Source: Nannocystis sp. SCPEA4 (lineage in GTDB: Bacteria > Myxococcota_A > Polyangia > Nannocystales > Nannocystaceae). From it: a stretch of 64,000 bases of DNA. Position numbers and translations under genes: made by a program. The notes under the pieces were generated by a model. That model searched no databases and was not told where the DNA came from. It saw only the letters and a program-made list of their open reading frames with translations. The DNA is taken from positions 297,329 to 361,328 of the forward strand of contig NZ_JAPNJX010000021.1 in assembly GCF_026626685.1 (NCBI RefSeq), in the 5' to 3' direction. This document shows positions 1 to 64,000 of this stretch, piece by piece; position 1 is the stretch's first letter; each line of letters opens with the position of its first letter.

Positions 1-1652
1 GCGTTGGTGAACGTCGCGCCGTCGGGGTCGATGCGGTCGCGCACCGCCAGGAATTGCTCGAGCCGGCTCGGCGCCGCGCCTGGCTTCGCGGCCAGGATCG
101 CGTGCACATACTCGTCGATGCCCGGCACGCTACCGAGGTCCTTGCCCCAATTGGGCAGGCCGCCCCACTTCTTCCACCCGAGCCCGTGCGCCTCGCTGTA
201 GAACTCGCCGTTGAAGGCGTCGTACGTTTTCGTCAGCGAGCCGTGCGAGTAGCTCAGGTACTCGAAGTAGCAGGTGTGCTGCGACGAGCCCGCCGGCGCG
301 TAGGCGGGCGACAGCGTCGCCTGGCTGTTGCGGACGAAGCGGGCGTGGGCGTTGAGGTTGATCGGGTACGGCATGTTCCCCTCGCTGCCGCTGCGCCACG
401 CCTCCATGCGGTCGACCAGCTGGTAGAACGCGGCGACGATGTCGGCGAAGCCCTGGTCGCCCTGCATCGGCATCGTGAACTCGAGGTCGAGGAAGTGCCG
501 GAAGTAGTGCTTCTGATAAAGAAACGCGTCGGGCGGGGTGAGCACGACCGGGTCGCTGAAGTGGTTCTTCCACTTCATCGTCTTCAGCGCGAAGCTCGAC
601 ATCGCCGGCACGACCTTCGGGTGGGCGTCGACGAGCGGGCCGATGGCCCCGCCCGCCAGCGCCAGCACCCCGAACACGTCATTCCACAGCTCGACGAAGC
701 CGGCGTCGGCGCTGACCGGATCGCTGGTGCGATCGAAGCACATCACCCACAGCGTGTCCTTCTCCGGCCCGGCCGGCACCGGGGTGAGCCAGTGCATCTT
801 GTAATCGTTATAGGGGAACCAGAAGATCTCGACGTAATCGTATTTCTCGAGCCACGCCTTCAGCTTCGACGGATCGGCGCGGTCGAACACGTCGGTGACC
901 GGCACGAAGTGGTTCGTGACCCGCAGGTTGAACGGCTCGGCCGGCAGCTGGAAGACGATCCGCGCCAGTACTCCGAGCGCGCCCTGATTCACCCGCACCA
1001 CGTTCATCAGCTCGGCCGCGCCGAGCCCGAGGTCCTCGAACCCCGGCGGGATCGAGTCGGCGGTGAACGACAGCACGCGGCCGTCGGGCGCCACCAGGTC
1101 GAGGCCGTACACCAGCTCGGCGATCGTCGGCTCCGACCAGCCGGTGCCGTGGCAGCCGTTGGCGACGAAGCCGCTCAGGGTGATGTCGGGCGCCGGGCCC
1201 TGGGTCGGCAGCGGCGCGCCGAGGCGCTGGGCCAGGTTGGCGAAGTCGCCCTGGCACATCCCGGCCGGCACGCCGATCCGGCGGTACTTGCGGCCATCGG
1301 CGCCGGTCACCAGCTCGTCGGTGACCTCCATGCAATTGCGACCAGCCGTGCCGAGCGTATTGCACACGCAGGCGTGCTTGTTGGCGGGAGTCAGCTTGCC
1401 GGTGTTGACCGAACAATCGGCGGTGACGATCGCATCGTTCCACGAATGGCCGCTGCCGCGGGCGCGGACCTGCCGGCGCGCGGCGTGGGCCAGGCGCACG
1501 ACCTCGCGCAGCTCGGTGAGGCAGCGCGGCTCGGCGTAGGTCGCCGGCGTGAACGTGACGGTGTCCGACCAATTGGTCTGGGGGGTGGCGCGGGTCGCCG
1601 CGACGGTGGCGTCGGCGGCCTCGATTTCGTTGCTGGTGCGATCGTCGGTCAT
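1..1652 (-). CDS. FAD-linked oxidase of the VAO/PCMH family, L-gulonolactone / D-arabinono-1,4-lactone oxidase-like (FAD_binding_4 N-domain, ALO-like C-domain). The 3' end probably runs just past the window start.
   Basis: Not in the ORF track; hand-translated from the minus strand. ATG at 1652 preceded by GGAGG (rev-comp of 1659-1663) at ~6 nt. N-term MTDDRTSNEIEAAD...; GSGHSW FAD-histidine motif; C-terminal ...LAVRDRIDPDGATFTN resembles the ALO-family tail; high GC3, non-repetitive composition. Confidence 0.7.
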   Translation of the reverse strand, partial: MTDDRTSNEIEAADATVAATRATPQTNWSDTVTFTPATYAEPRCLTELREVVRLAHAARRQVRARGSGHSWNDAIVTADCSVNTGKLTPANKHACVCNTLGTAGRNCMEVTDELVTGADGRKYRRIGVPAGMCQGDFANLAQRLGAPLPTQGPAPDITLSGFVANGCHGTGWSEPTIAELVYGLDLVAPDGRVLSFTADSIPPGFEDLGLGAAELMNVVRVNQGALGVLARIVFQLPAEPFNLRVTNHFVPVTDVFDRADPSKLKAWLEKYDYVEIFWFPYNDYKMHWLTPVPAGPEKDTLWVMCFDRTSDPVSADAGFVELWNDVFGVLALAGGAIGPLVDAHPKVVPAMSSFALKTMKWKNHFSDPVVLTPPDAFLYQKHYFRHFLDLEFTMPMQGDQGFADIVAAFYQLVDRMEAWRSGSEGNMPYPINLNAHARFVRNSQATLSPAYAPAGSSQHTCYFEYLSYSHGSLTKTYDAFNGEFYSEAHGLGWKKWGGLPNWGKDLGSVPGIDEYVHAILAAKPGAAPSRLEQFLAVRDRIDPDGATFTN

Positions 1653-1674
1653 GGCATTGCCTCCTGCGATCGCC

Positions 1675-4600
1675 TCAGAACCCCGGCCGCCAGACGGTGC
1701 GCGGTTCCGTGCTGATCGCGCGTGCCGCCAGCATGCCCGAGGTGGTGGCGGCCTCGACGCAGCCGCAATTGAGATCGGTGCGGGTCCAGTCGCCGCACAG
1801 CAGGAGGCCGCGCACCCCCGACTCGGCCTGCCCGAGCCGGAGCGCAGTCGAGCCGGGCTGGCTCAACACGTAGAGGTTCGACGGCTGGACGTCGGCGATC
1901 AAATGCTGCCAGAAAAGCCGCGCCGGCCCCTCGAGCGGCTCGCCTTCGACCACGAGGTCGTCGAGGAAGCCGGCGAAGCTGCGCGGCGTGCCCGTGCCGT
2001 TGTAGAACGCGAGATAGTTGTCGCCGAGCCACTGCTGGACCTTGACCTCCCACTGGGCCTGGATCCGCTCGGGATAGTCGGGCCCGCAGGCCGGCGGCAG
2101 CGGCGGGTGGCCGGCCACCGACGCGCCGGTGAAGTACGAGAGCAGGTGCGGCTTGACCGTCTGCCACTCCTCGTAGGCGAGCAGCGGCGTGAAATCGCCG
2201 TAGCTCGGCTCGGGCTGGGCGTAGCAGGTCAGAAGGCCGCGCTGCGCCCCGCTGAACAGCGCGCCCGCGTTCGGCTTCAGCCACAGCTGGAACGACAGCG
2301 TCTGCGTCAGCGCGATTCCGTCGATCATCCGCTTCCACCGGGGATCGGCGTCGGGCCGCGCGGGCTGGGTCAGCGGCGAGTCGATGAGCGGCAGCGCGCC
2401 GAGCGGGACGCCGAGCACCACGAGATCGAAGTCCTTGTCGTGCTCGAGCACCACCGGCTTGGCCCTGGTGTTCTCGTCCGTGCGCCAGGCGTTGAGGAAG
2501 TCGATGTCGTGGGCCTTGAACCAGTCGCCGTCGACCAATTGATCCCAGTGCGGGTCGAGCGGCCAGTCGTGCAATTCGGGCGGGTTGTTGGCGAGGTCGG
2601 GCGTGACGAGCGGTGAATAGGCGCCCGGGCCACCCTTGACCTCGGCCTGTCGTTGCAGGTGCACGCGCACGAGACGGCGCTGCTCGCCGCTGCCGTCGAG
2701 CTCGAGGCCGGTCACGGTGTGGAAGAAGTTGACCTCGGCGCCGAGCCGCTTGAGCGCCAGGTAGAGCGGCGTCATCATCGTCTGGGCGCAGCTGTACTCG
2801 AAGCGGTAGGCCGGGGCGCCGTGGTAGCCGAGGCTCTCGAGCAGGAACCACCGCGTGGCCACGCCCGCCGCCAGATGGGCCGGGCGGACGTCGGTGTCGA
2901 GCAGCGTGCAGGCGTCCTTGTGCGGGTCGGCGTTCTGGTGGGCGAACAGGGTCTCGTAGACCTGATTGATGACCTCCCACGATTCGCCGGCGGCCTCGTG
3001 CAGGCCGTTGGCCTTGAGCCACTCGCGGAAGTCGTAGCCGTCGAGCTCGGACAGGTTGCTGACCGGATGCTTGAGCAGGCCGATGAAGATGGTGAGCATC
3101 GTGTCGACGCCGGTCCACAGGAACCACAAGTACGTCGACAGCGAGGTGTCGGCGCGCACGCGGGCGGCCAGATCGTCGCGCACCTTCGTGACCTCGCCGC
3201 CGATTACCGTGTCGAGCCCGCCGAACCCGGTCTCGATCAGCTTCTCCGCCGCGCTCGTGACGAGGCCGACGATGGCGCTGCGCAGCCGGTGCAGCACCGA
3301 GGTGTGGCCCTCCATCGCGTCGGCGAGCCCGGCGTGGGCGTCGGACATGGCCTTGAAGTGATCGAGCGTGCGCCGCACCAGCGCCTCGATCGCGCCCAGC
3401 AACGCGTGCGCGCCGGTGCTCCCCCCGGTCGACGTCGACGACGCCGCGGCCGACAGGCTCGGCAGCTGGCAGTACGACCATTCGCCGTTGTGATGCACCA
3501 TCAGCCCGTTGTACTTCTCCTGGTAGAAGGCGCGCTGATACAGCGCGTCGCCGATCTCGGGCGTGGCGAAGCCGTCGTGGTAGGCGTCCTGCACCGTGGT
3601 GAAGGCGTTCTGATAGAAGCCGAGGAACGCGTGCAGGCCGTGCTCCTCGACGCGCCAGGCCTTGTCGGGGTTGCGCCACGACTGGCACTTGCCGCCCAGG
3701 CGATAGCCGGTGGTGTAGACCGACACCTCGTAGCGGTCGGTCTGGCGCGCCAGATACAGCGCGGTCGTGCAGGCCGCCGGCCCGCCGCCGAGCACCGCGA
3801 CCCTGAGCTTGCGCGTCGCCGGCGGCCGCGGATAGTCGGCCTTGGCGCACGAGCCGGGCAGCGAGATGGCCTGCGGGCAGCGGATCCGGAACGCGCCCAG
3901 CTCCGCGTCGATCAGGCTCGGCACGCGGTAGGTGCCCGGCGGGAGGCCCGGCGGGGTCAGCGAGGCGCCGATCGTGATGGTCGCGGCGAGCGGCTGAATC
4001 GTGGCACTCGGGTCGTCGGCCTGGAGGATGTTGTTGGCGGCCAGGAACGGCCCGGCGTGCGGCGAGTTGAACGAATTGGGATCGATGATGTGAAGCGCCT
4101 GCGAGATCGTCGGCTGCTCGAACAGCTGGCGGACGATCAGGAAGTTGCGCACGTCGGCCGACGACTTGGGCCCGACGCCCGGGACCTCGGTGAACTCGCC
4201 GGTCACCGCCGGCGTGCTGCCGCCCTTGGGCGTGACGGTGAACTGCACCCTCGGGGAGCCGTCGCCGACGACGTTGAGCGTCCCCATCTGCTTCTCCCAC
4301 CCGTACATGTGCACGCCGAGCTCGCACGGCAGCAGCTCGTTGAGGTAGAGCCGCGGCATGTAGATGAAGGGACCGGGATAGGCGGCCTTCGGATCGCTGA
4401 TCTGCACCCACGGGACGCCGATCAGCAGCTCCTCGTAATCCATGGTGCCGAACCACGCGCGGAAGATCTCGTGCGAGAAGAACAGATAGACCGGATGCCA
4501 GCCCGACGGCACCACCGGCTGCGGCGCCAGCTCGAGCCCGGCCGGCAGCAGCTGCCGCACCGTCTCCGCCGGCAATACGAGCACCGCGACGCGCGCGTCG

Positions 4601-4773
4601 AGGGTGCCCTGCGCTTGATAACCGCCGAGCGACTTGCCGTTCGCGTCGGTGTGGCCGAACTGCAGCGCCAGCTCGCTGGTGAGCGCCGCGGCGCGCGACT
4701 CCGGATCGGTGGTGCCGGGGGACTGAGACAGGGCAATGGCTAATTCACGGGCTCGGCTGAGGTCCTTCATCAC
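1675..4773 (-). CDS. Two-domain oxidoreductase: N-terminal ~320 aa domain of unknown function fused to a C-terminal NAD(P)/FAD-binding amine-oxidase / phytoene-desaturase-like domain.
   Basis: 1032-aa ORF; AGGAG ~8 nt upstream of ATG (MMKDLSR); Rossmann motif VAVLGGGPAACTTALYLAR...GGK; stop lies 22 bp before the start of the downstream FAD oxidase, suggesting an operon. Confidence 0.75.
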   Translation of the reverse strand: MMKDLSRARELAIALSQSPGTTDPESRAAALTSELALQFGHTDANGKSLGGYQAQGTLDARVAVLVLPAETVRQLLPAGLELAPQPVVPSGWHPVYLFFSHEIFRAWFGTMDYEELLIGVPWVQISDPKAAYPGPFIYMPRLYLNELLPCELGVHMYGWEKQMGTLNVVGDGSPRVQFTVTPKGGSTPAVTGEFTEVPGVGPKSSADVRNFLIVRQLFEQPTISQALHIIDPNSFNSPHAGPFLAANNILQADDPSATIQPLAATITIGASLTPPGLPPGTYRVPSLIDAELGAFRIRCPQAISLPGSCAKADYPRPPATRKLRVAVLGGGPAACTTALYLARQTDRYEVSVYTTGYRLGGKCQSWRNPDKAWRVEEHGLHAFLGFYQNAFTTVQDAYHDGFATPEIGDALYQRAFYQEKYNGLMVHHNGEWSYCQLPSLSAAASSTSTGGSTGAHALLGAIEALVRRTLDHFKAMSDAHAGLADAMEGHTSVLHRLRSAIVGLVTSAAEKLIETGFGGLDTVIGGEVTKVRDDLAARVRADTSLSTYLWFLWTGVDTMLTIFIGLLKHPVSNLSELDGYDFREWLKANGLHEAAGESWEVINQVYETLFAHQNADPHKDACTLLDTDVRPAHLAAGVATRWFLLESLGYHGAPAYRFEYSCAQTMMTPLYLALKRLGAEVNFFHTVTGLELDGSGEQRRLVRVHLQRQAEVKGGPGAYSPLVTPDLANNPPELHDWPLDPHWDQLVDGDWFKAHDIDFLNAWRTDENTRAKPVVLEHDKDFDLVVLGVPLGALPLIDSPLTQPARPDADPRWKRMIDGIALTQTLSFQLWLKPNAGALFSGAQRGLLTCYAQPEPSYGDFTPLLAYEEWQTVKPHLLSYFTGASVAGHPPLPPACGPDYPERIQAQWEVKVQQWLGDNYLAFYNGTGTPRSFAGFLDDLVVEGEPLEGPARLFWQHLIADVQPSNLYVLSQPGSTALRLGQAESGVRGLLLCGDWTRTDLNCGCVEAATTSGMLAARAISTEPRTVWRPGF

Positions 4774-4801
4774 GCTGCTCCTGGTTGTCGGGGGTGCTCG
4801 G

Positions 4802-7800
4802 CTATGTGCGCCGGACGAAGCCCGGCGCGACCATGTCGGTGAAGCGATCGGGGCGCGCGATCCGGCTCTCGCTCATCCACGCGTCCGCCTTCTGCTGGTG
4901 CGCGCGGCCCTCGTCGCCGCCGACGAGCGCGGCCAGGCGCCGACGCGAGGCCGCCAGGTCGGTGCCCATCGAGAGGCGCTCGAAGATGGCGACCGTGCGG
5001 CGCAACTCCGTCACTGCGAGCTCGGTCTTGCCCTCGAGCGCGGCGACGCTGGCGAGCGTGAGGTGGCCGTAGGCGTCGGACATCGGCAGCGGCACGCGGA
5101 AGTTGTGCCTGGCGGCCGCGCGCGCGATCTTGAGGAGGGGCGCCGGGTCGCTCGACTGCGCCGCCAGGGCCAGCGCGTTGGCGGCGCGCGAGCGGTGGAA
5201 CTCGGCCTTGACGAACGGCACGCGGAAGAACAGCAGCTTCTCGACCAGCGGCGAGTCGATCTCGTTCTGCTTCCACGCGCCCTCGGCGTCGCCGCGGTAG
5301 CGCAGCAGCTCGGTCTGCTTCGACGCGCAGTTGAAGAAGTGCGCCTCGAACCGCTTGGGCGCGTGGCGTCGGTAGTGCTCGAGCTGCTCGGTGGCGGCGT
5401 CGACCTGGTCCTGGGCGAGGTACACGTAATTGCCGAGCACCCCGCGCGCGAAGCCCTCGACGTACGGGTTGGGCCGCTCGGCGCACTCGCGGAGCAGGCG
5501 GAAGCCGACGTCGGAGAGCTCGCCGATCCGGCCGAGGTACATCAGCACCGTCATGCGGTGAGCGTCCATCTGGGCGATCTCGTCCATCACCCCCGTGCAC
5601 TGCTCGCGCAAGATGGCGATGCCCCGCTCGTAGTCGACCAGCGCCTGCTCGAATCGACACAGCATCTGGTGCGCGCCGGCGCGGTACTGTGCCAACATTC
5701 CGCGGACGTAGGGGCTGGCCTGGACCTCGGCCGAGGCCTCGAGGCTGTCGAAGATCGCGGTCGCCTGGGCGTCGGCGGTGCCGCCCTCCATCAGCGCGCG
5801 CACGTAGGCCTCGTAGCCGATCGCCCGCGCGGCCCGCAGCGGATCGCCGCTGTTCAGCGCCAGCCGCAGGTGACGCGCGTGGAACAGCGCCGAGGCGATG
5901 CCGTCGCTGTAGATGAGCCCGCGCGTGACCGTCCAGCAGACGTCGAGCCGCTGGGCGTCGCGCTCGGACAATTGATTGGCGCCGGCCGGCGGCAGCTCGA
6001 GCTTGCGCGCGGCCAGCAGGGCGCGCTGGCCGAGCAGCGCGACGATCGTCGATGCGGTGCCGCGGGTCAGCGACAGACCGACGCGCGGCAGCAGCTCCTC
6101 GAGCACCGCCCTGCCCTCGTCGTGATGCCCCGTCGACAAAAAGTGCGCGGCCGCCAGGCGCAACCACTCGGTCCGCTGCGCCTCGCTGGCGGCCCCGTCG
6201 CCCGCGTGCGCGGCGTCGGTGTAGACGCGGGCCGCGGCGTGCAGGCGGCCGGCGTTGGCCAACGCCTCGGCCAGGCGCGCGCGCGTGTGCGTGGCCGCGG
6301 CCGCGTCGATGCCCCCGATCGACAGCGTGGCCCGGAACAGCTCGGCGGCCTGGTCGAAGGCCAGCGCGCGCGCGGCGTCCTCGGCGGCGGCGAGGGTGAA
6401 CCGCGTGGCCCGCTCGGTGTCGTTGGCGGCGCGGAAGTGATGCGCCAGCGTGGCGGTGTCGGCCGAGCCGGAGCGCAGCAAGGCCTCGCCGATCGCCCGG
6501 TGGATCGCCGCGAGCTCGGACCCGTGCGATTCGGCGGCCTCCTGCGCCGCGGCCTCGCGCACGCGATCGTGGTAGGTCTCGAGCACGTCGTCCTGCGACG
6601 AATCGGCGATCCGGATCAGGTGCTCGGCGCGCAGTCGGGCCAGCGTGCCGCGATCGACCGGCCCGGCCCCGGCGGTGACGATGTCGACCGCGAGCGTGCG
6701 CGGCAGTCGGCCGCCGGCCACCGCGAGCACCTCGACCAGGCGCTTGGCCGACGGCGGCAGGCGCTGCAGGTGCGTGCGCAACAGGCCGTCGAGGCTGAGA
6801 CCGGCGCCGTCGAGGCCGCCGTGGGCGAGCGCGTAGCGGACCAGCTCGCCGATGAAGAACGGGCTGCCGCGAGCCTCACGAGCGACGCGCGCGGCCACCG
6901 GATCGTCGACGGGACCGCCCAGCAGACGCGCCGCGAGGGCGATCGATTGCTCCTCCGACAGCGGCCCGACCACCACGCGGCGCAGCGCCACCTGCTCGCT
7001 GGCCTCGAGGCTGCCCCACAGGTGCGCCAGCGGGGCGCGCGTGGCCTCGGTGCCCTCGCGGTGGCTGCCGAGCAGCGCGACCGGCGGCGGGTGCTTGCGC
7101 TGCAGCACCGACTCGAGCAGGAGCACGCTGTCGAGGTCGGCCCATTGCAGGTCGTCGAGCGCGAGCACCACCCGGCGGCGAATCGCTATGCGCGTGAGCA
7201 GCTCGGCCAGCGAGTCGGCGGCGCGGCGGCGGATCTCGATCGGGTCGCAGCCGTCGAGGCGTGCGTCGTCGATCGCGCGGATCGCCGGCACCGTGCGCAG
7301 CACCGGGAACAGCCGGGCCAGGGCTGCCAGATCCTCGCGCCGGCCGATCGCGGTCGCGTCGCCGGCGTCGCTGCTGCACAGGTACAGGCCGAGGGCGTCG
7401 ATCGCCGAATCGAGGGCCTTGAACGGGATCGACTCGCGCTCCGAGCAGCTGCCGGAGAACGCGACGATGCCGTCCTCGCGGCGGGCGACGTCGAGGACGT
7501 GCTCGACCAGCGTGGTCTTGCCGAAGCCCGACGGCCCGCTGACGAACACCGCGCTGGTGCGGCCGGGCTGGACGATGTGGTCGCGCAACAGCCGGGCCTC
7601 CTGCTCGCGCCCGAGCAGGCCCTGGACCGTCAGCTCGATCGCCACCAGATCGCCGCGACCCAGGCGCGTGAGCACCTCGGCGGCGGTCGGGCGATCCTCC
7701 GGCTCGCGCGCCAGCAGGTCGAGGCACAGGCGATCGAGGTGTTGCGGCACGCCGGGGCGCCGGCGCGACGGGGGCTCGGGCACCTCCATCAATTTGCGCT

Positions 7801-8740
7801 CGAACACCTCAACCAGCGGGCGGCCGGTGTGGCGCGACTCGCCGCTCAGGCACTCCCACAGCACCTCGCCGACGGCGTACCAGTCGGCGGGCGGGCCGGC
7901 GTCGTCGGAGCGGACGATCTGCTCCGGCGCCATGTAGAGCGGCGTGCCGAGCAGCGCCGCGTTCTCGCCGACGTTGTCGAACGAGGCGACCCGGCTCTCG
8001 CGCACCAGCCCGAGGTCGAGCACGACCACGCGGCCCGACGCGGTGACCATCACGTTCGACGGTTTGATGTCGCGGTGGACCAGGCCGTGGCGGTGCACGC
8101 ACGACAGCCCGCAGGCCAGGCCGACCATGCAGTCCTGCAATCGCCGCAGGCCGGCGTCGTCGAGCCCCTCGCCGTCGGGAAGCTCGTCGCGCACCGCGCT
8201 CACGAAGTGCGCGCCGCGGAGCAGCTCCATGGTGAAGAACGCCAGCCCCGCGCCGTGCTGGTCGTCGACGTGGACGAGGTCGTAGAGCGCGACGATGTTC
8301 GGGTGGACCACCGCCGACAGCGAGCGGAACTCGCGCTTGAAGCGATACAGCCGCTCGGGGCTGGTGCCGCGAATGATCTTCAGCGCCACCGTGGTGCCGT
8401 CGGGCGCGCGCGCCTCGAACACCTGGCCCATGCCGCCCATCCCGAGCGGTCGCACCAGCACGTGGCGGCCGATGTTCATCGGCATCGCCGAAGCGACGAA
8501 CACGTTGGCCGCGTCGTGCGACGCGGTGCTGTCGAGGTGCGCGGGCAGACGGGCCCGCCCGCTCGAGCCGATGCTCATGCCCGCGCTCGGCCCGTCGACC
8601 GTCTCGGAGTCGACGGTGTCGATGGTGTCGGAGTCGACGGTGGCCGCGAAGCCGAGGTCGCCGCGAGCCGCCGCGCCGCCGCGGGCGTCGCCCGCCTTGG
8701 CCTCGGGCGAGTCGCCGCCGTGGACTGCCATGCGGCCCAT
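4802..8740 (-). CDS. Ser/Thr protein kinase fused to an AAA+ (STAND-like) ATPase and a long TPR/alpha-helical C-terminus.
   Basis: Kinase subdomains: GxGxxG (LGMGGMGQV), VALK, HRDIKPSN, DLG, APE. P-loop SGPSGFGKTT. The listed ORF starts at 9178 but its N-terminal 146 aa are R/G-rich and look non-coding. I chose start M147 (8740) ahead of the kinase G-loop; M201 (8578) is an alternative. Start is uncertain. Confidence 0.7.
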   Translation of the reverse strand: MGRMAVHGGDSPEAKAGDARGGAAARGDLGFAATVDSDTIDTVDSETVDGPSAGMSIGSSGRARLPAHLDSTASHDAANVFVASAMPMNIGRHVLVRPLGMGGMGQVFEARAPDGTTVALKIIRGTSPERLYRFKREFRSLSAVVHPNIVALYDLVHVDDQHGAGLAFFTMELLRGAHFVSAVRDELPDGEGLDDAGLRRLQDCMVGLACGLSCVHRHGLVHRDIKPSNVMVTASGRVVVLDLGLVRESRVASFDNVGENAALLGTPLYMAPEQIVRSDDAGPPADWYAVGEVLWECLSGESRHTGRPLVEVFERKLMEVPEPPSRRRPGVPQHLDRLCLDLLAREPEDRPTAAEVLTRLGRGDLVAIELTVQGLLGREQEARLLRDHIVQPGRTSAVFVSGPSGFGKTTLVEHVLDVARREDGIVAFSGSCSERESIPFKALDSAIDALGLYLCSSDAGDATAIGRREDLAALARLFPVLRTVPAIRAIDDARLDGCDPIEIRRRAADSLAELLTRIAIRRRVVLALDDLQWADLDSVLLLESVLQRKHPPPVALLGSHREGTEATRAPLAHLWGSLEASEQVALRRVVVGPLSEEQSIALAARLLGGPVDDPVAARVAREARGSPFFIGELVRYALAHGGLDGAGLSLDGLLRTHLQRLPPSAKRLVEVLAVAGGRLPRTLAVDIVTAGAGPVDRGTLARLRAEHLIRIADSSQDDVLETYHDRVREAAAQEAAESHGSELAAIHRAIGEALLRSGSADTATLAHHFRAANDTERATRFTLAAAEDAARALAFDQAAELFRATLSIGGIDAAAATHTRARLAEALANAGRLHAAARVYTDAAHAGDGAASEAQRTEWLRLAAAHFLSTGHHDEGRAVLEELLPRVGLSLTRGTASTIVALLGQRALLAARKLELPPAGANQLSERDAQRLDVCWTVTRGLIYSDGIASALFHARHLRLALNSGDPLRAARAIGYEAYVRALMEGGTADAQATAIFDSLEASAEVQASPYVRGMLAQYRAGAHQMLCRFEQALVDYERGIAILREQCTGVMDEIAQMDAHRMTVLMYLGRIGELSDVGFRLLRECAERPNPYVEGFARGVLGNYVYLAQDQVDAATEQLEHYRRHAPKRFEAHFFNCASKQTELLRYRGDAEGAWKQNEIDSPLVEKLLFFRVPFVKAEFHRSRAANALALAAQSSDPAPLLKIARAAARHNFRVPLPMSDAYGHLTLASVAALEGKTELAVTELRRTVAIFERLSMGTDLAASRRRLAALVGGDEGRAHQQKADAWMSESRIARPDRFTDMVAPGFVRRT

Positions 8741-9412
8741 GCGTACCCCATGCCACCAGCCGGCGTCAACGGGACCGCTGGTGCGAATCGGTCGCTGCGA
8801 CGCGTTCCACGCAGGCGTCTGCGAGCAGGCCGAACGACGGCAGGCATCACGGCGCCGTCCGCAGGCGACGGACCACCGACGCGGGCCGCGGCGAGGCCTG
8901 GAGAAGCGCGAACTCGACGACGGTCTGCGGACGTCGCGGCGCGATCGTGCGCGCCGGTCGAGGCATCCGCCGCGCGTATCGAGGCGCGTCGGCGAATCAC
9001 CACAGCCCGCGGCGAGCGGACACCCACCATTCGGCCCTCGATAATTTCGTAATTCATCGATGGGCGCTTGACGGCCGCAGGCACCCATGATAAATCGTCC
9101 GCATGTTCCCTCGTCGTTCCGATCGGACCCTGAGTCCTCGATCCCGCAGCGGATTCGGGCGCTCGAGTTCGTCGTCACGATAGCGTGGGCGCCGCGGCGC
9201 CGTCACGCGATTGCGACGGCGTGAGCTCCAGCATCTGCGGCCGGAAGGCCGTTTCGGCCGGCGTAAGCCGCGATGGCGACCGAGCGTCGCCCTCGTGGCC
9301 GAGCGCCAGGCGACGGCGACCTGCGGGTCGTCGTCGTGCCGATGCGAGCGCACGCGATCGCGATCCCGCGATTGCGACCGGGCCCGCGCGTCCGCCCGAC
9401 ACCTACGATTCT

Positions 9413-9499
9413 GGAAGGATGGCCGAGAGGCAAGGCTCCGGGGTGCTAACCCGTGGACGGGCCTGAAAACCCGCGCGCGTTCGATCCGCGCTCCTTCCG
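9413..9499 (+). tRNA. tRNA-Ser (anticodon GCU), class II with long variable arm
   Basis: Hand-folded cloverleaf: acceptor GGAAGGA/TCCTTCC, D-arm GCC-GAGAGGCAA-GGC, anticodon loop GUGCUAA, variable stem CGGG...CCCG, T-arm CGCGC-TTCGATC-GCGCG, discriminator G, no encoded CCA. Confidence 0.8.
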
Positions 9500-9513
9500 T
9501 CGTCTTCACATTC

Positions 9514-9597
9514 GGAGCAGTCGTCCAGTGGTCCAGGACACCGGTCTGGAAAGCCGGGGGGCTCGCGCCTCCGGGGGTTCGAATCCCCCCTGCTCCG
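9514..9597 (+). tRNA. tRNA-Ser (anticodon GGA), class II
   Basis: Acceptor GGAGCAG/CTGCTCC, D-arm GTCC-AGTGGTCCA-GGAC, anticodon stem CCGGT/GCCGG with loop CUGGAAA, T-arm GGGGG-TTCGAAT-CCCCC, discriminator G. Confidence 0.85.
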
Positions 9598-9607
9598 CAC
9601 ATCTCCT

Positions 9608-9691
9608 GGGAGAGCGGCCATTTGGTTTGGCAAACGGTCCCGAAAACCGTCGCGGGTGACACCGTAGCAGGTTCGATTCCTGTCTCTTCCG
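9608..9691 (+). tRNA. tRNA-Ser (anticodon CGA), class II; position 33 is C rather than the usual U
   Basis: Acceptor GGGAGAG/CTCTTCC (one G-U pair), D-arm GCC-ATTTGGTTT-GGC, anticodon stem ACGGT/ACCGT with loop CCCGAAA, variable stem CGGTG/CACCG, T-arm GCAGG-TTCGATT-CCTGT. Confidence 0.75.
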
Positions 9692-9729
9692 TCCATTCGT
9701 CAATCGCAGCAGTGCGCCGCGCCCTGCCC

Positions 9730-10734
9730 TCACTGGCTGGCGTCGAACAGTTCCTGTACGAACGCCGGCGGCTCGGGCTCGGCGCGCCAGTCGACCTGCT
9801 TGCGCCCGCGCGTCCAGTCCCAGCGGTACAGCCACGACACCCCCGACGCGCCGGTAAAGCGGTCGGCCTCGCGGTACGCCGGGTCGGTCAACGCCTCGTC
9901 GAGGGTGATGAAGCGATAACCGCGGCGCTTGTAGATCGCCACGATGTCGTCGAAGTACTCGGCGTTGATCTCGTTGGCGTGGAGCAGCAGCACGTGGCGG
10001 ATCGGCCGGCCGAACAGCGCCGCCGTCGCCTCCTCGTGGAACTTCAGCGCCGCTTCCATCGAGGCCACGAACGCCTCGCCGACGCGGCGCATCGTCTCGC
10101 CGTCGCCGCGCGACTTCGCGTCGGTGTAGACGAAGTTGTAGAGCCAGTCCGAGTTGTCGACCGTCACCGGCGCGACCGTGTAGCCGCGCTCCGCGAGGAA
10201 GCGATCGATCTCCGCGCGGACCTCGAGCGACGTGCCCGTGTGCAGGTACGGGTGGCGGAACCAGCGCAGCCCGAGCCCGCGCGACGCGTTGAGCTCGCGG
10301 ATCTCCGGCTCGCCGCGGATCACGTCCGCCTCGTAGTCGGCCACCGGCGTCGCGTGCAGCGATGGGTGGGAGAACGTGTGGTTGCCGAGCTCCACGCCGG
10401 CCTCCGTCCACAGCCGGAGGATCCGCAGGCGCTCGGTCTTCGCCGGTCCGTCCTGCAGCTTCGCCGCGTTGACGAAGCCGACGGTCGGCACCGCGCCGTC
10501 GCGGAGGTGACCGAGCAGCGCGCGCGTCATCGCCTCGGTGCGGGCCGGCTCGAGATCACGGCCGCCGACGATCAGGTCGTCGAACGTCACGGCCACCGCC
10601 GGCGCATCGGTCGCGGCCGCCGGTGCGGGTGCAGGCGCGGGCGTGGCCGCCGGCGTGCACCCGATCACGAGGGTGAGCAGGACGGCGACACCCAGCCGGC
10701 GGCGAACATGGCCCTGGGTGGACTGCGAGAGCAT
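9730..10734 (-). CDS. Polysaccharide deacetylase (NodB-homology) lipoprotein
   Basis: Signal peptide with lipobox LVIGC; NodB-type motifs including NHTFSHP and a conserved D..D region; 334 aa with normal composition. Confidence 0.75.
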   Translation of the reverse strand: MLSQSTQGHVRRRLGVAVLLTLVIGCTPAATPAPAPAPAAATDAPAVAVTFDDLIVGGRDLEPARTEAMTRALLGHLRDGAVPTVGFVNAAKLQDGPAKTERLRILRLWTEAGVELGNHTFSHPSLHATPVADYEADVIRGEPEIRELNASRGLGLRWFRHPYLHTGTSLEVRAEIDRFLAERGYTVAPVTVDNSDWLYNFVYTDAKSRGDGETMRRVGEAFVASMEAALKFHEEATAALFGRPIRHVLLLHANEINAEYFDDIVAIYKRRGYRFITLDEALTDPAYREADRFTGASGVSWLYRWDWTRGRKQVDWRAEPEPPAFVQELFDASQ

Positions 10735-10824
10735 CGCGCGACCATATCAGGCCGGGCGTGATCGGTGGGACTCGCGGCACGCCGCGACCATGGCCGTCCG
10801 CGGACTCGGCGGTAAGAACAGGGC

Positions 10825-11874
10825 ATGTCGCCTCGCCTCCCCTCGCTCACCCTGTTCGTCCCGTGGCTCGTGTGCGCCTGTGGCGGCGACGACCACGGCG
10901 GAGCCAGCGCGAGCAGCGGCGCGGGGATCACCACCGCGCCGGCCGCGAGCGGCATCACCAGCATCGACGACCTGCTGCCGACCACCTCCACGGGCTCCGG
11001 GACCGACGGCCCCGGCACGAGCGAGGGCGACGACAGCGACGCGCTCAAGCTCGACCTCGGCGCGCAGGGCGACTTCGGCAGCCCCGTCGGCCTCGGCTGC
11101 GAGTTCATCGACGTCCTGTTCGTCGTCGACGTCTCGGCCTCGATGAGCGAGGAGAAGGCCAACCTCGACGCCAACTTCCCCAACTTCGTCGCCGTGCTCG
11201 ACGGCTACATCGCCGACCCGAGCAAGGAGGCCGTGGGCTACCGGCTCGGCGTCACCAATTCCTCGATCGTCGACAACAAGGACGGCAAGTCGACCATGGG
11301 CCTCGACGGCGCGCTGTTCGACGGCGACAACCTGTTCGACGACGACTGCGACCTCGGCGGCAGGCTGTGGATCGACGGCCCGGGGGCGAGCGTCACCAGT
11401 GCCTTCAGCTGCCTGGCGCCGGACCCCAAGTCCCCCTGTAACTTCTGCACCGACCTCGGACGCGAGCGGCCGCTCGACGCCATCGACATGTTCATCGCCA
11501 AGTCGGAGGCCGGCCAGGTCAACGCCGGCTTTTACCGCGGCGACGCCTCGCTGCTCGTGATCGTCATCCTCACCGACGAGGACGACGACGTGAACAACAC
11601 CACCACCACGCCCGCGGCCACCAAGAAGGCGCTCGACAAGTTCGCCGGCGGCGACGAGCGCTACGTCGTCGTCACCATCGCCGGCCCGCAGGCCGCCGAG
11701 TGCGACTCGGCGTTCGGCAGCGCCGCCGCGGCCCCGATCCTCCACGAGTTCACCTCGCTGATCCCCAACGGCATGATGGGCGACATCTGCCAGGGAGATC
11801 TGGCTCAGGCGCTCGACCAGGCGCTCGCGCTCATCCAGCTGTCCTGCGACGAGCTGCCGCCGCCGGTCGGCTGA
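10825..11874 (+). CDS. Secreted lipoprotein with a von Willebrand factor A-like domain
   Basis: Lipobox LVCAC; DVLFVVDVSASM (DxSxS MIDAS-like); S/T/G-rich linker; paralogous to 44563..46353. Confidence 0.7.
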   Translation: MSPRLPSLTLFVPWLVCACGGDDHGGASASSGAGITTAPAASGITSIDDLLPTTSTGSGTDGPGTSEGDDSDALKLDLGAQGDFGSPVGLGCEFIDVLFVVDVSASMSEEKANLDANFPNFVAVLDGYIADPSKEAVGYRLGVTNSSIVDNKDGKSTMGLDGALFDGDNLFDDDCDLGGRLWIDGPGASVTSAFSCLAPDPKSPCNFCTDLGRERPLDAIDMFIAKSEAGQVNAGFYRGDASLLVIVILTDEDDDVNNTTTTPAATKKALDKFAGGDERYVVVTIAGPQAAECDSAFGSAAAAPILHEFTSLIPNGMMGDICQGDLAQALDQALALIQLSCDELPPPVG

Positions 11875-12004
11875 GCCCACGACACCGAACGTCCAGGCGC
11901 GCCGGACACGCGAGTCATCGTGCCCACCGCGTCGCGGCGAATCACCAGCGCCTGCGCGCGACGCTTGCTCGCGGCCGTCCGGCCGTTCACCCTCTCCGGA
12001 CTGC

Positions 12005-15000
12005 ATGATGCCCCGTCGGCGCTCGGCCTCATGGATCGTCGCTCTCGCCCCGGTCGGCCTGTTCGTGGCCGCCTGCGGCGGCGACGAAGCGTGTGATCCG
12101 CGGGCGGGATGGTGCGGCGGCGATCCGGAGTTTCGGCTGCTTGCGACGCCGGTCGACGACGCCGTCGTCGTCGACCTCGACGGCGACGGCGAGGACGAGG
12201 CCGTCATGCTCTCAGACGGGCGGAAGCTGACCCTGGCGCACGGCGCCGAATATGACGCCTGGCGTACGAGCGTCGTACTCGGCGAGTCGCCGTTGGCGCT
12301 CGCTGCGTTGCCCGGCGAGGTGGCGGTCGGCCTCGGCAAGCCGCCGCAGCTGGCGATCTTCGCCATGGACGCCGACCATCGGCTCGTGCGGCGACGCGAC
12401 ATTCCGCTGAGCCAGCCACCGGTCCGACTCGACAGCGCCGACCTCGCCGGCGACGGCACCCCGGAGCTCCTCGTCGCGCTCCCCGACGCGAAGGCGATCG
12501 CGGTCGTCGATCCCCGCGACGGCACCGTGCGCGAGTACCCGGCCGGCGAGCAACCGATCGACCTCGAGGTCGGCGACGTCGACGGTGACGCGCACGCGGA
12601 CGTGGTCGTCGTCGACGCCGCGGGCGCGTTGCAATTGCTGCGCGGCGCGGGCGACGGGACGCTGAAACCCGCCGTCGCCCAGCTGGCGTCGGTGGGCGAG
12701 TTCTGGCTCCGGCTCGTCGATCACGACGGCGACGGGGACCTCGACGCCGTGGCCCGCCGCGCGGCTCAGGGCAGCGTGCTGGTCCACCGCAATGACGGCC
12801 ACGGCCGGTTCTCGAGCCCGATCGCCCTGCCCGTCCTCCCCGCCGCAACCCCGAGCGCGGGCCTGGTCGCAAGTCCCGCGTCGCCGAGCGGCCTGGCGAG
12901 CGTGAGCATCCCGCGCGACGATACCCTCGTCACGTGGGTCGGCAAGGGCGCGACCTGGCTCGGGCGCAACGAGCAGGAGCTGGCGGAGACGCGCTGGGTC
13001 GGCCCCGGTCCCGGTGATCAGGTGCTCGTCGGCAGCCGCAACTCTCTGGCGCGCCTGTCCTGGCGCGCCGGCTTCCGCCCGCTCGAGGTGTGGCGCAGCA
13101 CGTCGCTGAATTTCTTCGATGAGCGATCGCTGGCCACCGGTGACCTCGACAGCGATCACTTGCTCGACTTCGCCGCCACGTCCGGCAACCTCCTCCACCT
13201 GTTTCACGGCCGCGCCGACGGCGGCTTCGATCACGAGCTGCAGTACGAGCTCGACGCGCCGGCGACGGCGATGGTCATCGCCGACGTCTCGGGCGACGGG
13301 CGCGACGACATCGTCCTCGACGACGGCGACGACGTGCGCGCCCTGATCGCGGGCGAGGACGGGCAGTTCCTCGCCGGACCGCGGGTCGTGTTGGACTTCC
13401 CGGCGCGCGCGCTGGTGCCGTTGCGGACGGGCGCGGATCCGCCGGTGGCGATCGCCGTGCTGGCGACGAACGCGAACCCCGACGATGTCGAGGTGCCGGG
13501 CGCGCGGGTGCTCCGCTTCGACGACGACGGCCTCGCCACGGTCACGACGGCCATCGAGGACCTGGTCGTGGATGCCCTGGCGCCCGTCGACCTCGACGCC
13601 GACGGCGTCGACGAGCCGCTCATCCTCGGCCACCGCGACGGCGCGACGGTGCTCACGCATCTGACGCCCTCCGACGGCGGGTTCGAGCCGGATTTCGAAC
13701 ACGACCTCGCGGCCCTCGACGTCCCGGTCGCGCCGTGGCCCCGGCTCACCGCGGCCGACCTCGACGGCGACGGCGCTCTCGAGGTGTTCTTCGGCAACAG
13801 CGCGATCCGGTGGCGCATCGACGGTCTCGCCGACGGCGCGCCGGTGACGACCTTCGAGGAGCAGGAGGCCCCGACCCATCTGCACGACCTCGACGGCGAC
13901 GAGCGGCTCGACGCAGTGATGTTCGACTACAACACCATCGCGTACCAGCGCGGCCTCGGCGACGGGACCTTCGCGGCCGAGAGCGTCGAAACCCAGTCCC
14001 CGGAGGGCCTCGCGTTCGCGCTCGCGTCGCGGCCGGACGCTCAATTCGACCTCGTCGAGGTGGCACACCAGTGGGTCGCCAGCCACATCGTGCGCGACGT
14101 GATGCTGCCGGTCGCGAGCGCCGAGTGGTTCGCCTTGCATGGATTCGGCTTCGAGCTGCTCGACGTCGACCTCGACGGCGACGGAAGCGACGACGTCGCC
14201 GCCCGCGTCGCCGGCGGCGTCGTGTGGAGCTGGGGCAGCGAGACCGACCCGCTCGTCCACACCGACGGCGCCACGTTCTCCGGGTGGAGCCCCGCACTCG
14301 CCGTGGGCGACTTCGACGGCGACGGCTTCTCCGAGGTGCTCACGGCCGGCCTCGGCGACTTCATCGAGGCCTTCCGCACCAGCCCGCGGCTCACCGAGCA
14401 GCGGCTCGTCGTCCACCCACTCACGACCGAGGGGATCTGGCGCCTCGCCGTCGCCGACGTCGACGGCGACGGCCACCTCGACATCCTCGCCCTCCACATG
14501 TTGCATGTCGTCAAGCTCGACGTGGCCCGCGGCACCGCCGAGCCGTTCACCTTCGAACCGTGGCAATCGCTCGCCGAGGTGCCGCTCCGCGACCGCGCGC
14601 AGTCGTTCCAGCTCGGCGACGTCGACGACGACGGCGACCTCGATGCCGCCATCACGTTTCCGGAGAACCCTCCGGTCCTGCTGCACAGCGAAGGTTTGAA
14701 CGCGTGGACGACCGTCGACCTGCCCGGCCGGATGGCCGCGTTCGGCAAGCTCGGCCCCGACCACCGCGTCGAGCTCGTGACCCAGGACGGGGCCACCATC
14801 TACCGCCACGAGGGCGGCGACCCCGAGCGACGCGTCGCCCTCGTGACCGAGGAGGCTGCAACGCTGCTGCGGGTGGCCGATGTCGACGGCGACGAGCGCT
14901 ACGACCTGACGGTCGTCGAAAAGCAGGCGACCTTCGCGTGGCTGCTCGGTCGCGGCCCGCCCGCGCGGATCCAGCTCGCAGAGGCCCCGCTCACTGCCGT

Positions 15001-15106
15001 CGCCTACCCCGACGTCGACGGCGACGGTGCGCCCGATCTCGTCGGCCTCGCCGGCGACGGCATGCTCATACGCCGCGGTCGCCGTCCGTCACAAAATGTC
15101 CCATGA
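12005..15106 (+). CDS. FG-GAP/VCBS-repeat (integrin-alpha-like beta-propeller) lipoprotein, ~1030 aa
   Basis: Lipobox FVAAC; repeated Ca-binding DxDGDGxxD motifs (DLDGDGEDE, GDVDGDAHAD, DHDGDGDLD ...); clear paralog of 17951..21052. Confidence 0.8.
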   Translation: MMPRRRSASWIVALAPVGLFVAACGGDEACDPRAGWCGGDPEFRLLATPVDDAVVVDLDGDGEDEAVMLSDGRKLTLAHGAEYDAWRTSVVLGESPLALAALPGEVAVGLGKPPQLAIFAMDADHRLVRRRDIPLSQPPVRLDSADLAGDGTPELLVALPDAKAIAVVDPRDGTVREYPAGEQPIDLEVGDVDGDAHADVVVVDAAGALQLLRGAGDGTLKPAVAQLASVGEFWLRLVDHDGDGDLDAVARRAAQGSVLVHRNDGHGRFSSPIALPVLPAATPSAGLVASPASPSGLASVSIPRDDTLVTWVGKGATWLGRNEQELAETRWVGPGPGDQVLVGSRNSLARLSWRAGFRPLEVWRSTSLNFFDERSLATGDLDSDHLLDFAATSGNLLHLFHGRADGGFDHELQYELDAPATAMVIADVSGDGRDDIVLDDGDDVRALIAGEDGQFLAGPRVVLDFPARALVPLRTGADPPVAIAVLATNANPDDVEVPGARVLRFDDDGLATVTTAIEDLVVDALAPVDLDADGVDEPLILGHRDGATVLTHLTPSDGGFEPDFEHDLAALDVPVAPWPRLTAADLDGDGALEVFFGNSAIRWRIDGLADGAPVTTFEEQEAPTHLHDLDGDERLDAVMFDYNTIAYQRGLGDGTFAAESVETQSPEGLAFALASRPDAQFDLVEVAHQWVASHIVRDVMLPVASAEWFALHGFGFELLDVDLDGDGSDDVAARVAGGVVWSWGSETDPLVHTDGATFSGWSPALAVGDFDGDGFSEVLTAGLGDFIEAFRTSPRLTEQRLVVHPLTTEGIWRLAVADVDGDGHLDILALHMLHVVKLDVARGTAEPFTFEPWQSLAEVPLRDRAQSFQLGDVDDDGDLDAAITFPENPPVLLHSEGLNAWTTVDLPGRMAAFGKLGPDHRVELVTQDGATIYRHEGGDPERRVALVTEEAATLLRVADVDGDERYDLTVVEKQATFAWLLGRGPPARIQLAEAPLTAVAYPDVDGDGAPDLVGLAGDGMLIRRGRRPSQNVP

Positions 15107-15135
15107 GACATGTGGTCTGTCCCATGGAACATGCC
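15091..15135. repeat. 3-4 degenerate copies of the 14-bp-period element (ACAAAATGTC-ccat-GAGACATGTG-gtct-GTCCCATGGA / GGAACATGCC) at the convergent junction of FG-GAP gene 1 and the small lipoprotein gene
   Basis: Read directly; begins within the last codons of 12005..15106. Confidence 0.55.
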
Positions 15136-15172
15136 CGTGGAGACAGGCGCGGCAGCACCGGCCCGTCGCCGC

Positions 15173-15574
15173 TCACGGGCCCTTGCAGTCGGGGACGCCC
15201 TCGAACTTCATGTCGTCGGAGCCGCCGCCGCTGGCGATGAGGCGCTCGTCGGCGCTGAACGTGATGCGACTGGTCGAGCCGCCGTCGCCGGTGAGCACCA
15301 GCGCGTCGCCTTCGCGCGCCCAGCGACCGCCCTCCGTCGCGTCGAGCAAGCGATACTGGTACGAGCCGTCGGGGCACAGCGAGAGCTCGTAGTTGCCGCC
15401 GCGCCCGCCGACGGGCGCGCCGGCGTAGCGCCGGCCCGCGGACTCCAGCGGGGGCAGCCCGTCCGTCGCCGCGGGCTCGGCCGAAGGCGTGGTCGGGGAT
15501 TCGGTGCTCGGGGTCGATCCACCGCGGCATGCGGACAGGAGCAGCGCGAGGGAGAGCGTAAGACGAAGGGACAC
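15173..15574 (-). CDS. Small lipoprotein (~133 aa), function unknown
   Basis: GTG start preceded by AAGAGAGG; predicted N-terminus MSLRLTLSLALLLSAC (lipobox); the listed ORF 15173..15757 extends upstream through R-rich sequence that is unlikely to be coding. Confidence 0.55.
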   Translation of the reverse strand: MSLRLTLSLALLLSACRGGSTPSTESPTTPSAEPAATDGLPPLESAGRRYAGAPVGGRGGNYELSLCPDGSYQYRLLDATEGGRWAREGDALVLTGDGGSTSRITFSADERLIASGGGSDDMKFEGVPDCKGP

Positions 15575-15821
15575 GATGACCTCTCTTGAAAAAACCTCAT
15601 CGTGCGGCGGTCGAGGGTGCCTCGCCCATCCCGCAGATGAATCGGCGCGGCACTCTTTACCACCCCTGGTGCGGGTCGGATACCGCCGACCTCGATCTCC
15701 AGGGATCCTCGACGATCCCCTCGCCGCTCTCACCCGCGCGAGCGAACGGCGGCGCACGCGCGCATCGCATGACCGCGAGGTTCGTCAGGACAGCGGATCC
15801 GCGGGCGCTCTGATACGAACC

Positions 15822-17678
15822 TCAGCGGTGCCGGCGTCGTCGCGGCAGGGCTGCGAGCATCAGCAGCAACCAGGCCGACGTCCTGCCGTCCCGGGCCGCG
15901 CAGCCGCAGCCGTCGTCGCCGGTCGCCGGTGAACCGCCGCTCGCACCGTCGCCCGTGCTCGCGCCCGTCGAGGTCGCGCCGTCGCTCGTGCTCGTCGGGT
16001 CGGTCGCCGACGTCGTCGGCGCCTCGCCGGACTCGCCGGTGCCGCTGGCCTCGCCGGTGGTCGGCGCACACGCGGGGTCGCCCTCGCCGTCGCAGTCGTT
16101 GTCGATGCAATCGTCGGCGATCTCGATCGCGCCCGGCCAGCGCGCCGGATCGGCGTCGTCGCAATCTCCCGCGCACAGGCGGACCCCGTCGTCGTCGCCG
16201 TCGACCTCCTCCGCGGGCAGGTCGCCGTCGCAGTCGTTGTCGCGCCCGTCGCAGACCTCGGTCGCGCCGGGATGGCTCGCGGGATCAGCGTCGTCGCAAT
16301 CGTCGCCGCCGCAGGTGGCCGCGAAGTGCCCGTCGCCGTCGCCGTCGTCGCACGTGCAGTACAGCCCTGCCGCCGCGAGGCCATCGATCATGCCCCAGCC
16401 GCCGTCGTTGTCGGGCGCGTCGGGGTGCGTCGCGGTCGCGCGCAGCAGCGCCAGCATGCCGGCGGGATCGAGGTCGGGGTAGGCTTCCAGCAGCAGCGCG
16501 CCGATGCCGGCCGCCAGCGGCGTCGACAGGCTGGTGCCCTGCGCCATCTCGTACGCCACGAGGGTGCCGGTCCGCACCATCCACACGTCCTGGCCCGGGG
16601 CCACCACATCGGGCTTGATCCGCTCGTCGGCCGTCGGCCCGCGCGAGGAGAATGATGTGACCACGCCGTCGAAGTCGGTCGCCCCCACGGCGATGACGCC
16701 GTCGACGTCGGCGGGCGCGTCCAGCGTCGTCGGATCGGGCCCCTCGTTGCCCATGGCGGAGAACATGATGATCCCGTTGGCGAGCGCCACCGCGGCGGCC
16801 TGCGAGACGACCGCCGTCTTGCCGTCGAGCTGCGACTGCTCGTACCAATCGGAGTACCCGAGCGAGGCGGTGAAGATGTCGGCGCCCATGCCCTCGATCC
16901 ACTCGAGGCCGGCGACGTAGTAATCCTCCTCGTACGGCTCCTCGACGTCGATCTGCTCGGTCTTGGCCAGCAGCACCGAAACGCCGGGCGCCACGCCGGA
17001 GAAGACCTCGCCGTCGCTACCGACGATCAGCGACAATACGCCGGTGCCGTGATAGTGCTGCCCCGGACTGTCACCCTCCTGATCGGCCACGACGTCGTCG
17101 TTTTGAATGAAGTCGCGGGCCGCGATCACCTGCAGCCCGGCGAACGCCTGGTGCTCGAGCAAGAACCCCGTGTCCTGCACGCCGATGACCACGCCGGCGC
17201 CGGTCAGGCCGCACGCGTGCAGGTCCGGGACGTGCAGCGCCGACAGCTGCGGCCACGACAGGCCCTTGGCGCGCGCGGGCGTCGATTCGTCGGTCCCCAG
17301 CGGGCGGTGTTCATGGCGCCGCGTCCGCGCCACCGGCTGAACGCGCGCGACGAACGGCAGGCTGGCGATCGCGGCCCGCTGGGCGGCGTCGGCCTCGACG
17401 CTCACCGCATTGAGCCAGCGCGAGGTCGCACGGATCTGCGCGCCGGTGGCCGCGATCGATTGCACGTAGGCGGACGCCGGCGGCACGTCGCGGAGGTCGA
17501 CCCCGCGGTCGCCGCGGACCCGCACGCGCCGGCGCACGGCTCGCGGCGCGAGCTCCCGCTCCTGCCGCACGAGGGCCGCGTCGAGGTCGGCCGCCTCGAT
17601 CTTCTTGTCGGTGAAGAACACCCACGTCGGCGGCTCCACCAGACCGGTGACGATGGCTAGCGCGGCGAGCTGCAGCAC
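15822..17678 (-). CDS. Subtilisin-like serine protease (peptidase S8) with propeptide, C-terminal myxobacterial Cys-rich repeats and a MYXO-CTERM sorting tail
   Basis: Catalytic motifs: D (VQDTGF), HGTGV, GTSLSTP. Repeats CDDGDGDGHFAATCGGDDCDDADPASHPGATEVCDGRDNDCDG. Tail GCGCAARDGRTSAWLLLMLAALPRRRRHR. Start set at GTG 17678 with GGGAGAGGAG 6 nt upstream; the listed ORF start at 17978 lies in R-rich sequence. Confidence 0.8.
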   Translation of the reverse strand: MLQLAALAIVTGLVEPPTWVFFTDKKIEAADLDAALVRQERELAPRAVRRRVRVRGDRGVDLRDVPPASAYVQSIAATGAQIRATSRWLNAVSVEADAAQRAAIASLPFVARVQPVARTRRHEHRPLGTDESTPARAKGLSWPQLSALHVPDLHACGLTGAGVVIGVQDTGFLLEHQAFAGLQVIAARDFIQNDDVVADQEGDSPGQHYHGTGVLSLIVGSDGEVFSGVAPGVSVLLAKTEQIDVEEPYEEDYYVAGLEWIEGMGADIFTASLGYSDWYEQSQLDGKTAVVSQAAAVALANGIIMFSAMGNEGPDPTTLDAPADVDGVIAVGATDFDGVVTSFSSRGPTADERIKPDVVAPGQDVWMVRTGTLVAYEMAQGTSLSTPLAAGIGALLLEAYPDLDPAGMLALLRATATHPDAPDNDGGWGMIDGLAAAGLYCTCDDGDGDGHFAATCGGDDCDDADPASHPGATEVCDGRDNDCDGDLPAEEVDGDDDGVRLCAGDCDDADPARWPGAIEIADDCIDNDCDGEGDPACAPTTGEASGTGESGEAPTTSATDPTSTSDGATSTGASTGDGASGGSPATGDDGCGCAARDGRTSAWLLLMLAALPRRRRHR

Positions 17679-17805
17679 GGTCGCTCCTCTCCCTCGAGGT
17701 CGCAGTATCGCCGCGGCGCCACGCGGGCGCGGCCCGTCGCCTGCGCGAGCGGGTGAGGCATGTCTCGGCCCTCGACGCGACGGATTCATCCGCGGCCGGC
17801 CGCCA

Positions 17806-17829
17806 CCGACATGTCCTCTCGAACATGTC
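17806..17829. repeat. Two copies of the 14-bp-period element (CCGACATGTC-ctct-CGAACATGTC) in the divergent S8-protease / FG-GAP-2 intergenic region
   Basis: Read directly. Confidence 0.6.
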
Positions 17830-17950
17830 CTTCTCTCCATACCGCCGCGACGCACGGCATCGGGCCGAGACGCCGCGCTCCGCGCTGAAACCCGCGACGC
17901 GACGGCCCGCTTGCCTGCAGGCGGGCGAGCGTTCAACCTGTCCAGGCTCC

Positions 17951-20900
17951 ATGCGGCAGCGACGGCGCTCGATTCCACGCCTGGCCGGTGTCGCGGCCCT
18001 CGGGGCGTTGCTGAGCCTCGCCTGTCGCTACGAGGAGCCGTGCGGCTCGCTGGCGCCGCTGTGCGCCGACGCGGGGCGCTGGCGGACCACGGCGACGCGG
18101 GTGCACGACGCGGTGGTGCTGGACTTCGACGGTGACGGCGAGGACGAGGCCGTGGTGCTGTCGCGCAGCAGTTGGCTGCTCGCGCTCGGGTACGGCGACG
18201 GCTGGAGTTCGACGATCCACTTCGACCGCGAGCCCGTCGGCCTCGAGGCGCTCCCGGGCGAGGTCGCGGTAGCGCTGAGCGAACCGCCGCAGATCGAGGT
18301 CTTCGGCGTCGACGATCGCGGTCGACTCGCGCGGCGGCGGACCATTCCCCTGAGCGAGAGCCCGGCGGCGCTCCGCGCCTGCGACCTCGCCGGCGACGGC
18401 GAACCAGAGTTGATCGCGAGCTTGCCCGAGCGGGGCCGGCTCGCGGTCGTCGATCCGTACGCGGGCGACGTGCGCGAGTACCCGGCGGGGAGTCGACCGT
18501 CGGCGCTCGCGGTCGGCGACGTCGATGGCGACGCGCGGCCCGACGTGGTCGTCGTCGACGAGGCCGCGGGCGCGCTGCAGGTCCTCCGCGGCGCGGGCGA
18601 CGGGCGGCTGCTGCGGCCGTCGCCGAGCCCGTCGTCGCCGCAGGCGCTCTGGCTCGAGCTGGCCGATCACGACGGCGACGGCGACCTCGACGCGGTCACG
18701 CGCGACGAGACGAACGTGCGGGTCCACCACAACGACGGCGGCCGCCTGGCCAGCCCGAGCGCGCTGGCGATCGCCGGCGACCTGCCCACCGGCGCGGGCC
18801 TGGTCGTCGGTCCGGCGGCGACGAACGGCCTGACCGGCATCGGCGCCCCGGTGACGGAGAAGCTACGGACCTGGTTCGGCAAGGGCGCGGCCTTCCTCGG
18901 GCACTCCGATCGTTATCTGCGCGAGCCCGTCGAGTGGGTCGGCCCCGGCCGGGACGAACTCGTGCTGGTCGGCGGGAGCCGCTCCCTGACACGCCTCCGG
19001 TGGGGTTCCAGCGCGTCCGTGATCGAAGTCTGGAGCAGCGAGCTCGGCCCCTGGATCGGGACCGGGCCGGCGCTGGCGACGGGCGACCTCGACGGCGATC
19101 ACCTGCTCGACTTCGCCGCCACCACGGGCGACACGCTGCGCCTGTTCCGCGGCCGCGCGGACCTCGGGTTCGAGTCGATGGCGCAGTTCGAGCTCGACGA
19201 CTACGCGACCGCGGTGGCGATCGCCGACGTGACCGGCGACGGACGCCCCGAGGTCGTCGTCAACGAGCAGGCCCGGGCGCGCGTGTTCTTCCGCGACGAC
19301 GACGGCCAGTTCGGCGCGGGCCTGAGCTTCGCGCCGAGCGTCCCGCCGCAGGCGCTGGTGGCGTTGCGAACCGGTCCGGACCAGCCGGTCGTGATCGTGG
19401 CGTGGCCTCGCCCGTCGTTCGGCCTGACCGAGACGCCCGGAGCGACGTTGCTGCGCTTCGCCGGCGACTACACCGTCGCGCTCGGCGAGCTCGCCGAAGG
19501 GCTGCATGTCGATGCCCTCGTCGCGGTCGACGTCGACGAGGACGGCGTCGACGAGCCGCTGATCCTCGGGCGACGCGACGGGACCGTGGTGCTCACGCGC
19601 ATGACCCCCGCGGGCGAGGGCTTCGCGCCCGGCCCGGAGCACGATCTGGCGGCGCTGTCCGGGCTCCCGCTGGAACCGGACATCTTTGCGTTCCTGGCGG
19701 CGGCCGACCTCGACGGCGACGGTGAGCCCGAGGCGTTCATCGACGCTCCCGGCGGTCGCCTTCGCATCGAAGGGCTCGCCGACGACGCGCCGCAGGCGAC
19801 CTTCGAGGAGCAGCTGCCACCGACGGACCTGCGCGACGTGGACGGTGACGGGCAGCTCGACGCGGTGTACCTGTTCGCCCGATACTTCTATTATTATCAC
19901 GGTCACGGCGACGGGACATTCGAGACCGAACTCCGCGGTCACATGATTCGGGACAACGATGCGATCTTCGCTGCCGACCCCGCGGCGCAGTTCGACCTCC
20001 TCACGCTGAGCAATGTCGTATCCGCCTACCTCACCCGCGATACGATGAGTCTCCGCGGGGCGGGTGACACGTTCGGCTTCCCCGGGCCCGCGGCCGAGTT
20101 CGTCCGCGCGGACCTCGATCTCGACGGCCTCGACGACATCGTGACCATGAGCGCGGACGGCGGGATCGCGGCGATGTGGGGCAGCGAGACCGACCCGCTG
20201 GAGCGCGCCGAGAGCCTCGACGAGCACGGGATGGCCGTCGGCGACCTCGACGGCGACGGCCGCCCCGAGGTCCTGTGGCTCGACGGATCCGGGCTTTACG
20301 CCCAACGCGCCTTTCCTCGACGCCAGGAGCCGGAGCTCGTGCTCGACGACTCCGAGGTGGGGTGGATCGTGCGGCTGGTGATCGCGGACGTCGACGCCGA
20401 CGCGCGGGCCGACCTCGTCGCGCTGCGGGTCGACGACGACCAGATCGCGCTGGAGGTGGCCCATGGCACCGCCGAGCCGCTCCGATTCGCACCGTGGCGC
20501 ACGATCGCGACCGTGTCGGAGTACGACACCGCGGCCATGCAGATCGGCGACGCCGACGGCGACGGCAACCTCGACGTCCTCGTCGATCCCGCGACGACGC
20601 CGAGCGTCCTCGTGCGGGGCCTCGGCTCGCGCGAGTGGGCCGAACCGGAGCCGCTGCCGGGCGAACGGGCGCTGTTCAGCCGCGCCGGCGCAGATGGGCG
20701 GGTCGACCTGTTGACGCAGGACGGCGCGACAATCCATCGCCACACAGGCGGCGATCCCGGGCGCCGCAGCCCGCTCGTGACGGTCGACGCCGCCGTCCTG
20801 GTGGGCGCGGCCGATGCCGACGGCGACGGCCGCTACGACCTCGCGGTCACCGACGGGGAGCGGACGTCCGTGTGGCTGCTCGGGGACGACGGCCCCACGC

Positions 20901-21052
20901 GCGTGTCGCTCCTCGAGGCGCCGTTCGACGCCGTCGCCGTCGATTTCCCCGACCTCGACGGCGACGGCCGCCCCGATCTCGTCGCGCTCAGTTCGTTCGG
21001 GGACCTGTTCATCCGCCGCACCCGCGCGCGCGTCCCGGCACCCGCGCCCTAG
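17951..21052 (+). CDS. FG-GAP/VCBS-repeat lipoprotein, paralog of 12005..15106
   Basis: Start at ATG 17951 (MRQRRRSIPRLAGVAALGALLSLAC lipobox); ~50% identity to the first FG-GAP protein across its length with the same DxDGDG motifs; divergent from the S8 protease gene. Confidence 0.8.
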   Translation: MRQRRRSIPRLAGVAALGALLSLACRYEEPCGSLAPLCADAGRWRTTATRVHDAVVLDFDGDGEDEAVVLSRSSWLLALGYGDGWSSTIHFDREPVGLEALPGEVAVALSEPPQIEVFGVDDRGRLARRRTIPLSESPAALRACDLAGDGEPELIASLPERGRLAVVDPYAGDVREYPAGSRPSALAVGDVDGDARPDVVVVDEAAGALQVLRGAGDGRLLRPSPSPSSPQALWLELADHDGDGDLDAVTRDETNVRVHHNDGGRLASPSALAIAGDLPTGAGLVVGPAATNGLTGIGAPVTEKLRTWFGKGAAFLGHSDRYLREPVEWVGPGRDELVLVGGSRSLTRLRWGSSASVIEVWSSELGPWIGTGPALATGDLDGDHLLDFAATTGDTLRLFRGRADLGFESMAQFELDDYATAVAIADVTGDGRPEVVVNEQARARVFFRDDDGQFGAGLSFAPSVPPQALVALRTGPDQPVVIVAWPRPSFGLTETPGATLLRFAGDYTVALGELAEGLHVDALVAVDVDEDGVDEPLILGRRDGTVVLTRMTPAGEGFAPGPEHDLAALSGLPLEPDIFAFLAAADLDGDGEPEAFIDAPGGRLRIEGLADDAPQATFEEQLPPTDLRDVDGDGQLDAVYLFARYFYYYHGHGDGTFETELRGHMIRDNDAIFAADPAAQFDLLTLSNVVSAYLTRDTMSLRGAGDTFGFPGPAAEFVRADLDLDGLDDIVTMSADGGIAAMWGSETDPLERAESLDEHGMAVGDLDGDGRPEVLWLDGSGLYAQRAFPRRQEPELVLDDSEVGWIVRLVIADVDADARADLVALRVDDDQIALEVAHGTAEPLRFAPWRTIATVSEYDTAAMQIGDADGDGNLDVLVDPATTPSVLVRGLGSREWAEPEPLPGERALFSRAGADGRVDLLTQDGATIHRHTGGDPGRRSPLVTVDAAVLVGAADADGDGRYDLAVTDGERTSVWLLGDDGPTRVSLLEAPFDAVAVDFPDLDGDGRPDLVALSSFGDLFIRRTRARVPAPAP

Positions 21053-21171
21053 CGCCGCATTCGCGTCACTCGAACAGTCAGCGCATCCGAGCACGAAGTG
21101 GGCAAATACGGCGGGGGACGGCAGACCAATTCGCACGTCGGGTGGGCCCGGAGCGCGGTTATTTCCCCGTC

Positions 21172-21197
21172 ATTCACGCGTTCACGTGACGCTTCAC
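21172..21197 (+). promoter_or_regulatory. Three direct TTCACG repeats (TTCACGCG-TTCACGTG-N4-TTCACGAT) ~150 bp upstream of the Cys-rich peptide gene; candidate regulator-binding site
   Basis: Read directly from the sequence; spacings 8 and 12 bp. Confidence 0.3.
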
Positions 21198-21286
21198 GAT
21201 TTTTCGACTCGACGCAATTGATCGCGGAGCGGGCCTCACTGTCCCGGCGAGGGCGCTGATTCCAACGCCCGGTCCGAACCCTAAAT

Positions 21287-21305
21287 TCACGGCCGAGCGC
21301 CGTGA
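21287..21305 (+). promoter_or_regulatory. Perfect 7-bp inverted repeat TCACGGC-N5-GCCGTGA ~35 bp upstream of the peptide start; candidate operator
   Basis: Read directly from the sequence; shares the TCACG half-site with the upstream direct repeats. Confidence 0.3.
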
Positions 21306-21338
21306 GCAACACCGATAGATCGAGTCAAGGAGATATCC

Positions 21339-21581
21339 ATGCGTTCCATTCGTTCGTTCTCCGTCATCGCCATCGCTCTCTCGTTCGGCGCCATCGCCTT
21401 CGGGGCGCGCACCGCCCAGGCGAACATCTGCTGCAGCGCCCCGATCTGCCAGCAGGACTTCCCGCCGTCGCTGTGCGACCGCTGCACCCCGACCTGCGCC
21501 GAGGACGAGGCGCCCGCGGCCGCCGAGATCGTCTACGACGACGCCGAGCAGCTCTGCTACGTCGCCGGCGACGCCATCTGA
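21339..21581 (+). CDS. Small secreted cysteine-rich peptide/protein (80-aa precursor, ~52-aa mature form with 7 Cys)
   Basis: Excellent RBS AAGGAGA 7 nt upstream of ATG; Sec signal peptide MRSIRSFSVIAIALSFGAIAFGARTAQA|N; mature NICCSAPICQQDFPPSLCDRCTPTCAEDE...; high GC3 codon usage. Confidence 0.7.
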   Translation: MRSIRSFSVIAIALSFGAIAFGARTAQANICCSAPICQQDFPPSLCDRCTPTCAEDEAPAAAEIVYDDAEQLCYVAGDAI

Positions 21582-22335
21582 CGCTCGCACGGCCGGCGTG
21601 AGCCCCGGTGCGGCGCACCGTCCCCTCGTCCGGCCTCGCGCAGGTCCGGACGAGCCCGGACTGGTGAGACCTCCGGGGCTCTGCCGCCTCGTTCACCTGA
21701 CCCCCGGCGCGGCTCCTGCCGCCCGGGGTGTCCGCATGTCCCGCGGGACAGCCTGCGCATCCGCGGTGCACGTGCCCTGTCCTCGAGGTCACATATCATC
21801 ATTGCCTCGCGGCACGCCGCCTGGCCGGCACAGGTCGGCACGCCGATGACTCGGCCCCAGCACTCCGTCCCTGACATGACCCTTCAGACAGCTCGCCCGC
21901 TCATCCCCGCGGCCCGGCGACGCGCGCTCGCTCCAGTTCACCCGCGCACGCCACGCTCGACCTGACCCGGGGCCGCGACCGGAGCGATCCGGCAGCTCGC
22001 CGGACGCTCGTCCTGCGACACCGTGCCACCCGCGATCGGGAAGCGCCTGGGCCGCCGGCGCGCCCGGGCGAAGATGCCCTTCGGAACACGATCGTCGCAT
22101 CCGGCCCCAAAAGACAGGTTTACCGCCGGCCTGCGGGCCCCTGTCCGCCTTCATCCAGGACCGTCGGCTGCAGGCCAGATCGCCGCGGCCGGTGCGAGGG
22201 GCTTCCCCCGTGCGAACCCGCGCTCATGGATGGTTTTTCGGCTACCGAATCCGAGAGGTTCCACTCGTCGCCGATCGCGAGAAACCACCCGTCCCACGAT
22301 GCCGGATCGCCGGGGTCTTCCGCATCATCGCCGGC

Positions 22336-23820
22336 ATGACGCTGAAGATTGCAGGCAAGTGGTGGCTCGCGGTCCCGGTGGCGGTCGGGCTCGCAGGTTG
22401 CGGGGACTCCGGCAACGCGACGGGGACCGACTCCGGGACGATGACCCAGGGGACCGTGGATCCCACCCTCACGGGCACCGCCACCACGCCGACGACCAGC
22501 AACAGCGCGACCGACACGGACACCGGCGGGTCGATGTCGAACAGCGCGACGATGGCGACCACGAGCGTGCCGACGACGTCGACCACCGACGCGACGGCGA
22601 CGTTGACGGCCGGGCCGACCACCGACGCGACCACGACGACCACGAGCGACACGACCACCACCGGCACCACGACGAACACCGACACCACCGGCAACACCAC
22701 CGGCGGCGTGTGCCAGCCGGGCGACCCCGGCAACCCGGGCATGGCGGAGAAGAGCTACATCTTCATCCCCAGCCAGGACCTCGACGACGTCGCCAAGGTC
22801 AACACCCAGACCTTGATCGAGGAGGCGCGCTACAAGATCGGTCCCGGAGGCGAGAGCGCCTCGCGCACGGCGGTCAGCGCCGACGGCCGCTACGTCGTCG
22901 TCAACAACCGCCAGACCGGGCGCAGCACCATGCTCGCCGCCAACGTCGACGACTGCGTCGACACCAACGGCAACGGCATGATCGACACCTCGCAGAGCAG
23001 CGCCGACGTGCGCCCGTGGGGCCAGGACGAGTGCATCCTCTGGCAGATCCAGTGGCCCTACGGCGGCGCCTGGGACGACGGCCCGCGCGGCGTGACCTGG
23101 ACGCCCGGCACCTGGGACACCAACGTCTGCGCCTACGTCGATCCGAAGGTGTGGATCGGCTACATGGCGGCCGATCAGACCAGCGTGCACCTCGTGCGCG
23201 TGGCCGTGAACGGCACCGTCGAGGAGACCATCGCCGTGCCGGGCTGGAACGGCAGCGGCTTCGCGCCCTACGGCGCCGCGCTCGACCCCGACTTCAAGCC
23301 GTGGTTCTCGAGCCTGCGCGGCGAGTTCGTGCGCGTCAACACCGACGTGAACCCGATCACCGTCGACCGCTTCACCCCGCCGGGCAACGTGCAGTCGTAC
23401 GGCTTCACCGTCGACCCCGACGGCGACCCGTGGTTCGGCGGCAACTGCGGCCCGATCACCCGCTTCGACCCCGACACGATGCAGTTCATCGCCATCCCCG
23501 GGACCGAGGGCGGCTGCTGGCGCGGCGTCACGGCCGACAAGAACTTCACGTGGGTCGCCAACAACCAGCCGTGCGCGCTGGCCCAGGTCGATCGCACCAC
23601 CAACACCCTCGTCGCCCAGCACAACACCAACCCGTGCTCGACCGCCATCGGCCTCAGCGTCGACATCGAGGACTACGTGTGGCTCGTCGATCAGGGCGGC
23701 TGGGCGTGGAAGATCGATCCCGACAACGTCGCGGGCATGCAGCAGGTCATCGTCCCCGGCAGCCACTACGTCTACTCCGACATGACGGGCGGCCAGCTGA
23801 AGAGCGTCATCCCGATGTGA
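22336..23820 (+). CDS. Lipoprotein with a long T/S-rich linker and a C-terminal beta-rich (propeller-like) domain, function unknown
   Basis: Start at MTLKIAGKWWLAVPVAVGLAGC (lipobox); ~110-aa T/S/D/G linker; W/G-rich C-terminal domain. The listed ORF starts 48 codons upstream; that 5' extension is less plausible. Confidence 0.65.
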   Translation: MTLKIAGKWWLAVPVAVGLAGCGDSGNATGTDSGTMTQGTVDPTLTGTATTPTTSNSATDTDTGGSMSNSATMATTSVPTTSTTDATATLTAGPTTDATTTTTSDTTTTGTTTNTDTTGNTTGGVCQPGDPGNPGMAEKSYIFIPSQDLDDVAKVNTQTLIEEARYKIGPGGESASRTAVSADGRYVVVNNRQTGRSTMLAANVDDCVDTNGNGMIDTSQSSADVRPWGQDECILWQIQWPYGGAWDDGPRGVTWTPGTWDTNVCAYVDPKVWIGYMAADQTSVHLVRVAVNGTVEETIAVPGWNGSGFAPYGAALDPDFKPWFSSLRGEFVRVNTDVNPITVDRFTPPGNVQSYGFTVDPDGDPWFGGNCGPITRFDPDTMQFIAIPGTEGGCWRGVTADKNFTWVANNQPCALAQVDRTTNTLVAQHNTNPCSTAIGLSVDIEDYVWLVDQGGWAWKIDPDNVAGMQQVIVPGSHYVYSDMTGGQLKSVIPM

Positions 23821-24118
23821 TGCCGCCCCGGGGCCGCCGCCGTCGCGCGCCTCGTCCCTCCCGGACGTGCTGGCGGGGCGCGCGGCTCGGCCATGGAAAT
23901 GTTGCCAGTGCTGCACTCATTGTGAGCAGGCCTGGTCGACGCGGGCCCCGGGTCGCGCCGTCGGGAGATTCAGCACGTGGCGGTCGGGCTCGCGCTCGAT
24001 CGCTGCGTCGAGGGCCTCTCGCAGCGGTGATGCGGGCCGTCCGCCGCCGCCGCCGCGCGGAAGCGAGCGCCCACATGCGCTCACCCAACGCCGTCGCGGC
24101 GAGGCACACTGAGCCGGC

Positions 24119-27100
24119 ATGAGCGCCGGCGACTACGAGATCGCGGAGCAGCTCCACGACGGTCGGACCTCGCAGGTGTTCCGCGGGGTCCGTCGTCGCG
24201 ACGGCGCGCGCGTGATCCTCAAGGCCCTGCGGCGCGAGTACAGCGACAGCGCCGGCGCGGCGCGGCTCGAGCGGGAGGCCGAGCTGCTGCGTCGCTGCGC
24301 CGGGCCGGCGGTGCCCGAGGTGCTCGCGCTCGAGCGCTGGGACACCAGCCCCGTGTTGGTCCTGCGCGACATCGGCGGGCTCGCGCTGCACCGCTACCGC
24401 AAGGGGCGCGAGCTCTCGCTGGTGGCCCGCCTCGACCTCGCGCTGGCGGCGAGCGGCGTGCTCGCGCTGGTGCACGCCGCCGGTGTGGTCCACCGCGACA
24501 TCAAGCCGGCCAACATCATCGTCCACGGCGAGGGCGAGCGCGTGCAGCTGATCGACTTCAGCGCCGCCGCGGCCGGCGAGGGCACGCTGCAGTACATGTC
24601 GCCCGAGGCGACCGGCCGCACCGGCCGCGACGTCGACCCGCGCAGCGACTACTACGCGCTCGGCGTCACCCTCTACGAGCTGTTCACCGGGCGCCTGCCG
24701 TTCGCCAGCGACGACCCGCTCGAGCTGGTCCACGCCCACCTCGCGCGCGTGCCCGCGGCCCCGGCCGCGCTCGAACCTGTCCTCGGGGACACGCTGTCGC
24801 GGATCGTCCTGCGCCTGCTCGAGAAGAGCCCCGAGGCCCGCTACCAGAGCCTCGACGGCCTGCGCCACGACCTCGCCCGCTGCCGCGACGCGTTCGCCCG
24901 CGGCGAGGTCCCCGAATTCACGCCGGCCACGCGCGACCGTCCGCCGGGACTGCAGCTGCCGACGACCCTGTTCGGCCGCGACCGCGAGCTCGCCGAGCTC
25001 CTGTCCGTTTGGACAGGCGTACGCGCCGGCGCCCGCGCCCTCGCGCTGGTGGCCGGCCCCTCGGGCGCGGGCAAGTCGAGCATCCTGCGCGCGCTCGCCG
25101 GGGCCGTGCGCGAGGCCGGTGGCCGCTTCGTCACCGGGCGCTTCGAACAGGTCGAAAGGGTCATCCCCTACGCCGGCCTCCTGGCCGCGCTCGACCGCCT
25201 GCTGCGCCGCGCCCTCGCCGAGCCCGAGGAGCGCCTCGCCGCCACCCGCACCGCCCTGCTCGCCGCCCTCGGCGACAGCGCGGCCGGCCTCGCCGACGTC
25301 CTGCCCGCGCTCGCGCTCGTCACCGGCGTCCGCCCGCGCCCGATCGAGGCCCTGCCCGCCGAGGCCGCCGGTCGCTTCCACGCCGCCGTCACCCGCCTCG
25401 TGCGCGTGTTCGCCGGCCCCGACGCCCCGCTCGTGCTCGCCGTCGACGACCTCCAGTGGGCCGACCCCGCCAGCGTCCGCCTGCTCGACGAGCTCGCGCG
25501 CGAGCCCGGCCTCGATCACCTGCTCCTCGTCGGCTGCTACCGCGACGACGAGCTGGCCGCCGGTCACCCGCTGCGCGGGCTCGTGGCCGACCTGCGCGTC
25601 CACCTCGGCCCGCTCGCCGCCGCCGACGTCGCGCAGCTGATCGGCGAGACGCTCGCCTGGCCCGAAAGACAGGCCGAGGCCCTCGCCGCCGTCGTCGCCG
25701 CCAACACCGACAACAACCCGCTGTTCGTGCGCGCCTACCTGCGCTGGCTGTTCGACCAGGGCCTGCTCGTGTGGTCGCCCGAGCACCAGGGCTGGGCCTG
25801 GGACGCCGCCCGCACCGCCCGCGCCGCTCCCGGCGACGACATCGTCGCGCTGATGACCCGCCGCCTCGCCGCCCTCGACCCCGACGTCCGCGCCGCGCTC
25901 GAGGCCGCGGCCTGCATCGGCGCCCGCTTCGACGTCGCCCGCCTGGCCGGCCTGCTCGGCCGCGACCCGGCCGCCGTCAAGGCCGCGCTCGCACAGGCGA
26001 TCGAGCGCAACCTCGTGCTCGCCGCCGACGCCGACGTCTACGAGTTCGTCCACGACCGCGTGCAGCAGGCCGCCTACGCCGCGCTCGCGCCCGCGGAGCG
26101 CCTGCGCCTCCACCTCGCGCTGGCCCGCGGCCTGCTCCGCGACGCCGCACCACCTGTCCTCGAGGACATGCTCTTCGAGATCGTCGGCCACTACAACCTC
26201 GCCGCCGCCGGCCTCGCGGACCCCGACGAGCGCCTGCGCCTGGCCGAGCTCGACCTCGCGGCCGGCCGCAAGGCCAGGGGCGCCGCCGCCTTCGCCTCCG
26301 CGGTGCAGCTGCTGCGCCAGGGCATCGCCGCCCTGCCCGACGACGCCTGGTCGACCCACTACCCGCTGGCCTTCGCGCTGCACCGCGACTGCATGGAGTG
26401 CGAGCACTTCGCCGGCGACCCCGACGCCGCCGAGGCCCGCTTCGCCCCGCTGCTGGCCCGCGCCCGCGACGACGTCGACCGCGCCGCCGTCCACGACCTC
26501 AAGGTCGGGCTCGAGACCGACCGCGCCAACGTCCAGGCCGCGCTCGTGGCCGGCCGCGCCGGCCTCGCCCTGCTCGGCGTGCAGGTGCCCGCCAGCGCCT
26601 CGCGCCTGAGCCTCCTGCGCGAGCTGGCGACCGTCCGCTGGCTCCGCGGCCGCGCCCCGCTGCGCGACCTCGCCGACCTGCCCGAGGCCCAGGACGTCCG
26701 GATCCGCCGCTCCCTGCGGCTCCTGTGCACGATGTGCGTCTCGGCCTACTACCACCAGCCCGACCTCGCCCTGGTGTACGGCCTGCGCGCGCTGGTCCTC
26801 GCGCTGCGCCACGGCGTGATCGGCGAGTCGGCGATCGCCGTCGCCCTCTACGCCTTCATCCACGTCCACATGTTCAACGACCCCGCCGGCGGCCGGGCCC
26901 TGCAGGACGCCGCCTACGCCCTCGCCGATCGCTTCGGCGACCCGCGGATCCGCCCGCAGCTGGCCAACTACTGCGGCGTCTACGTCGACGCCTGGCTCGA
27001 GCCGCTGGCCGCCGTGGCCCCGCGGCTCGAGCGGGAGATCGATCGCGCGATCCAGATCGGCGACCCGTCGATGGCGCTCTACATCGCCGCCGGCGCGATG

Positions 27101-29155
27101 TACGGCCGCTGGCTCGGCCTCGGCGACCTCGATCAGCTGCAGGCCAGCGCCCGCGCCATGGGCTCGATCGGCGCGCGCCTGCCCGGCCTCGATCAGCGCA
27201 GCTGGCACCTGATGTTCGTGCGCACCTGCATGGCCCTGCGCGGCGAGACCGACGGCCCGACCTCGCTCTCGAGCCCCGGCTGGGACGAGGACAGCCTCGT
27301 CGACGAGCTCGGCCCGCACAGCCGCGCCCTCTCCTCGGCCTACCACCTCGTCAAGCTGGCCCTCCTCTACCACCACGGCGCCTACGACCAGGCCCGCGCG
27401 CTGTCGAAGCGAATGCGCTGGGCTCGCGCCGAGGGCACCCTCCTGCTCGTCGATCAGATCACTCTCGGGCTGCTCGCCCTCACCGGTCCCGGCGAGCCGC
27501 TGCGGCCCAAGGCCCAGCGACGCGCCCTCGCCTGGCTCGGCCACCTGCGCCGCTGGGCCGAGCTGTGCAAGGAAAACATCGAGGGCCGCCTGCTGCTCGC
27601 CGAGGCCGAGCTGGCCCGCTGCCGCGGCGACCACGACCAGGCCGCCCTGCTCTACCCGCGCGCCGTCGAGTCCGCCCGCCGCGCCGGTCACCTGCGCATC
27701 GAGGCCCTCGCGCTCGAGCGAGCCGGCCGGCACGCCCTGGCTCGCGACTTACATGTCCTTGCGACCATGTACCTCGGGGCAGCCGCGGATGGCTACGACC
27801 GCTGGGGCGCCCGCACCCTCGCCGCCCGCCTGCGCGCCGAGTTCCCCGGCCTCGCCGCCCCCGCCGCCCCCGTGGCTCCGCCGCCGCCTGGCCCGCCCAG
27901 CTCCGGCGCCGAGGCGATCGACGTCGCCGCCCTCCTGCGCAGCACGCGGGCGATCACCGGCGAGCTCGTGCTCCCGCGGCTGCTGCGCGCCCTCGTGCGC
28001 ACCGTCGTCGAGGTCGCCGGCGCCCGCCGCTGCTTCGTCCTGCTGGCCGGCGACGGCGGCCTGCAGATCGCCGCCGCCGCCGACGTCGCCGCCGACCGGC
28101 TCGACGTCTTGCAATCTCGGGCCATGTCCGAAGAGCCAGGTCTTCCGCAGTCGCTGGTCCACTTCGTCGCCCGCACCCGGCGCGACGTCGTCCTCGCCGA
28201 CGCCGCCGTCGACCACGACTTCGCCGGCGACCCCGCGCTGGCCGGCGTGCGCTCGGTCCTGTGCGCGCCGATCCTCGGCCACGGCGGGCTCGTCGGCGTC
28301 CTCTACCTCGACAACGACCTCGCCCCGCACACCTTCGGCAGCGGCCGCCTCGTGCTGCTGCGCCACCTCGCCGCCCAGATCGCCACCTCGATCGACAACG
28401 CCCGCCTCTACGAGGACCTGGCCCGCGCCCGCGACGCGGCCGTGCGCACCGACCGGCTCAAGACCCGCTTCTTGCTCAACATGAGCCACGAGCTGCGCAC
28501 CCCGCTCAACGCCGTGATCGGCTACGCCGAGCTGATCCGCGAGTCGGCGGCCGAGGGCGACCTCGCGGCGATCGACGCCGACACCGACCGGATCCGCCGC
28601 GCCGCCGTCCGCCTGGTCCGCACGCTCACCAACATCCTCGAGCTGTCGCGGCTCGAGGCCGACGACGTGGTGAAGCCCGCGCGCGTCGCCGTCGATCCGG
28701 CCGCGATCGTGCGCGAGGCGGTGGCCGCCTGCGAGGCCGAGGCGCACGCGCGCGGCGACGCGCTCGCCCTCGACCTCGACCCGACGCTCGGCGTCTGCCT
28801 GACCGATCCCGGCATGTTCGCCCACTGCGTGCAGACCCTCGTCGACAACGCGGTGCACTTCACCTCGCGCGGCCGCGTCGCCGTCCGCCTCGCCGCCGTG
28901 ATCCGGGGCGACGCGCCGTGGCTCGAGCTGCGCGTCGCCGACACCGGGGTCGGCATCGCGGCCGATGATCTGCCGCGCCTGTTCGTCGCCTTCCAGCCGC
29001 TCGACGACGCGCCCACGCGGGCCCACGAGGGCAGCGGCGTGAGCCTCGCACTCGCCCATCGGTTCGCCCGCCTCCTCGGCGGCGACATCGACGTCGCCAG
29101 CTTCCCGGGCCGCGGCTCGACCTTCGTGCTGCGTCTCCCGGCGCCGCGCGAGTGA
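24119..29155 (+). CDS. Multidomain sensor: Ser/Thr kinase - AAA+/STAND ATPase - TPR-like helical region - GAF - histidine kinase (HisKA + HATPase_c)
   Basis: Kinase motifs VILKAL, HRDIKPAN, DFS, SPE. P-loop GPSGAGKSS. GAF-like region. H-box LNMSHELRTPLNAVIGYAEL. N/G boxes ...VADTGVGI...GSGVSLALA. Continuous 1678-aa ORF. Confidence 0.8.
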   Translation: MSAGDYEIAEQLHDGRTSQVFRGVRRRDGARVILKALRREYSDSAGAARLEREAELLRRCAGPAVPEVLALERWDTSPVLVLRDIGGLALHRYRKGRELSLVARLDLALAASGVLALVHAAGVVHRDIKPANIIVHGEGERVQLIDFSAAAAGEGTLQYMSPEATGRTGRDVDPRSDYYALGVTLYELFTGRLPFASDDPLELVHAHLARVPAAPAALEPVLGDTLSRIVLRLLEKSPEARYQSLDGLRHDLARCRDAFARGEVPEFTPATRDRPPGLQLPTTLFGRDRELAELLSVWTGVRAGARALALVAGPSGAGKSSILRALAGAVREAGGRFVTGRFEQVERVIPYAGLLAALDRLLRRALAEPEERLAATRTALLAALGDSAAGLADVLPALALVTGVRPRPIEALPAEAAGRFHAAVTRLVRVFAGPDAPLVLAVDDLQWADPASVRLLDELAREPGLDHLLLVGCYRDDELAAGHPLRGLVADLRVHLGPLAAADVAQLIGETLAWPERQAEALAAVVAANTDNNPLFVRAYLRWLFDQGLLVWSPEHQGWAWDAARTARAAPGDDIVALMTRRLAALDPDVRAALEAAACIGARFDVARLAGLLGRDPAAVKAALAQAIERNLVLAADADVYEFVHDRVQQAAYAALAPAERLRLHLALARGLLRDAAPPVLEDMLFEIVGHYNLAAAGLADPDERLRLAELDLAAGRKARGAAAFASAVQLLRQGIAALPDDAWSTHYPLAFALHRDCMECEHFAGDPDAAEARFAPLLARARDDVDRAAVHDLKVGLETDRANVQAALVAGRAGLALLGVQVPASASRLSLLRELATVRWLRGRAPLRDLADLPEAQDVRIRRSLRLLCTMCVSAYYHQPDLALVYGLRALVLALRHGVIGESAIAVALYAFIHVHMFNDPAGGRALQDAAYALADRFGDPRIRPQLANYCGVYVDAWLEPLAAVAPRLEREIDRAIQIGDPSMALYIAAGAMYGRWLGLGDLDQLQASARAMGSIGARLPGLDQRSWHLMFVRTCMALRGETDGPTSLSSPGWDEDSLVDELGPHSRALSSAYHLVKLALLYHHGAYDQARALSKRMRWARAEGTLLLVDQITLGLLALTGPGEPLRPKAQRRALAWLGHLRRWAELCKENIEGRLLLAEAELARCRGDHDQAALLYPRAVESARRAGHLRIEALALERAGRHALARDLHVLATMYLGAAADGYDRWGARTLAARLRAEFPGLAAPAAPVAPPPPGPPSSGAEAIDVAALLRSTRAITGELVLPRLLRALVRTVVEVAGARRCFVLLAGDGGLQIAAAADVAADRLDVLQSRAMSEEPGLPQSLVHFVARTRRDVVLADAAVDHDFAGDPALAGVRSVLCAPILGHGGLVGVLYLDNDLAPHTFGSGRLVLLRHLAAQIATSIDNARLYEDLARARDAAVRTDRLKTRFLLNMSHELRTPLNAVIGYAELIRESAAEGDLAAIDADTDRIRRAAVRLVRTLTNILELSRLEADDVVKPARVAVDPAAIVREAVAACEAEAHARGDALALDLDPTLGVCLTDPGMFAHCVQTLVDNAVHFTSRGRVAVRLAAVIRGDAPWLELRVADTGVGIAADDLPRLFVAFQPLDDAPTRAHEGSGVSLALAHRFARLLGGDIDVASFPGRGSTFVLRLPAPRE

Positions 29156-29268
29156 TGCTCCGGCCCACGCCCTGCCACCTGTGACCCCCGACCCGCAGCG
29201 CCGGTGCGTCCGCGCCGCGGCGACGTCGCCTCGACAAGCTGCACCGCCTCCGGCATCCTCGCCCTGGC

Positions 29269-30651
29269 ATGGTCTCGCGCGGTCGCTTGCGACGTTCGGA
29301 CATCGTCGGCGACTGCCCCCACCCGCGCGGACGGGCCCGTGCTTCCGTCGTCCTCGGCCTCGCGACGCTGCTCGGCCTCGCCTGTCGCCCCGACGACCCG
29401 CCCGCCGACAAACCTGTCCCTCCGGACAGCCCCGCCTCCACCCTCACCGTCTACCGGTTCGCTCGCGTCGTCACCGCCCCGCACCAGGTCGTCGAGGGCG
29501 GCGCCGTGGTCGTCGACGGCAAGCGCTTCCACGGCGTCCTCGCGGCCGGCGAGGCCCTGCCCGCCGGGGCCGAGATCGTCGACTACACCCGCTACACCGC
29601 GATCCCCGGGCTCATCGACGCCCACACGCACATCACCTTTTGCTGGGACCCCGCGTGGGGCGAGCGGGCCCCGCACGACCCGTTCCAGATCGCCCAGTCG
29701 AAGGCGCAGCTGCAGCCGCTGGTGGCCGCCAACGCCCGCACGCTGCTGTCGCTCGGCGTCACCACCATCCGCGACCTCGGCTCCGACAACATGCTCGACC
29801 TCGAGACCGGGCGGAAGATCGAGGCCGGCGAGCTCGTCGGCCCGCGGATCTTCGGCGCCGGCGACGGCGTGTGGTCGTCCCGGCTCGCGCCCAAGGAGTC
29901 GAACCGGCCCGGCCAGGCCGACGGCCCCGAGCAGATCGCCGCCACCGTGCGCCGCGAGATCGACGCCGGCGTGCACGTCGTCAAGCTGTGGGCCTCGACC
30001 GGCAGCGACGACGACCTCACCGGCGAGCGCACCTACTCGTACGAGGAGATCAAGGCCGCCGTCGACGTCGCCCACGCGCGCGGGATCCCCGTCGCCGTCC
30101 ACGACACCCTCGGCGTCGTCACCGACGACATCGTCCGCGCCGGCGCCGACAGCGTCGAGCACCCGCGTCACCTGTCCCCCGAGACACTCGCGGCGATGCG
30201 CGAGCGCGGCGTCGCCTACGTGCCGACCATCCACCACAATCACTACTACCGCGACAACATCGAGCGCTTCGGCTTCAGCCCCGACAAGCGCGCCGCCTTC
30301 GACGCCTTCATCGCCGACAACGTCGCCACCGCTCGCGCCGCCCACGCCGCCGGCGTAGCGATCGTCATGGGCTCCGACGCCGTCTACACCGCCTTCGACC
30401 AGAGCACGCGCGAGCTCGACGTGTTCGTCCGCGACGTCGGCATGACCCCCATGGAGGCGCTCGCCACCGCCACCACCAACGCCGCCAAGCTGCTGCGCAT
30501 CGACGACCGCCTCGGCGCGATCCGGCCGGCCTACCTCGCCGACTTCGTGGTGCTCGACGGCGACCTGTCGCAGATCGATCACATCCACAACGTGGTCGCG
30601 GTGGTGAAAGAGGGCGCCGTCGTGTTCGAGAAGTCAGCGGCGAGCAATTAG
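29269..30651 (+). CDS. Amidohydrolase-family metal-dependent hydrolase lipoprotein (imidazolonepropionase / Xaa-Pro dipeptidase-like)
   Basis: Lipobox LLGLAC; GLIDAHTHI metal-binding motif; VHVVKLWAS...; GIPVAVHD; 460 aa. Confidence 0.75.
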   Translation: MVSRGRLRRSDIVGDCPHPRGRARASVVLGLATLLGLACRPDDPPADKPVPPDSPASTLTVYRFARVVTAPHQVVEGGAVVVDGKRFHGVLAAGEALPAGAEIVDYTRYTAIPGLIDAHTHITFCWDPAWGERAPHDPFQIAQSKAQLQPLVAANARTLLSLGVTTIRDLGSDNMLDLETGRKIEAGELVGPRIFGAGDGVWSSRLAPKESNRPGQADGPEQIAATVRREIDAGVHVVKLWASTGSDDDLTGERTYSYEEIKAAVDVAHARGIPVAVHDTLGVVTDDIVRAGADSVEHPRHLSPETLAAMRERGVAYVPTIHHNHYYRDNIERFGFSPDKRAAFDAFIADNVATARAAHAAGVAIVMGSDAVYTAFDQSTRELDVFVRDVGMTPMEALATATTNAAKLLRIDDRLGAIRPAYLADFVVLDGDLSQIDHIHNVVAVVKEGAVVFEKSAASN

Positions 30652-31197
30652 CGCGCGCAGCTCCTCGTCGCTCGCATCCGCGAGCGCGAGCACGGCGAGG
30701 TACGGATCGTCGCCCTGCAGCCCGAGCCAGCGCGCGAACGCCGGCTCGGTCTTGAGGCCCTCGCGCTTGTACTGCGTGATCGCGGCGATCGCTGGCGCGC
30801 CCGCCAGCGCCAGCACGCGCGCCTCGACCTGCAAGTGGCGCCACCCGTGCTGCGCCGCCACCGGCTGCGGCTGCCCGAACAGCTCGACCGCGAACTCGCC
30901 CGCGCGGAAGTTCACGACCGTCGAGGCCACCCCGCGCACCGCCACGTGCTGCAGCATGAACCCGGGCAGCGCCGCGTACGCCTCGCATGCGCGCACGAAC
31001 GCGTCCGGCTCGTGCACCTCGCACAGCACGTCGAGGTCGCTCGCCTCGGTGTGGATCGGCAGCGGCAACGTGCCCGCGAGCGCGGGATGAAACGCCACCA
31101 GGCGCTCGAAGACCGCCAACTCCTCCAGCACCGCAGCGGCCCTGCGCTGCCGCGGATCCCCGCGTCGCAACGGCTCGAGGTCGGTCCACGCGCGCAC
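30634..31197 (-). CDS. Hypothetical protein (DUF4269-like / possible nucleotidyltransferase fold)
   Basis: 187 aa with normal composition; G..LPLPIHTEASDLDVLCEV resembles a nucleotidyltransferase GS...D.D motif; 3' end overlaps the amidohydrolase gene by 18 bp (convergent). Confidence 0.5.
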   Translation of the reverse strand: MRAWTDLEPLRRGDPRQRRAAAVLEELAVFERLVAFHPALAGTLPLPIHTEASDLDVLCEVHEPDAFVRACEAYAALPGFMLQHVAVRGVASTVVNFRAGEFAVELFGQPQPVAAQHGWRHLQVEARVLALAGAPAIAAITQYKREGLKTEPAFARWLGLQGDDPYLAVLALADASDEELRALIARR

Positions 31198-31239
31198 GGT
31201 CGCGATCCTAGCCGAATCCCGGGCCAGGTTGATGGGTAC

Positions 31240-31962
31240 TCAGGATCCACCAGACGGCGGCCGGACCAGCAGCAGGATCGCGATGACGATCACGACGACG
31301 GAGACGACCCGCCCGAACGCCTTCTCCGGGATCTTGCGCAGGACGGCGATCCCGAGCGCGGTGCCGGCGACGACGCCGCCGGTGGCGCTCAACAGGAGCG
31401 GCATCGCCGGCTCGAGCGCGTGCCCGCGAATCGCGACGTACACGGGAACCCGCGCGAGGTCGATCATCACCCCCACGGCCGTGCTCGTCGCCACGAACGC
31501 GTCACGCGGCAGCCCGAAGCAGAGGAGTGCGACGGCGCGGATGCCTCCTTGCTCGCCAGCCAACCCTCCCATGAGGCCCGAGAGGGCGCCACCGATCCAC
31601 GCCTCGACCTTGCCGGGCCGCCACTTCCCTCCGACGCCCGTCAATCCCAGCACGCCGGCGAGCGCCAGAAGTACGGCGAAGATCCGCGTCACCCAGCGGC
31701 TACCGACGATGTCGCTGAGCAGCGCGCCGAGCAGCGCCGTCGCGGCGCACGCCAGTCCGAACGTCCTCAGAAGCCGCCAGTCGATCGCGCGGCGCAGCGG
31801 GATCAAGCGGAGCGCGCCACCGACGAGGTGGGGGATCGCGGCGAGCGCCACGGCGACCTTGAAGTCGACGCGCAGCGCGAGCAGCGGCACCAGCATGCTG
31901 CCGATGCCGGCGCCCGCCACCGCCGCGGTCGCGCCGGCGAGGACGGCCACGCCGGCGACCAT
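31240..31962 (-). CDS. TauE/SafE (DUF81) family sulfite/anion exporter-like membrane protein
   Basis: Hydrophobic polytopic sequence MVAGVAVLAGATAAV...; family-typical G-rich TM helices. Start chosen at ATG 31962; a GTG at 31977 overlaps the upstream stop. The listed 655-aa ORF's N-terminal two-thirds is antisense junk. Confidence 0.65.
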   Translation of the reverse strand: MVAGVAVLAGATAAVAGAGIGSMLVPLLALRVDFKVAVALAAIPHLVGGALRLIPLRRAIDWRLLRTFGLACAATALLGALLSDIVGSRWVTRIFAVLLALAGVLGLTGVGGKWRPGKVEAWIGGALSGLMGGLAGEQGGIRAVALLCFGLPRDAFVATSTAVGVMIDLARVPVYVAIRGHALEPAMPLLLSATGGVVAGTALGIAVLRKIPEKAFGRVVSVVVIVIAILLLVRPPSGGS

Positions 31963-31973
31963 GAGCTCGAAGC

Positions 31974-32681
31974 TCACGGCGTGAACCGCTCGAGGTCGTG
32001 GATCTCGAGCGCCTTCTCGAGCTCGCCGACCTCGGCGACGATCGTCTGAAAGCCGCCCCCGCCGAACAGCGCGTGCTCCTTCTCCTCGAATCGCTCGCCG
32101 AGCTCGACGAACGCCGGCCCGCGGACGAGCCCGCGAAAGGCCGGAAAGACGACGGTGTCCTCGCGCGCCGCGTGCGGTCGCATCATGCGGACGTAGCCAC
32201 GCAACGCGACCTGGAGCGGGCCTTCCGCTGCCAGCGCATCCAGGGACGGGCCCGCGCTCGCCTTCCGGATCGCGTCGGTCAGCTCCCGTCCGCGCTGATG
32301 CTGCCGGCGCAACGTCGCCACCAGCTCCTGATGTTCGCCCGCCTCCTCGAGGCGAGGAAACAGGAACTGCTCCTCGAGCTTCTCGTGGTAGTCCTCGACG
32401 AACCGGCGCATCAAGTCCGTCGCCGGATCGAGGGTGGCGAGCGGCGACACGTCGTGCGCCGCAAATCGCGCCAGCGCCGCCTCGTAGACCAACAGCAAGC
32501 GCTCGAGCACGCCGTGCTCGCGCATGAGATCCTCGGTCGGCGTCACCTCCTCCTCGGGTTCGTCTTCCTCGTCGGTCTGCATGTCCCGCTCCCTCGTGCA
32601 CCCGGTCAGCAGCCCCAGCCCGAGGCCGGCGCCGCCCAGGAGCACGTCTCGCCGACCTGTGTCGAACCTGCTCGATCGCAT
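31974..32681 (-). CDS. Hemerythrin-like (HHE cation-binding) domain lipoprotein with Tat signal
   Basis: ACAGGAGGGAG ~6 nt upstream of ATG; MRSSRFDTGRRDVLLGGAGLGLGLLTGC (twin-Arg + lipobox); H/E-rich repeats EDLMREHGVLERLL..., EDYHEKLEEQFLFPRLE..., MRPHAAREDTVVFP... Confidence 0.7.
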   Translation of the reverse strand: MRSSRFDTGRRDVLLGGAGLGLGLLTGCTRERDMQTDEEDEPEEEVTPTEDLMREHGVLERLLLVYEAALARFAAHDVSPLATLDPATDLMRRFVEDYHEKLEEQFLFPRLEEAGEHQELVATLRRQHQRGRELTDAIRKASAGPSLDALAAEGPLQVALRGYVRMMRPHAAREDTVVFPAFRGLVRGPAFVELGERFEEKEHALFGGGGFQTIVAEVGELEKALEIHDLERFTP

Positions 32682-32911
32682 GGGGTCTCCCTCCTGTCGA
32701 CACACCGCCCGGACGACCTCGCCCCGACGACAGCGCCGGTTCTGCGAGCGCGGCAAGTATTCCGCGCGATGCTCGACGAGCAAGCAAGCCCGTCCACGCT
32801 GAAGTGACGCGCTCCAAGACCTCGTGCGAGCCGACCGAGCTCGAGCATCGGTTCGACGGCGCAATGGCCACGAGGTGCGACCGAGCCCCTGCGACCGTGC
32901 GCATTCGCCAG

Positions 32912-33367
32912 TCACGGCTCGAGGACTGTCGTGAACATCGCCCCGAGCGCGAGCTGGCAGTCGGCGGTCCGCTGGTCCGCCCAGTCGCGCGCAGCCTGGA
33001 CGCATACCGGTTCGGGCCGGCCGTCTGCCTGTCTCGGGCAGCGCTCGACGGCCGCGCGGCGCTCGTGTTCGATGCTACCCAGCTCGTCGATCCGGTCGAT
33101 GCAGGCCTGGCCCTCGGGCGACAACGAGCGGCACTGGGCCATGAAACGATCGCCGGCGCGTGCGAGCATCCGGCGCAGCGCGGCCTCTTCCTGCCCGGGC
33201 AGCGCATCCTTCAGCGAGGACTCCCAAACCGTCAGCATGACATCCCGTGCGTGCGCACAACGCCGGTCGTGTTCGCTGCAGCCGAGGAGCACAAGGAGTA
33301 CGGGGGCGACGAGGCGAACACGCACGACTCGAGCGTACGCGAGGCACGGAGCGCCGCCAGCCGTCAT
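32912..33367 (-). CDS. Small Cys-containing lipoprotein, function unknown
   Basis: Lipobox VLLVLLGC; 6 Cys; normal composition; start uncertain (ATG 33367 or an internal GTG giving MRVRLVAPVLLVLLGC). Confidence 0.5.
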   Translation of the reverse strand: MTAGGAPCLAYARVVRVRLVAPVLLVLLGCSEHDRRCAHARDVMLTVWESSLKDALPGQEEAALRRMLARAGDRFMAQCRSLSPEGQACIDRIDELGSIEHERRAAVERCPRQADGRPEPVCVQAARDWADQRTADCQLALGAMFTTVLEP

Positions 33368-33395
33368 GGGGCCCTGGCTCGTGCTCGGGAGATGT

Positions 33396-33880
<485 letters not shown>

Positions 33881-33889
33881 TGATGTTGG

Positions 33890-34140
33890 CGAGCAAGTTC
33901 TCGGCGTTGACGACGGAGCTCTCGGGCGGCCTCGAGTCTGCGGTCGCGCTCGGCGAAGATGACCGTCTGCGCCCCGCGAGCTTGTCGGCCGGCGCAACGT
34001 AGCCGATGGCGCTGTGGAGGCGGCGGGCGTTGTAGTGCTCGACGAAGTCGGGTCCGGGCTCGCGCCCGGAGCACGCAGAGGGTCGGCAGGCCTCCCGCGG
34101 GGAGGCGGCCGGCACACAAGCCCTCTCGCACAGGTGCATC
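33890..34140 (-). mobile_element. C-terminal remnant of an rve-family (IS3/IS481-like) DDE transposase
   Basis: ...DFVEHYNARRLHSAIGYVAPADKLAGR matches the conserved integrase-core end motif (YN..R.HS.LGY..P); only ~80 aa survive and no upstream transposase body was found. Confidence 0.55.
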
Positions 34141-34225
34141 GGACGAGGCGACGAGCCCAGATTCGGGCATGCGGCCCCTTCTTCAGCGACCTGCTAGTCC
34201 TCACTCCGCCTGCCTGTGGATGAGA

Positions 34226-35143
34226 TCAGAAATCCCAGATGACCGGTACCCAGCGGAAGGCTTCACCTTCAATAGCCACGCGGCCGACGGAGGGGAACGG
34301 CAAGTGCGACGCCACCAGCAGGCCGCCCGTCCTGGCAAGTTCGCGGAACAAGCCGATGCGCACGCGCGCCGACTCCTCCGGGTCGTGCTCGAATCCATTG
34401 TGCCAGTCCGGGTGGTCGAACGCGACCAGGAACATGGCGTCGCCGGCGAAGGTCAGGCGCTCGCCGTCCGACGCCAGGTCAACTACGCTGTGGCCAGGGG
34501 TGTGGCCGCCGGTGAGGCGAACCACCACGCCTGGCGCCACCTCGTAGCTGTCCTGGAAAATGCACAGGCGGTCGCGGTACTCTTCCAGAAAGCGCGTGGC
34601 GGTAGTGCGCAGCACGTTCGGCACCGGCGTAGGCATGGACGTCTGGGAGAAGTCCGGCGTGCCCCAGAACTCCACTTCGGCGGCAGCCACGTGGATGCGC
34701 ACATCGGGATTGAGGCGCTGCTTCACATCGTCCACCAGCAGACCGCCCACGTGGTCCATGTGCATGTGGGTGATGATGATGTCGGTGACGGCCGCCAGGT
34801 CGATGCCGGCCGCCTTCAGGCGCTGCGGGAATTGGCCGGCGCGGGGAAAGCCAGCGTACTGGCCGCCCAGGCCCGCGTCGACCAGGATGATCTGCTCGCC
34901 GCTGCGCGCCACCATCACGTTCAGCGGCCAGTCGAACGCGTCCTGCGGCATGTACATGCGGTCCAGCCAGGCCGACAGGTCGGCCGGATCAACGTTGGTG
35001 GCCATGGTCGCGGTGGGCAGCGGCAGCACGCCGTCGCTGACGACCAGCACGTCGATCTCGCCGACCTGCAGCGCGTAGCGGGACGGAACCAGTTCGTTGA
35101 ACTGCTGGCAACCTTGGTGCGCGGTGTTATCTACTGCAAACAT
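34226..35143 (-). CDS. Metallo-beta-lactamase-fold hydrolase (possibly an N-acyl-homoserine-lactonase-like / quorum-quenching type)
   Basis: GGAGG 8 nt upstream of the second ATG (MFAVDNT...); HxHxDH motif THMHMDHVGG; downstream H and D ligands; locally lower GC and atypical codons, which together with its position next to the IS/RND remnants suggests acquisition. Confidence 0.7.
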   Translation of the reverse strand: MFAVDNTAHQGCQQFNELVPSRYALQVGEIDVLVVSDGVLPLPTATMATNVDPADLSAWLDRMYMPQDAFDWPLNVMVARSGEQIILVDAGLGGQYAGFPRAGQFPQRLKAAGIDLAAVTDIIITHMHMDHVGGLLVDDVKQRLNPDVRIHVAAAEVEFWGTPDFSQTSMPTPVPNVLRTTATRFLEEYRDRLCIFQDSYEVAPGVVVRLTGGHTPGHSVVDLASDGERLTFAGDAMFLVAFDHPDWHNGFEHDPEESARVRIGLFRELARTGGLLVASHLPFPSVGRVAIEGEAFRWVPVIWDF

Positions 35144-35550
35144 GATGAGAACCTCCATGAAAACGGCCCGCCTGGGCGGGCCAAGCCAGTCGGGCGACTG
35201 GCAGCAATTGGCTGGTCTTCATCGTAGACAGGGAGCGTACCGTGCGGTAGGCACGCCGAGGGGATCACTGTGGTGCCTGATTTGCACCAAAGGATGAGTG
35301 CGGGTGTTCCGTCTCGCTCGTCGATCCTCCGGCGTTGGTCTCCGAGGCCCCCGACCGCTTCCCCGACCTGCGCGTCGATCCCGAGGGGCCGGAGTTTATC
35401 CCGAGCCCGAACATGACGGGGGTGCGCAAGCTGCCCGATGTGGGCGATCTGCGGGTGAATGCAAGCCACCATCGGCAGCGACGACCGCGCTCGACTCGCC
35501 CGCGCCGTCCGGATCGCACGACCCAGCGTCGGCGACGCCCGGCGTCGATC

Positions 35551-36324
35551 TCAGGGCTGCGCGCCCTGATCGATCCACTGTTGCACGATCTCGCGCTCGG
35601 ACTGGCCCAGGAGGCCGCCGGGCGGCATCTTCTTGCCCTCGCCGCCGACCGATTTGTGGGTGTTGTCCATCTTGTGCCACAGATAGCTGTTGCTGGCGTC
35701 ACCCGGCTCGACGAGCTGCATCGACGGGAGTTGGTCGGAGGCCACGCCGACGAGGTTGTCGTAGGCGTCCTTGCTCGTCAGGTGCAGCTTGCCGGCGCCG
35801 TTGTTGTCCTGATGGCAGCCGCAATTGTCGGCGAGCAGCGGCCAGACATCGGCCGCGAAGCTCGGGCCTGCCTGGCCGTCGCCGGTCGTATCGCCGGTGC
35901 CCTCGGTGCCGCCGGTGCTGCTCGCGTCGGTCGTCTCGCCCGGCGCGCCGGTCGTTCCGGGCCAGGAATCACCGGTGCTGCTCGCGTCGGTCGTCTCACC
36001 CGGAGCGCCGGTCTCGCCCGGCTCGGAGGCCCCGGATTCGCCCGCGCCCTCGGTGTCGTCCGCGTCGCCGGAGGACATGTCGCCGGTGCTCGTCGTCCCC
36101 GGCGAAGTGGTGCCGGCCGCCTCGGTGGTCGAATCGGTGGACCCCCCCGAGCCGTCCGACTCGCCGCCGGCCCCGGCCGAGCCGGACGCCATCGGCGCGC
36201 TGGTGGCGATCGTGGTAGCGCACGGGCCGGCGTGAGCGTCGCTGTCGGCGTCACCACACCCGACCAGGACCAGGGCGAGGACCAATGAATGGAGCGACAA
36301 TGGACAACCGTGGGCACGATCCAT
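35551..36324 (-). CDS. Lipoprotein with S/T/G/D/E-rich repeat linker and a C-terminal PSCyt1-like (planctomycete cytochrome-c-like) domain carrying a variant C-G-C-H motif
   Basis: Lipobox LVLVGC; C-terminal NCGCH...LHLT..DAYDNLVGVAS...SYLWHKM...MPPGGLL..EREIVQQWIDQGA resembles the PSCyt1 consensus (CxxCH...MPP...L...WI..GA) but has CxCH. Confidence 0.55.
   Translation of the reverse strand: MDRAHGCPLSLHSLVLALVLVGCGDADSDAHAGPCATTIATSAPMASGSAGAGGESDGSGGSTDSTTEAAGTTSPGTTSTGDMSSGDADDTEGAGESGASEPGETGAPGETTDASSTGDSWPGTTGAPGETTDASSTGGTEGTGDTTGDGQAGPSFAADVWPLLADNCGCHQDNNGAGKLHLTSKDAYDNLVGVASDQLPSMQLVEPGDASNSYLWHKMDNTHKSVGGEGKKMPPGGLLGQSEREIVQQWIDQGAQP
35912..36030. repeat. Two tandem copies of a ~60 bp coding repeat inside the lipoprotein linker (encodes GAPGETTDASSTGDSWPGTT ...)
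   Basis: Near-identical segment ccggtgctgctcgcgtcggtcgtctc(g/a)cccgg(c/a)gcgccggtc occurs twice, 60 bp apart. Confidence 0.6.
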
Positions 36325-36607
36325 GACGCCAAGGTGCCGACAGTTCCGGCTTCGTGTCAATCTTTCTATGGACATCATGAATCATTCATCATCACGCGAT
36401 TTCACGCGTGGCGGCGGCGCCGCCGCCCACATTCGGCGAAATACGTGTATCGCGACGAAACATGACATTTCAGCGTCCTCGATCCTTCGGCCGTCCAGCT
36501 CCGTCTCACGATCGGCACGACCGGCGCGTGACCCACACCGGCAACCCGCGAGCCGAATCCGCGAACGCGGGCTCGGCCGGGCGTACCACCCCCCATTGCG
36601 ACTCGGC

Positions 36608-37285
36608 CTACACTCTGGATCGACCTCGGAGGTAGGCCGCCCTCTCCCGTCGGCCGGTGCGACTACGAGCGCCCGTACGAGCGCAGGGCGGTGATATCGC
36701 CGCTGCCAGCGCCGGCGCGCTGGCGTCGATCACCTCGCGCAGCACGGCGCTGATCGCCGCAGCCAGGCCCTCGGGGCCGCGTTCCGCCAGCGGCCGCGTC
36801 AGGTCGTACTCGTGCGACCACAGCCGCTCGTGAGTCCGCGCGTCGAGCAGCTCGAGCTCGAGTCGCAGGTGGGCGATCCACTGCGTCTTGGTGAGGTCGA
36901 CCTCCTCGATCGCCAGCACACGACCGTGCAGCTCGGCGTCGATCGACGCGTCGAACTCCCGTTCCACCCGCGCGAACCAGCCGCTCGCCGCATAGCCGTC
37001 GCGGAGCGCGTCGCTCACCAACCCCCCGGGGGGAACGACCCACTCGTGATATTCGTAGCGCTGGAGCCGATACTCGGACTCGCGATAGACGATGCGAGCA
37101 TCGTCGTACGCCCCGGCCACCCGCATGTCTCGCACCAGCAGACTCCCGCGCATCTCCGGTTCGCACGGCGACGGCTCGATGCCGGACGTGGTCGGCAACT
37201 GCACCCGATAGAGATGGGTGGTCGGCACCGTGGGCGCACACGCGAGGATGCCGGCGACCACCGCCGCCCAGATGCCGGGCCTCAT
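36608..37285 (-). CDS. PqiC/YmbA-like ABC-transport auxiliary lipoprotein (Mla/Mce operon accessory)
   Basis: ATG overlaps the MlaD stop (ATGA); MRPGIWAAVVAGILAC lipobox; position immediately after the mce-domain gene is typical. Confidence 0.6.
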   Translation of the reverse strand: MRPGIWAAVVAGILACAPTVPTTHLYRVQLPTTSGIEPSPCEPEMRGSLLVRDMRVAGAYDDARIVYRESEYRLQRYEYHEWVVPPGGLVSDALRDGYAASGWFARVEREFDASIDAELHGRVLAIEEVDLTKTQWIAHLRLELELLDARTHERLWSHEYDLTRPLAERGPEGLAAAISAVLREVIDASAPALAAAISPPCARTGARSRTGRRERAAYLRGRSRV

Positions 37286-38205
37286 GGCAGCGCACGATCC
37301 TTGGGCGGGGCCGAGCGCAGCAGCAGGCTCGGCCGCGTCCTCAACGCGCGAACGAGCGCACGGGCGTCCTGCGACACCCGCCGGATGTTGCCGATCGCCG
37401 CGCGCAGATCGTCCTCGTTGGCGTTCAAGATCGTGGTGGCCCCCACCAGCAGGCGCGAGAGCTCCAGCGAGGCGCCATCGGCGTGCTCGAGCACCGTCGA
37501 GGCTCGCGCCGCGAAGGCATCGACATCGCGGGCCAGATCGCCGAGGTGGGCGCGTCCCTCGTTCAGCGCCCGCTGAAGCTGCCTGCTGGTCGACGCGAGC
37601 GTCCTCGCCGTGCGCTCGCCATGCACGAGGAGCGCCGCCACCCGCTTCGGATCGACGGCCTCGACGATCGCGGCGACCCGCTCCGGATCGATGGCTGCGA
37701 TCACCGCCTTCGCGCCCCGGACGGTCTGCGTCGCATCGGCGACGAGGGTCGTCAGCTCCTCGCCGAGCCCGCTCGCGCGCGCCTCGAGGATCTCGAGCGG
37801 CGTCTCTCCGCGAGGGATGGTGCTGCCGGGGGCCAGCCGGCCGTCGGCGAGCGTCCCTCCCGTGATGTCGATCCCGCGCTGGCCGGTGACCCCGACCCGT
37901 TGAAAGTAGGCCCTGGAGGGCGCAGGGAGGGCGATGCTCGGGTCGATCTTCAGGTCGATCCGCACACGACCGAAATCGCTGCGATCGAGCTCGATCGCGG
38001 CCACTCTGCCGATCTTGACCCCCCGCATCGTCACGGAGGATTCGAGATCGAGGCCCAGGACCCCGCCGCTGGTGATGATGTGATACGTGTCGGCCGGCCT
38101 CCCCAGGCGCAGCCCGCCCACGAGCACGAGCGCCAGCACCAGGATCGTGACGACGCTGACCACGAAGATCCCGAGCTTGACGGCTTGAGTGCGGATCCTG
38201 GCCAT
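37282..38205 (-). CDS. mlaD: MlaD/Mce-family substrate-binding protein
   Basis: N-terminal TM helix; MCE domain ITSGGVLGLDLESSVTMRGVKIGRVAAIELD; 307 aa. Confidence 0.8.
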   Translation of the reverse strand: MARIRTQAVKLGIFVVSVVTILVLALVLVGGLRLGRPADTYHIITSGGVLGLDLESSVTMRGVKIGRVAAIELDRSDFGRVRIDLKIDPSIALPAPSRAYFQRVGVTGQRGIDITGGTLADGRLAPGSTIPRGETPLEILEARASGLGEELTTLVADATQTVRGAKAVIAAIDPERVAAIVEAVDPKRVAALLVHGERTARTLASTSRQLQRALNEGRAHLGDLARDVDAFAARASTVLEHADGASLELSRLLVGATTILNANEDDLRAAIGNIRRVSQDARALVRALRTRPSLLLRSAPPKDRALP

Positions 38206-38210
38206 CGTTT

Positions 38211-38975
38211 CTATTCCACTCCTGGGGCTTGTCGGACCGGATCGAGGCGGAACAACGCCTGCACGTGGGGGTTGTCGCTGCCCTCGAGCATCGAGGGTGC
38301 ACCGGCGGCGCAGATGCCTCCGGCGGCGATGACGACCGTGCGATCGGAGAGCGACCTGACCACCTGCATGTCGTGGGTGACCAACACCACCGTGGAGCCC
38401 TGGGCGTCGCGCAAGCGCGTGAGCTCGCGACCCAGGACCTCGGCGTTGATCGGATCGAGGCTGGCCGTTGGTTCGTCGCAGAAGATGAGCTCGGGCGCGA
38501 GGACGTTGGCGCGAGCCAGCGCGACCCGCTTGGCCTGGCCGCCCGAGATCGCCTGCGGCATTCGTTCGGCCAGCTCGTCCACCCCGAGCCGTGCCAGCTC
38601 GATGAGCGCCAGCTCGTGGATCACGTCGTCGGGCAGGTCGGTCAGCTTGCGGCCGGGAAACATGACGTTGTCGAGGACGGACATCGAGCTGAACAATGCG
38701 TCGTTCTGGAACAGCACCCCCACGCGCGACAGCACGCGCCCACGCGAGCGGGGACGCATCGCGTAGAGGTCCTGCCCGAACAGGTACACCGCGCCCGCGG
38801 CAGGCTCGAGCAGTCCCACCATCGCGCGGAGCAGCGTGGACTTGCCGCTGCCCGAGGCGCCGATGATGCTGACGATCTCGCCCGCGTCGATGCGGAGGTC
38901 GATCCCGGTCAAGACCGGCGCCTCCGCGTATCCGAGGGCCAATCCGCGCAGCTCCACGAGTCCCGACGCCGTCAT
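38211..38975 (-). CDS. mlaF: ABC transporter ATP-binding protein (MlaF-like)
   Basis: Walker A GASGSGKST, signature ISGGQAKRVALARA, Walker B LIFCDEPT, H-loop; ATG overlaps the MlaE stop (ATGA). The listed 502-aa ORF's 5' two-thirds is antisense junk. Confidence 0.8.
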   Translation of the reverse strand: MTASGLVELRGLALGYAEAPVLTGIDLRIDAGEIVSIIGASGSGKSTLLRAMVGLLEPAAGAVYLFGQDLYAMRPRSRGRVLSRVGVLFQNDALFSSMSVLDNVMFPGRKLTDLPDDVIHELALIELARLGVDELAERMPQAISGGQAKRVALARANVLAPELIFCDEPTASLDPINAEVLGRELTRLRDAQGSTVVLVTHDMQVVRSLSDRTVVIAAGGICAAGAPSMLEGSDNPHVQALFRLDPVRQAPGVE

Positions 38976-40021
38976 TGCGCGAGCGTCCATAGGGTGGTCA
39001 CGATGCTGTCGACGATCATGACGAAGAAGATGCTGGCGACCGCGGCCCGCGTGGCCGCGATCCCGATGCTGAGCGCCCCGTACCCGCTGTGGAGCCCGGT
39101 GAAGGCGCTGGCGAGCCCGATCACCCACCCGAACAGCACGGACTTGACCGTCCCGAGCCACAGGTCGGCGAGCGTCATCTCTCGCAGCATCGTCTCGAGC
39201 GCCGCCATCCAGTGCGGGTCCCGCCACACCGTCACCAACAAGCCGCCGAGGATGCCGCTGGTCGTCGCGATCAGCGACAGGGCCGGGGTGACGAGCGTGA
39301 TCGCGAACAGACGCGGGACCACCAGATGCCGGACGGGCGAGATCCCCATCACGCGCAGCACGTCGTTCTCCTGGCGCATCTCCATCGTCGACAGCTCCGC
39401 GGCGATGGCCGGGGCAGTGCGACTCGCCAGGAGGATCGCCACGATGAACGGCGCGAACCCGCGGGCCATGCCGATGCCGACGAACTCGAGCACGACCGAC
39501 TCGGTGCCGTAGTAGTGCATCTGCACCCAGGTCTGGAAGTCCAGCACCAGCCCCAGCAAGAAGCTCATCGCCACGGCGATGGGGAGCGCGTCGGCCCCCA
39601 TGAGCTCCACCTGCCCGGCGACGTCGCGCCACGAGAAGGTGCGCCTGCCCACCACGGCACCCACGGCGCCCCGCATCGCCTCGATGGTCATGTCGGCCAG
39701 CGTGACGAGGCCGTGCCACGCCGCGATCGTGAACCTGCCGACGCGCTCGAGCACGCCCGGCTCGCGCGGGAGCTCCGGTCGATTGGGCTCGGGCGTATCG
39801 GCGAGCACGCGCGCGACTTCGGGCGAAGCGCCGTGCAGTTCGACGACGATGCCGGAGCGGCTCAGCTTGCGGGATGCGGCGCGGAGCGCGGCCACGCCGG
39901 TGCTGTCGATGTCCTGGAGCGCGGACAGATCGAGACGAATGACGTCGGGACGCGTCCGTGCTGCGCTCTCGAGCTCACGCAGCAGCGAGCGGGGCCGTAT
40001 CGCATCGAGGCGCACGTCCAT
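38972..40021 (-). CDS. mlaE: MlaE-type ABC permease with an N-terminal STAS (anti-sigma-factor-antagonist-like) domain
   Basis: STAS-like N-terminus MDVRLDAIRPRSLLRELESAARTRPDVIRLDLSALQDIDSTGVAALRAASRKL...VVELHGASPEVARVL; C-terminal MlaE permease TM core; start chosen at M55 of the listed ORF (weak RBS). Confidence 0.65.
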   Translation of the reverse strand: MDVRLDAIRPRSLLRELESAARTRPDVIRLDLSALQDIDSTGVAALRAASRKLSRSGIVVELHGASPEVARVLADTPEPNRPELPREPGVLERVGRFTIAAWHGLVTLADMTIEAMRGAVGAVVGRRTFSWRDVAGQVELMGADALPIAVAMSFLLGLVLDFQTWVQMHYYGTESVVLEFVGIGMARGFAPFIVAILLASRTAPAIAAELSTMEMRQENDVLRVMGISPVRHLVVPRLFAITLVTPALSLIATTSGILGGLLVTVWRDPHWMAALETMLREMTLADLWLGTVKSVLFGWVIGLASAFTGLHSGYGALSIGIAATRAAVASIFFVMIVDSIVTTLWTLAQ

Positions 40022-40305
40022 GGCCGGCAGTCTGACAAAGAGGGCCGCCCCGACCAGCAGCCGGCCACGAAAGCAGCCACCGAGTTCGCGCGCGAGCGCC
40101 ACCCGAGGCGCCCTTCCCGCCCTTCCGCGCCGGGCCACATTCGCGGCCGCCGCCACGTCCTCGTCCCCGGAGCGCGAACGCATCAGCAGCGGATCGCCCG
40201 CTCGCTCACCTCGCGCTCCGTTGCTTTTCGCGGCGCCTCATTCGCCGGAGGCACGAAGGTCGGGACCGACGCGTTCACCTCGAACCAGCACGCACCTGCC
40301 CTCCG

Positions 40306-40659
40306 CTAGAAGAACCGGAACACGCAGCGTGTGCGTTGTGAAGCGTTCCCGTTCAATCGGTGCATCGCAGCAGCGATCGCTTCGAGCTCCGTCGCGGGCT
40401 GACCTTCGCGCTCCTGATAAACTTTGCAGACCGCGTCGAGCTCCGCTGCCCACAGCCAGGTCGCGCCGGTCCAGGCGTCCGCACCGTCGACCGAGCGCGG
40501 GGGAATCAACGCATCGCCGGGATCGTCGGAGCGGGCGCCGCTCAGCAGATCGAAGAGAGCGTAGTCCCGATCCAGGTTGATCTGAGCCCACTGCGGCCCA
40601 ACGACTCGTTGCAAGCCCAGAAGCTCGATGGTGGCGTTCGCGTCCGTCGACATGCGCCC
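40306..40659 (-). CDS. Hypothetical small protein (117 aa)
   Basis: Normal, non-R-rich composition (MSTDANATIELLGLQRVVGPQWAQINLDRDYALFDLL...). It is hidden as the C-terminal part of the long listed ORF 40306..42015 and lies 21 bp downstream of the LysR gene. Confidence 0.5.
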   Translation of the reverse strand, partial: GRMSTDANATIELLGLQRVVGPQWAQINLDRDYALFDLLSGARSDDPGDALIPPRSVDGADAWTGATWLWAAELDAVCKVYQEREGQPATELEAIAAAMHRLNGNASQRTRCVFRFF

Positions 40660-40682
40660 ATCGTAGCGAGATCCGCCGCCGC

Positions 40683-41615
40683 TCATCCGGTAGCGCGCTT
40701 GCCGAGCGCCTGCGTCACGAAGGCCACGAACGACCGCTCGAGCCGGCTCGGCACGCGGTCGAGCAGGCGCACCAGCGAGATCCGGTTGGTCAGCGCTCGC
40801 CGGCGCGTCGTGATCGCCACCAGCTCGTCGCTGGCCAGCGCGCGTGCCACCGTGTGGGCCGGCACCACCCCGAGGCCCATCCCGGCGCTCGTCGCCGCGA
40901 TCACGGCCTGCACGCTCTCGACCGCCAGGGCCGGCTCGAGCCGCGCCGGCACCCGCCCGAAGTGGTGGCGGAACCACCCGCGCACCGCCGGCGCGCTCGC
41001 GTGGTAGTCGACGAAGCGGGCCGCGGCCAGGCGGGCGAACGCGCGGCTGCCCTGCAGCAGCTCGGCCTCGACGGCCGGCGCCGCGATCAGCAGCAGCGCC
41101 TCCTCCATCACCGGCGCGACCTCGAAGCCCGCCAGCCGGGTCCCGGCCGCACCTGTCCCTTCGAACACGTCGGCGAAGCCGAGGTCGAGCCGGCCCTCCT
41201 CGAGCAGCGGCACGATCTCCGCCGGGTGGCCGAGGCGCAGCGTGAAGCGCACGCCCGGGTGCAGGCGCGCGAACGCGGCCAGCACCTCGGGCAGGCGGTG
41301 CGACCCGAACTCGACCGGCGCGCCGATCTGCAGCGTGCCGGCCAGCTCGTGGCGCGCGCGGTGGATCTGCCCGACCCGCTCCTGCAGCCCGGCGACGAAC
41401 GGCGCGACCACGGCGAACAGCGCCTCGCCGGCCGCCGTCGGCACGATCGCGCGGTGGCGGCGGACGAACAGCTGCGCGTTCAGCTCGTCCTCGAGCTTGG
41501 CCAGGCTCTGGCTCACCGCCGACTGCGTCACGTGCAGCGCCGCCGCGGCCGCGCTGACGCTGCGCGCCTCGTGGACGTGGAAGAACACCCGCAGGCGGTT
41601 GAAGTCCGGCAGCAT
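40683..41615 (-). CDS. LysR-family transcriptional regulator
   Basis: N-terminal HTH: ARSVSAAAAALHVTQSAVSQSLAKLEDELNAQLF; LysR substrate-binding domain; divergent from ahcY. Confidence 0.85.
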   Translation of the reverse strand: MLPDFNRLRVFFHVHEARSVSAAAAALHVTQSAVSQSLAKLEDELNAQLFVRRHRAIVPTAAGEALFAVVAPFVAGLQERVGQIHRARHELAGTLQIGAPVEFGSHRLPEVLAAFARLHPGVRFTLRLGHPAEIVPLLEEGRLDLGFADVFEGTGAAGTRLAGFEVAPVMEEALLLIAAPAVEAELLQGSRAFARLAAARFVDYHASAPAVRGWFRHHFGRVPARLEPALAVESVQAVIAATSAGMGLGVVPAHTVARALASDELVAITTRRRALTNRISLVRLLDRVPSRLERSFVAFVTQALGKRATG

Positions 41616-41719
41616 TACTCTGCCTTATACCATCGCTGAGAAACTCGAACGTGACTGATGCGTCGCCCGCCCGCATCTTCGTCGGCGGGAGGGCCCGCGA
41701 GGCGCGGGCGAGCCACGAC

Positions 41720-42991
41720 ATGACGACCAGGACGAACGCGACAGACATCACCGACGAGACCCTGGCCCCGCGCGGGCGCGACAAGATCGAGTGGGCCGAG
41801 CGGGCCATGCCCGTGCTGGCGGCCGTGCGCGAGCGATTCACCCGCGAGCGTCCGCTCGCCGGCGTGCGGGTGGCGGCCTGCTTGCACGTCACCGCCGAGA
41901 CCGCCGCGCTGGTGCGGACCCTCGCGGCCGGCGGCGCCGAGGTGCGGCTGTGCGCCAGCAACCCGCTCAGCACCCAGGACGACGTCGCCGCCTCGCTGGC
42001 GGTGCACGACGGCATCGGCGTGCTCGCCCGCGCCGGCGAGGACCGGGCGACCTACTTCGCCCACCTCGCGGCCGCCCTCGGCCACCGCCCGCAGCTGGCG
42101 ATGGACGACGGCGCCGACCTGGCCACGCTCGTGCACACCAGCCATGCCGCCCTCGGCGACGCGATCGTCGGCGGCACCGAGGAGACCACCACCGGCGTCA
42201 CTCGCCTGCGGTCCATGGCCCGCGAGGGCGTGCTGCGCTACCCGGTGATCGCGGTCAACGACGCCGTCACCAAGCACATGTTCGACAACCGCTACGGCAC
42301 CGGCCAGAGCACCATCGACGGCATCCTGCGGGCCACCAATCGGCTGCTCGCCGGCGCCTGCTTCGTCGTCTGCGGCTACGGCTGGTGCGGCCGCGGCCTG
42401 GCCGCGCGGGCGGCCGGCATGGGCGCGCGCGTGATCGTCACCGAGGTCGACCCGCTGCGCGCGCTCGAGGCGACGATGGACGGCTACCAGGTGCTGCCGA
42501 TCGCCCGCGCCGCCGCGCTCGGCGACGTCTTCGTCACCGTCGCCGGCAACCGCGGCGTCATCGGCGGCCCCGAGTTCGCGGTCATGAAGGACGGCGCCGT
42601 GGTCGCCAACGCCGGTCACTTCGACGTCGAGCTCGACCTCGCGGCGCTCGCCGCCCTCGCCCCGCAGCGGCGGCGGATCCGGCCCTCGCTCGACGAGTAC
42701 CGCCAGCCCGACGGCCGCCGGATCTACCTGCTCGCCGAGGGTCGCCTGGTCAACCTCGCCGCCGCCGAGGGCCACCCGGCCGCGGTCATGGACCTCAGCT
42801 TCGCCGACCAGGCGCTGGCCGCCGAGTACGTGCTCGCCTCGGCGCGCGAGCTCGCCACCGACGTCCACGCCTTGCCGCGCGCGATCGACGAGGACGTCGC
42901 GCGCCTCAAGCTGCGCGCGCTCGGGGTCGAGATCGACGTCCTCAGCGCCGACCAGCGCGACTACCTGCGCGCCTGGACGACCGGCACGTGA
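41720..42991 (+). CDS. ahcY: Adenosylhomocysteinase (S-adenosyl-L-homocysteine hydrolase)
   Basis: Conserved SAHH blocks: TAETAALVRTL, GAEVRLCASNPLSTQDDVAA, the NAD-binding GYGWCGRG region, HFDVE. Listed ORF starts at GTG 41651; ATG 41720 preferred from N-terminal conservation (start uncertain). Confidence 0.85.
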   Translation: MTTRTNATDITDETLAPRGRDKIEWAERAMPVLAAVRERFTRERPLAGVRVAACLHVTAETAALVRTLAAGGAEVRLCASNPLSTQDDVAASLAVHDGIGVLARAGEDRATYFAHLAAALGHRPQLAMDDGADLATLVHTSHAALGDAIVGGTEETTTGVTRLRSMAREGVLRYPVIAVNDAVTKHMFDNRYGTGQSTIDGILRATNRLLAGACFVVCGYGWCGRGLAARAAGMGARVIVTEVDPLRALEATMDGYQVLPIARAAALGDVFVTVAGNRGVIGGPEFAVMKDGAVVANAGHFDVELDLAALAALAPQRRRIRPSLDEYRQPDGRRIYLLAEGRLVNLAAAEGHPAAVMDLSFADQALAAEYVLASARELATDVHALPRAIDEDVARLKLRALGVEIDVLSADQRDYLRAWTTGT

Positions 42992-44041
42992 TCAGATCCA
43001 CGGCCAGTTGACGCGACAGCCGCCGCAGATCCGGTGCGAATTGCGGCGCTCGCTCAGGTGTTGCTCGCGCAGCGCCGCGTAGGCCGGGCCGCCGTAGATC
43101 TCGCGCAGCGTGTTGTCGTTGGCGTTGCCGAGGATCAGCTGGCGCAGCGCCGCGTCCTCGCAGCACGGCGCCACGCGTCCGTCGGCGTACACGTAGAGCT
43201 TGTGCCACGGCGCCGGGCACGGCATCTGCCACTGTGCGTCGTCCATCACCCGCAGGCGCCCGCGCACCGGCGCGGCCCTGTCGGTCTTCTTGAGCTCGCC
43301 GAGCCAGTCGGTGCGGTCGGCGATGCTGACGCGATCGACCCGCGACTGCCAGTAGCGCACGAACTCGGGCAGCTCGTGCACGTTCTCGGCCAGCGTCACG
43401 CACGACACCGTGACCCGCGGCACCTCGCCGCGGTGGGCCCGGCGCAGCGCGAGGAACCGCTCGATGTTGCCGTACACGCGCTCGCGCGAGAGCGGCGGCA
43501 TCACGGCCTCGTAGACCGCCTGCGACAGGCCGTTGACGCTGAAGTTGACCTCCGACCAGCCGCCGAGCTCGAGCATCGCCGCCGCCAGCTCCGGCGTCAG
43601 CATGCTCGCGTTGGAGAAGAAGTTGTACGTCATGCCGGCCGCGCGCACGTACTGCACGCGCTCGAGCCAGCGCCTGTCGACCATCGGTTCGCCGTAGATG
43701 CTGAGGCACACCGACCCGATCCCCCACTCGGCCGCCTCGTCGACCAGGCGGCGGAACAGCTCCATCGGCATCACCCCGACCATCTTGCGCTCGCTGTGGA
43801 CGCACATCGTGCAGCGCGCATTGCACGTCAGCACCGTCTCGATCCACAGCTGCGGCGGCGCCCCGGCGCGCACCGCCGCGTCGGCCGCGGTCACGCGGGT
43901 GCGGATGAAGCGGCGGAACAGCGGCGTGCGCTGCAGCGCCGGCGAGCGGTAGATCCGCTTGGCCAGCGCGACCGCGGCGGGCGAGCGCGCCACCAGCCGC
44001 CGCAGCTGCGCCAGGGACGGGCGCGGGAGCGAGAGCCTCAT
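42992..44041 (-). CDS. Radical SAM enzyme with C-terminal SPASM domain (peptide/protein-modifying maturase family)
   Basis: CxxxCxxC = CNARCTMC; SPASM Cys cluster CPAPWHKLYVYADGRVAPCCEDA...ICGGCRVN; GGAGCGGAGG ~5 nt upstream of ATG 44041; lies tail-to-tail with ahcY with no gap. Confidence 0.8.
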   Translation of the reverse strand: MRLSLPRPSLAQLRRLVARSPAAVALAKRIYRSPALQRTPLFRRFIRTRVTAADAAVRAGAPPQLWIETVLTCNARCTMCVHSERKMVGVMPMELFRRLVDEAAEWGIGSVCLSIYGEPMVDRRWLERVQYVRAAGMTYNFFSNASMLTPELAAAMLELGGWSEVNFSVNGLSQAVYEAVMPPLSRERVYGNIERFLALRRAHRGEVPRVTVSCVTLAENVHELPEFVRYWQSRVDRVSIADRTDWLGELKKTDRAAPVRGRLRVMDDAQWQMPCPAPWHKLYVYADGRVAPCCEDAALRQLILGNANDNTLREIYGGPAYAALREQHLSERRNSHRICGGCRVNWPWI

Positions 44042-44103
44042 GCCGCCTCCGCTCCGCCGGCGGGCGGCGCGACAATCGCAACACATGACCTCAAAGACAG
44101 CAT
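44038..44103 (-). other. Candidate 21-codon small ORF (MLSLRSCVAIVAPPAGGAEAA) translationally coupled to the rSAM/SPASM gene; precursor peptide or leader uORF. Tentative.
   Basis: GGAGG 5 nt upstream of its ATG; its TGA overlaps the rSAM ATG (ATGA). Caveats: rare codons for this genome (TCT, TTG, AGG, TCA, TGT, GTT, ATT), and the ATG sits inside a sequence resembling the ACATGACC-N4-AGACAGC element also seen near 21872. Confidence 0.3.
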
Positions 44104-44321
44104 ACGACCTCCGACGACCGCGCCCGCGGCTCGCAGCAAAGCCATGGTCGCGGTCCTGATCGAGACAGTGGCCGGGGTCGACGCCGTCCGTCACAGTTCG
44201 GCACAGGCGCGATGAATCACAGCACCGCCGCCGGCGTGGCCGCATGCGCCGCCATCCGTCACGCGTGCTCCGGACGTCCTCTCATTCGCCGCAGTCGACG
44301 CCGCGATCGCATCCGCGGCGT

Positions 44322-44470
44322 CGCTGCGCCGTGTGGCCGCACGCCGACCCGTCCGTCTCGCGGGCTTCGGCCGTCGTCACATTCACCAGAGGCGGCGTCA
44401 GGCCGTGTGGCCGCACGCCGCTCCGTCCGTCTCGCGCGCTCGCTGGTCGACGCGTTCGTCACGCGTCTTC
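44322..44470. repeat. Imperfect ~75 bp direct repeats (2-3 copies) in the 520 bp region upstream of the rSAM/SPASM gene
   Basis: Units share cgtgtggccgcacgccg..ccgtccgtctcgcg.gct.cg...cgtcac...ttcac; related CCGTCCGTCAC / CCATCCGTCAC motifs recur at ~44184 and ~44252. Confidence 0.45.
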
Positions 44471-44562
44471 GAATTCACGGGCGGTATGTGTACCAGTGAC
44501 CTGCGCGGACCGACGACGTCGCGGCCCACGCCGCGTCGTCGTCGGCCGCTGCGATCAGGCCT

Positions 44563-46353
44563 TCAGAGCAGCGGGCAATCGGCGGCCGGGTCGGCCGAAA
44601 GCTCGCACGTCGCCTCGACGAACACCCCTGAGTTCGGCGCTCCCGTGCGGAGGATGAAGAACTCGAGGTTGAAGCCCTCGGCGACGCACTCGGGGCTCAT
44701 GTTGTCGATCGAGCTCGGCGTCTCCCCACTGCCGTCGGTCAGCGCGACGAAGCACGACGTGGACCCGGCGGGCACCGTCCACTCGCCGCCGACCTCCATG
44801 CACGGCAGGAGCGCGGTGCGGGTCTCGTTCAGCAGATCGACCTCGAACAGCTCGCAGTTCGCCTCGAGCGTGGGCGTGTTCGGATCGACGTCGGCGACGC
44901 ACCTCGGCATGCAGGCCGGCCGGATCTGGCCGGCGATCTTCCCGGCCATGGTCGCCAGCGCCGCGTCGTAGCTGTCGTCGCAGATCGAGAACAGGTCGCG
45001 GTCCTCGCCGACCGCGAACGCCTCGGCGAACACGCGCTCGCGCACCGGCGGGATCGCGGTGAGACCGTCGGCACCGAGGCAGCCGGGGCCGATGCCGAAG
45101 TCGGTCTGGAACTGCGGATCGGGCGCGTCCTCGTACACGATCTCGGCGTCGTGCGACTCGTAGCCGACGGGCACGCCCGCGAGCATCATGACCCGCACCT
45201 CCGCGTCCGGATCGAACACCTTCTTCTCGTCCTCGATCGCCTGCACGAAGTCGATGTAGCGCGCCAGCGGCTGCAGCACCGCCTGCTCGTCGGGTACGTC
45301 GAACGAGCCGTCGATGCCGAAGTTGGCCGAGGTGCAGGTCTCGAACGTCGGCCCGGCGCCCGTGCACGCCACCCCAGCGTTCCAGCACGCCGCGCTCGTC
45401 GGCGCCGCCGCGTCCGGGTCCTCCCAGAACACCTTGTTGGTGGTGAAGATCGCGTCGTTGGCCCGCGAGCAGTCGGCCTCGTCGCTGACCACGATCACCG
45501 ACAGGCTCGCGTGCGGGCGCATGAAGCCGTGGTTGGTCGGCGACGTGTCGTCGTTCGCCCGGCTCAGCGCGAGGAACATCGACTCGAGGTGCGACTCCAT
45601 CCCGCAACCGGCGACCCCCTGCGGGATGAAGCACTGCAGCGCGTCGATCGGATCGACGCCGTCGGGCAGGTTGGACACGCTATTGATCTTCTCGACCCAA
45701 TTGCGCGGCGCGAGCGCGCCGTTCGACAGGTGCGTCTCGGTCGGCTTGATCGGCAGGTCGGCGTCGGTCAGCGCGCAGAGGTCGGTGCACGCCGACGACG
45801 CGTCCTCGCCGAGCACCTCGAACTCGCCCAGCGCCACCCGATCGATGCAGCTCGTCAGCTGCAGCCTCCCGCGCTCCGGCGTGGTGACCATCTCGTCGCA
45901 GCGCGGGTTGCCGCTGTCGGTCGTGGTGATGCCGATGCGGTAGTTGAGGCCCTCGATCCGATCGAGGAAGCTGTCCATGGCCGCCGCCAGCTTGGCCTGC
46001 CGCGTGGCCATCGACAACGAATTGTCGATCACGAACAGGATGTCGGCGTCGGCGTTGAAGGCGATCACCACCGGCTCCGTCGGCTCCGGACCGTCGGTCG
46101 GATCGCCCTCGGTGTCCGTGCTCGGCCCGTCGGTCGGATCGGCGGTGGTCGGCGGGGCCGTCGTCGTCGGCGGGTCGTTCGTGGTCGGACCGTCGGTCGC
46201 CGGGCCATCGGTGATCGTCGTGTCGTCGCCGTCGGTCTCCTCGCCGGGGTGGCGCTCGGTGCACGCGGAAGCCGCGACGATCGCCGAACACAGGCCGAGG
46301 GAGCGCATCGAGTCAAGCCAAGGAGTCGAGTTCATGGCGGAGTTATAACGCAT
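44563..46353 (-). CDS. Secreted lipoprotein with a vWA-like domain and Cys-rich C-terminal region; paralog of 10825..11874
   Basis: GGAGG 8 nt upstream of ATG 46353; signal peptide ending ...MRSLGLCSAIVAASAC (lipobox); ILFVIDNSLSMATRQ (MIDAS-like); T/P/D-rich linker. Confidence 0.7.
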   Translation of the reverse strand: MRYNSAMNSTPWLDSMRSLGLCSAIVAASACTERHPGEETDGDDTTITDGPATDGPTTNDPPTTTAPPTTADPTDGPSTDTEGDPTDGPEPTEPVVIAFNADADILFVIDNSLSMATRQAKLAAAMDSFLDRIEGLNYRIGITTTDSGNPRCDEMVTTPERGRLQLTSCIDRVALGEFEVLGEDASSACTDLCALTDADLPIKPTETHLSNGALAPRNWVEKINSVSNLPDGVDPIDALQCFIPQGVAGCGMESHLESMFLALSRANDDTSPTNHGFMRPHASLSVIVVSDEADCSRANDAIFTTNKVFWEDPDAAAPTSAACWNAGVACTGAGPTFETCTSANFGIDGSFDVPDEQAVLQPLARYIDFVQAIEDEKKVFDPDAEVRVMMLAGVPVGYESHDAEIVYEDAPDPQFQTDFGIGPGCLGADGLTAIPPVRERVFAEAFAVGEDRDLFSICDDSYDAALATMAGKIAGQIRPACMPRCVADVDPNTPTLEANCELFEVDLLNETRTALLPCMEVGGEWTVPAGSTSCFVALTDGSGETPSSIDNMSPECVAEGFNLEFFILRTGAPNSGVFVEATCELSADPAADCPLL

Positions 46354-46550
46354 GGTCGAAACCTCCGCCGCGACCACGGCCGAGTTCGTGGTTCTCTCGG
46401 AGCAGTGCCCCGTTCCGTCATGGTCGGCGCGCGTGCTCGCGGGGCGAACTCGCGCCTGGGGCCCGCCTGACCGAAAGAATACCGACATGACGTCGCATGA
46501 TTCTCAAGACATGTCCGAACGGCCACTCCGCCCCCGCCTCGAACGCGCAC

Positions 46551-47534
46551 TCACGCGACGTGGACGACGACCTTGCCGGTGGTGCTCCGCGCCGCCATCG
46601 CCTCGTGCGCCCGCGCGACCTCGGCGAGCGCGAACGTCTGCCCGATCACCGGCTCGATCCGCCCCGACGCCGCCCATTCGAGCACCTCGACGAGGGCAGC
46701 CTGTCGCTCCGCGAGCGGCAGGGTGAACGTGGCGAAGCCGACGATCGACTGGTTCTGCGCGAGCAGCCCGGTCATCTGCTCGCGGCTCCACGCGGTGTCG
46801 AACATGCAGTCGGCGCCGAACAGCACCAGCCGTCCGCGCGGCGCCAGGGCTTCCAGGCTGCGGGCCGCGATCGCCCCGCCGCCGGCCACGAACACCACGT
46901 CGGCGCCGCGCCCCTCCGTCGCCTCGCGCACCTGGGCCGGCCACGCCGGATCGGCCATGTCGACCGTCGCCGCCGCGCCGAGGCGCGTCACCAGGGCGCG
47001 CTTGTCCGCGCGGCTCGCCGCCCCGATCACCCGCCCGGCCCCGAGCGCACGCGCCAGCTGCACCAGCAGCGTCCCCACGCCGCCGGCCGCCGAGGGCACG
47101 AACACCGACTCGCCGCCGCGCAGCTGGGCGCCGAGCCGCAGCCCGAGCAGGGCCGTGGGCCCCTGCGCCGGCAGGGCCACCGCCTGCGCGAACGACAGCG
47201 CGTCGGGGATCGCCAGTACGGTCGCCGCCGGCGCGACCGCGTACTCGGCGAGGCCGCCCTGATTCGGCAGCGTGGCGACCACGCGCGTCCCGGCCGCGAG
47301 CCCGCGCACCGCCGACCCGACCGCCTCGACCACGCCCGCCGCCTCGAGCCCCGGCACGAACGGCAGCGGCGGCGCGCCCATCATGTGCCCGGCGCGCTGC
47401 CCCAGATCGGTGTAGTTGAGCCCCGCGGCGTGCACCCGCAGCAGGACCTCGTGCTCACCGGGCTGCGGCACGGCCACCTCCTCGCAGCGGAGCTCCTCGG
47501 GCCCGCCGAACCTGTGAATCCGGATCGCTCTCAT
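46551..47534 (-). CDS. NADPH:quinone oxidoreductase / zinc-type alcohol dehydrogenase-like (MDR superfamily)
   Basis: 327 aa; G-rich NAD(P) fold region GAAGGVGTLLVQLARALGA; typical Qor architecture; divergent from the AraC regulator gene. Confidence 0.8.
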   Translation of the reverse strand: MRAIRIHRFGGPEELRCEEVAVPQPGEHEVLLRVHAAGLNYTDLGQRAGHMMGAPPLPFVPGLEAAGVVEAVGSAVRGLAAGTRVVATLPNQGGLAEYAVAPAATVLAIPDALSFAQAVALPAQGPTALLGLRLGAQLRGGESVFVPSAAGGVGTLLVQLARALGAGRVIGAASRADKRALVTRLGAAATVDMADPAWPAQVREATEGRGADVVFVAGGGAIAARSLEALAPRGRLVLFGADCMFDTAWSREQMTGLLAQNQSIVGFATFTLPLAERQAALVEVLEWAASGRIEPVIGQTFALAEVARAHEAMAARSTTGKVVVHVA

Positions 47535-47602
47535 CCTCGTCCCATCTCCTGCGCGCCGACCGGCGCGCCGGGTGGTCTATAGTCCGGGACGACAGGACGA
47601 AC

Positions 47603-48574
47603 ATGCGTCAGAAATCCGAATTCATGGTTCGAGCGTCCGGCCGTCGTCCCGGGATCGACGTGCTCGCCGACGTCCTGCGCGGCGTGCGTCTGCAGAGCCG
47701 CGTGCACGCCCGCTACGAGATGACCGCACCGTGGGGCATGCGCATCGACAGTTCGCCGCACCCGCTGTTCTACGCGGTCATGCGCGGCAGCTGCCTGCTG
47801 ACGACCGACGACGCCGAGCTGGCGCTGGCCGGCGGCGACTTCGTGTTCATCCCCGCGGGCACGCGGTTCAGCCTGCGCGACCGCCGAGGCACGAAGGCGC
47901 TGCCGGTGGCCGAGGTGTACGCCACGCGGGTCCCGCTGCAGTGCGGCGGCCTCCTCCATTACGGCGGCGGCGGGGCCCCGGTCACGATCGTGGCCGGCTC
48001 GTTCGCCTTCGAGGGCGAGGCCTTGAGCCCATTGGCCGGACAGCTGCCGACCCTGCTGCACGTCAAGGCCGACGCGGCCGACTCGCCGCGCTGGCTGGAG
48101 CCGACCCTGCGCTTCGTCGCCGCCGAGATCGAGGCCAAGCAGCCCGGCCACGAGACGGTCGTCAGTCGCCTCGCCGACGTGCTGTTCGTCCAGGCGCTGC
48201 GCGCTCACATGTCCTCGGAGTCAGGCGAGAGCGGCTGGCTGCGCGCGCTCGTCGACCCGCGGATCGGCGCGGTGCTGCAGCGCGTCCACGAGAAGCCGCA
48301 GGCGCCGTGGACTCTGGCCGGCCTGGCGCGCCTGGCCGGCATGTCGCGCTCGGTGTTCGCCGAGCGCTTCAAGGCGCTGGTCGGCGACGCCCCGCTGGCC
48401 TACGTCACCCGCTGGCGCATGCACCGGGCGATGGCCCTGCTGCGCGACCGCGACGCCTCGCTGGCCGACGTCGCCCGCGCCGTCGGCTACGAGACCGACG
48501 GCGCGTTCGGCAAGGCGTTCAAGCGGCACGTGGGCGTCACCCCCGGCCAGTTCCGCCGCGACGCGCCCGCGTGA
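47603..48574 (+). CDS. AraC-family transcriptional regulator (cupin-like N-domain + HTH_18)
   Basis: C-terminal HTH ...WTLAGLARLAGMSRSVFAERFKALVGDAPLAYVTRWRMHRAMALL...ADVARAVGYETDGAFGKAFKRHVGVTP; AGGACG upstream of ATG. Confidence 0.85.
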   Translation: MRQKSEFMVRASGRRPGIDVLADVLRGVRLQSRVHARYEMTAPWGMRIDSSPHPLFYAVMRGSCLLTTDDAELALAGGDFVFIPAGTRFSLRDRRGTKALPVAEVYATRVPLQCGGLLHYGGGGAPVTIVAGSFAFEGEALSPLAGQLPTLLHVKADAADSPRWLEPTLRFVAAEIEAKQPGHETVVSRLADVLFVQALRAHMSSESGESGWLRALVDPRIGAVLQRVHEKPQAPWTLAGLARLAGMSRSVFAERFKALVGDAPLAYVTRWRMHRAMALLRDRDASLADVARAVGYETDGAFGKAFKRHVGVTPGQFRRDAPA

Positions 48575-48592
48575 ACCTCGCGTGGCGCAGGG

Positions 48593-48616
48593 AGCACATG
48601 CCCCCAGAGACATGTG
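48593..48616. repeat. Two copies of the 14-bp-period element (AGCACATGCC-ccca-GAGACATGTG) between convergent stops of the AraC regulator and the lipoprotein gene
   Basis: Read directly. Confidence 0.55.
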
Positions 48617-48634
48617 CTTCGCGCCGCCCGGCGG

Positions 48635-49780
48635 TCAGCCGACCGGCTCGGTCACCGGCCCGGCCGCGTCGCCGCAGTGCCACTGGAAGTTGTCGACCAG
48701 CACGAAGCTGTCCCAGTTGACGTCGTCGAGGTCGAAGATCGCCAGTACCAGCTCGATGGTCTCGCCGGGCGCCACGTCGGCGGTGGTCGTCAGCCACTTC
48801 GTGCCGGCGCTGTAGCGCATGCACGTGCCGGCGAACTCGGGTAGATCGCCGGCGTCGTCGTACAGCTCGAGGAACGCCGCGTTGAGCGACAGCGCCTTGC
48901 CCTGATCGTCGAACGAGATGTTGCCGGTCCAGTTGGTCGACTGCAGCCAGCCGATGAACATGTCGTTGTACGGCTGGTTCTTCCACGTCGGATACTCCTT
49001 GGTGAAGAACGCCAGATCGAAGCTGAACGACTCGGCGCCCTCGGGGACCGTCGCGGAGAAGCGCAGCTCCTGGTAGTCGTACTTGAAGCCGCTCTGCTCG
49101 AACTGGTTCTCGATCGTCTTCGAGCAGTCGCCGGTGCCGACCAGCGACGGATCGGCCAGGCAATCGCCCTGGACCGGCTGCTTGGTGATCGGCGGCGGGA
49201 ATTTGGTCGTGTCCATGCCGTCGCCGGGCTCGAACCACGAGTTGCAGTGATAGGCGACGTCGCCCTCGTCGGCCGGCACGTCGTGCATCTGCGCCAGGTC
49301 GCCCGTGCTGAGCACCAGGAAGCTGCTGCCCTCGCGCGGCGTGAACGTGGCGGCCTCGCCCCACTGCGAGATGACCCGCAGCCCGGCCGCGTTGCCGTCG
49401 AAGCCGCCGGTCACCGCGACCTCGCCGGGGCAGTTGAGGCCGATCGCCTGCAGCGGGTCGCCGTCGACCGCGTCGCAGGCGGTGTGCAGCTCGGCCGAGC
49501 ACTCCTCGCCGCCGCCGAAGTCGGGCGTGCCGACGTCGAGCAGCGGCCCGCCCGTCGACGTCGGCGCGCCGGTGCTGTCGTCGCTGGTCGTCGCGCCGGG
49601 GGGCTCGCTCGTCGTCGGCGGCCCGCCGGTCGACGGATCGGTCGTCCCCGTCGGCGGGAGCGAGGTCGCGCCCGTGACCCCCGTGGCCCCCGTATTGGTG
49701 CTCCCGCCGTCGTCTCCGCACGCGAGGAGGAGGAGCGAGGCGCACGACAGGACAGGACCCGCACAAGACAACAGCCGCAT
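48635..49780 (-). CDS. Lipoprotein with T/S/P/G-rich linker and a conserved C-terminal domain of unknown function
   Basis: Start at MRLLSCAGPVLSCASLLLLAC (lipobox); the listed ORF starts 24 codons upstream at a GTG. Confidence 0.6.
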   Translation of the reverse strand: MRLLSCAGPVLSCASLLLLACGDDGGSTNTGATGVTGATSLPPTGTTDPSTGGPPTTSEPPGATTSDDSTGAPTSTGGPLLDVGTPDFGGGEECSAELHTACDAVDGDPLQAIGLNCPGEVAVTGGFDGNAAGLRVISQWGEAATFTPREGSSFLVLSTGDLAQMHDVPADEGDVAYHCNSWFEPGDGMDTTKFPPPITKQPVQGDCLADPSLVGTGDCSKTIENQFEQSGFKYDYQELRFSATVPEGAESFSFDLAFFTKEYPTWKNQPYNDMFIGWLQSTNWTGNISFDDQGKALSLNAAFLELYDDAGDLPEFAGTCMRYSAGTKWLTTTADVAPGETIELVLAIFDLDDVNWDSFVLVDNFQWHCGDAAGPVTEPVG

Positions 49781-50118
49781 GGGTCCACACGTTATCACGC
49801 CGCGCCAGCCTACTCGCGCCGATGCGCCGCGGACGAAGATGTCCGAAGTCACTGGTTTTCCGCCGGACGGTCGTCCGAATTTCCGGCATCCGCGGTGTGC
49901 TCATTGCGAGGTCGCCGGGACCCAGCCCGACCGGAAATCATAGGAGTCGGCCCGCGGCCGATTCCTCGCACCGATTGCACCGAGGCGGCCCCCCACGCGA
50001 CGAGGCGGAGCCCGGCGTCGTCCCCCGCATCTCCGCGACGGACTCCTCGCTACCGGCAGCCTGCACGCGCGCCCGCGCGCCGCCCCGCTCGCCGCGGACC
50101 ACGGTATAGTGCCCCGGC

Positions 50119-51513
50119 GTGTCTCCCAAGCCCGCTCCTCCTCGCTGGCGCCGCCGGCTCCTCGTCGGCCTCGGCGTCGCGCTGCTGGCCGCGATCGTCT
50201 TCCTCGCCGGGTGGATCTTGCCGACGGCGACCGGCTACGTGGCCAAGAACGCCTGCTCGGCCGTGTTCGTGGCCGGCCGCGCTCCGGACCGCGTCGGCGC
50301 CGAGGACCTCGCGCCGCAATCGTACGTGTCGTTCACCGTCGACCGCGAGCAGCGACGCGTCCGCGCCAGCGTGTTCGGCCTGGCCGCGCGGACGGCCGTG
50401 TACCGCGACGGCCTCGGCTGCGCCCTGGCGATCGACGCCACCCCGGAGTCGCTGCAGGCCCAGACCCTCGCGCTGGCGCACGCGCCCGCGAGCGACGCTC
50501 CGTGGCCGGCCGGCGAGGGCGAGCGCCTGGCCGCCGATCCGCCCGGGCTCGACCGGGCCGCGCTCGACGCAGCCGTCGCCGCCGCGTTCGCCGAGCCGAA
50601 CCCCGACTCGCTCCGCCGCACCCGCGCCGTCGTCGTCGTCCACGGCGGGGCGATCGTCGCCGAGCGCTACGCCGACGGCTTCGACCGCGACACGCGGCAC
50701 CTCGGCTGGTCGATGTCGAAGAGCATCACGAGCGCGCTGGTCGGGATCCTCGTCGGCCGCGGCCTGCTGACCCGCGACGCACCCGCGCCGGTGCCCGCGT
50801 GGGCCGACGACCCGCGCCGCGCGGTCACCCTCGACCAGCTGCTGCGGATGAGCAGCGGCCTCGAGTTCGAGGAGCGCTACGGCCCGCTCGCCGACGCCAC
50901 GCACATGCTGTTCGAGGTCGACGACGCCGCCGACGTGGCCCTGGCGCGGCCGCTCGCGCACGACCCCGACACCGTGTTCTCCTACTCGAGCGGCACCACC
51001 AACATCCTCAGCTGGATCGTGCGCCGTCAGTTCCCCGAGCTCGCGGCCTACCACCGCTTCCCGCACGAGGCCCTGTTCGCGCCGCTCGGCATGCGCTCCG
51101 CCGTGTTCGAGACCGACGCCAGCGGCACCTTCCTCGGCTCCTCGTTCGTCTACGCGACCGCGCGCGACTGGGCCCGCTTCGGTCTGCTGTACCTGCGCGA
51201 CGGCGTGTGGGACGGCGCGCGGATCCTCCCGGAGGGCTGGGTCGCGTACAGCCGCACGCCGACGAAGACCGGCACCGGCGACTACGCGGCGCACTTCTGG
51301 GCCAACGCGCCCGACCCCGCCGACCCGAACAAGCGCCGCCTGCCGCACGTGCCCGCCGACGCCTACCAGGCCTCCGGCTTCCAGGGCCAGGCGGTCCTCA
51401 TCGTGCCGTCGCGCGACGCGGTGATCGTCCGCCTCGGCATGACCCACGACCGCGGGGCCTGGGACCTCGATGGCTTCGCGTCCGCGGTGCTCGCCGCGCT
51501 GCCCGCCACCTGA
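50119..51513 (+). CDS. Serine hydrolase of the beta-lactamase/esterase family (class C-like), membrane-anchored
   Basis: N-terminal TM; SxxK motif SMSKSITS; YSSGTTN (Y-x-N-like); 464 aa; GTG start with no clear SD, so start is uncertain. Confidence 0.7.
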   Translation: MSPKPAPPRWRRRLLVGLGVALLAAIVFLAGWILPTATGYVAKNACSAVFVAGRAPDRVGAEDLAPQSYVSFTVDREQRRVRASVFGLAARTAVYRDGLGCALAIDATPESLQAQTLALAHAPASDAPWPAGEGERLAADPPGLDRAALDAAVAAAFAEPNPDSLRRTRAVVVVHGGAIVAERYADGFDRDTRHLGWSMSKSITSALVGILVGRGLLTRDAPAPVPAWADDPRRAVTLDQLLRMSSGLEFEERYGPLADATHMLFEVDDAADVALARPLAHDPDTVFSYSSGTTNILSWIVRRQFPELAAYHRFPHEALFAPLGMRSAVFETDASGTFLGSSFVYATARDWARFGLLYLRDGVWDGARILPEGWVAYSRTPTKTGTGDYAAHFWANAPDPADPNKRRLPHVPADAYQASGFQGQAVLIVPSRDAVIVRLGMTHDRGAWDLDGFASAVLAALPAT

Positions 51514-51563
51514 GGCCACACGCCGGAGTTCGGCGTGGAAGCTGGTCTTTCACACCTATTCCA

Positions 51564-51629
51564 AAGGACATGATGCAGAGAACATGCCCGATCGGGCATG
51601 CCTTCCGTGACATGCCCTACGGGCCTGTC
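51564..51629. repeat. Tandem array, 5 copies, 14-bp period (10-mer core NGNACATGCC + 4-nt spacer): AGGACATGAT-gcag-AGAACATGCC-cgat-CGGGCATGCC-ttcc-GTGACATGCC-ctac-GGGCCTGTCC
   Basis: Read directly from the sequence; CATG (or one-mismatch variant) at the same phase in every unit; lies between convergent gene ends (50119..51513 + and 51808..53052 -). Confidence 0.85.
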
Positions 51630-51739
51630 CGGAGCAGCGCCACGCTCGCCTGTCCCGACGCGCCGGCGACATGCTCGTCTCGCCCTCCCGTCTGTGCCGA
51701 GCGGCCGAGCGGTCCTGCCGCCGCATCCCCGGCCTGTGG

Positions 51740-51791
51740 CGTCATGTCCTCCCGAGCATGCTCCATCAGACATGCTCTTTAAAACATGTCT
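51740..51791. repeat. Tandem array, 4 copies, same 14-bp family: CGTCATGTCC-tccc-GAGCATGCTC-catc-AGACATGCTC-ttta-AAACATGTCT
   Basis: Read directly; ~110 bp from the previous array in the same intergenic region; locally AT-rich. Confidence 0.8.
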
Positions 51792-51807
51792 ATTCAAAAA
51801 ATTCGCG

Positions 51808-53052
51808 TCACAGGTCCTCCACCGCGACGCTCGTGCACTCCGGCGGCGCCGTGATCGGATTGCAGCGGGCCGGATTGCCGTCGGGGAATTCGAGCCAGTA
51901 GGTCATCCCGTCGACGGCCGCCGGGAAGTCGTCCTTGAGCATGTGGATCCCCGCGGCCTTGGCGGCCGCCATCCGCTCCGTGCATTCGCCGTCGTCGTCG
52001 CCCGCGCCGCACACGTTGGTGGCGATCAGCATCCTCGCCGCGTGCGCCTGCGTCAGCGCCTCGGTCTCGTCGATCCCGAGCTTGGCGATCGCCGCCCACC
52101 CCGCGGTGAACTGGTTCGGCGTCGCGCGGGCGAACATCGCCCGGCCGTCCAGCGACGTGAACCCGTCGGTGTAGTTCTCCGCGTGGCCGTCCTCGACGTT
52201 GAGCAGCACCACCAGGACCTGCCCGCGCACCTGCGCCAGCGTCGGCCAGCCGTCGGCCTCGAGCGCCGCGCGCACGTTCAGGTGGTCGCCGCGCAGGTCG
52301 TCGGGCGTGAACAGCTGCTCGGGCGGCAGCGCCTCGCGGATCACGTCGTCGATCGCGTCGAGGTCGCCGGCGCCGATCGGCAGCCCGCCGGTCGAGTCCT
52401 TGATCTCGATCCACACCACGATCGGCACGTGCTCCGGGTGCGCCAGCGACCACCCGCCGATCATCCCCAGGCACCCGGACAGGGTCGAGCAGGTCGCCAC
52501 CGAGTCGATCACGGAGATGTGATAGACCTCGAACTCGCTCACGCCCCTGTGCACGTCGAGCTCGAACGCCCGCACGCCCTGCGCGTCGAGCTGCACGTCG
52601 AGCGGCGCGTGGCTGTACTCGTGGCTGGCGTCGAACGCGATCAGCGGCTCGAGGTGGTAGCTGTTGTGCGTGCCCTTGACCTGCACGTGCTGCAGCGTCA
52701 ACACGTCGTCGAGCGATCCGCCGCCGGTCGTGTCGGTGTCACCGGTCGTCGTCGATGTCGAGCTCGTCGAGCTCGTCGCCGTCGAGGTCGTCGACGTCAG
52801 CGCCTCGCTGGTCGCCGTCGCCGCCTCCGACGTCGAGGTCGTCGACGTCGTCTCCCCGCCGGAGCCCGAGCCGGACGTCGGCGTCGTGGTGGTCGGCGCG
52901 TCCGTGGTCGTCCCGGTGCCCGTGCTCGTGCCTGTGCCCGTGCTCGTGCCCGTCGCCGTCTCGCCCGTCGCGCCGCCCGGGGCTGGATCGCCGCAACCCG
53001 CCAGCCCCAGCGCTCCACACAACAACCCGCGTATCAGCCCGCTCGCGCGCAT
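51808..53052 (-). CDS. PI-PLC X-domain-like phosphodiesterase lipoprotein (Ca-dependent phosphatidylinositol-specific phospholipase C-like)
   Basis: Start MRASGLIRGLLCGALGLAGC (lipobox) with GAGGA ~8 nt upstream; long T/S/G linker; catalytic-region motif VKGTHNSYHLEPL. Confidence 0.65.
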   Translation of the reverse strand: MRASGLIRGLLCGALGLAGCGDPAPGGATGETATGTSTGTGTSTGTGTTTDAPTTTTPTSGSGSGGETTSTTSTSEAATATSEALTSTTSTATSSTSSTSTTTGDTDTTGGGSLDDVLTLQHVQVKGTHNSYHLEPLIAFDASHEYSHAPLDVQLDAQGVRAFELDVHRGVSEFEVYHISVIDSVATCSTLSGCLGMIGGWSLAHPEHVPIVVWIEIKDSTGGLPIGAGDLDAIDDVIREALPPEQLFTPDDLRGDHLNVRAALEADGWPTLAQVRGQVLVVLLNVEDGHAENYTDGFTSLDGRAMFARATPNQFTAGWAAIAKLGIDETEALTQAHAARMLIATNVCGAGDDDGECTERMAAAKAAGIHMLKDDFPAAVDGMTYWLEFPDGNPARCNPITAPPECTSVAVEDL

Positions 53053-53160
53053 GCGAGCATCCTCGCACGCCTCGAGCGCGTCTGTCACGGCCACGTGTCG
53101 GCGCACCGGTGTCGTGCGATGCTGCGTGGCCCCGGTGCGCATGATCCCGCAGCCCTTCCC

Positions 53161-53791
53161 CGTCGTCCGCGACTTCGTCCGCGACCGCGATCCGGCGTTC
53201 TACGGCCGCTACCGCCTGTGGTTCCAGCAGGTCGCGCCCTGGTTCGACGATTACCGGGCGCTGATCCCCGTGCGGCCGGGCGCGACCGCCGAGCTCGACG
53301 CCACGCTGGAGGCGCTGCCTTCCCAGAACTGGCCGTTCCAGCGCATCAACCGCGACGAGCACGCCGGCGGCTGGTCGCTCGACCGCGGCGAGCCGGGTCA
53401 GGACCTGCTGTCGCTCGAGCAGCTGTCGGACGTCTGCTACATCGACGCGCGCAACCTGCACTGGGCGCTCGATCGCCTGGCCGTGTTCCTCGTCGACGCG
53501 CACCTGTTCGTGCGCTCGACCGGCGACGGCGACGATCGCTGGCTCGACGAGTACACCCTCGCCGAGGGCTGCGCCGAGGTCCATCGCTGGCTGTGCCCCG
53601 ACCCCGAGTGGGCCGGCGTGTTCAGCGTGTACGAGTCGCTGGTGCGCGAGCGCCCCGACGACCCGCAGCTGCGCCGCTTCGTCGCCTTCGCCCACCGCGA
53701 GCGGGCCGCCGCGCTCGGCGGACCGCGCAGCCGCCAGAGCCGCGAGCACCTCGACCGCGCCCGCGAGCTCGACCCCGACGGTGCGGCGTGA
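53161..53791 (+). CDS. Hypothetical protein (210 aa)
   Basis: Normal-composition C-terminal part of listed ORF 52664..53791, starting MIPQPFPVVRDFVRDRDPAFYGRYRLWFQQ...; divergent from the PLC-like gene. Confidence 0.5.
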
Positions 53792-53794
53792 CGA

Positions 53795-53818
53795 AGGACA
53801 TGTCCGCAGGGACATCTC
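53795..53818. repeat. Two copies of the 14-bp-period element: AGGACATGTC-cgca-GGGACATCTC (contains the perfect palindrome GGACATGTCC)
   Basis: Read directly; fills the 57-bp gap between convergent stops (53791 and 53849). Confidence 0.7.
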
Positions 53819-53848
53819 CTGCCAATGGGCCCGAACCGCCGGCGCGCG

Positions 53849-54868
53849 TCAGCCCCGGCGCCCGCGCGAGCGCCAGATCACCGCGTCGACGATGTAATGA
53901 TGGAAGTTCACCGTCTGATGGCAGACCAGCACGAACGGCAGCACGTCCCACGACATGCGGCCGGTCGCCTGTCCGAGCGTGAAGTAGAACCCGGCGCCGA
54001 GCGCCAGGCACACCAGCGCGTAGCGCAGCGCCTGGTCCGGCTGGCACAGGCGTGACAGGAACGGCCGCTGCGGGTCGACGCCGCGCTCGAACCGGCGCAC
54101 GTTCATCGCCCACACGAACAGCAGGTACTGCGCGTTGTGCCAGATGTTGATGAACAGCCAGCCGGGCGTGATCTCCGGGATCGCGATGTAGCTGACCGCC
54201 GTGATCACCACGTGCGACAGCACGAACAGCGCCTGCCCGGCGCTGCGCGGTCGGCCCGATCGCAGCGACCGCAGGTGACGCAGCGTCCACGCGGCCAGCG
54301 CCGCGAGGGCCACCACCCCGGCGGCCGTCACCAGCAGCTTCGGCACCGGCGGCAGCCACAACGGCCCGCCGTAGAACAGCGCCGGTCCCTGGTGCGCGCG
54401 GTGCAGCAGGCCCCACAGCGGCCACGCGAACACCACCACGTCGCTGAGGCGATCGCCGGCCGGGTCGACGCCGGCGCTGCGGTGGTAGGCGCGGGCGATC
54501 CCGTAGCTCTGGCGGGTGTAGTGCCACGATTGCCACAAGAAATAGATGGTGTTGACCGCCAGCACGCCGCCGAGGGTCACCGCCCCGGCCGTGGCCGCGA
54601 ACACCAGCGGCGGCAGGCCGAACAGCAGGAACGCGTGGGCTCGCGCGCCGTGGCGGTCGAAGGCGATCCGCGTGAACGTCGACGCCGCGTGGGGATACGC
54701 GAGCAGCCAGAAGTCGACGGCGATCACCGCGGCGAACAGCGCCGGCGACAGGCAGGCCGCTCCGCCGAGCACCAGCGCCAGCGCCAGCACGCCGACGATC
54801 AGCGACAGATCGAAGCGCGGCCCGCGGAGCCAGTCGACCGAGCGCACCGCGTCGTCGGACCCGCGCAC
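53849..54868 (-). CDS. Polytopic integral membrane protein, unknown family (His-rich motifs HNAQY / HHYIVD suggest a membrane desaturase/hydroxylase-like di-iron fold; speculative)
   Basis: GGAGG 9 nt upstream of GTG start; ~8 hydrophobic segments; 339 aa. Confidence 0.6.
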   Translation of the reverse strand: MRGSDDAVRSVDWLRGPRFDLSLIVGVLALALVLGGAACLSPALFAAVIAVDFWLLAYPHAASTFTRIAFDRHGARAHAFLLFGLPPLVFAATAGAVTLGGVLAVNTIYFLWQSWHYTRQSYGIARAYHRSAGVDPAGDRLSDVVVFAWPLWGLLHRAHQGPALFYGGPLWLPPVPKLLVTAAGVVALAALAAWTLRHLRSLRSGRPRSAGQALFVLSHVVITAVSYIAIPEITPGWLFINIWHNAQYLLFVWAMNVRRFERGVDPQRPFLSRLCQPDQALRYALVCLALGAGFYFTLGQATGRMSWDVLPFVLVCHQTVNFHHYIVDAVIWRSRGRRG

Positions 54869-54970
54869 GGCTAGCGCCTCCGAGCCCGCGTCGGGACGGC
54901 CTGATGATCGCAGCCGCGGCCGCAGCCCTGAAGGCTCACGACGAGCACGTCTCCCCTTCGAGGTCGCGCG

Positions 54971-55276
54971 TCAGGTCGGCGGCGGCGGCAGCGGGCGCGG
55001 CTCCGGCTCCGGCTTGGTCTCGGGCTGCGGCTGCGGCTCGGGCTGCGGCTTCACGTCGGGCTTCGCGTCGGGCGGAGGCGGCGCGTACGTCGTGGTCTTC
55101 GCCGCCTCCGGCTGCTTCGGCGCGGTCTCCTTGTCGCCCGGCTTGGTCGCAGTGGCCCCGCCGGTGCAGCCGGCCAGCGCCACCGCGCCGCCCGTGAGCA
55201 GGAGCAGGACCGACGCCACCGCCCTCAGGGGGGCGCGACGCGTGGAGGATCCGGAGGAGCGCGATGCGGTCGCCAT
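54971..55276 (-). CDS. Small proline/glutamate/lysine-rich lipoprotein (101 aa)
   Basis: Lipobox ALAGC; PEPQPQPETKPEPEP low-complexity tail; paralogous in architecture to 55459..55725. Confidence 0.6.
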   Translation of the reverse strand: MATASRSSGSSTRRAPLRAVASVLLLLTGGAVALAGCTGGATATKPGDKETAPKQPEAAKTTTYAPPPPDAKPDVKPQPEPQPQPETKPEPEPRPLPPPPT

Positions 55277-55361
55277 GCCGTCACGCTAACACGCCGGCTC
55301 GCCGGCGACACGCGATCTCTCGCGCTCGCGACCGCCCCGGTCGCTCGTGAACAACTCTAAA

Positions 55362-55441
55362 CAGACATGCCCGATCGGCCATGTCCCGATCGACATGCTC
55401 CGACGAGCATGCCTTCGAGTGCATGTCCGATCGGACATGTT
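55362..55441. repeat. Tandem array, 6 copies, 14-bp period: CAGACATGCC-cgat-CGGCCATGTC-ccga-TCGACATGCT-ccga-CGAGCATGCC-ttcg-AGTGCATGTC-cgat-CGGACATGTT
   Basis: Read directly; CATG in phase in all six units; sits between the two paralogous P-rich lipoprotein genes. The ATG-containing frames across it create spurious listed ORFs (55347.., 55367.., 55381..). Confidence 0.9.
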
Positions 55442-55458
55442 CGAATGCGCGGTCCGGC

Positions 55459-55725
55459 TCAGGTCACCGGCGGCGGGTGCTCGGGCGGTGCCGGCTCGGG
55501 CGTCGGCTCGGGCTTCGGCTCCGGCGTCGGCTCGGGCTTCGGGTCGGGCGCCGGCTCGGCGATCGGCTCTTGCGCCGGCTTCGGTTCGGCCTGCTGGATC
55601 GGCTTGGACGGCGAGGTCTGGGCGCAGCTCTCGAGGCCGAGGAGCGCAGCGCCGCCGAGCAGGACCGTGACGGCGGCTGCGGCCACGCCGGAGGCGAGCC
55701 GCTGCGTGGAGGGGGGCGTGGGCAT
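55459..55725 (-). CDS. Small proline/glutamate/lysine-rich lipoprotein (88 aa)
   Basis: Signal peptide with lipobox LGLESC; tail KPEPTPEPKPEPTPEPAPPEHPPPVT. Confidence 0.6.
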   Translation of the reverse strand: MPTPPSTQRLASGVAAAAVTVLLGGAALLGLESCAQTSPSKPIQQAEPKPAQEPIAEPAPDPKPEPTPEPKPEPTPEPAPPEHPPPVT

Positions 55726-55865
55726 GGTCGCCAGGCTAACACGCCCGCGCTGGCTGGGTCGCGCGCGGCGCGGGGCGCCCTGGCCGCGCGATCCCGGCCG
55801 CTGCGCCCCGGTCCGCGGGATTGTCTCCTGTCCGGAGCCGGGCGGGCGTATAGTGTCCCGCCTCG

Positions 55866-56840
55866 ATGCTCCTGTCCGAGCTCATCCCGCGCGTCACGTC
55901 CCAGGTCCGCATGCTCGCGGCCGGACTCGCGCTCGACCCGGCGACTCTGGTGGTGCGCCACGTCGCGGGGCCCGGCGATCCCGCCACGACCTCGTTCTCG
56001 ATCGCCGACGCTCACGCCCGCTACTACCTCCAGCTGGCCGAGGACCCTGCGGGCCACGCCGCCCTGCGCCGCTGGCTCGACCTCGGCGCCCTGCTGTCGG
56101 CCCGCTACCACGCGCCGCGGATCCGCGGCTGGCTCGAGATCGTCGACACGCCGTTCGCGGGGCTCCTGTTCGAGCACCCCGACGGCCACGTCGTCGACCT
56201 GTCCCGAGTGCCAGATCTGGGTCAGGCCCTCGGCAGGTTGGTCGGGCGCCTGCACGCCGACCGCGAGCTGGCGGCGCGGCTGCCCGGACCGGCGCCGACC
56301 TGCCGCGACGCCTACCTCGCCGGCCACTGCGCCCGCGCCACCGCCACGCTGAAGGCCACGCGCGCCGCCTGTCCGCCGTTCGTCGACACCGCGACGCTGG
56401 CCTACCTCGCGGCCGAGCTCGATCGCATGACCGCCCAGGTGCGCGCCTCGACGGCCTTCGCGGCGCCCGCCGATCTGCCGATCCACGGCGACCTCCACCC
56501 GGGCCACGTGCGCCTCACCGACAAGGGCACCTTCCACGTGCTCGGCTGGGACACGCTGCGCCTCGGCGATCCGGCGCTCGACCTCGCCGCCCTGCCGCCG
56601 CGCACCGCCGTCGTCGATCCCGGCGCCGACACCATGCAGGCCACGCGGGCCATCCGCGAGCCGTGGCTGTCCGAGCGGGTCGCCCTGCTGCGGCGGGTCC
56701 TCGCGCTGGCCGAGGTCATCGATCCGCTGCACGCGTGGCTCGCGGCCGCGGCCGTGCCCGAAGGTCGCGAGCCGGGGCTGGCGCAGCTCCAGCGCGCGCA
56801 CGAGACGGCGCTGGCGGCGTACCGGCAGGACCACGCGTGA
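55866..56840 (+). CDS. Aminoglycoside-phosphotransferase-like (APH / protein-kinase-like fold) phosphotransferase
   Basis: IHGDLHPGHVRL (HGDxxxxN-type catalytic loop), LGWDTLRLGDPALDLA (DxxxE/D region); 324 aa; no clear SD. Confidence 0.65.
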   Translation: MLLSELIPRVTSQVRMLAAGLALDPATLVVRHVAGPGDPATTSFSIADAHARYYLQLAEDPAGHAALRRWLDLGALLSARYHAPRIRGWLEIVDTPFAGLLFEHPDGHVVDLSRVPDLGQALGRLVGRLHADRELAARLPGPAPTCRDAYLAGHCARATATLKATRAACPPFVDTATLAYLAAELDRMTAQVRASTAFAAPADLPIHGDLHPGHVRLTDKGTFHVLGWDTLRLGDPALDLAALPPRTAVVDPGADTMQATRAIREPWLSERVALLRRVLALAEVIDPLHAWLAAAAVPEGREPGLAQLQRAHETALAAYRQDHA

Positions 56841-57766
56841 GCCGGCCGCGCCCTGCCCCGCCCACCACCAGCGACCTGCCCGCGATCGACAGCCTGCGCT
56901 GCTTCGTCGCCGCCGCCGAGCACCTGAACTTCAGGACAGCCGCCCGCGCCCTCGCGCTGACCCCCGCGGCCGTCGGCCAGCGGATCCGCCTGCTCGAGGA
57001 GCAGCTCGGCGCGACCCTGTTCGCCCGCACCACCCGCTCGGTGCGGCTCACCGACGCCGGTCTGTCGCTGCTGCCGCGCGCGCGCGCCTGCCTCGGCGAG
57101 GCGGCCGCGTGCGTCCGCGTCGTCCGCGGCGAGGACGACCCGCCGCCGATCGAGCTGACCCTCGGCACCCGCTTCGAGCTCGGCATGTCGTGGATCGTGC
57201 CGACCCTGCCGCGCCTGGCGGCCGCGCTGCCGCGGGTCACCATGCACCTGTTCTTCGGGTCAGGTCAGGAGATCGTCGACCGCCTGCGCAGCGGCCTGGT
57301 CGACTGCGCCGTCACCTCGGCCAAGATCGACGACAACCGGCTGCTCGCCGAGCGCCTGCACGAGGAGCGCTACGCCTTCGTCGGCGCGCCCGAGCTGCTG
57401 CAGCGGACCCCGCTCGAGCGTCCCGAGGACGTACCGCGCCACGTCCTGCTCGACATCGACGCCCGCACCCCGCTGTTCGCCTACTTTCGCGGCGCGCCCG
57501 GGGCCCCGGCCCTGCCGCGGTTCGGCGGCCACCGCTGGCTCGGGCTCGGCGCCGCCGTCAAGGTCCAGGTGCTCGCCGGCGAGGGCGTCGCCGTGCTGCC
57601 GATCTACATGATCGAGGCCGAACTGCGGGCCGGTCGCCTGCGCCGGCTGTTCCCCGCGGTCGCGCCGCTCATCGACTATTTCCGCCTGCTCTACCGCGAC
57701 CACGACCCGCGTCAATCGGTGTACCGCGCGCTCGCGGCCGAGCTGGCCCAGACCCCCATCTCCTGA
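56837..57766 (+). CDS. LysR-family transcriptional regulator
   Basis: GTG start overlaps the APH stop (GTGA); HTH IDSLRCFVAAAEHLNFRTAARALALTPAAVGQRIRLLEEQLGATLF; LysR substrate-binding domain. Confidence 0.75.
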   Translation: MSRPRPAPPTTSDLPAIDSLRCFVAAAEHLNFRTAARALALTPAAVGQRIRLLEEQLGATLFARTTRSVRLTDAGLSLLPRARACLGEAAACVRVVRGEDDPPPIELTLGTRFELGMSWIVPTLPRLAAALPRVTMHLFFGSGQEIVDRLRSGLVDCAVTSAKIDDNRLLAERLHEERYAFVGAPELLQRTPLERPEDVPRHVLLDIDARTPLFAYFRGAPGAPALPRFGGHRWLGLGAAVKVQVLAGEGVAVLPIYMIEAELRAGRLRRLFPAVAPLIDYFRLLYRDHDPRQSVYRALAAELAQTPIS

Positions 57767-58530
57767 GCCGCGCGCCAGGCCGACAGCGCCGGCAGCCCCG
57801 CCGCCTGCAGGCCCGGCACGATCACCTCGTTCACGGTGGCGAAGAACAGCCGCCGCGCCGCCAGGCCGTCACACACCCCGAGCGCCTCGGCCGCGCTCGA
57901 CGGGCTCGGACGCGCCGGCAGGTGGGCCAGCTCGTGCGTCGCCAGGTCGTCGAGCGCGATCACCAGGTAGTCGGCGAGCCGCTCGCGCAGCGCCGGCGAC
58001 AGCGACGGCGCCAGGTCCTCGAGCAGCCGCCAGCCGAACCGCGCGTGCCCGACCTCGTCGGCGAGGATCTCCGCCAGCAGCCGCTGCAGCGCCGGCGGCC
58101 CGGCGGTCCGCCGCTCGGCATCGATCAGCGCCACCGCCACCGTCTCGCTCAGGCACGACACGCTGATCACGTTGCGCAGCACCGCCTCGAGCGGGTCGGC
58201 GTCCTCGTGCTCGGGCACCGGGGGCAGCGCCGGCAGCTCGATCACCGGCTCGCCGCCGAGCACCTCGACCACCGCCGCGCAGCGGTCGGCGTGCAGCCAC
58301 TCCTCCGCGACCATCGCCGCCACCCGGGCCGGGCGATCGGCGCGCACCCCGGCGCGCTCGAGCTGGCGCGCCAGCGCCGTGAACACGCGCGCCGACACGT
58401 GCTCGTTGAGCATGCGCCCGCGCCAGGTGAGGATCGCCGACGCGCGATCGAGTTCGTCGAGCTCGTCGAGCGCGCGCGGCTCGAGTCGGAGATCGGCGCG
58501 CCGCGCCGCCCCGCGCAGATCGAGGCTCAT
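57712..58530 (-). CDS. Ferritin-like (di-iron four-helix-bundle-like) domain protein
   Basis: 272 aa starting MSLDLRGAARR...; E..H motifs (NEHVSARVF, AEEWLHADR, DEVGHARF); ATG overlaps the upstream lipoprotein stop (ATGA); 3' end overlaps the LysR gene by ~55 bp (convergent). Confidence 0.5.
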   Translation of the reverse strand: MSLDLRGAARRADLRLEPRALDELDELDRASAILTWRGRMLNEHVSARVFTALARQLERAGVRADRPARVAAMVAEEWLHADRCAAVVEVLGGEPVIELPALPPVPEHEDADPLEAVLRNVISVSCLSETVAVALIDAERRTAGPPALQRLLAEILADEVGHARFGWRLLEDLAPSLSPALRERLADYLVIALDDLATHELAHLPARPSPSSAAEALGVCDGLAARRLFFATVNEVIVPGLQAAGLPALSAWRAAQEMGVWASSAASARYTD

Positions 58531-59123
58531 ACCCACCTCCCGCGGGCCGCGCGGGCCCGCTGCAGTCGCTCGCCGAGCGCGGCCGGGGGCGCCGGCGGAC
58601 CCCACGGCGTGCACTGCGGCGCCGGCAGCCACTCCTGGCGCTCGCAGCAGACCCAGTCGACCTCGCCGGTGCGCATGTCGACGCAGTCGTCGAGCTCCCC
58701 CATGGTGGTGCTGCCGGTGCCCTCGTCCGTGGTCGCGCCGGAGTCGGTCTCGCCCGTGGTCGAGGTCGAGGTCGAGGTCGTCGTCGCCAGCGTCGTCGCG
58801 TCGGTCAGCAGCGTCGCCTCGCCGCTGGTCGTCGTCGCCTCGCCGCTCGTGCTCGTGGTCGCCGTCGTCGTCGCCTCCTCCGCGCCCGTGCCGGTCAGCC
58901 CCTCGCTGCCACCCGCGCTCGAGCTCGTGGTCGCCAGCGCCGTCGTGTCCGCCGCGCTCGCGCCCGTCGAGCCGTCGCTCGCCGCGTCCGTCTCGCCCTC
59001 GTTCGGCCCCGACCCGCACGCCGCGATCAGCGTGAGCACCAGGCCGGCGCGCAGCCGCGGCCGTCCGACCAGCCCCGCAGCGGCCGCCAGTGCGCGTTCG
59101 TGATGAGATGTCTTTAAAGCCAT
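58527..59123 (-). CDS. S/T-rich lipoprotein with Cys-containing C-terminus
   Basis: GGGAGGA 9 nt upstream of ATG (MALKTSHHERALAAAAGLVGRPRLRAGLVLTLIAAC, lipobox); long T/S/G/A/E region; C-terminal DDCVDMRTGEVDWVCCERQEWLPAPQCTPWG. Confidence 0.6.
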   Translation of the reverse strand: MALKTSHHERALAAAAGLVGRPRLRAGLVLTLIAACGSGPNEGETDAASDGSTGASAADTTALATTSSSAGGSEGLTGTGAEEATTTATTSTSGEATTTSGEATLLTDATTLATTTSTSTSTTGETDSGATTDEGTGSTTMGELDDCVDMRTGEVDWVCCERQEWLPAPQCTPWGPPAPPAALGERLQRARAARGRWV

Positions 59124-59270
59124 GTCGAAGATTCCTCCCGCCTCGAACATGGCTCATCGCGCGCGTACACGGAAACGATCTTGTGTTGGCGGCGCTGTAA
59201 ACCACCGGTTTACAGCGCGCTCACGGACGGAGCCGGTGAACCCCGTGGCGCCTGAAGAGGCGTGGAATGC

Positions 59271-59987
59271 TTACTGATCCCCGTCCATCAAGAGTACGAG
59301 CGCGTTGCCCTGGATGGCGACACCGAGCCGCTCCTTCTTCTCGTCGCGGCGTGCGGTCTTCACCCACTTGCGCAGCGTCTTCAATCCTTCCCACAGCTCG
59401 TCGCGGGTCTCGGCAGCGTCGGCCTCGTCGTGTGCCAGGAGGGCGACGGGCAGTGCGTCGAGCTGCTTGCGGGTCAGTGGCTCGAGCTCGGCAGCAACGA
59501 CCTCGAGATCGTCGCCTGCGATCAGCGTCCATGCCGGCCAATCCGACCTTGGTTTGCCCTTCGCCCACGGGAACGCGAAGTTCCCGCGGGCCCATGTCTT
59601 GGCCAGCCTGCGCAGCTTCAGCGCCTTCAGCAGCGGGTTCCAGCAGCCGAACTCCGCGCCCGGTACGTGGTAGGTGAGCTCCATGACGATCTCGTCGTCC
59701 GCGGCAAGCGGCTTGGCAATGTGGTTCAGCAGCAGCTCGGTGACGCGCCCGTACGCGTAGGCATCGTCGGAATTCAGCTCGCCGCCCATGATCGCGGCCA
59801 ACGCGTCGCCAGCGATCTTCGTCCCCTCTTCTTCGCTCTCGTCGCCGAGCGTCATCACCACCTCTTCGAGACTCTCCTCGTTGGCGCGGCTCTCCAGCAC
59901 GGCTTTTGCCTCGAGCTGCTTCTTGCCGACCAGCGCTTGCAGCTTCTCGGGAGACACCTTCCATCCACGCACGAAACGGTCCGACAT
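59271..59987 (-). CDS. Hypothetical cytoplasmic protein (238 aa), K/E-rich, lower-GC gene ending in TAA
   Basis: GGAGAGGGG 4-5 nt upstream of ATG; normal composition (MSDRFVRGWKVSPEKLQALVGKKQLEAKAVLESRANEESLEE...); GC and TAA stop are atypical for this genome. Confidence 0.6.
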   Translation of the reverse strand: MSDRFVRGWKVSPEKLQALVGKKQLEAKAVLESRANEESLEEVVMTLGDESEEEGTKIAGDALAAIMGGELNSDDAYAYGRVTELLLNHIAKPLAADDEIVMELTYHVPGAEFGCWNPLLKALKLRRLAKTWARGNFAFPWAKGKPRSDWPAWTLIAGDDLEVVAAELEPLTRKQLDALPVALLAHDEADAAETRDELWEGLKTLRKWVKTARRDEKKERLGVAIQGNALVLLMDGDQ

Positions 59988-60162
59988 CGACGCGCCCCTC
60001 TCCGGCCGAGCGAACCGCGATGCTCACACGGCGCCTGCGGCGATGTCCACACGGGCCACGACTCGAGGGTGCGCAGAATCAATCGATCGCTCGTCCCCGT
60101 GACGAACGCGCAAGCGCGTCGTTGTCGCGGACCTGTCCTTTCATTTCAGCGACGATACGCCC

Positions 60163-61512
60163 TCACGGCGCGAACATCGCCAGCCACGCGTCGGGATCTT
60201 CGCCCTCGCCTGCCATCACCCCCGCCGCCACGATCCGCCCGTCGGCCAGCACCGTCACCGCGTGGCCGAGGTCGTGGCCGAACTGGCCGTCGAGGTCCTT
60301 CCCCCAGCGGAGCACCCCCTCGCCCGAGAACTTGCAGAGCCGGATGTTCGTCGCCGTCTGCCCCGGCCCGTAGCCGATCGCTATCACGTCGCCCTGGCCG
60401 TCGACCGCCACCGCGCGGCCCGCCTCGCCGACGCAGTCCTGCGTCTCCCACAGCGACGCTCCGCCCTCGGCCACGCGCCGGACGAAGAACTTGCCCTTGT
60501 AGCGCTCGCCGGTGGTCACCACGTCCGCCCCCAGCAGCGCCACCCCCGAGATCAGCCCGTCCGGCGTCTCGCCCTGCTGCCACAGCGGCTCGCCGCCGTC
60601 GGCCGGGTAGGCCAGCAGCAGCTCGTGCAACGTGTCCGTGTCGCTGGCGAAGCCGACGCGCAGGGTATCGTCGGCGGCGACCGCCACCGCCGGTCCGAAG
60701 TAGTACGTCGTCTTGTGCAGCACCGGCTCTGCGCGCGTCCACTTCACCGCTCCGTCGGGCGCGTACAGCCGCGTCCACACGCTCACTTCCCCCGGCCCCT
60801 CGCTGACCTCGCCCGTCACCACCACGTCGCCCGCCGCCGTCATCACCAGCCCGGTCGCGAAGTCGCCGCCGAACCCCGAGCTCAGCGTCTCCTCCCACAC
60901 CACCTCGCCGGCGAGATCGAGGCGTCCGACCCACAGGTCCCACGCGTCCGCGTCGGACCACGTCGACCCGGCCGCGAACACCGCGTCGTCGCGCTGCGCC
61001 ACCGCGAAGATCGCCTCCGAGGTCGCGCTGCCGTCGTAGCTGCGCTCCCAGAGCATGTTGCCGTCGAGGTCGAAGCGAACGAGCCAGCGATCGTCCTGCG
61101 TGCCGTCGGGCGACCGCTGCCCGCTGATCAGCAGCGTCCCGTCGGGCGCCGCCTCGACGTCGAGGTACACGTCGGCCCCGCGCCGCTGCGACAGGTTCTG
61201 CCACAGCAGCCGCGCCGACTCCTGACAGTCGTTGTTGCAGCCGTCGCCCTCGACCGTGTTGCCGTCGTCGCACGCCTCGCCGGCGTCGACCGTCCCGTCG
61301 CCGCACGCCGGCGCCCCGCCCGTGCTCGTCCCGCTGCTCGTCGGCGTCACGCCCGTCGGCGTCGTCGACGGCTCCGACCCGCTCGTCGTCGTCATCTCTC
61401 CGGGGCTCGTCGTCCCCGTCGTCCCGCCGGTCTCCGTCGCCTCGCCGGGCGTCGGCCCCACCGGGCACCCGGTCATCACAATCACCGCCACCAACATTTC
61501 TACCTGTCTCAT
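60163..61512 (-). CDS. Lipoprotein with myxobacterial Cys-rich repeat and PQQ-like / BamB-like beta-propeller repeats
   Basis: AGGAGA ~7 nt upstream of ATG (MRQVEMLVAVIVMTGC lipobox); ACGDGTVDAGEACDDGNTVEGDGCNNDCQ; repeated hydrophobic-W motifs (NMLWERSYDG, EVVWEETL, AVKWTRAEP, EPLWQQGE, ASLWETQD, VLRWGKDLDG). Confidence 0.7.
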   Translation of the reverse strand: MRQVEMLVAVIVMTGCPVGPTPGEATETGGTTGTTSPGEMTTTSGSEPSTTPTGVTPTSSGTSTGGAPACGDGTVDAGEACDDGNTVEGDGCNNDCQESARLLWQNLSQRRGADVYLDVEAAPDGTLLISGQRSPDGTQDDRWLVRFDLDGNMLWERSYDGSATSEAIFAVAQRDDAVFAAGSTWSDADAWDLWVGRLDLAGEVVWEETLSSGFGGDFATGLVMTAAGDVVVTGEVSEGPGEVSVWTRLYAPDGAVKWTRAEPVLHKTTYYFGPAVAVAADDTLRVGFASDTDTLHELLLAYPADGGEPLWQQGETPDGLISGVALLGADVVTTGERYKGKFFVRRVAEGGASLWETQDCVGEAGRAVAVDGQGDVIAIGYGPGQTATNIRLCKFSGEGVLRWGKDLDGQFGHDLGHAVTVLADGRIVAAGVMAGEGEDPDAWLAMFAP

Positions 61513-61592
61513 GGAACATCTCCTACGAATGTCGAACAGACCCCACCCGCGCCCGCCGAGCGGACGCACGAAAACCTGCTATCGCGCGCGAA

Positions 61593-64000
61593 CTACCGCG
61601 TCCGCGCGCTCAGCCACGCGCGCAGACCATCCCTGTCCCTTGGGACATCATCGATCCGCCCGCCCGGCTCGGCGTACAGCCCCGGCGCGTACCCGCGCCG
61701 CGGCGCCAGCAGCCCGAGCCCCAGCGGCAGCACTGCGTACTCGGGCTGCAGCACGATCGCCACGCCGAGCACCGTGTCGACGCGGATCAGCGAGCCCTCC
61801 TCGCCCTCGATCGCCAGCGTTTCGTCATCGACGAACGCCATCGCCTTCATCGGCTCGGGCACCACGACCTCGCGCCCCGGATCGTCCGGCCCGGCGACGA
61901 ACCGCACCGCCGGTCCCGGCGTGGCGATTCCCAGCACCCCGCTCGGGCTGAACGCCAGCAGCGGCACGAACGGCAGCGCCATCGGCCGCTCGCGCACCGC
62001 GCCGTCGTCGTAGAACAACAGCCCATCTTCGCTCGCCAGGATCAGCGCAGCCGCCGTCCCGTCCGGGTCGAGCGCCACCCGCGGCTTCCTCGCGCGCGCG
62101 ACCGTGTCGGCGCTCGCCAGCGCGATCGGCTCGTCGTCGCCGACGTGCAACGCGAAGCTCGTGCCGGTCTCCGTGGCGGCGATCAGATCGCCGCCGGCGT
62201 GCAGGGCCCACAGCGCTTCGACCGCGCCCGGGAGCTGCCAGCGGCGCGGCTCGGCGCCGCCGGTGAACGCCAGCACCGACCCGTCCGCCAGCCCGAGCGC
62301 GAACGTCGGCGCGCGCTCGGCCAGCGCCACCGCCGTCACTTTGGCCTCGGTCGCGATCTGCCGCGCCGTCCCGTCGGCCGCGATCAGACAGGCATCCTTC
62401 GGCAGACCTGCCGCCAGCACCCGCCCCTGCCCGTCGACCGCCAGCGGCATCGTCTGGCGGTACTTGCGGTCGAGGGCCATCGGGCAGCGGATCGGCGTCC
62501 GCGCCCCGTCGCGCGCGCGCACCCGCTCGAGCCCCGCGGGCACCGCGAGCGAGCCCACCAGCGCGTGGCTGTCGTCCGGCGCCACCACCAGCCACATGTC
62601 CTTCGAGACATCCGGCATCGCGTCCGCGGGCCACCACCACAGGTCGCGCTCGTGCGTCGCCACGAACCCGCCGTCGGCCGTGAACGCGGCCCGCCCGCGC
62701 CCGCCGACCGCGAGCGACCGCACCATCACGCCCGACGCCATCCACCACAGCGTCCAGCGGCCGTCGAAGCGGATCGCGAACCGATCGCCGCGCTCTGCCA
62801 CCACCATCCCGCCGTCGTCGCCGTGCAGCGCGTGGCGTTGCTCGTTCGATCCGTACAGGTCCCGCTCCCAGCGCGTCTCACCGGTCGCCGGGTCGAGCAG
62901 CACCAGCTGCGGCTCGATCCCGAATTGCGGCGGAAAGTTCGGCTTCGGCCGCCGCACCAGCGCCAGGTCGTCGCGCGTGAACCCCAGCAGCCCGCCGCCG
63001 AGCGGGTGCGGCGAGCGATCCGACAGGCGCATCGCCGTCTCACCGGCGACCAGGTACGACCCGCTCGGCGAGAACGCCCGCGGGATCCCCAGCTCCTGCA
63101 GCTCCACCTGCGCCTCGCCCGTCACCAGCACGGTCCGGCGTCGCGGGTTCGCCACCGCGATCGTGCGCCCGTCGGGGCTCAGCGCCGCGGTGCCGACCTG
63201 GTCGAAGGGCAAGGTGTGCGATCGGGCCGGCTGCGCCGTCAAGTCCCAGGCATACGCGGCGGGCCGCGCGGGCCCGGCCAGCAGGCGCCAGCCGAGCGCC
63301 GCCAGCGTCTCGCCGCCGCGCGACAGCTCCCAGCGGTGCGTCGCGTACCACACTCCCTGGGCGGCGGGCGTCGCCGACACGTCGATCGTCTCCGGAGGCG
63401 CGTCGCCGCGGAACACCACCCCGTGACGCGCCGAGATCGCCGCCCACACCGGAGCGTCCGCGGCCGCCACCACCCAGCCGAGCGGGCTTTGCAGGTCGAT
63501 CACCTGTTCTCCGCGACCTGTCCCCAAGTTCCACTTCCACACGGCCCCGCCGGTGTCGACGCTCACCAGCCCACCGTCGGCCAGCGGCGCCAGCCGCTCG
63601 ATCGCGTGCCCGTGCCCGCGCAGCACCCGCTCCGGCGCCCCGCGAGCCACCGCCGCCTGCGCGATCAGCCGCGTCCGCCGCAGGTCGCCGTCGTCGCGCA
63701 GATCGACCTGCGCCAGCACGCGCAGCGCCTCCGCCGGATCCTCGCCCAGCACCCCCTGCGCCTGCGCCAGCAGGGCCGCGTTGGCGCGCCGCGACGCCTC
63801 GGCCTCGGCCGCCTCCGCCCGTCCGCGCGCCGCCTCCGCCGCGAGCTGCGCCGCCTGCACCCCGCGCACGTACGCCGCCGACGCGATGGCCAGCGCAAGC
63901 ACACCCAGCGCCCCGGCGACCGCCGCCGCCCGGTGTCGGCGCAGCCACAGGCGCAGCAATTCGCCCGGCTGATAGCGGTGCGCGTCGACCAGCCGCCCGG
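61593..64000 (-). CDS. WD40 / beta-propeller repeat protein with an N-proximal TM segment; the reading frame stays open to the window end, so the 5' end is probably outside the window (possibly the C-terminal part of a larger kinase-WD40 protein)
   Basis: Listed ORF 61593..63959 starts at TTG; the frame remains open through 64000. TM-like AAVAGALGVLALAIASAAYV; WD-like repeats (GHGHAIERLAPLADGGLVSVDTGGAVWKWNL ...). Confidence 0.6.
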   Translation of the reverse strand, partial: GRLVDAHRYQPGELLRLWLRRHRAAAVAGALGVLALAIASAAYVRGVQAAQLAAEAARGRAEAAEAEASRRANAALLAQAQGVLGEDPAEALRVLAQVDLRDDGDLRRTRLIAQAAVARGAPERVLRGHGHAIERLAPLADGGLVSVDTGGAVWKWNLGTGRGEQVIDLQSPLGWVVAAADAPVWAAISARHGVVFRGDAPPETIDVSATPAAQGVWYATHRWELSRGGETLAALGWRLLAGPARPAAYAWDLTAQPARSHTLPFDQVGTAALSPDGRTIAVANPRRRTVLVTGEAQVELQELGIPRAFSPSGSYLVAGETAMRLSDRSPHPLGGGLLGFTRDDLALVRRPKPNFPPQFGIEPQLVLLDPATGETRWERDLYGSNEQRHALHGDDGGMVVAERGDRFAIRFDGRWTLWWMASGVMVRSLAVGGRGRAAFTADGGFVATHERDLWWWPADAMPDVSKDMWLVVAPDDSHALVGSLAVPAGLERVRARDGARTPIRCPMALDRKYRQTMPLAVDGQGRVLAAGLPKDACLIAADGTARQIATEAKVTAVALAERAPTFALGLADGSVLAFTGGAEPRRWQLPGAVEALWALHAGGDLIAATETGTSFALHVGDDEPIALASADTVARARKPRVALDPDGTAAALILASEDGLLFYDDGAVRERPMALPFVPLLAFSPSGVLGIATPGPAVRFVAGPDDPGREVVVPEPMKAMAFVDDETLAIEGEEGSLIRVDTVLGVAIVLQPEYAVLPLGLGLLAPRRGYAPGLYAEPGGRIDDVPRDRDGLRAWLSARTR

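What the first reader, a model, noticed from the sequence alone, without database searches (positions are those of the whole stretch)
51564..51791. Non-coding tandem arrays with a strict 14-bp period and a palindromic GGACATGTCC-type core (5 + 4 copies in one intergenic region)
In the 295-bp gap between two convergent genes there are two arrays of 10-mer + 4-nt-spacer units, with CATG (or a one-mismatch variant such as CCTG) at the same phase in every unit. The consensus is roughly N-G-(A/G)-A-C-A-T-G-(C/T)-C, and the idealised 10-mer GGACATGTCC is a perfect palindrome. A 14 bp period is not a multiple of 3 and differs from the helical repeat, so this is neither a coding repeat nor a same-face array of binding sites. 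Copy number, in-phase conservation and recurrence at six or more other loci in this window rule out chance. I do not recognise this as a described element. REP/BIME-like elements, nucleoid-protein or transcription-factor binding arrays, and small structured RNA templates are all possible.
Basis: seen in the sequence. Interest (0 to 1): 0.85.

Follow-up and report, generated by a model that had tools for sequence, protein, structure and literature searches.

The report
Nannocystis-specific abutted palindrome arrays at gene ends
The 14-bp-phased CATG arrays are real: they are head-to-tail runs of a short palindrome (TGYCC-N4-GGRCA) found only in the myxobacterial genus Nannocystis, mostly just after stop codons, and they most likely mark the ends of transcription units for an unidentified protein.

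Summary
The window comes from Nannocystis sp. SCPEA4. The repeating entity is better described as a 14-bp dyad, TGYCC-N4-GGRCA. When dyads abut head to tail, the CA|TG junctions give CATG every 14 bp.

Main results:
- The dyad occurs 122 times in 408 kb of Nannocystis DNA, against 0-4 for any other spacing or arrangement. It occurs singly and in arrays of up to about 11 units.
- CATG-CATG spacing is rigid: 14 bp 256 times, 13 bp 4 times, 15 bp 7 times.
- Arrays lie a median of 17 bp beyond stop codons, chiefly between convergent genes (30 cases, against 1 between divergent genes).
- Orthologous arrays in four Nannocystis lineages keep the register and the CATG (0.94 identity). Spacers drift at the neutral level (0.42).
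- Relatives at 74-78% protein identity lack the arrays.
- Rfam, the searchable literature, and a check for REP-type transposases in 466 kb gave nothing.

Best reading (confidence about 0.4): recognition sites of a lineage-specific dimeric protein that packs along the arrays and acts as a boundary at transcription-unit 3' ends. The main rival is a REP-like RNA hairpin acting as terminator or stabiliser. I class it as a new variant of the dispersed-palindrome kind (REP/BIME, HIP1). The binding factor and the function are inferred, not shown.

The parts
51566..51631 (.). Left array of five 14-bp-phased units. Cores are CATG at 51569, 51583, 51597 and 51611, and CCTG at 51625. In dyad terms these are abutted modules 51571-51626, including the perfect module TGCCCGATCGGGCA at 51585-51598.
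   Evidence: Units 2-5 are orthologous to the N. pusilla array L121 11430-11481.
51632..51739 (.). GC-rich interval between the two arrays. It holds one out-of-phase CATG (51670) and several out-of-phase CCTG. Most of it, together with the right array, has no counterpart in the 126-bp N. pusilla gap.
51740..51791 (.). Right array of four units, with CATG at 51743, 51757, 51771 and 51785. AT-rich spacers, for example CTCTTTAAAA.
   Evidence: The RNA fold of either strand is more stable than shuffles (z -3.1 and -3.9).
51795..51830 (-). Terminator-like hairpin overlapping the stop codon of the minus-strand gene, followed by a T run (GAATTTTTTG). It lies immediately upstream, in the transcript sense, of the right array.
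   Evidence: This is a consensus scan only.
50119..51513 (+). Upstream convergent gene encoding a serine hydrolase of the beta-lactamase family. It is 100% identical to a 431-aa protein of Nannocystis sp. SCPEA4, so the true start is probably near 50218.
51808..53142 (-). Downstream convergent gene encoding a PI-PLC-C1 domain protein.
55363..55442 (.). Six-unit array, 16 bp beyond the stop of a small Pro/Glu-rich protein gene (55459-55725, minus strand). It is conserved in register in four Nannocystis lineages.
15092..15137 (.). Array at a convergent junction, with two interleaved phases offset by 7 bp. The cores, one every 7 bp, are AATG, CATG, CATG, TCTG, CATG, CATG.
17807..17830 (.). Two-unit pair (GACATGTCC TCTC GAACATGTCC) in an apparently divergent gap. 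This placement is the exception rather than the rule.
46493..46516 (.). Two-unit pair 3' of the ADH-like gene (46551-47576, minus strand). That gene belongs to a two-gene block absent from N. pusilla.
48594..48617 (.). Two-unit pair between the stop of the AraC/cupin gene (48574) and the stop of the minus-strand gene (48635).
53796..53819 (.). Pair GGACATGTCC GCAG GGACATCTCC at a convergent junction. It contains the perfect module at 53801-53814. The orthologous junction in strain ILAH1 carries six units (L122 13857-13936).
21737..29428 (.). Five isolated perfect modules TGTCC-N4-GGACA at 21737, 24778, 25002, 26155 and 29415. Four lie inside long ORFs, mostly preceded by CC. A sixth is at 61634-61647.

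Best explanation
The arrays are the densest form of a Nannocystis-specific, very abundant short palindrome whose module is the 14-bp dyad (c)TGYCC-N4-GGRCA(g). Modules occur singly and, typically, abutted head to tail, so that CA|TG junctions recur every 14 bp.

Most likely mechanism (inferred, not shown): each dyad is the recognition site of a lineage-specific dimeric sequence-specific protein. The layout is the 5-4-5 arrangement usual for helix-turn-helix dimers, with a non-contacted, AT-richer centre. On arrays the dimers would pack side by side, one per 14 bp, each rotated about 120 degrees from its neighbour. Because arrays sit just beyond stop codons, mainly between convergent genes, they would act as boundary elements of transcription units. 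They could block or terminate read-through, and/or recruit a factor that handles the torsional stress that builds up there. This makes them functionally analogous to the protein-binding role of REP/BIME clusters.

What is shown: the anatomy, abundance, location, taxonomic restriction, and purifying selection on TG/CA and on the register. What is inferred: the protein and the effect on transcription.
For: - Dyad specificity: TGYCC-N4-GGRCA occurs 122 times in 408 kb (67 outside arrays), against 0-4 for N0-N10 spacings and for everted or direct arrangements. In the window it occurs 9 times against 0.30 expected.
- Array edges keep the inner TG (63 of 142) but not the outer CA (14 of 142; p = 1.4e-8). 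Arrays are therefore whole numbers of dyads.
- Rigid register: 14 bp 256 times, 13 bp 4 times, 15 bp 7 times. There are no indels across 80 bp in four orthologues, although the flanks have indels.
- Purifying selection on sequence rather than on pairing. Orthologous identity is 0.94 for CATG, 0.47-0.65 for the flanking positions, 0.42 for spacers and 0.40-0.44 outside. Pooled over 11 orthologous comparisons: 0.91 against 0.47.
- The central 4 nt are 42-59% A+T in a 72% G+C genome. The centre is not palindromic.
- No strand asymmetry of loop sequences, and no excess of G:U over A:C in the dyad stems on the sense strand.
- No preference for even unit numbers, and no alternation of pairing strength along arrays.
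- Single modules inside long ORFs are still about 17 times above expectation, which points to a DNA-level reader.
- Location: convergent 30 against divergent 1. Median stop-to-array distance is 17 bp, and 70 of 84 arrays have a stop codon facing them within 400 bp.
- The arrays are genus-restricted, as expected if a trans factor was gained in that lineage.
Against: - No candidate protein was identified, and nothing in the data shows binding.
- Neighbouring units are more complementary than their consensus predicts (inner pairs z 4.0, outer pairs z 3.2). Compensatory cells number 75 against 52.9 in shuffles, and 5 of 500 shuffles reach that value. Independent half-site recognition does not predict this. 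It fits hairpin or cruciform pairing, or palindrome-templated mutation.
- Arrays fold well as RNA (z down to -6.4). The sense-strand fold is more stable in 26 of 39 single-context arrays.
- The 3'-UTR position is equally what an RNA element would show.
- One array is preceded by its own terminator-like hairpin, so it may not be needed for termination.
- Some orthologous arrays decay or differ in copy number between close species, so not every array is strongly constrained.
Confidence: 0.4

Rival explanations
1. REP-like RNA (or single-stranded DNA) hairpin element. Each dyad, or two neighbouring units, folds into a stem of 5-10 bp with a 4-nt loop in the 3' UTR. It would act as a bidirectional, U-tract-less terminator and/or a block to 3'-to-5' exonucleases, as reported for E. 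coli REPs. No dedicated sequence-reading protein is needed.
For: - Position immediately 3' of stop codons and between convergent genes.
- Strong predicted folds.
- Complementarity between adjacent units beyond the consensus, none within units or at lag 2, and an unpaired 4-nt centre.
- Sense strand more stable in 26 of 39 arrays.
- E. coli REPs are described as dual terminator-stabilisers, and REPs between convergent genes correlate with higher expression of both genes (bioRxiv 10.64898/2026.03.23.713779).
Against: - A stem should tolerate compensatory change. Instead TG/CA is nearly invariant while the rest of the stem drifts.
- Loop length is fixed at 4 nt even in isolated modules (N4 122; N3 4; N5 2). 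Spacing between hairpins is fixed at zero.
- No G:U over A:C bias in dyad stems on the sense strand, and no loop strand bias.
- Orthologues do not share a common fold.
- No T run follows the arrays.
- Many single modules lie inside ORFs.
- No Rfam match.
Confidence: 0.3
2. A selfish or purely mutational by-product. Either a palindromic minisatellite that expands by slippage or template switching at hairpins, or a repeat spread by a REP-type (RAYT-like) enzyme. It would be tolerated only in 3' intergenic DNA and have no host function.
For: - Recent 14-, 28- and 62-bp internal duplications are visible in some arrays, for example L026 3672, L067 86 and L098 3814/3876.
- Copy number differs between close species, and whole blocks are gained or lost.
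- Adjacent-unit complementarity is what palindrome-templated correction would produce.
- A 3' location is where insertions are least harmful.
Against: - In-situ conservation of CATG and of the register across four lineages, while spacers are saturated with substitutions, implies selection rather than recent copying.
- Copies share no alignable sequence beyond the dyad consensus, so there is no master copy.
- No terminal repeats, target duplications or defined ends.
- No recurrent neighbouring gene, and no Y1-transposase hit in 466 kb.
- Modules inside ORFs cannot be 14-bp insertions, because those would shift the reading frame.
Confidence: 0.15
3. Clusters of RCATGY or CATG sites that serve as methylation targets. 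This would be an epigenetic mark read by a methyl-sensitive protein, or a relic of a restriction-modification specificity such as NspI-type RCATGY.
For: - The best-conserved letters are exactly CATG, flanked by R and Y in 86-87% of units.
- CATG and RCATGY are known restriction-modification specificities (my own knowledge).
Against: - The over-represented word is the dyad with fixed N4, not CATG or GGRCATGYCC.
- Isolated modules are mostly flanked by CC/GG and contain no CATG at all.
- CATG overall is not avoided in the window: 213 sites against roughly 160 expected from base composition, which is my own estimate.
- No methylome data were found.
Confidence: 0.05

Closest known systems
REP / BIME elements of Enterobacteria and Pseudomonas (and REPIN doublets)
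   Same: - Genus-specific, with hundreds to thousands of copies by extrapolation.
- Imperfect dyads, occurring singly or clustered in regular arrays.
- Located in 3' regions, often between convergent genes.
- Able to form hairpins. BIMEs are known to bind proteins (IHF, gyrase) and to affect termination and mRNA stability.
   Different: - The module is 14-18 bp, not 20-40 bp.
- Modules abut with zero spacing, giving a strict 14-bp lattice.
- The conserved letters are the TG/CA tips, not a 5' GTAG.
- Copies share only the consensus and do not descend visibly from a master copy.
- No even-number (doublet) preference.
- 42% of isolated modules lie inside ORFs.
- No RAYT was found in the DNA sampled.
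HIP1 (highly iterated palindrome GCGATCGC) of cyanobacteria
   Same: A short palindrome, hugely over-represented in one lineage, present in both coding and non-coding DNA, with function still unknown.
   Different: HIP1 is 8 bp without a variable centre. As far as I know (not tested here), it is not organised in abutted arrays and is not concentrated at gene 3' ends.
Tandem operator arrays bound cooperatively by small dimeric repressors or centromere proteins (MetJ met-boxes with 8-bp period; omega heptads; ParR/parC; TubR/tubC)
   Same: Short sites repeated at a rigid period that is not the helical repeat. Proteins polymerise along and around the DNA. Only the contacted bases are conserved.
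   Different: Those arrays occur at one or a few promoters or centromeres per replicon. The Nannocystis arrays occur at an extrapolated 1,500 or so loci, at gene 3' ends rather than promoters.
5-N4-5 dyad sites of helix-turn-helix dimers (FNR box TTGAT-N4-ATCAA; Gram-positive LexA box GAAC-N4-GTTC; phage 434 14-bp operators)
   Same: Same geometry: 14 bp, conserved outer 5-mers, free central 4 nt with A/T preference. Strict spacing.
   Different: The sequence is different. Known regulons have tens of single sites in promoters, not abutted arrays after stop codons. The resemblance rests on geometry only and was recalled from memory.
DNA uptake sequences (Neisseria DUS, Haemophilus USS)
   Same: Lineage-specific short words over-represented in both genes and intergenic DNA. 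Inverted pairs are common just downstream of genes, where they double as terminators.
   Different: DUS and USS are non-palindromic 9-12-mers and do not form phased arrays. Whether Nannocystis is naturally competent was not examined here.
p53 response-element half-site RRRCATGYYY
   Same: The idealised unit GGACATGTCC is letter for letter the p53 consensus half-site. All literature hits for the 10-mer concern p53.
   Different: Coincidence of sequence only. The 10-mer itself is not the over-represented entity here, and no bacterial p53-like protein is implied.

Membership tests
REP/BIME | High-copy, genus-specific repeat confined to extragenic DNA | tested here: inconclusive
   Arrays are extragenic and abundant: 15 arrays of three or more units in 121 kb of unselected DNA, and CATG at 14 bp 44 times against 1.3 expected. 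However, 28 of 67 isolated modules lie deep inside coding-like ORFs.
REP/BIME | Each unit is an imperfect palindrome of about 20-40 nt able to form its own stem-loop | tested here: not met
The module is 14 bp (5-bp arms, 7 with flanks).
REP/BIME | Conserved 5' tetranucleotide (GTAG type) and an associated RAYT (Y1 transposase) gene flanked by REPs | tested here: not met
   There is no GTAG-like asymmetric flank; the outside of arrays has background composition. No recurrent neighbouring gene. A whole-genome search could not be run.
REP/BIME | Location in 3' untranslated or inter-cistronic regions, often between convergent genes | tested here: met
   Convergent 30, divergent 1. Median distance from the stop codon is 17 bp.
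Intrinsic (Rho-independent) terminator | GC-rich hairpin followed by a U tract | tested here: not met
   Hairpins are possible, but there is no T enrichment beyond the arrays. The only T run near the focal arrays belongs to a separate hairpin at 51830-51795.
MITE / transposon remnant | Defined length, terminal inverted repeats, target-site duplication, copies alignable to each other | tested here: not met
   Arrays vary from 2 to about 11 units. Spacers are unrelated between copies. Edges fade into background composition.
Ordinary tandem repeat / minisatellite | Copies similar to each other over the whole unit | tested here: not met
   Direct identity between units at lags 1-4 equals the null (z -1.2 to 1.0). 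Tandem Repeats Finder scored only one array, weakly (55364-55444, 65% matches). In contrast, non-Nannocystis hits to the phased CATG pattern are perfect tandem repeats.
CRISPR array | Repeats of 23 nt or more separated by unique spacers of about 25 nt or more | tested here: not met
   The unit is 10 nt with a 4-nt spacer.
Known structured RNA (Rfam) | Match to a curated covariance model | tested here: not met
   No relevant hit at E <= 1 in 51400-55600.
Cooperative operator array of a dimeric DNA-binding protein | Dyad sites with fixed half-site spacing, conserved contacted bases, free centre, rigid inter-site register | tested here: met
Cooperative operator array of a dimeric DNA-binding protein | A cognate protein that binds the sites | not testable with these tools
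   No candidate was identified. This needs a pull-down, DAP-seq, or comparative gene content across whole genomes.

The most novel reading that the evidence does not exclude
Nannocystis has evolved a genome-wide, sequence-encoded system for marking the ends of transcription units. An abundant lineage-specific dimeric protein would polymerise on abutted TGYCC-N4-GGRCA dyads placed right after stop codons, at roughly 1,500 arrays per 12-13 Mb genome by extrapolation. It would act as a protein roadblock, insulator, or platform for managing supercoiling between convergent genes. This would be a bacterial counterpart of the protein-bound terminator or insulator arrays of eukaryotes, with no described homologue.
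Probability: 0.25. Interest if true: 0.85.

Novelty: new variant of a known kind. Interest (0 to 1): 0.65.

Why it matters
Dispersed short palindromes such as REP, BIME and HIP1 are among the most abundant and least understood features of bacterial genomes. This family has an unusually clean grammar:
- a 14-bp dyad with a strictly 4-nt centre;
- zero-spacing abutment;
- near-invariant TG/CA tips while everything else drifts;
- sharp placement a median of 17 bp after stop codons;
- an apparently recent origin within one genus, with array-free relatives at 74-78% protein identity available for comparison.

Together these make the long-standing question of what such repeats are for, and what reads them, directly testable by comparative gene content and a simple DNA pull-down. 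If a protein does coat these arrays, it would define a new way for a very large, GC-rich genome to delimit transcription units. Practically, the arrays are candidate portable terminators or insulators for engineering myxobacterial natural-product producers. They are also useful strain-typing markers.

Tried and rejected
- Rfam scan of 51400-55600 at E <= 1: only a spurious miRNA hit.
- Literature: no paper connects Nannocystis with such repeats. GGACATGTCC returns only p53 papers. The RepRanger REP survey mentions no myxobacteria or CATG. No Nannocystis methylome was found, and no useful RNA-seq.
- CdbA, the M. xanthus nucleoid protein, was considered. Its motif is a GC-rich direct repeat separated by 4 bp with one helical turn between the two DNA-binding regions, not this dyad.
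- RAYT/IS200 association: no tblastn hit in 466 kb, and no recurrent neighbouring gene family except the ubiquitous large paralogue cluster.
- MITE reading of the focal 5+4 pair as inverted terminal arrays: rejected. The arms are alike only at the consensus, the two arrays are out of phase (174 bp apart), other loci have single arrays, and N. pusilla has only the left one.
- Viral origin: 79 IMG/VR hits to the phased CATG pattern are ordinary perfect tandem repeats.
- Within-unit hairpin (GGR/YCC stem, CATG loop): no covariation, and compensatory cells are depleted.
- Alternating-orientation 28-bp super-unit: no direct similarity at lag 2.
- Disjoint hairpin pairs: no alternation of pairing strength and no excess of even unit numbers.
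- RNA-level selection tests were inconclusive. The fold-energy asymmetry is suggestive (26 against 13), but counts of G:U against A:C and loop strand bias are flat, apart from one position (51 against 31).
- Exact-protein look-up of the window's own hydrolase, and of P0037, found nothing.
Full report
**1. The observation**

The gap between the stop of the plus-strand serine-hydrolase gene (ending at 51513) and the stop of the minus-strand PI-PLC-like gene (51808-51810) is 294 bp. It holds two arrays:
- Left array: CATG at 51569, 51583, 51597 and 51611, with CCTG at 51625.
- Right array: CATG at 51743, 51757, 51771 and 51785.

All cores within an array are exactly 14 bp apart.

In the window, four phased CATG occur 5 times and three phased CATG occur 8 times, against 0 in 100 dinucleotide shuffles. 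CATG-CATG distances of 14, 28 and 42 bp are seen 16, 9 and 6 times, against 0-3 for other distances.

Further arrays or pairs lie at 15092-15137, 17807-17830, 46493-46516, 48594-48617, 53796-53819 and 55363-55442. The unit consensus is GGR-CATG-YCC plus four variable bases.

**2. Source and distribution**

The flanking hydrolase is 100% identical to a protein of Nannocystis sp. SCPEA4. It is 96% identical to the N. pusilla protein and 87% to that of strain ILAH1.

Of these, 43 are from Nannocystis: pusilla, exedens, radixulma, bainbridge, punicea, RBIL2 and one metagenome-assembled genome.

All other hits, and all 79 hits in IMG/VR, are ordinary perfect tandem repeats, such as cyanobacterial CATGGGG heptamers. 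They lack the YCC-N4-GGR pattern.

In 121 kb of Nannocystis DNA not chosen for arrays (the window plus syntenic loci L121, L122 and L203), CATG at 14 bp occurs 44 times against 1.3 expected. There are 15 arrays of three or more units. Extrapolated (inference), that is roughly one array per 8 kb, or about 1,500 per 12-13 Mb genome.

Three relatives whose hydrolase is 74-78% identical (L123, L204, L205; 61 kb, 71-74% G+C) have no such arrays and no analogous periodic word.

**3. Anatomy: the module is a 14-bp dyad**

Several results show that the natural repeating unit is TGYCC-N4-GGRCA and that CATG is the junction of abutted modules.

- At the would-be core just outside each run of exact CATGs, the inner TG is present in 63 of 142 edges but the outer CA in only 14 (p = 1.4e-8). 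The inner YCC is also enriched, while the outer GGR is at background.
- In the window the 14-mer occurs 9 times against 0.30 expected.
- In 408 kb of Nannocystis DNA, TGYCC-N4-GGRCA occurs 122 times, 67 of them outside arrays. Every other spacing (N0-N10) and every everted or direct arrangement occurs 0-7 times.
- Isolated modules are mostly flanked by C...G (cCTGTCC-N4-GGACAGg). This explains why CCTG and GCTG are the commonest 'decayed' cores at array ends.
- The lattice is rigid: 14 bp 256 times, 13 bp 4 times, 15 bp 7 times.
- The central four bases are 42-59% A+T in a 72% G+C genome and are not palindromic.
- Units in an array are no more alike than random units (direct identity z -1.2 to 1.0 at lags 1-4). 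Arrays are therefore not recent tandem duplications, although a few recent 14-, 28- and 62-bp duplications are visible.

**4. Location**

Context of the 84 arrays with three or more units:

| Context | Count |
|---|---|
| Between convergent genes | 30 |
| Between divergent genes | 1 |
| One gene's 3' end next to the array | about 39 |

- A coding-like ORF's stop codon faces the array within 400 bp in 70 of 84 cases, and on both sides in 40.
- The median distance from stop codon to array edge is 17 bp, and many are at -3 to +25 bp.
- In the window, every convergent junction that has intergenic space (15106|~15160, 48574|48635, 51513|51808, 53791|53849) carries an array or a pair.
- Isolated modules are also enriched just after stops: 34% lie within 150 nt, against 10% of random positions.
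- However, 42% of isolated modules lie deep inside ORFs. That is still about 17 times the chance expectation.

**5. Evolution**

The six-unit array at 55363-55442 aligns in register with its orthologues in N. pusilla (L121), ILAH1 (L122) and a Logan assembly (L203). There are no indels across 80 bp, although both flanks have indels.

Mean pairwise identity at this array:

| Position class | Identity |
|---|---|
| CATG core | 0.94 |
| R/Y position next to the core | 0.47 |
| G/C flank positions | 0.53 and 0.65 |
| 4-nt centre | 0.42 |
| Outside the array | 0.40-0.44 |

Pooled over 11 orthologous pairwise comparisons, the values are core 0.91, flanks 0.63-0.71 and centre 0.47. Gaps are rare inside arrays.

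So the TG/CA letters and the register are under purifying selection, and little else is. There is also turnover:
- The focal left array (units 2-5) is orthologous to a decaying N. pusilla array, in which one CATG has become CCTA.
- The right array plus about 120 bp has no counterpart in N. pusilla.
- The junction at 53796 has two units here and six in ILAH1.
- A two-gene block present in this strain but not in N. pusilla (an ADH-like gene and an AraC/cupin gene) has its own pair at each gene's 3' end.

**6. Pairing tests**

- Arrays fold well as RNA. The six-unit array gives -43 and -52 kcal/mol on its two strands (z -5.7 and -6.4). The focal arrays give z -2.9 to -3.9.
- Watson-Crick complementarity between neighbouring units exceeds what the consensus predicts: inner pairs z 4.0, outer pairs z 3.2, inverted lag-1 similarity z 4.95.
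- It is absent within units (z -0.8) and at lag 2.
- The independent pair-counting tool agrees. Compensatory cells number 75 against 52.9 +/- 12.9, and 5 of 500 shuffles reach that value. For the within-unit structure they are depleted (35 against 54.7).
- The effect is small: 4.33 against 3.89 matches out of 10.
- It could reflect selection for hairpins or cruciforms. It could equally reflect palindrome-templated (template-switch) mutation, which needs no function (inference).
- Tests for RNA-level selection are inconclusive. The sense strand folds better in 26 of 39 arrays with one adjacent gene end. But G:U against A:C counts in the dyad stems (62 against 59) and loop sequences show no strand bias.
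- Orthologues do not share a common fold.
- There is no preference for even unit numbers and no alternation of pairing strength.

**7. Interpretation**

The following point to a rigid, sequence-reading partner, most simply a dimeric DNA-binding protein:
- a dyad with a strictly 4-nt centre, even when isolated;
- near-invariant outer TG/CA with drifting inner stem positions;
- an A/T-richer non-palindromic centre;
- zero-spacing abutment that is protected from indels;
- strand symmetry;
- presence inside ORFs;
- restriction to one genus.

The 5-4-5 layout is that of many helix-turn-helix dimer sites, such as the FNR box, the Gram-positive LexA box and phage 434 operators (my own knowledge; a lead, not a test). 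At 14 bp per dimer, neighbours would be rotated by about 120 degrees, so an array would be wrapped helically.

The position just after stop codons, chiefly at convergent junctions, suggests a boundary role. The arrays could block read-through, or recruit a factor where positive supercoils accumulate. E. coli BIMEs, which bind IHF and gyrase, and GapR at 3' ends in Caulobacter are functional precedents (my own knowledge).

I put this reading at about 0.4. The main rival, at about 0.3, is a REP-like RNA hairpin acting as terminator or stabiliser, as recently argued for E. coli REPs. It explains the location, the folds and the neighbour complementarity. It does not explain the invariance of TG/CA, the fixed N4, the fixed abutment, or the modules inside ORFs. 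A selfish or mutational origin without function (0.15) and a methylation-site reading (0.05) are less likely, for the reasons given under rival explanations.

**8. Comparison with known kinds and novelty**

The family shares copy number, genus specificity, clustering and 3' location with REP/BIME. It fails the defining features that could be tested:
- unit size and self-folding;
- a GTAG-type flank;
- a RAYT in the DNA sampled;
- strict extragenic confinement of single modules.

It shares lineage-specific over-representation in genes and spacers with HIP1 and with uptake sequences, but these do not form phased arrays. It shares rigid short-period tandem sites with MetJ, omega and ParR-type operator arrays, but those occur at one or a few loci.

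I found no description of it. I therefore class it as a new variant of the dispersed-palindrome kind, with a real chance that the underlying protein system is new.

Limits:
- Most loci analysed were ascertained by containing an array.
- Gene calls are based on third-codon-position GC content.
- Orthologous comparisons are few and not independent.
- No expression, binding or methylation data exist.

Noticed in passing
window 21737-21750, 24778-24791, 25002-25015, 26155-26168, 29415-29428, 61634-61647: Six isolated perfect TGTCC-N4-GGACA modules, five of them within 8 kb. Four lie inside long ORFs and five of the six are preceded by CC. Three sit in the same reading frame and encode P-V-(L/P)-x-D, using the rare Pro codon CCT. 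The syntenic loci L121, L122 and L203 have no isolated modules.
   Followed up: partly
window 15092-15137: A double-density variant: two arrays interleaved with a 7-bp offset, so that an xATG core occurs every 7 bp. The 408-kb distance histogram also shows small peaks at 6-8 bp from extra CATGs inside spacers.
   Followed up: partly
L205 1069-1140: In an array-free relative (74% hydrolase identity, metagenome ERZ1066137), four to five direct repeats GGACAnGG occur at 14-bp spacing in a 686-bp divergent gap. This could be a simple tandem duplication, or a related half-site array.
   Followed up: partly
window 46517-48593: The ADH-like gene (46551-47576, minus strand) and the AraC/cupin regulator (47420-48574, plus strand) form a two-gene block absent from the syntenic N. 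pusilla locus. ILAH1 has a different gene (FGE-sulfatase) at the same place. Each variable gene carries its own short array at its 3' end.
   Followed up: partly
window 51795-51830 (minus strand): A canonical-looking hairpin overlapping the stop codon of the PI-PLC-like gene, followed by TTTTTT, directly precedes the right array. If it is functional, that array is not the primary terminator of this gene.
   Followed up: no
window 54971-55276 and 55459-55725 (minus strand); tandem repeats 54998-55073 and 55492-55580: Two adjacent small proteins with an N-terminal hydrophobic segment and Pro/Glu/Lys-rich repeats (PEPKPEPTPEP and similar). These account for the 12- and 18-bp coding tandem repeats. 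The six-unit array lies between them.
   Followed up: no
L028 1436, 1533, 1630; also L019 2745/2810 and L028 4704/4767: Identical modules (agccTGTCCCGAAGGACAgaag) recur at a 97-bp period, and others at 63-65 bp. The dyad is therefore also embedded in longer tandem repeats in some genomes.
   Followed up: no
43 Nannocystis loci: Unexplained asymmetry in tandem contexts. For minus-strand genes the next gene starts within 340 bp of the array in 16 of 23 cases. For plus-strand genes this is so in only 3 of 16.
   Followed up: no
L013, L033, L054, L057, L060, L061, L093, L105 and other cyanobacterial loci: The phased-CATG scan also picked up cyanobacterial heptamer repeats (CATGGGG and CATGCCC types). 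These are ordinary perfect tandem repeats unrelated to the Nannocystis element.
   Followed up: partly
window 52774-52963 and 22580-22704: Coding-region tandem repeats (periods 51/18/6 and 36/27/18/9) lie inside ORFs: the 5' part of the PI-PLC-like gene and the ORF at 21880-23820. They are low-complexity protein repeats unrelated to the finding.
   Followed up: no
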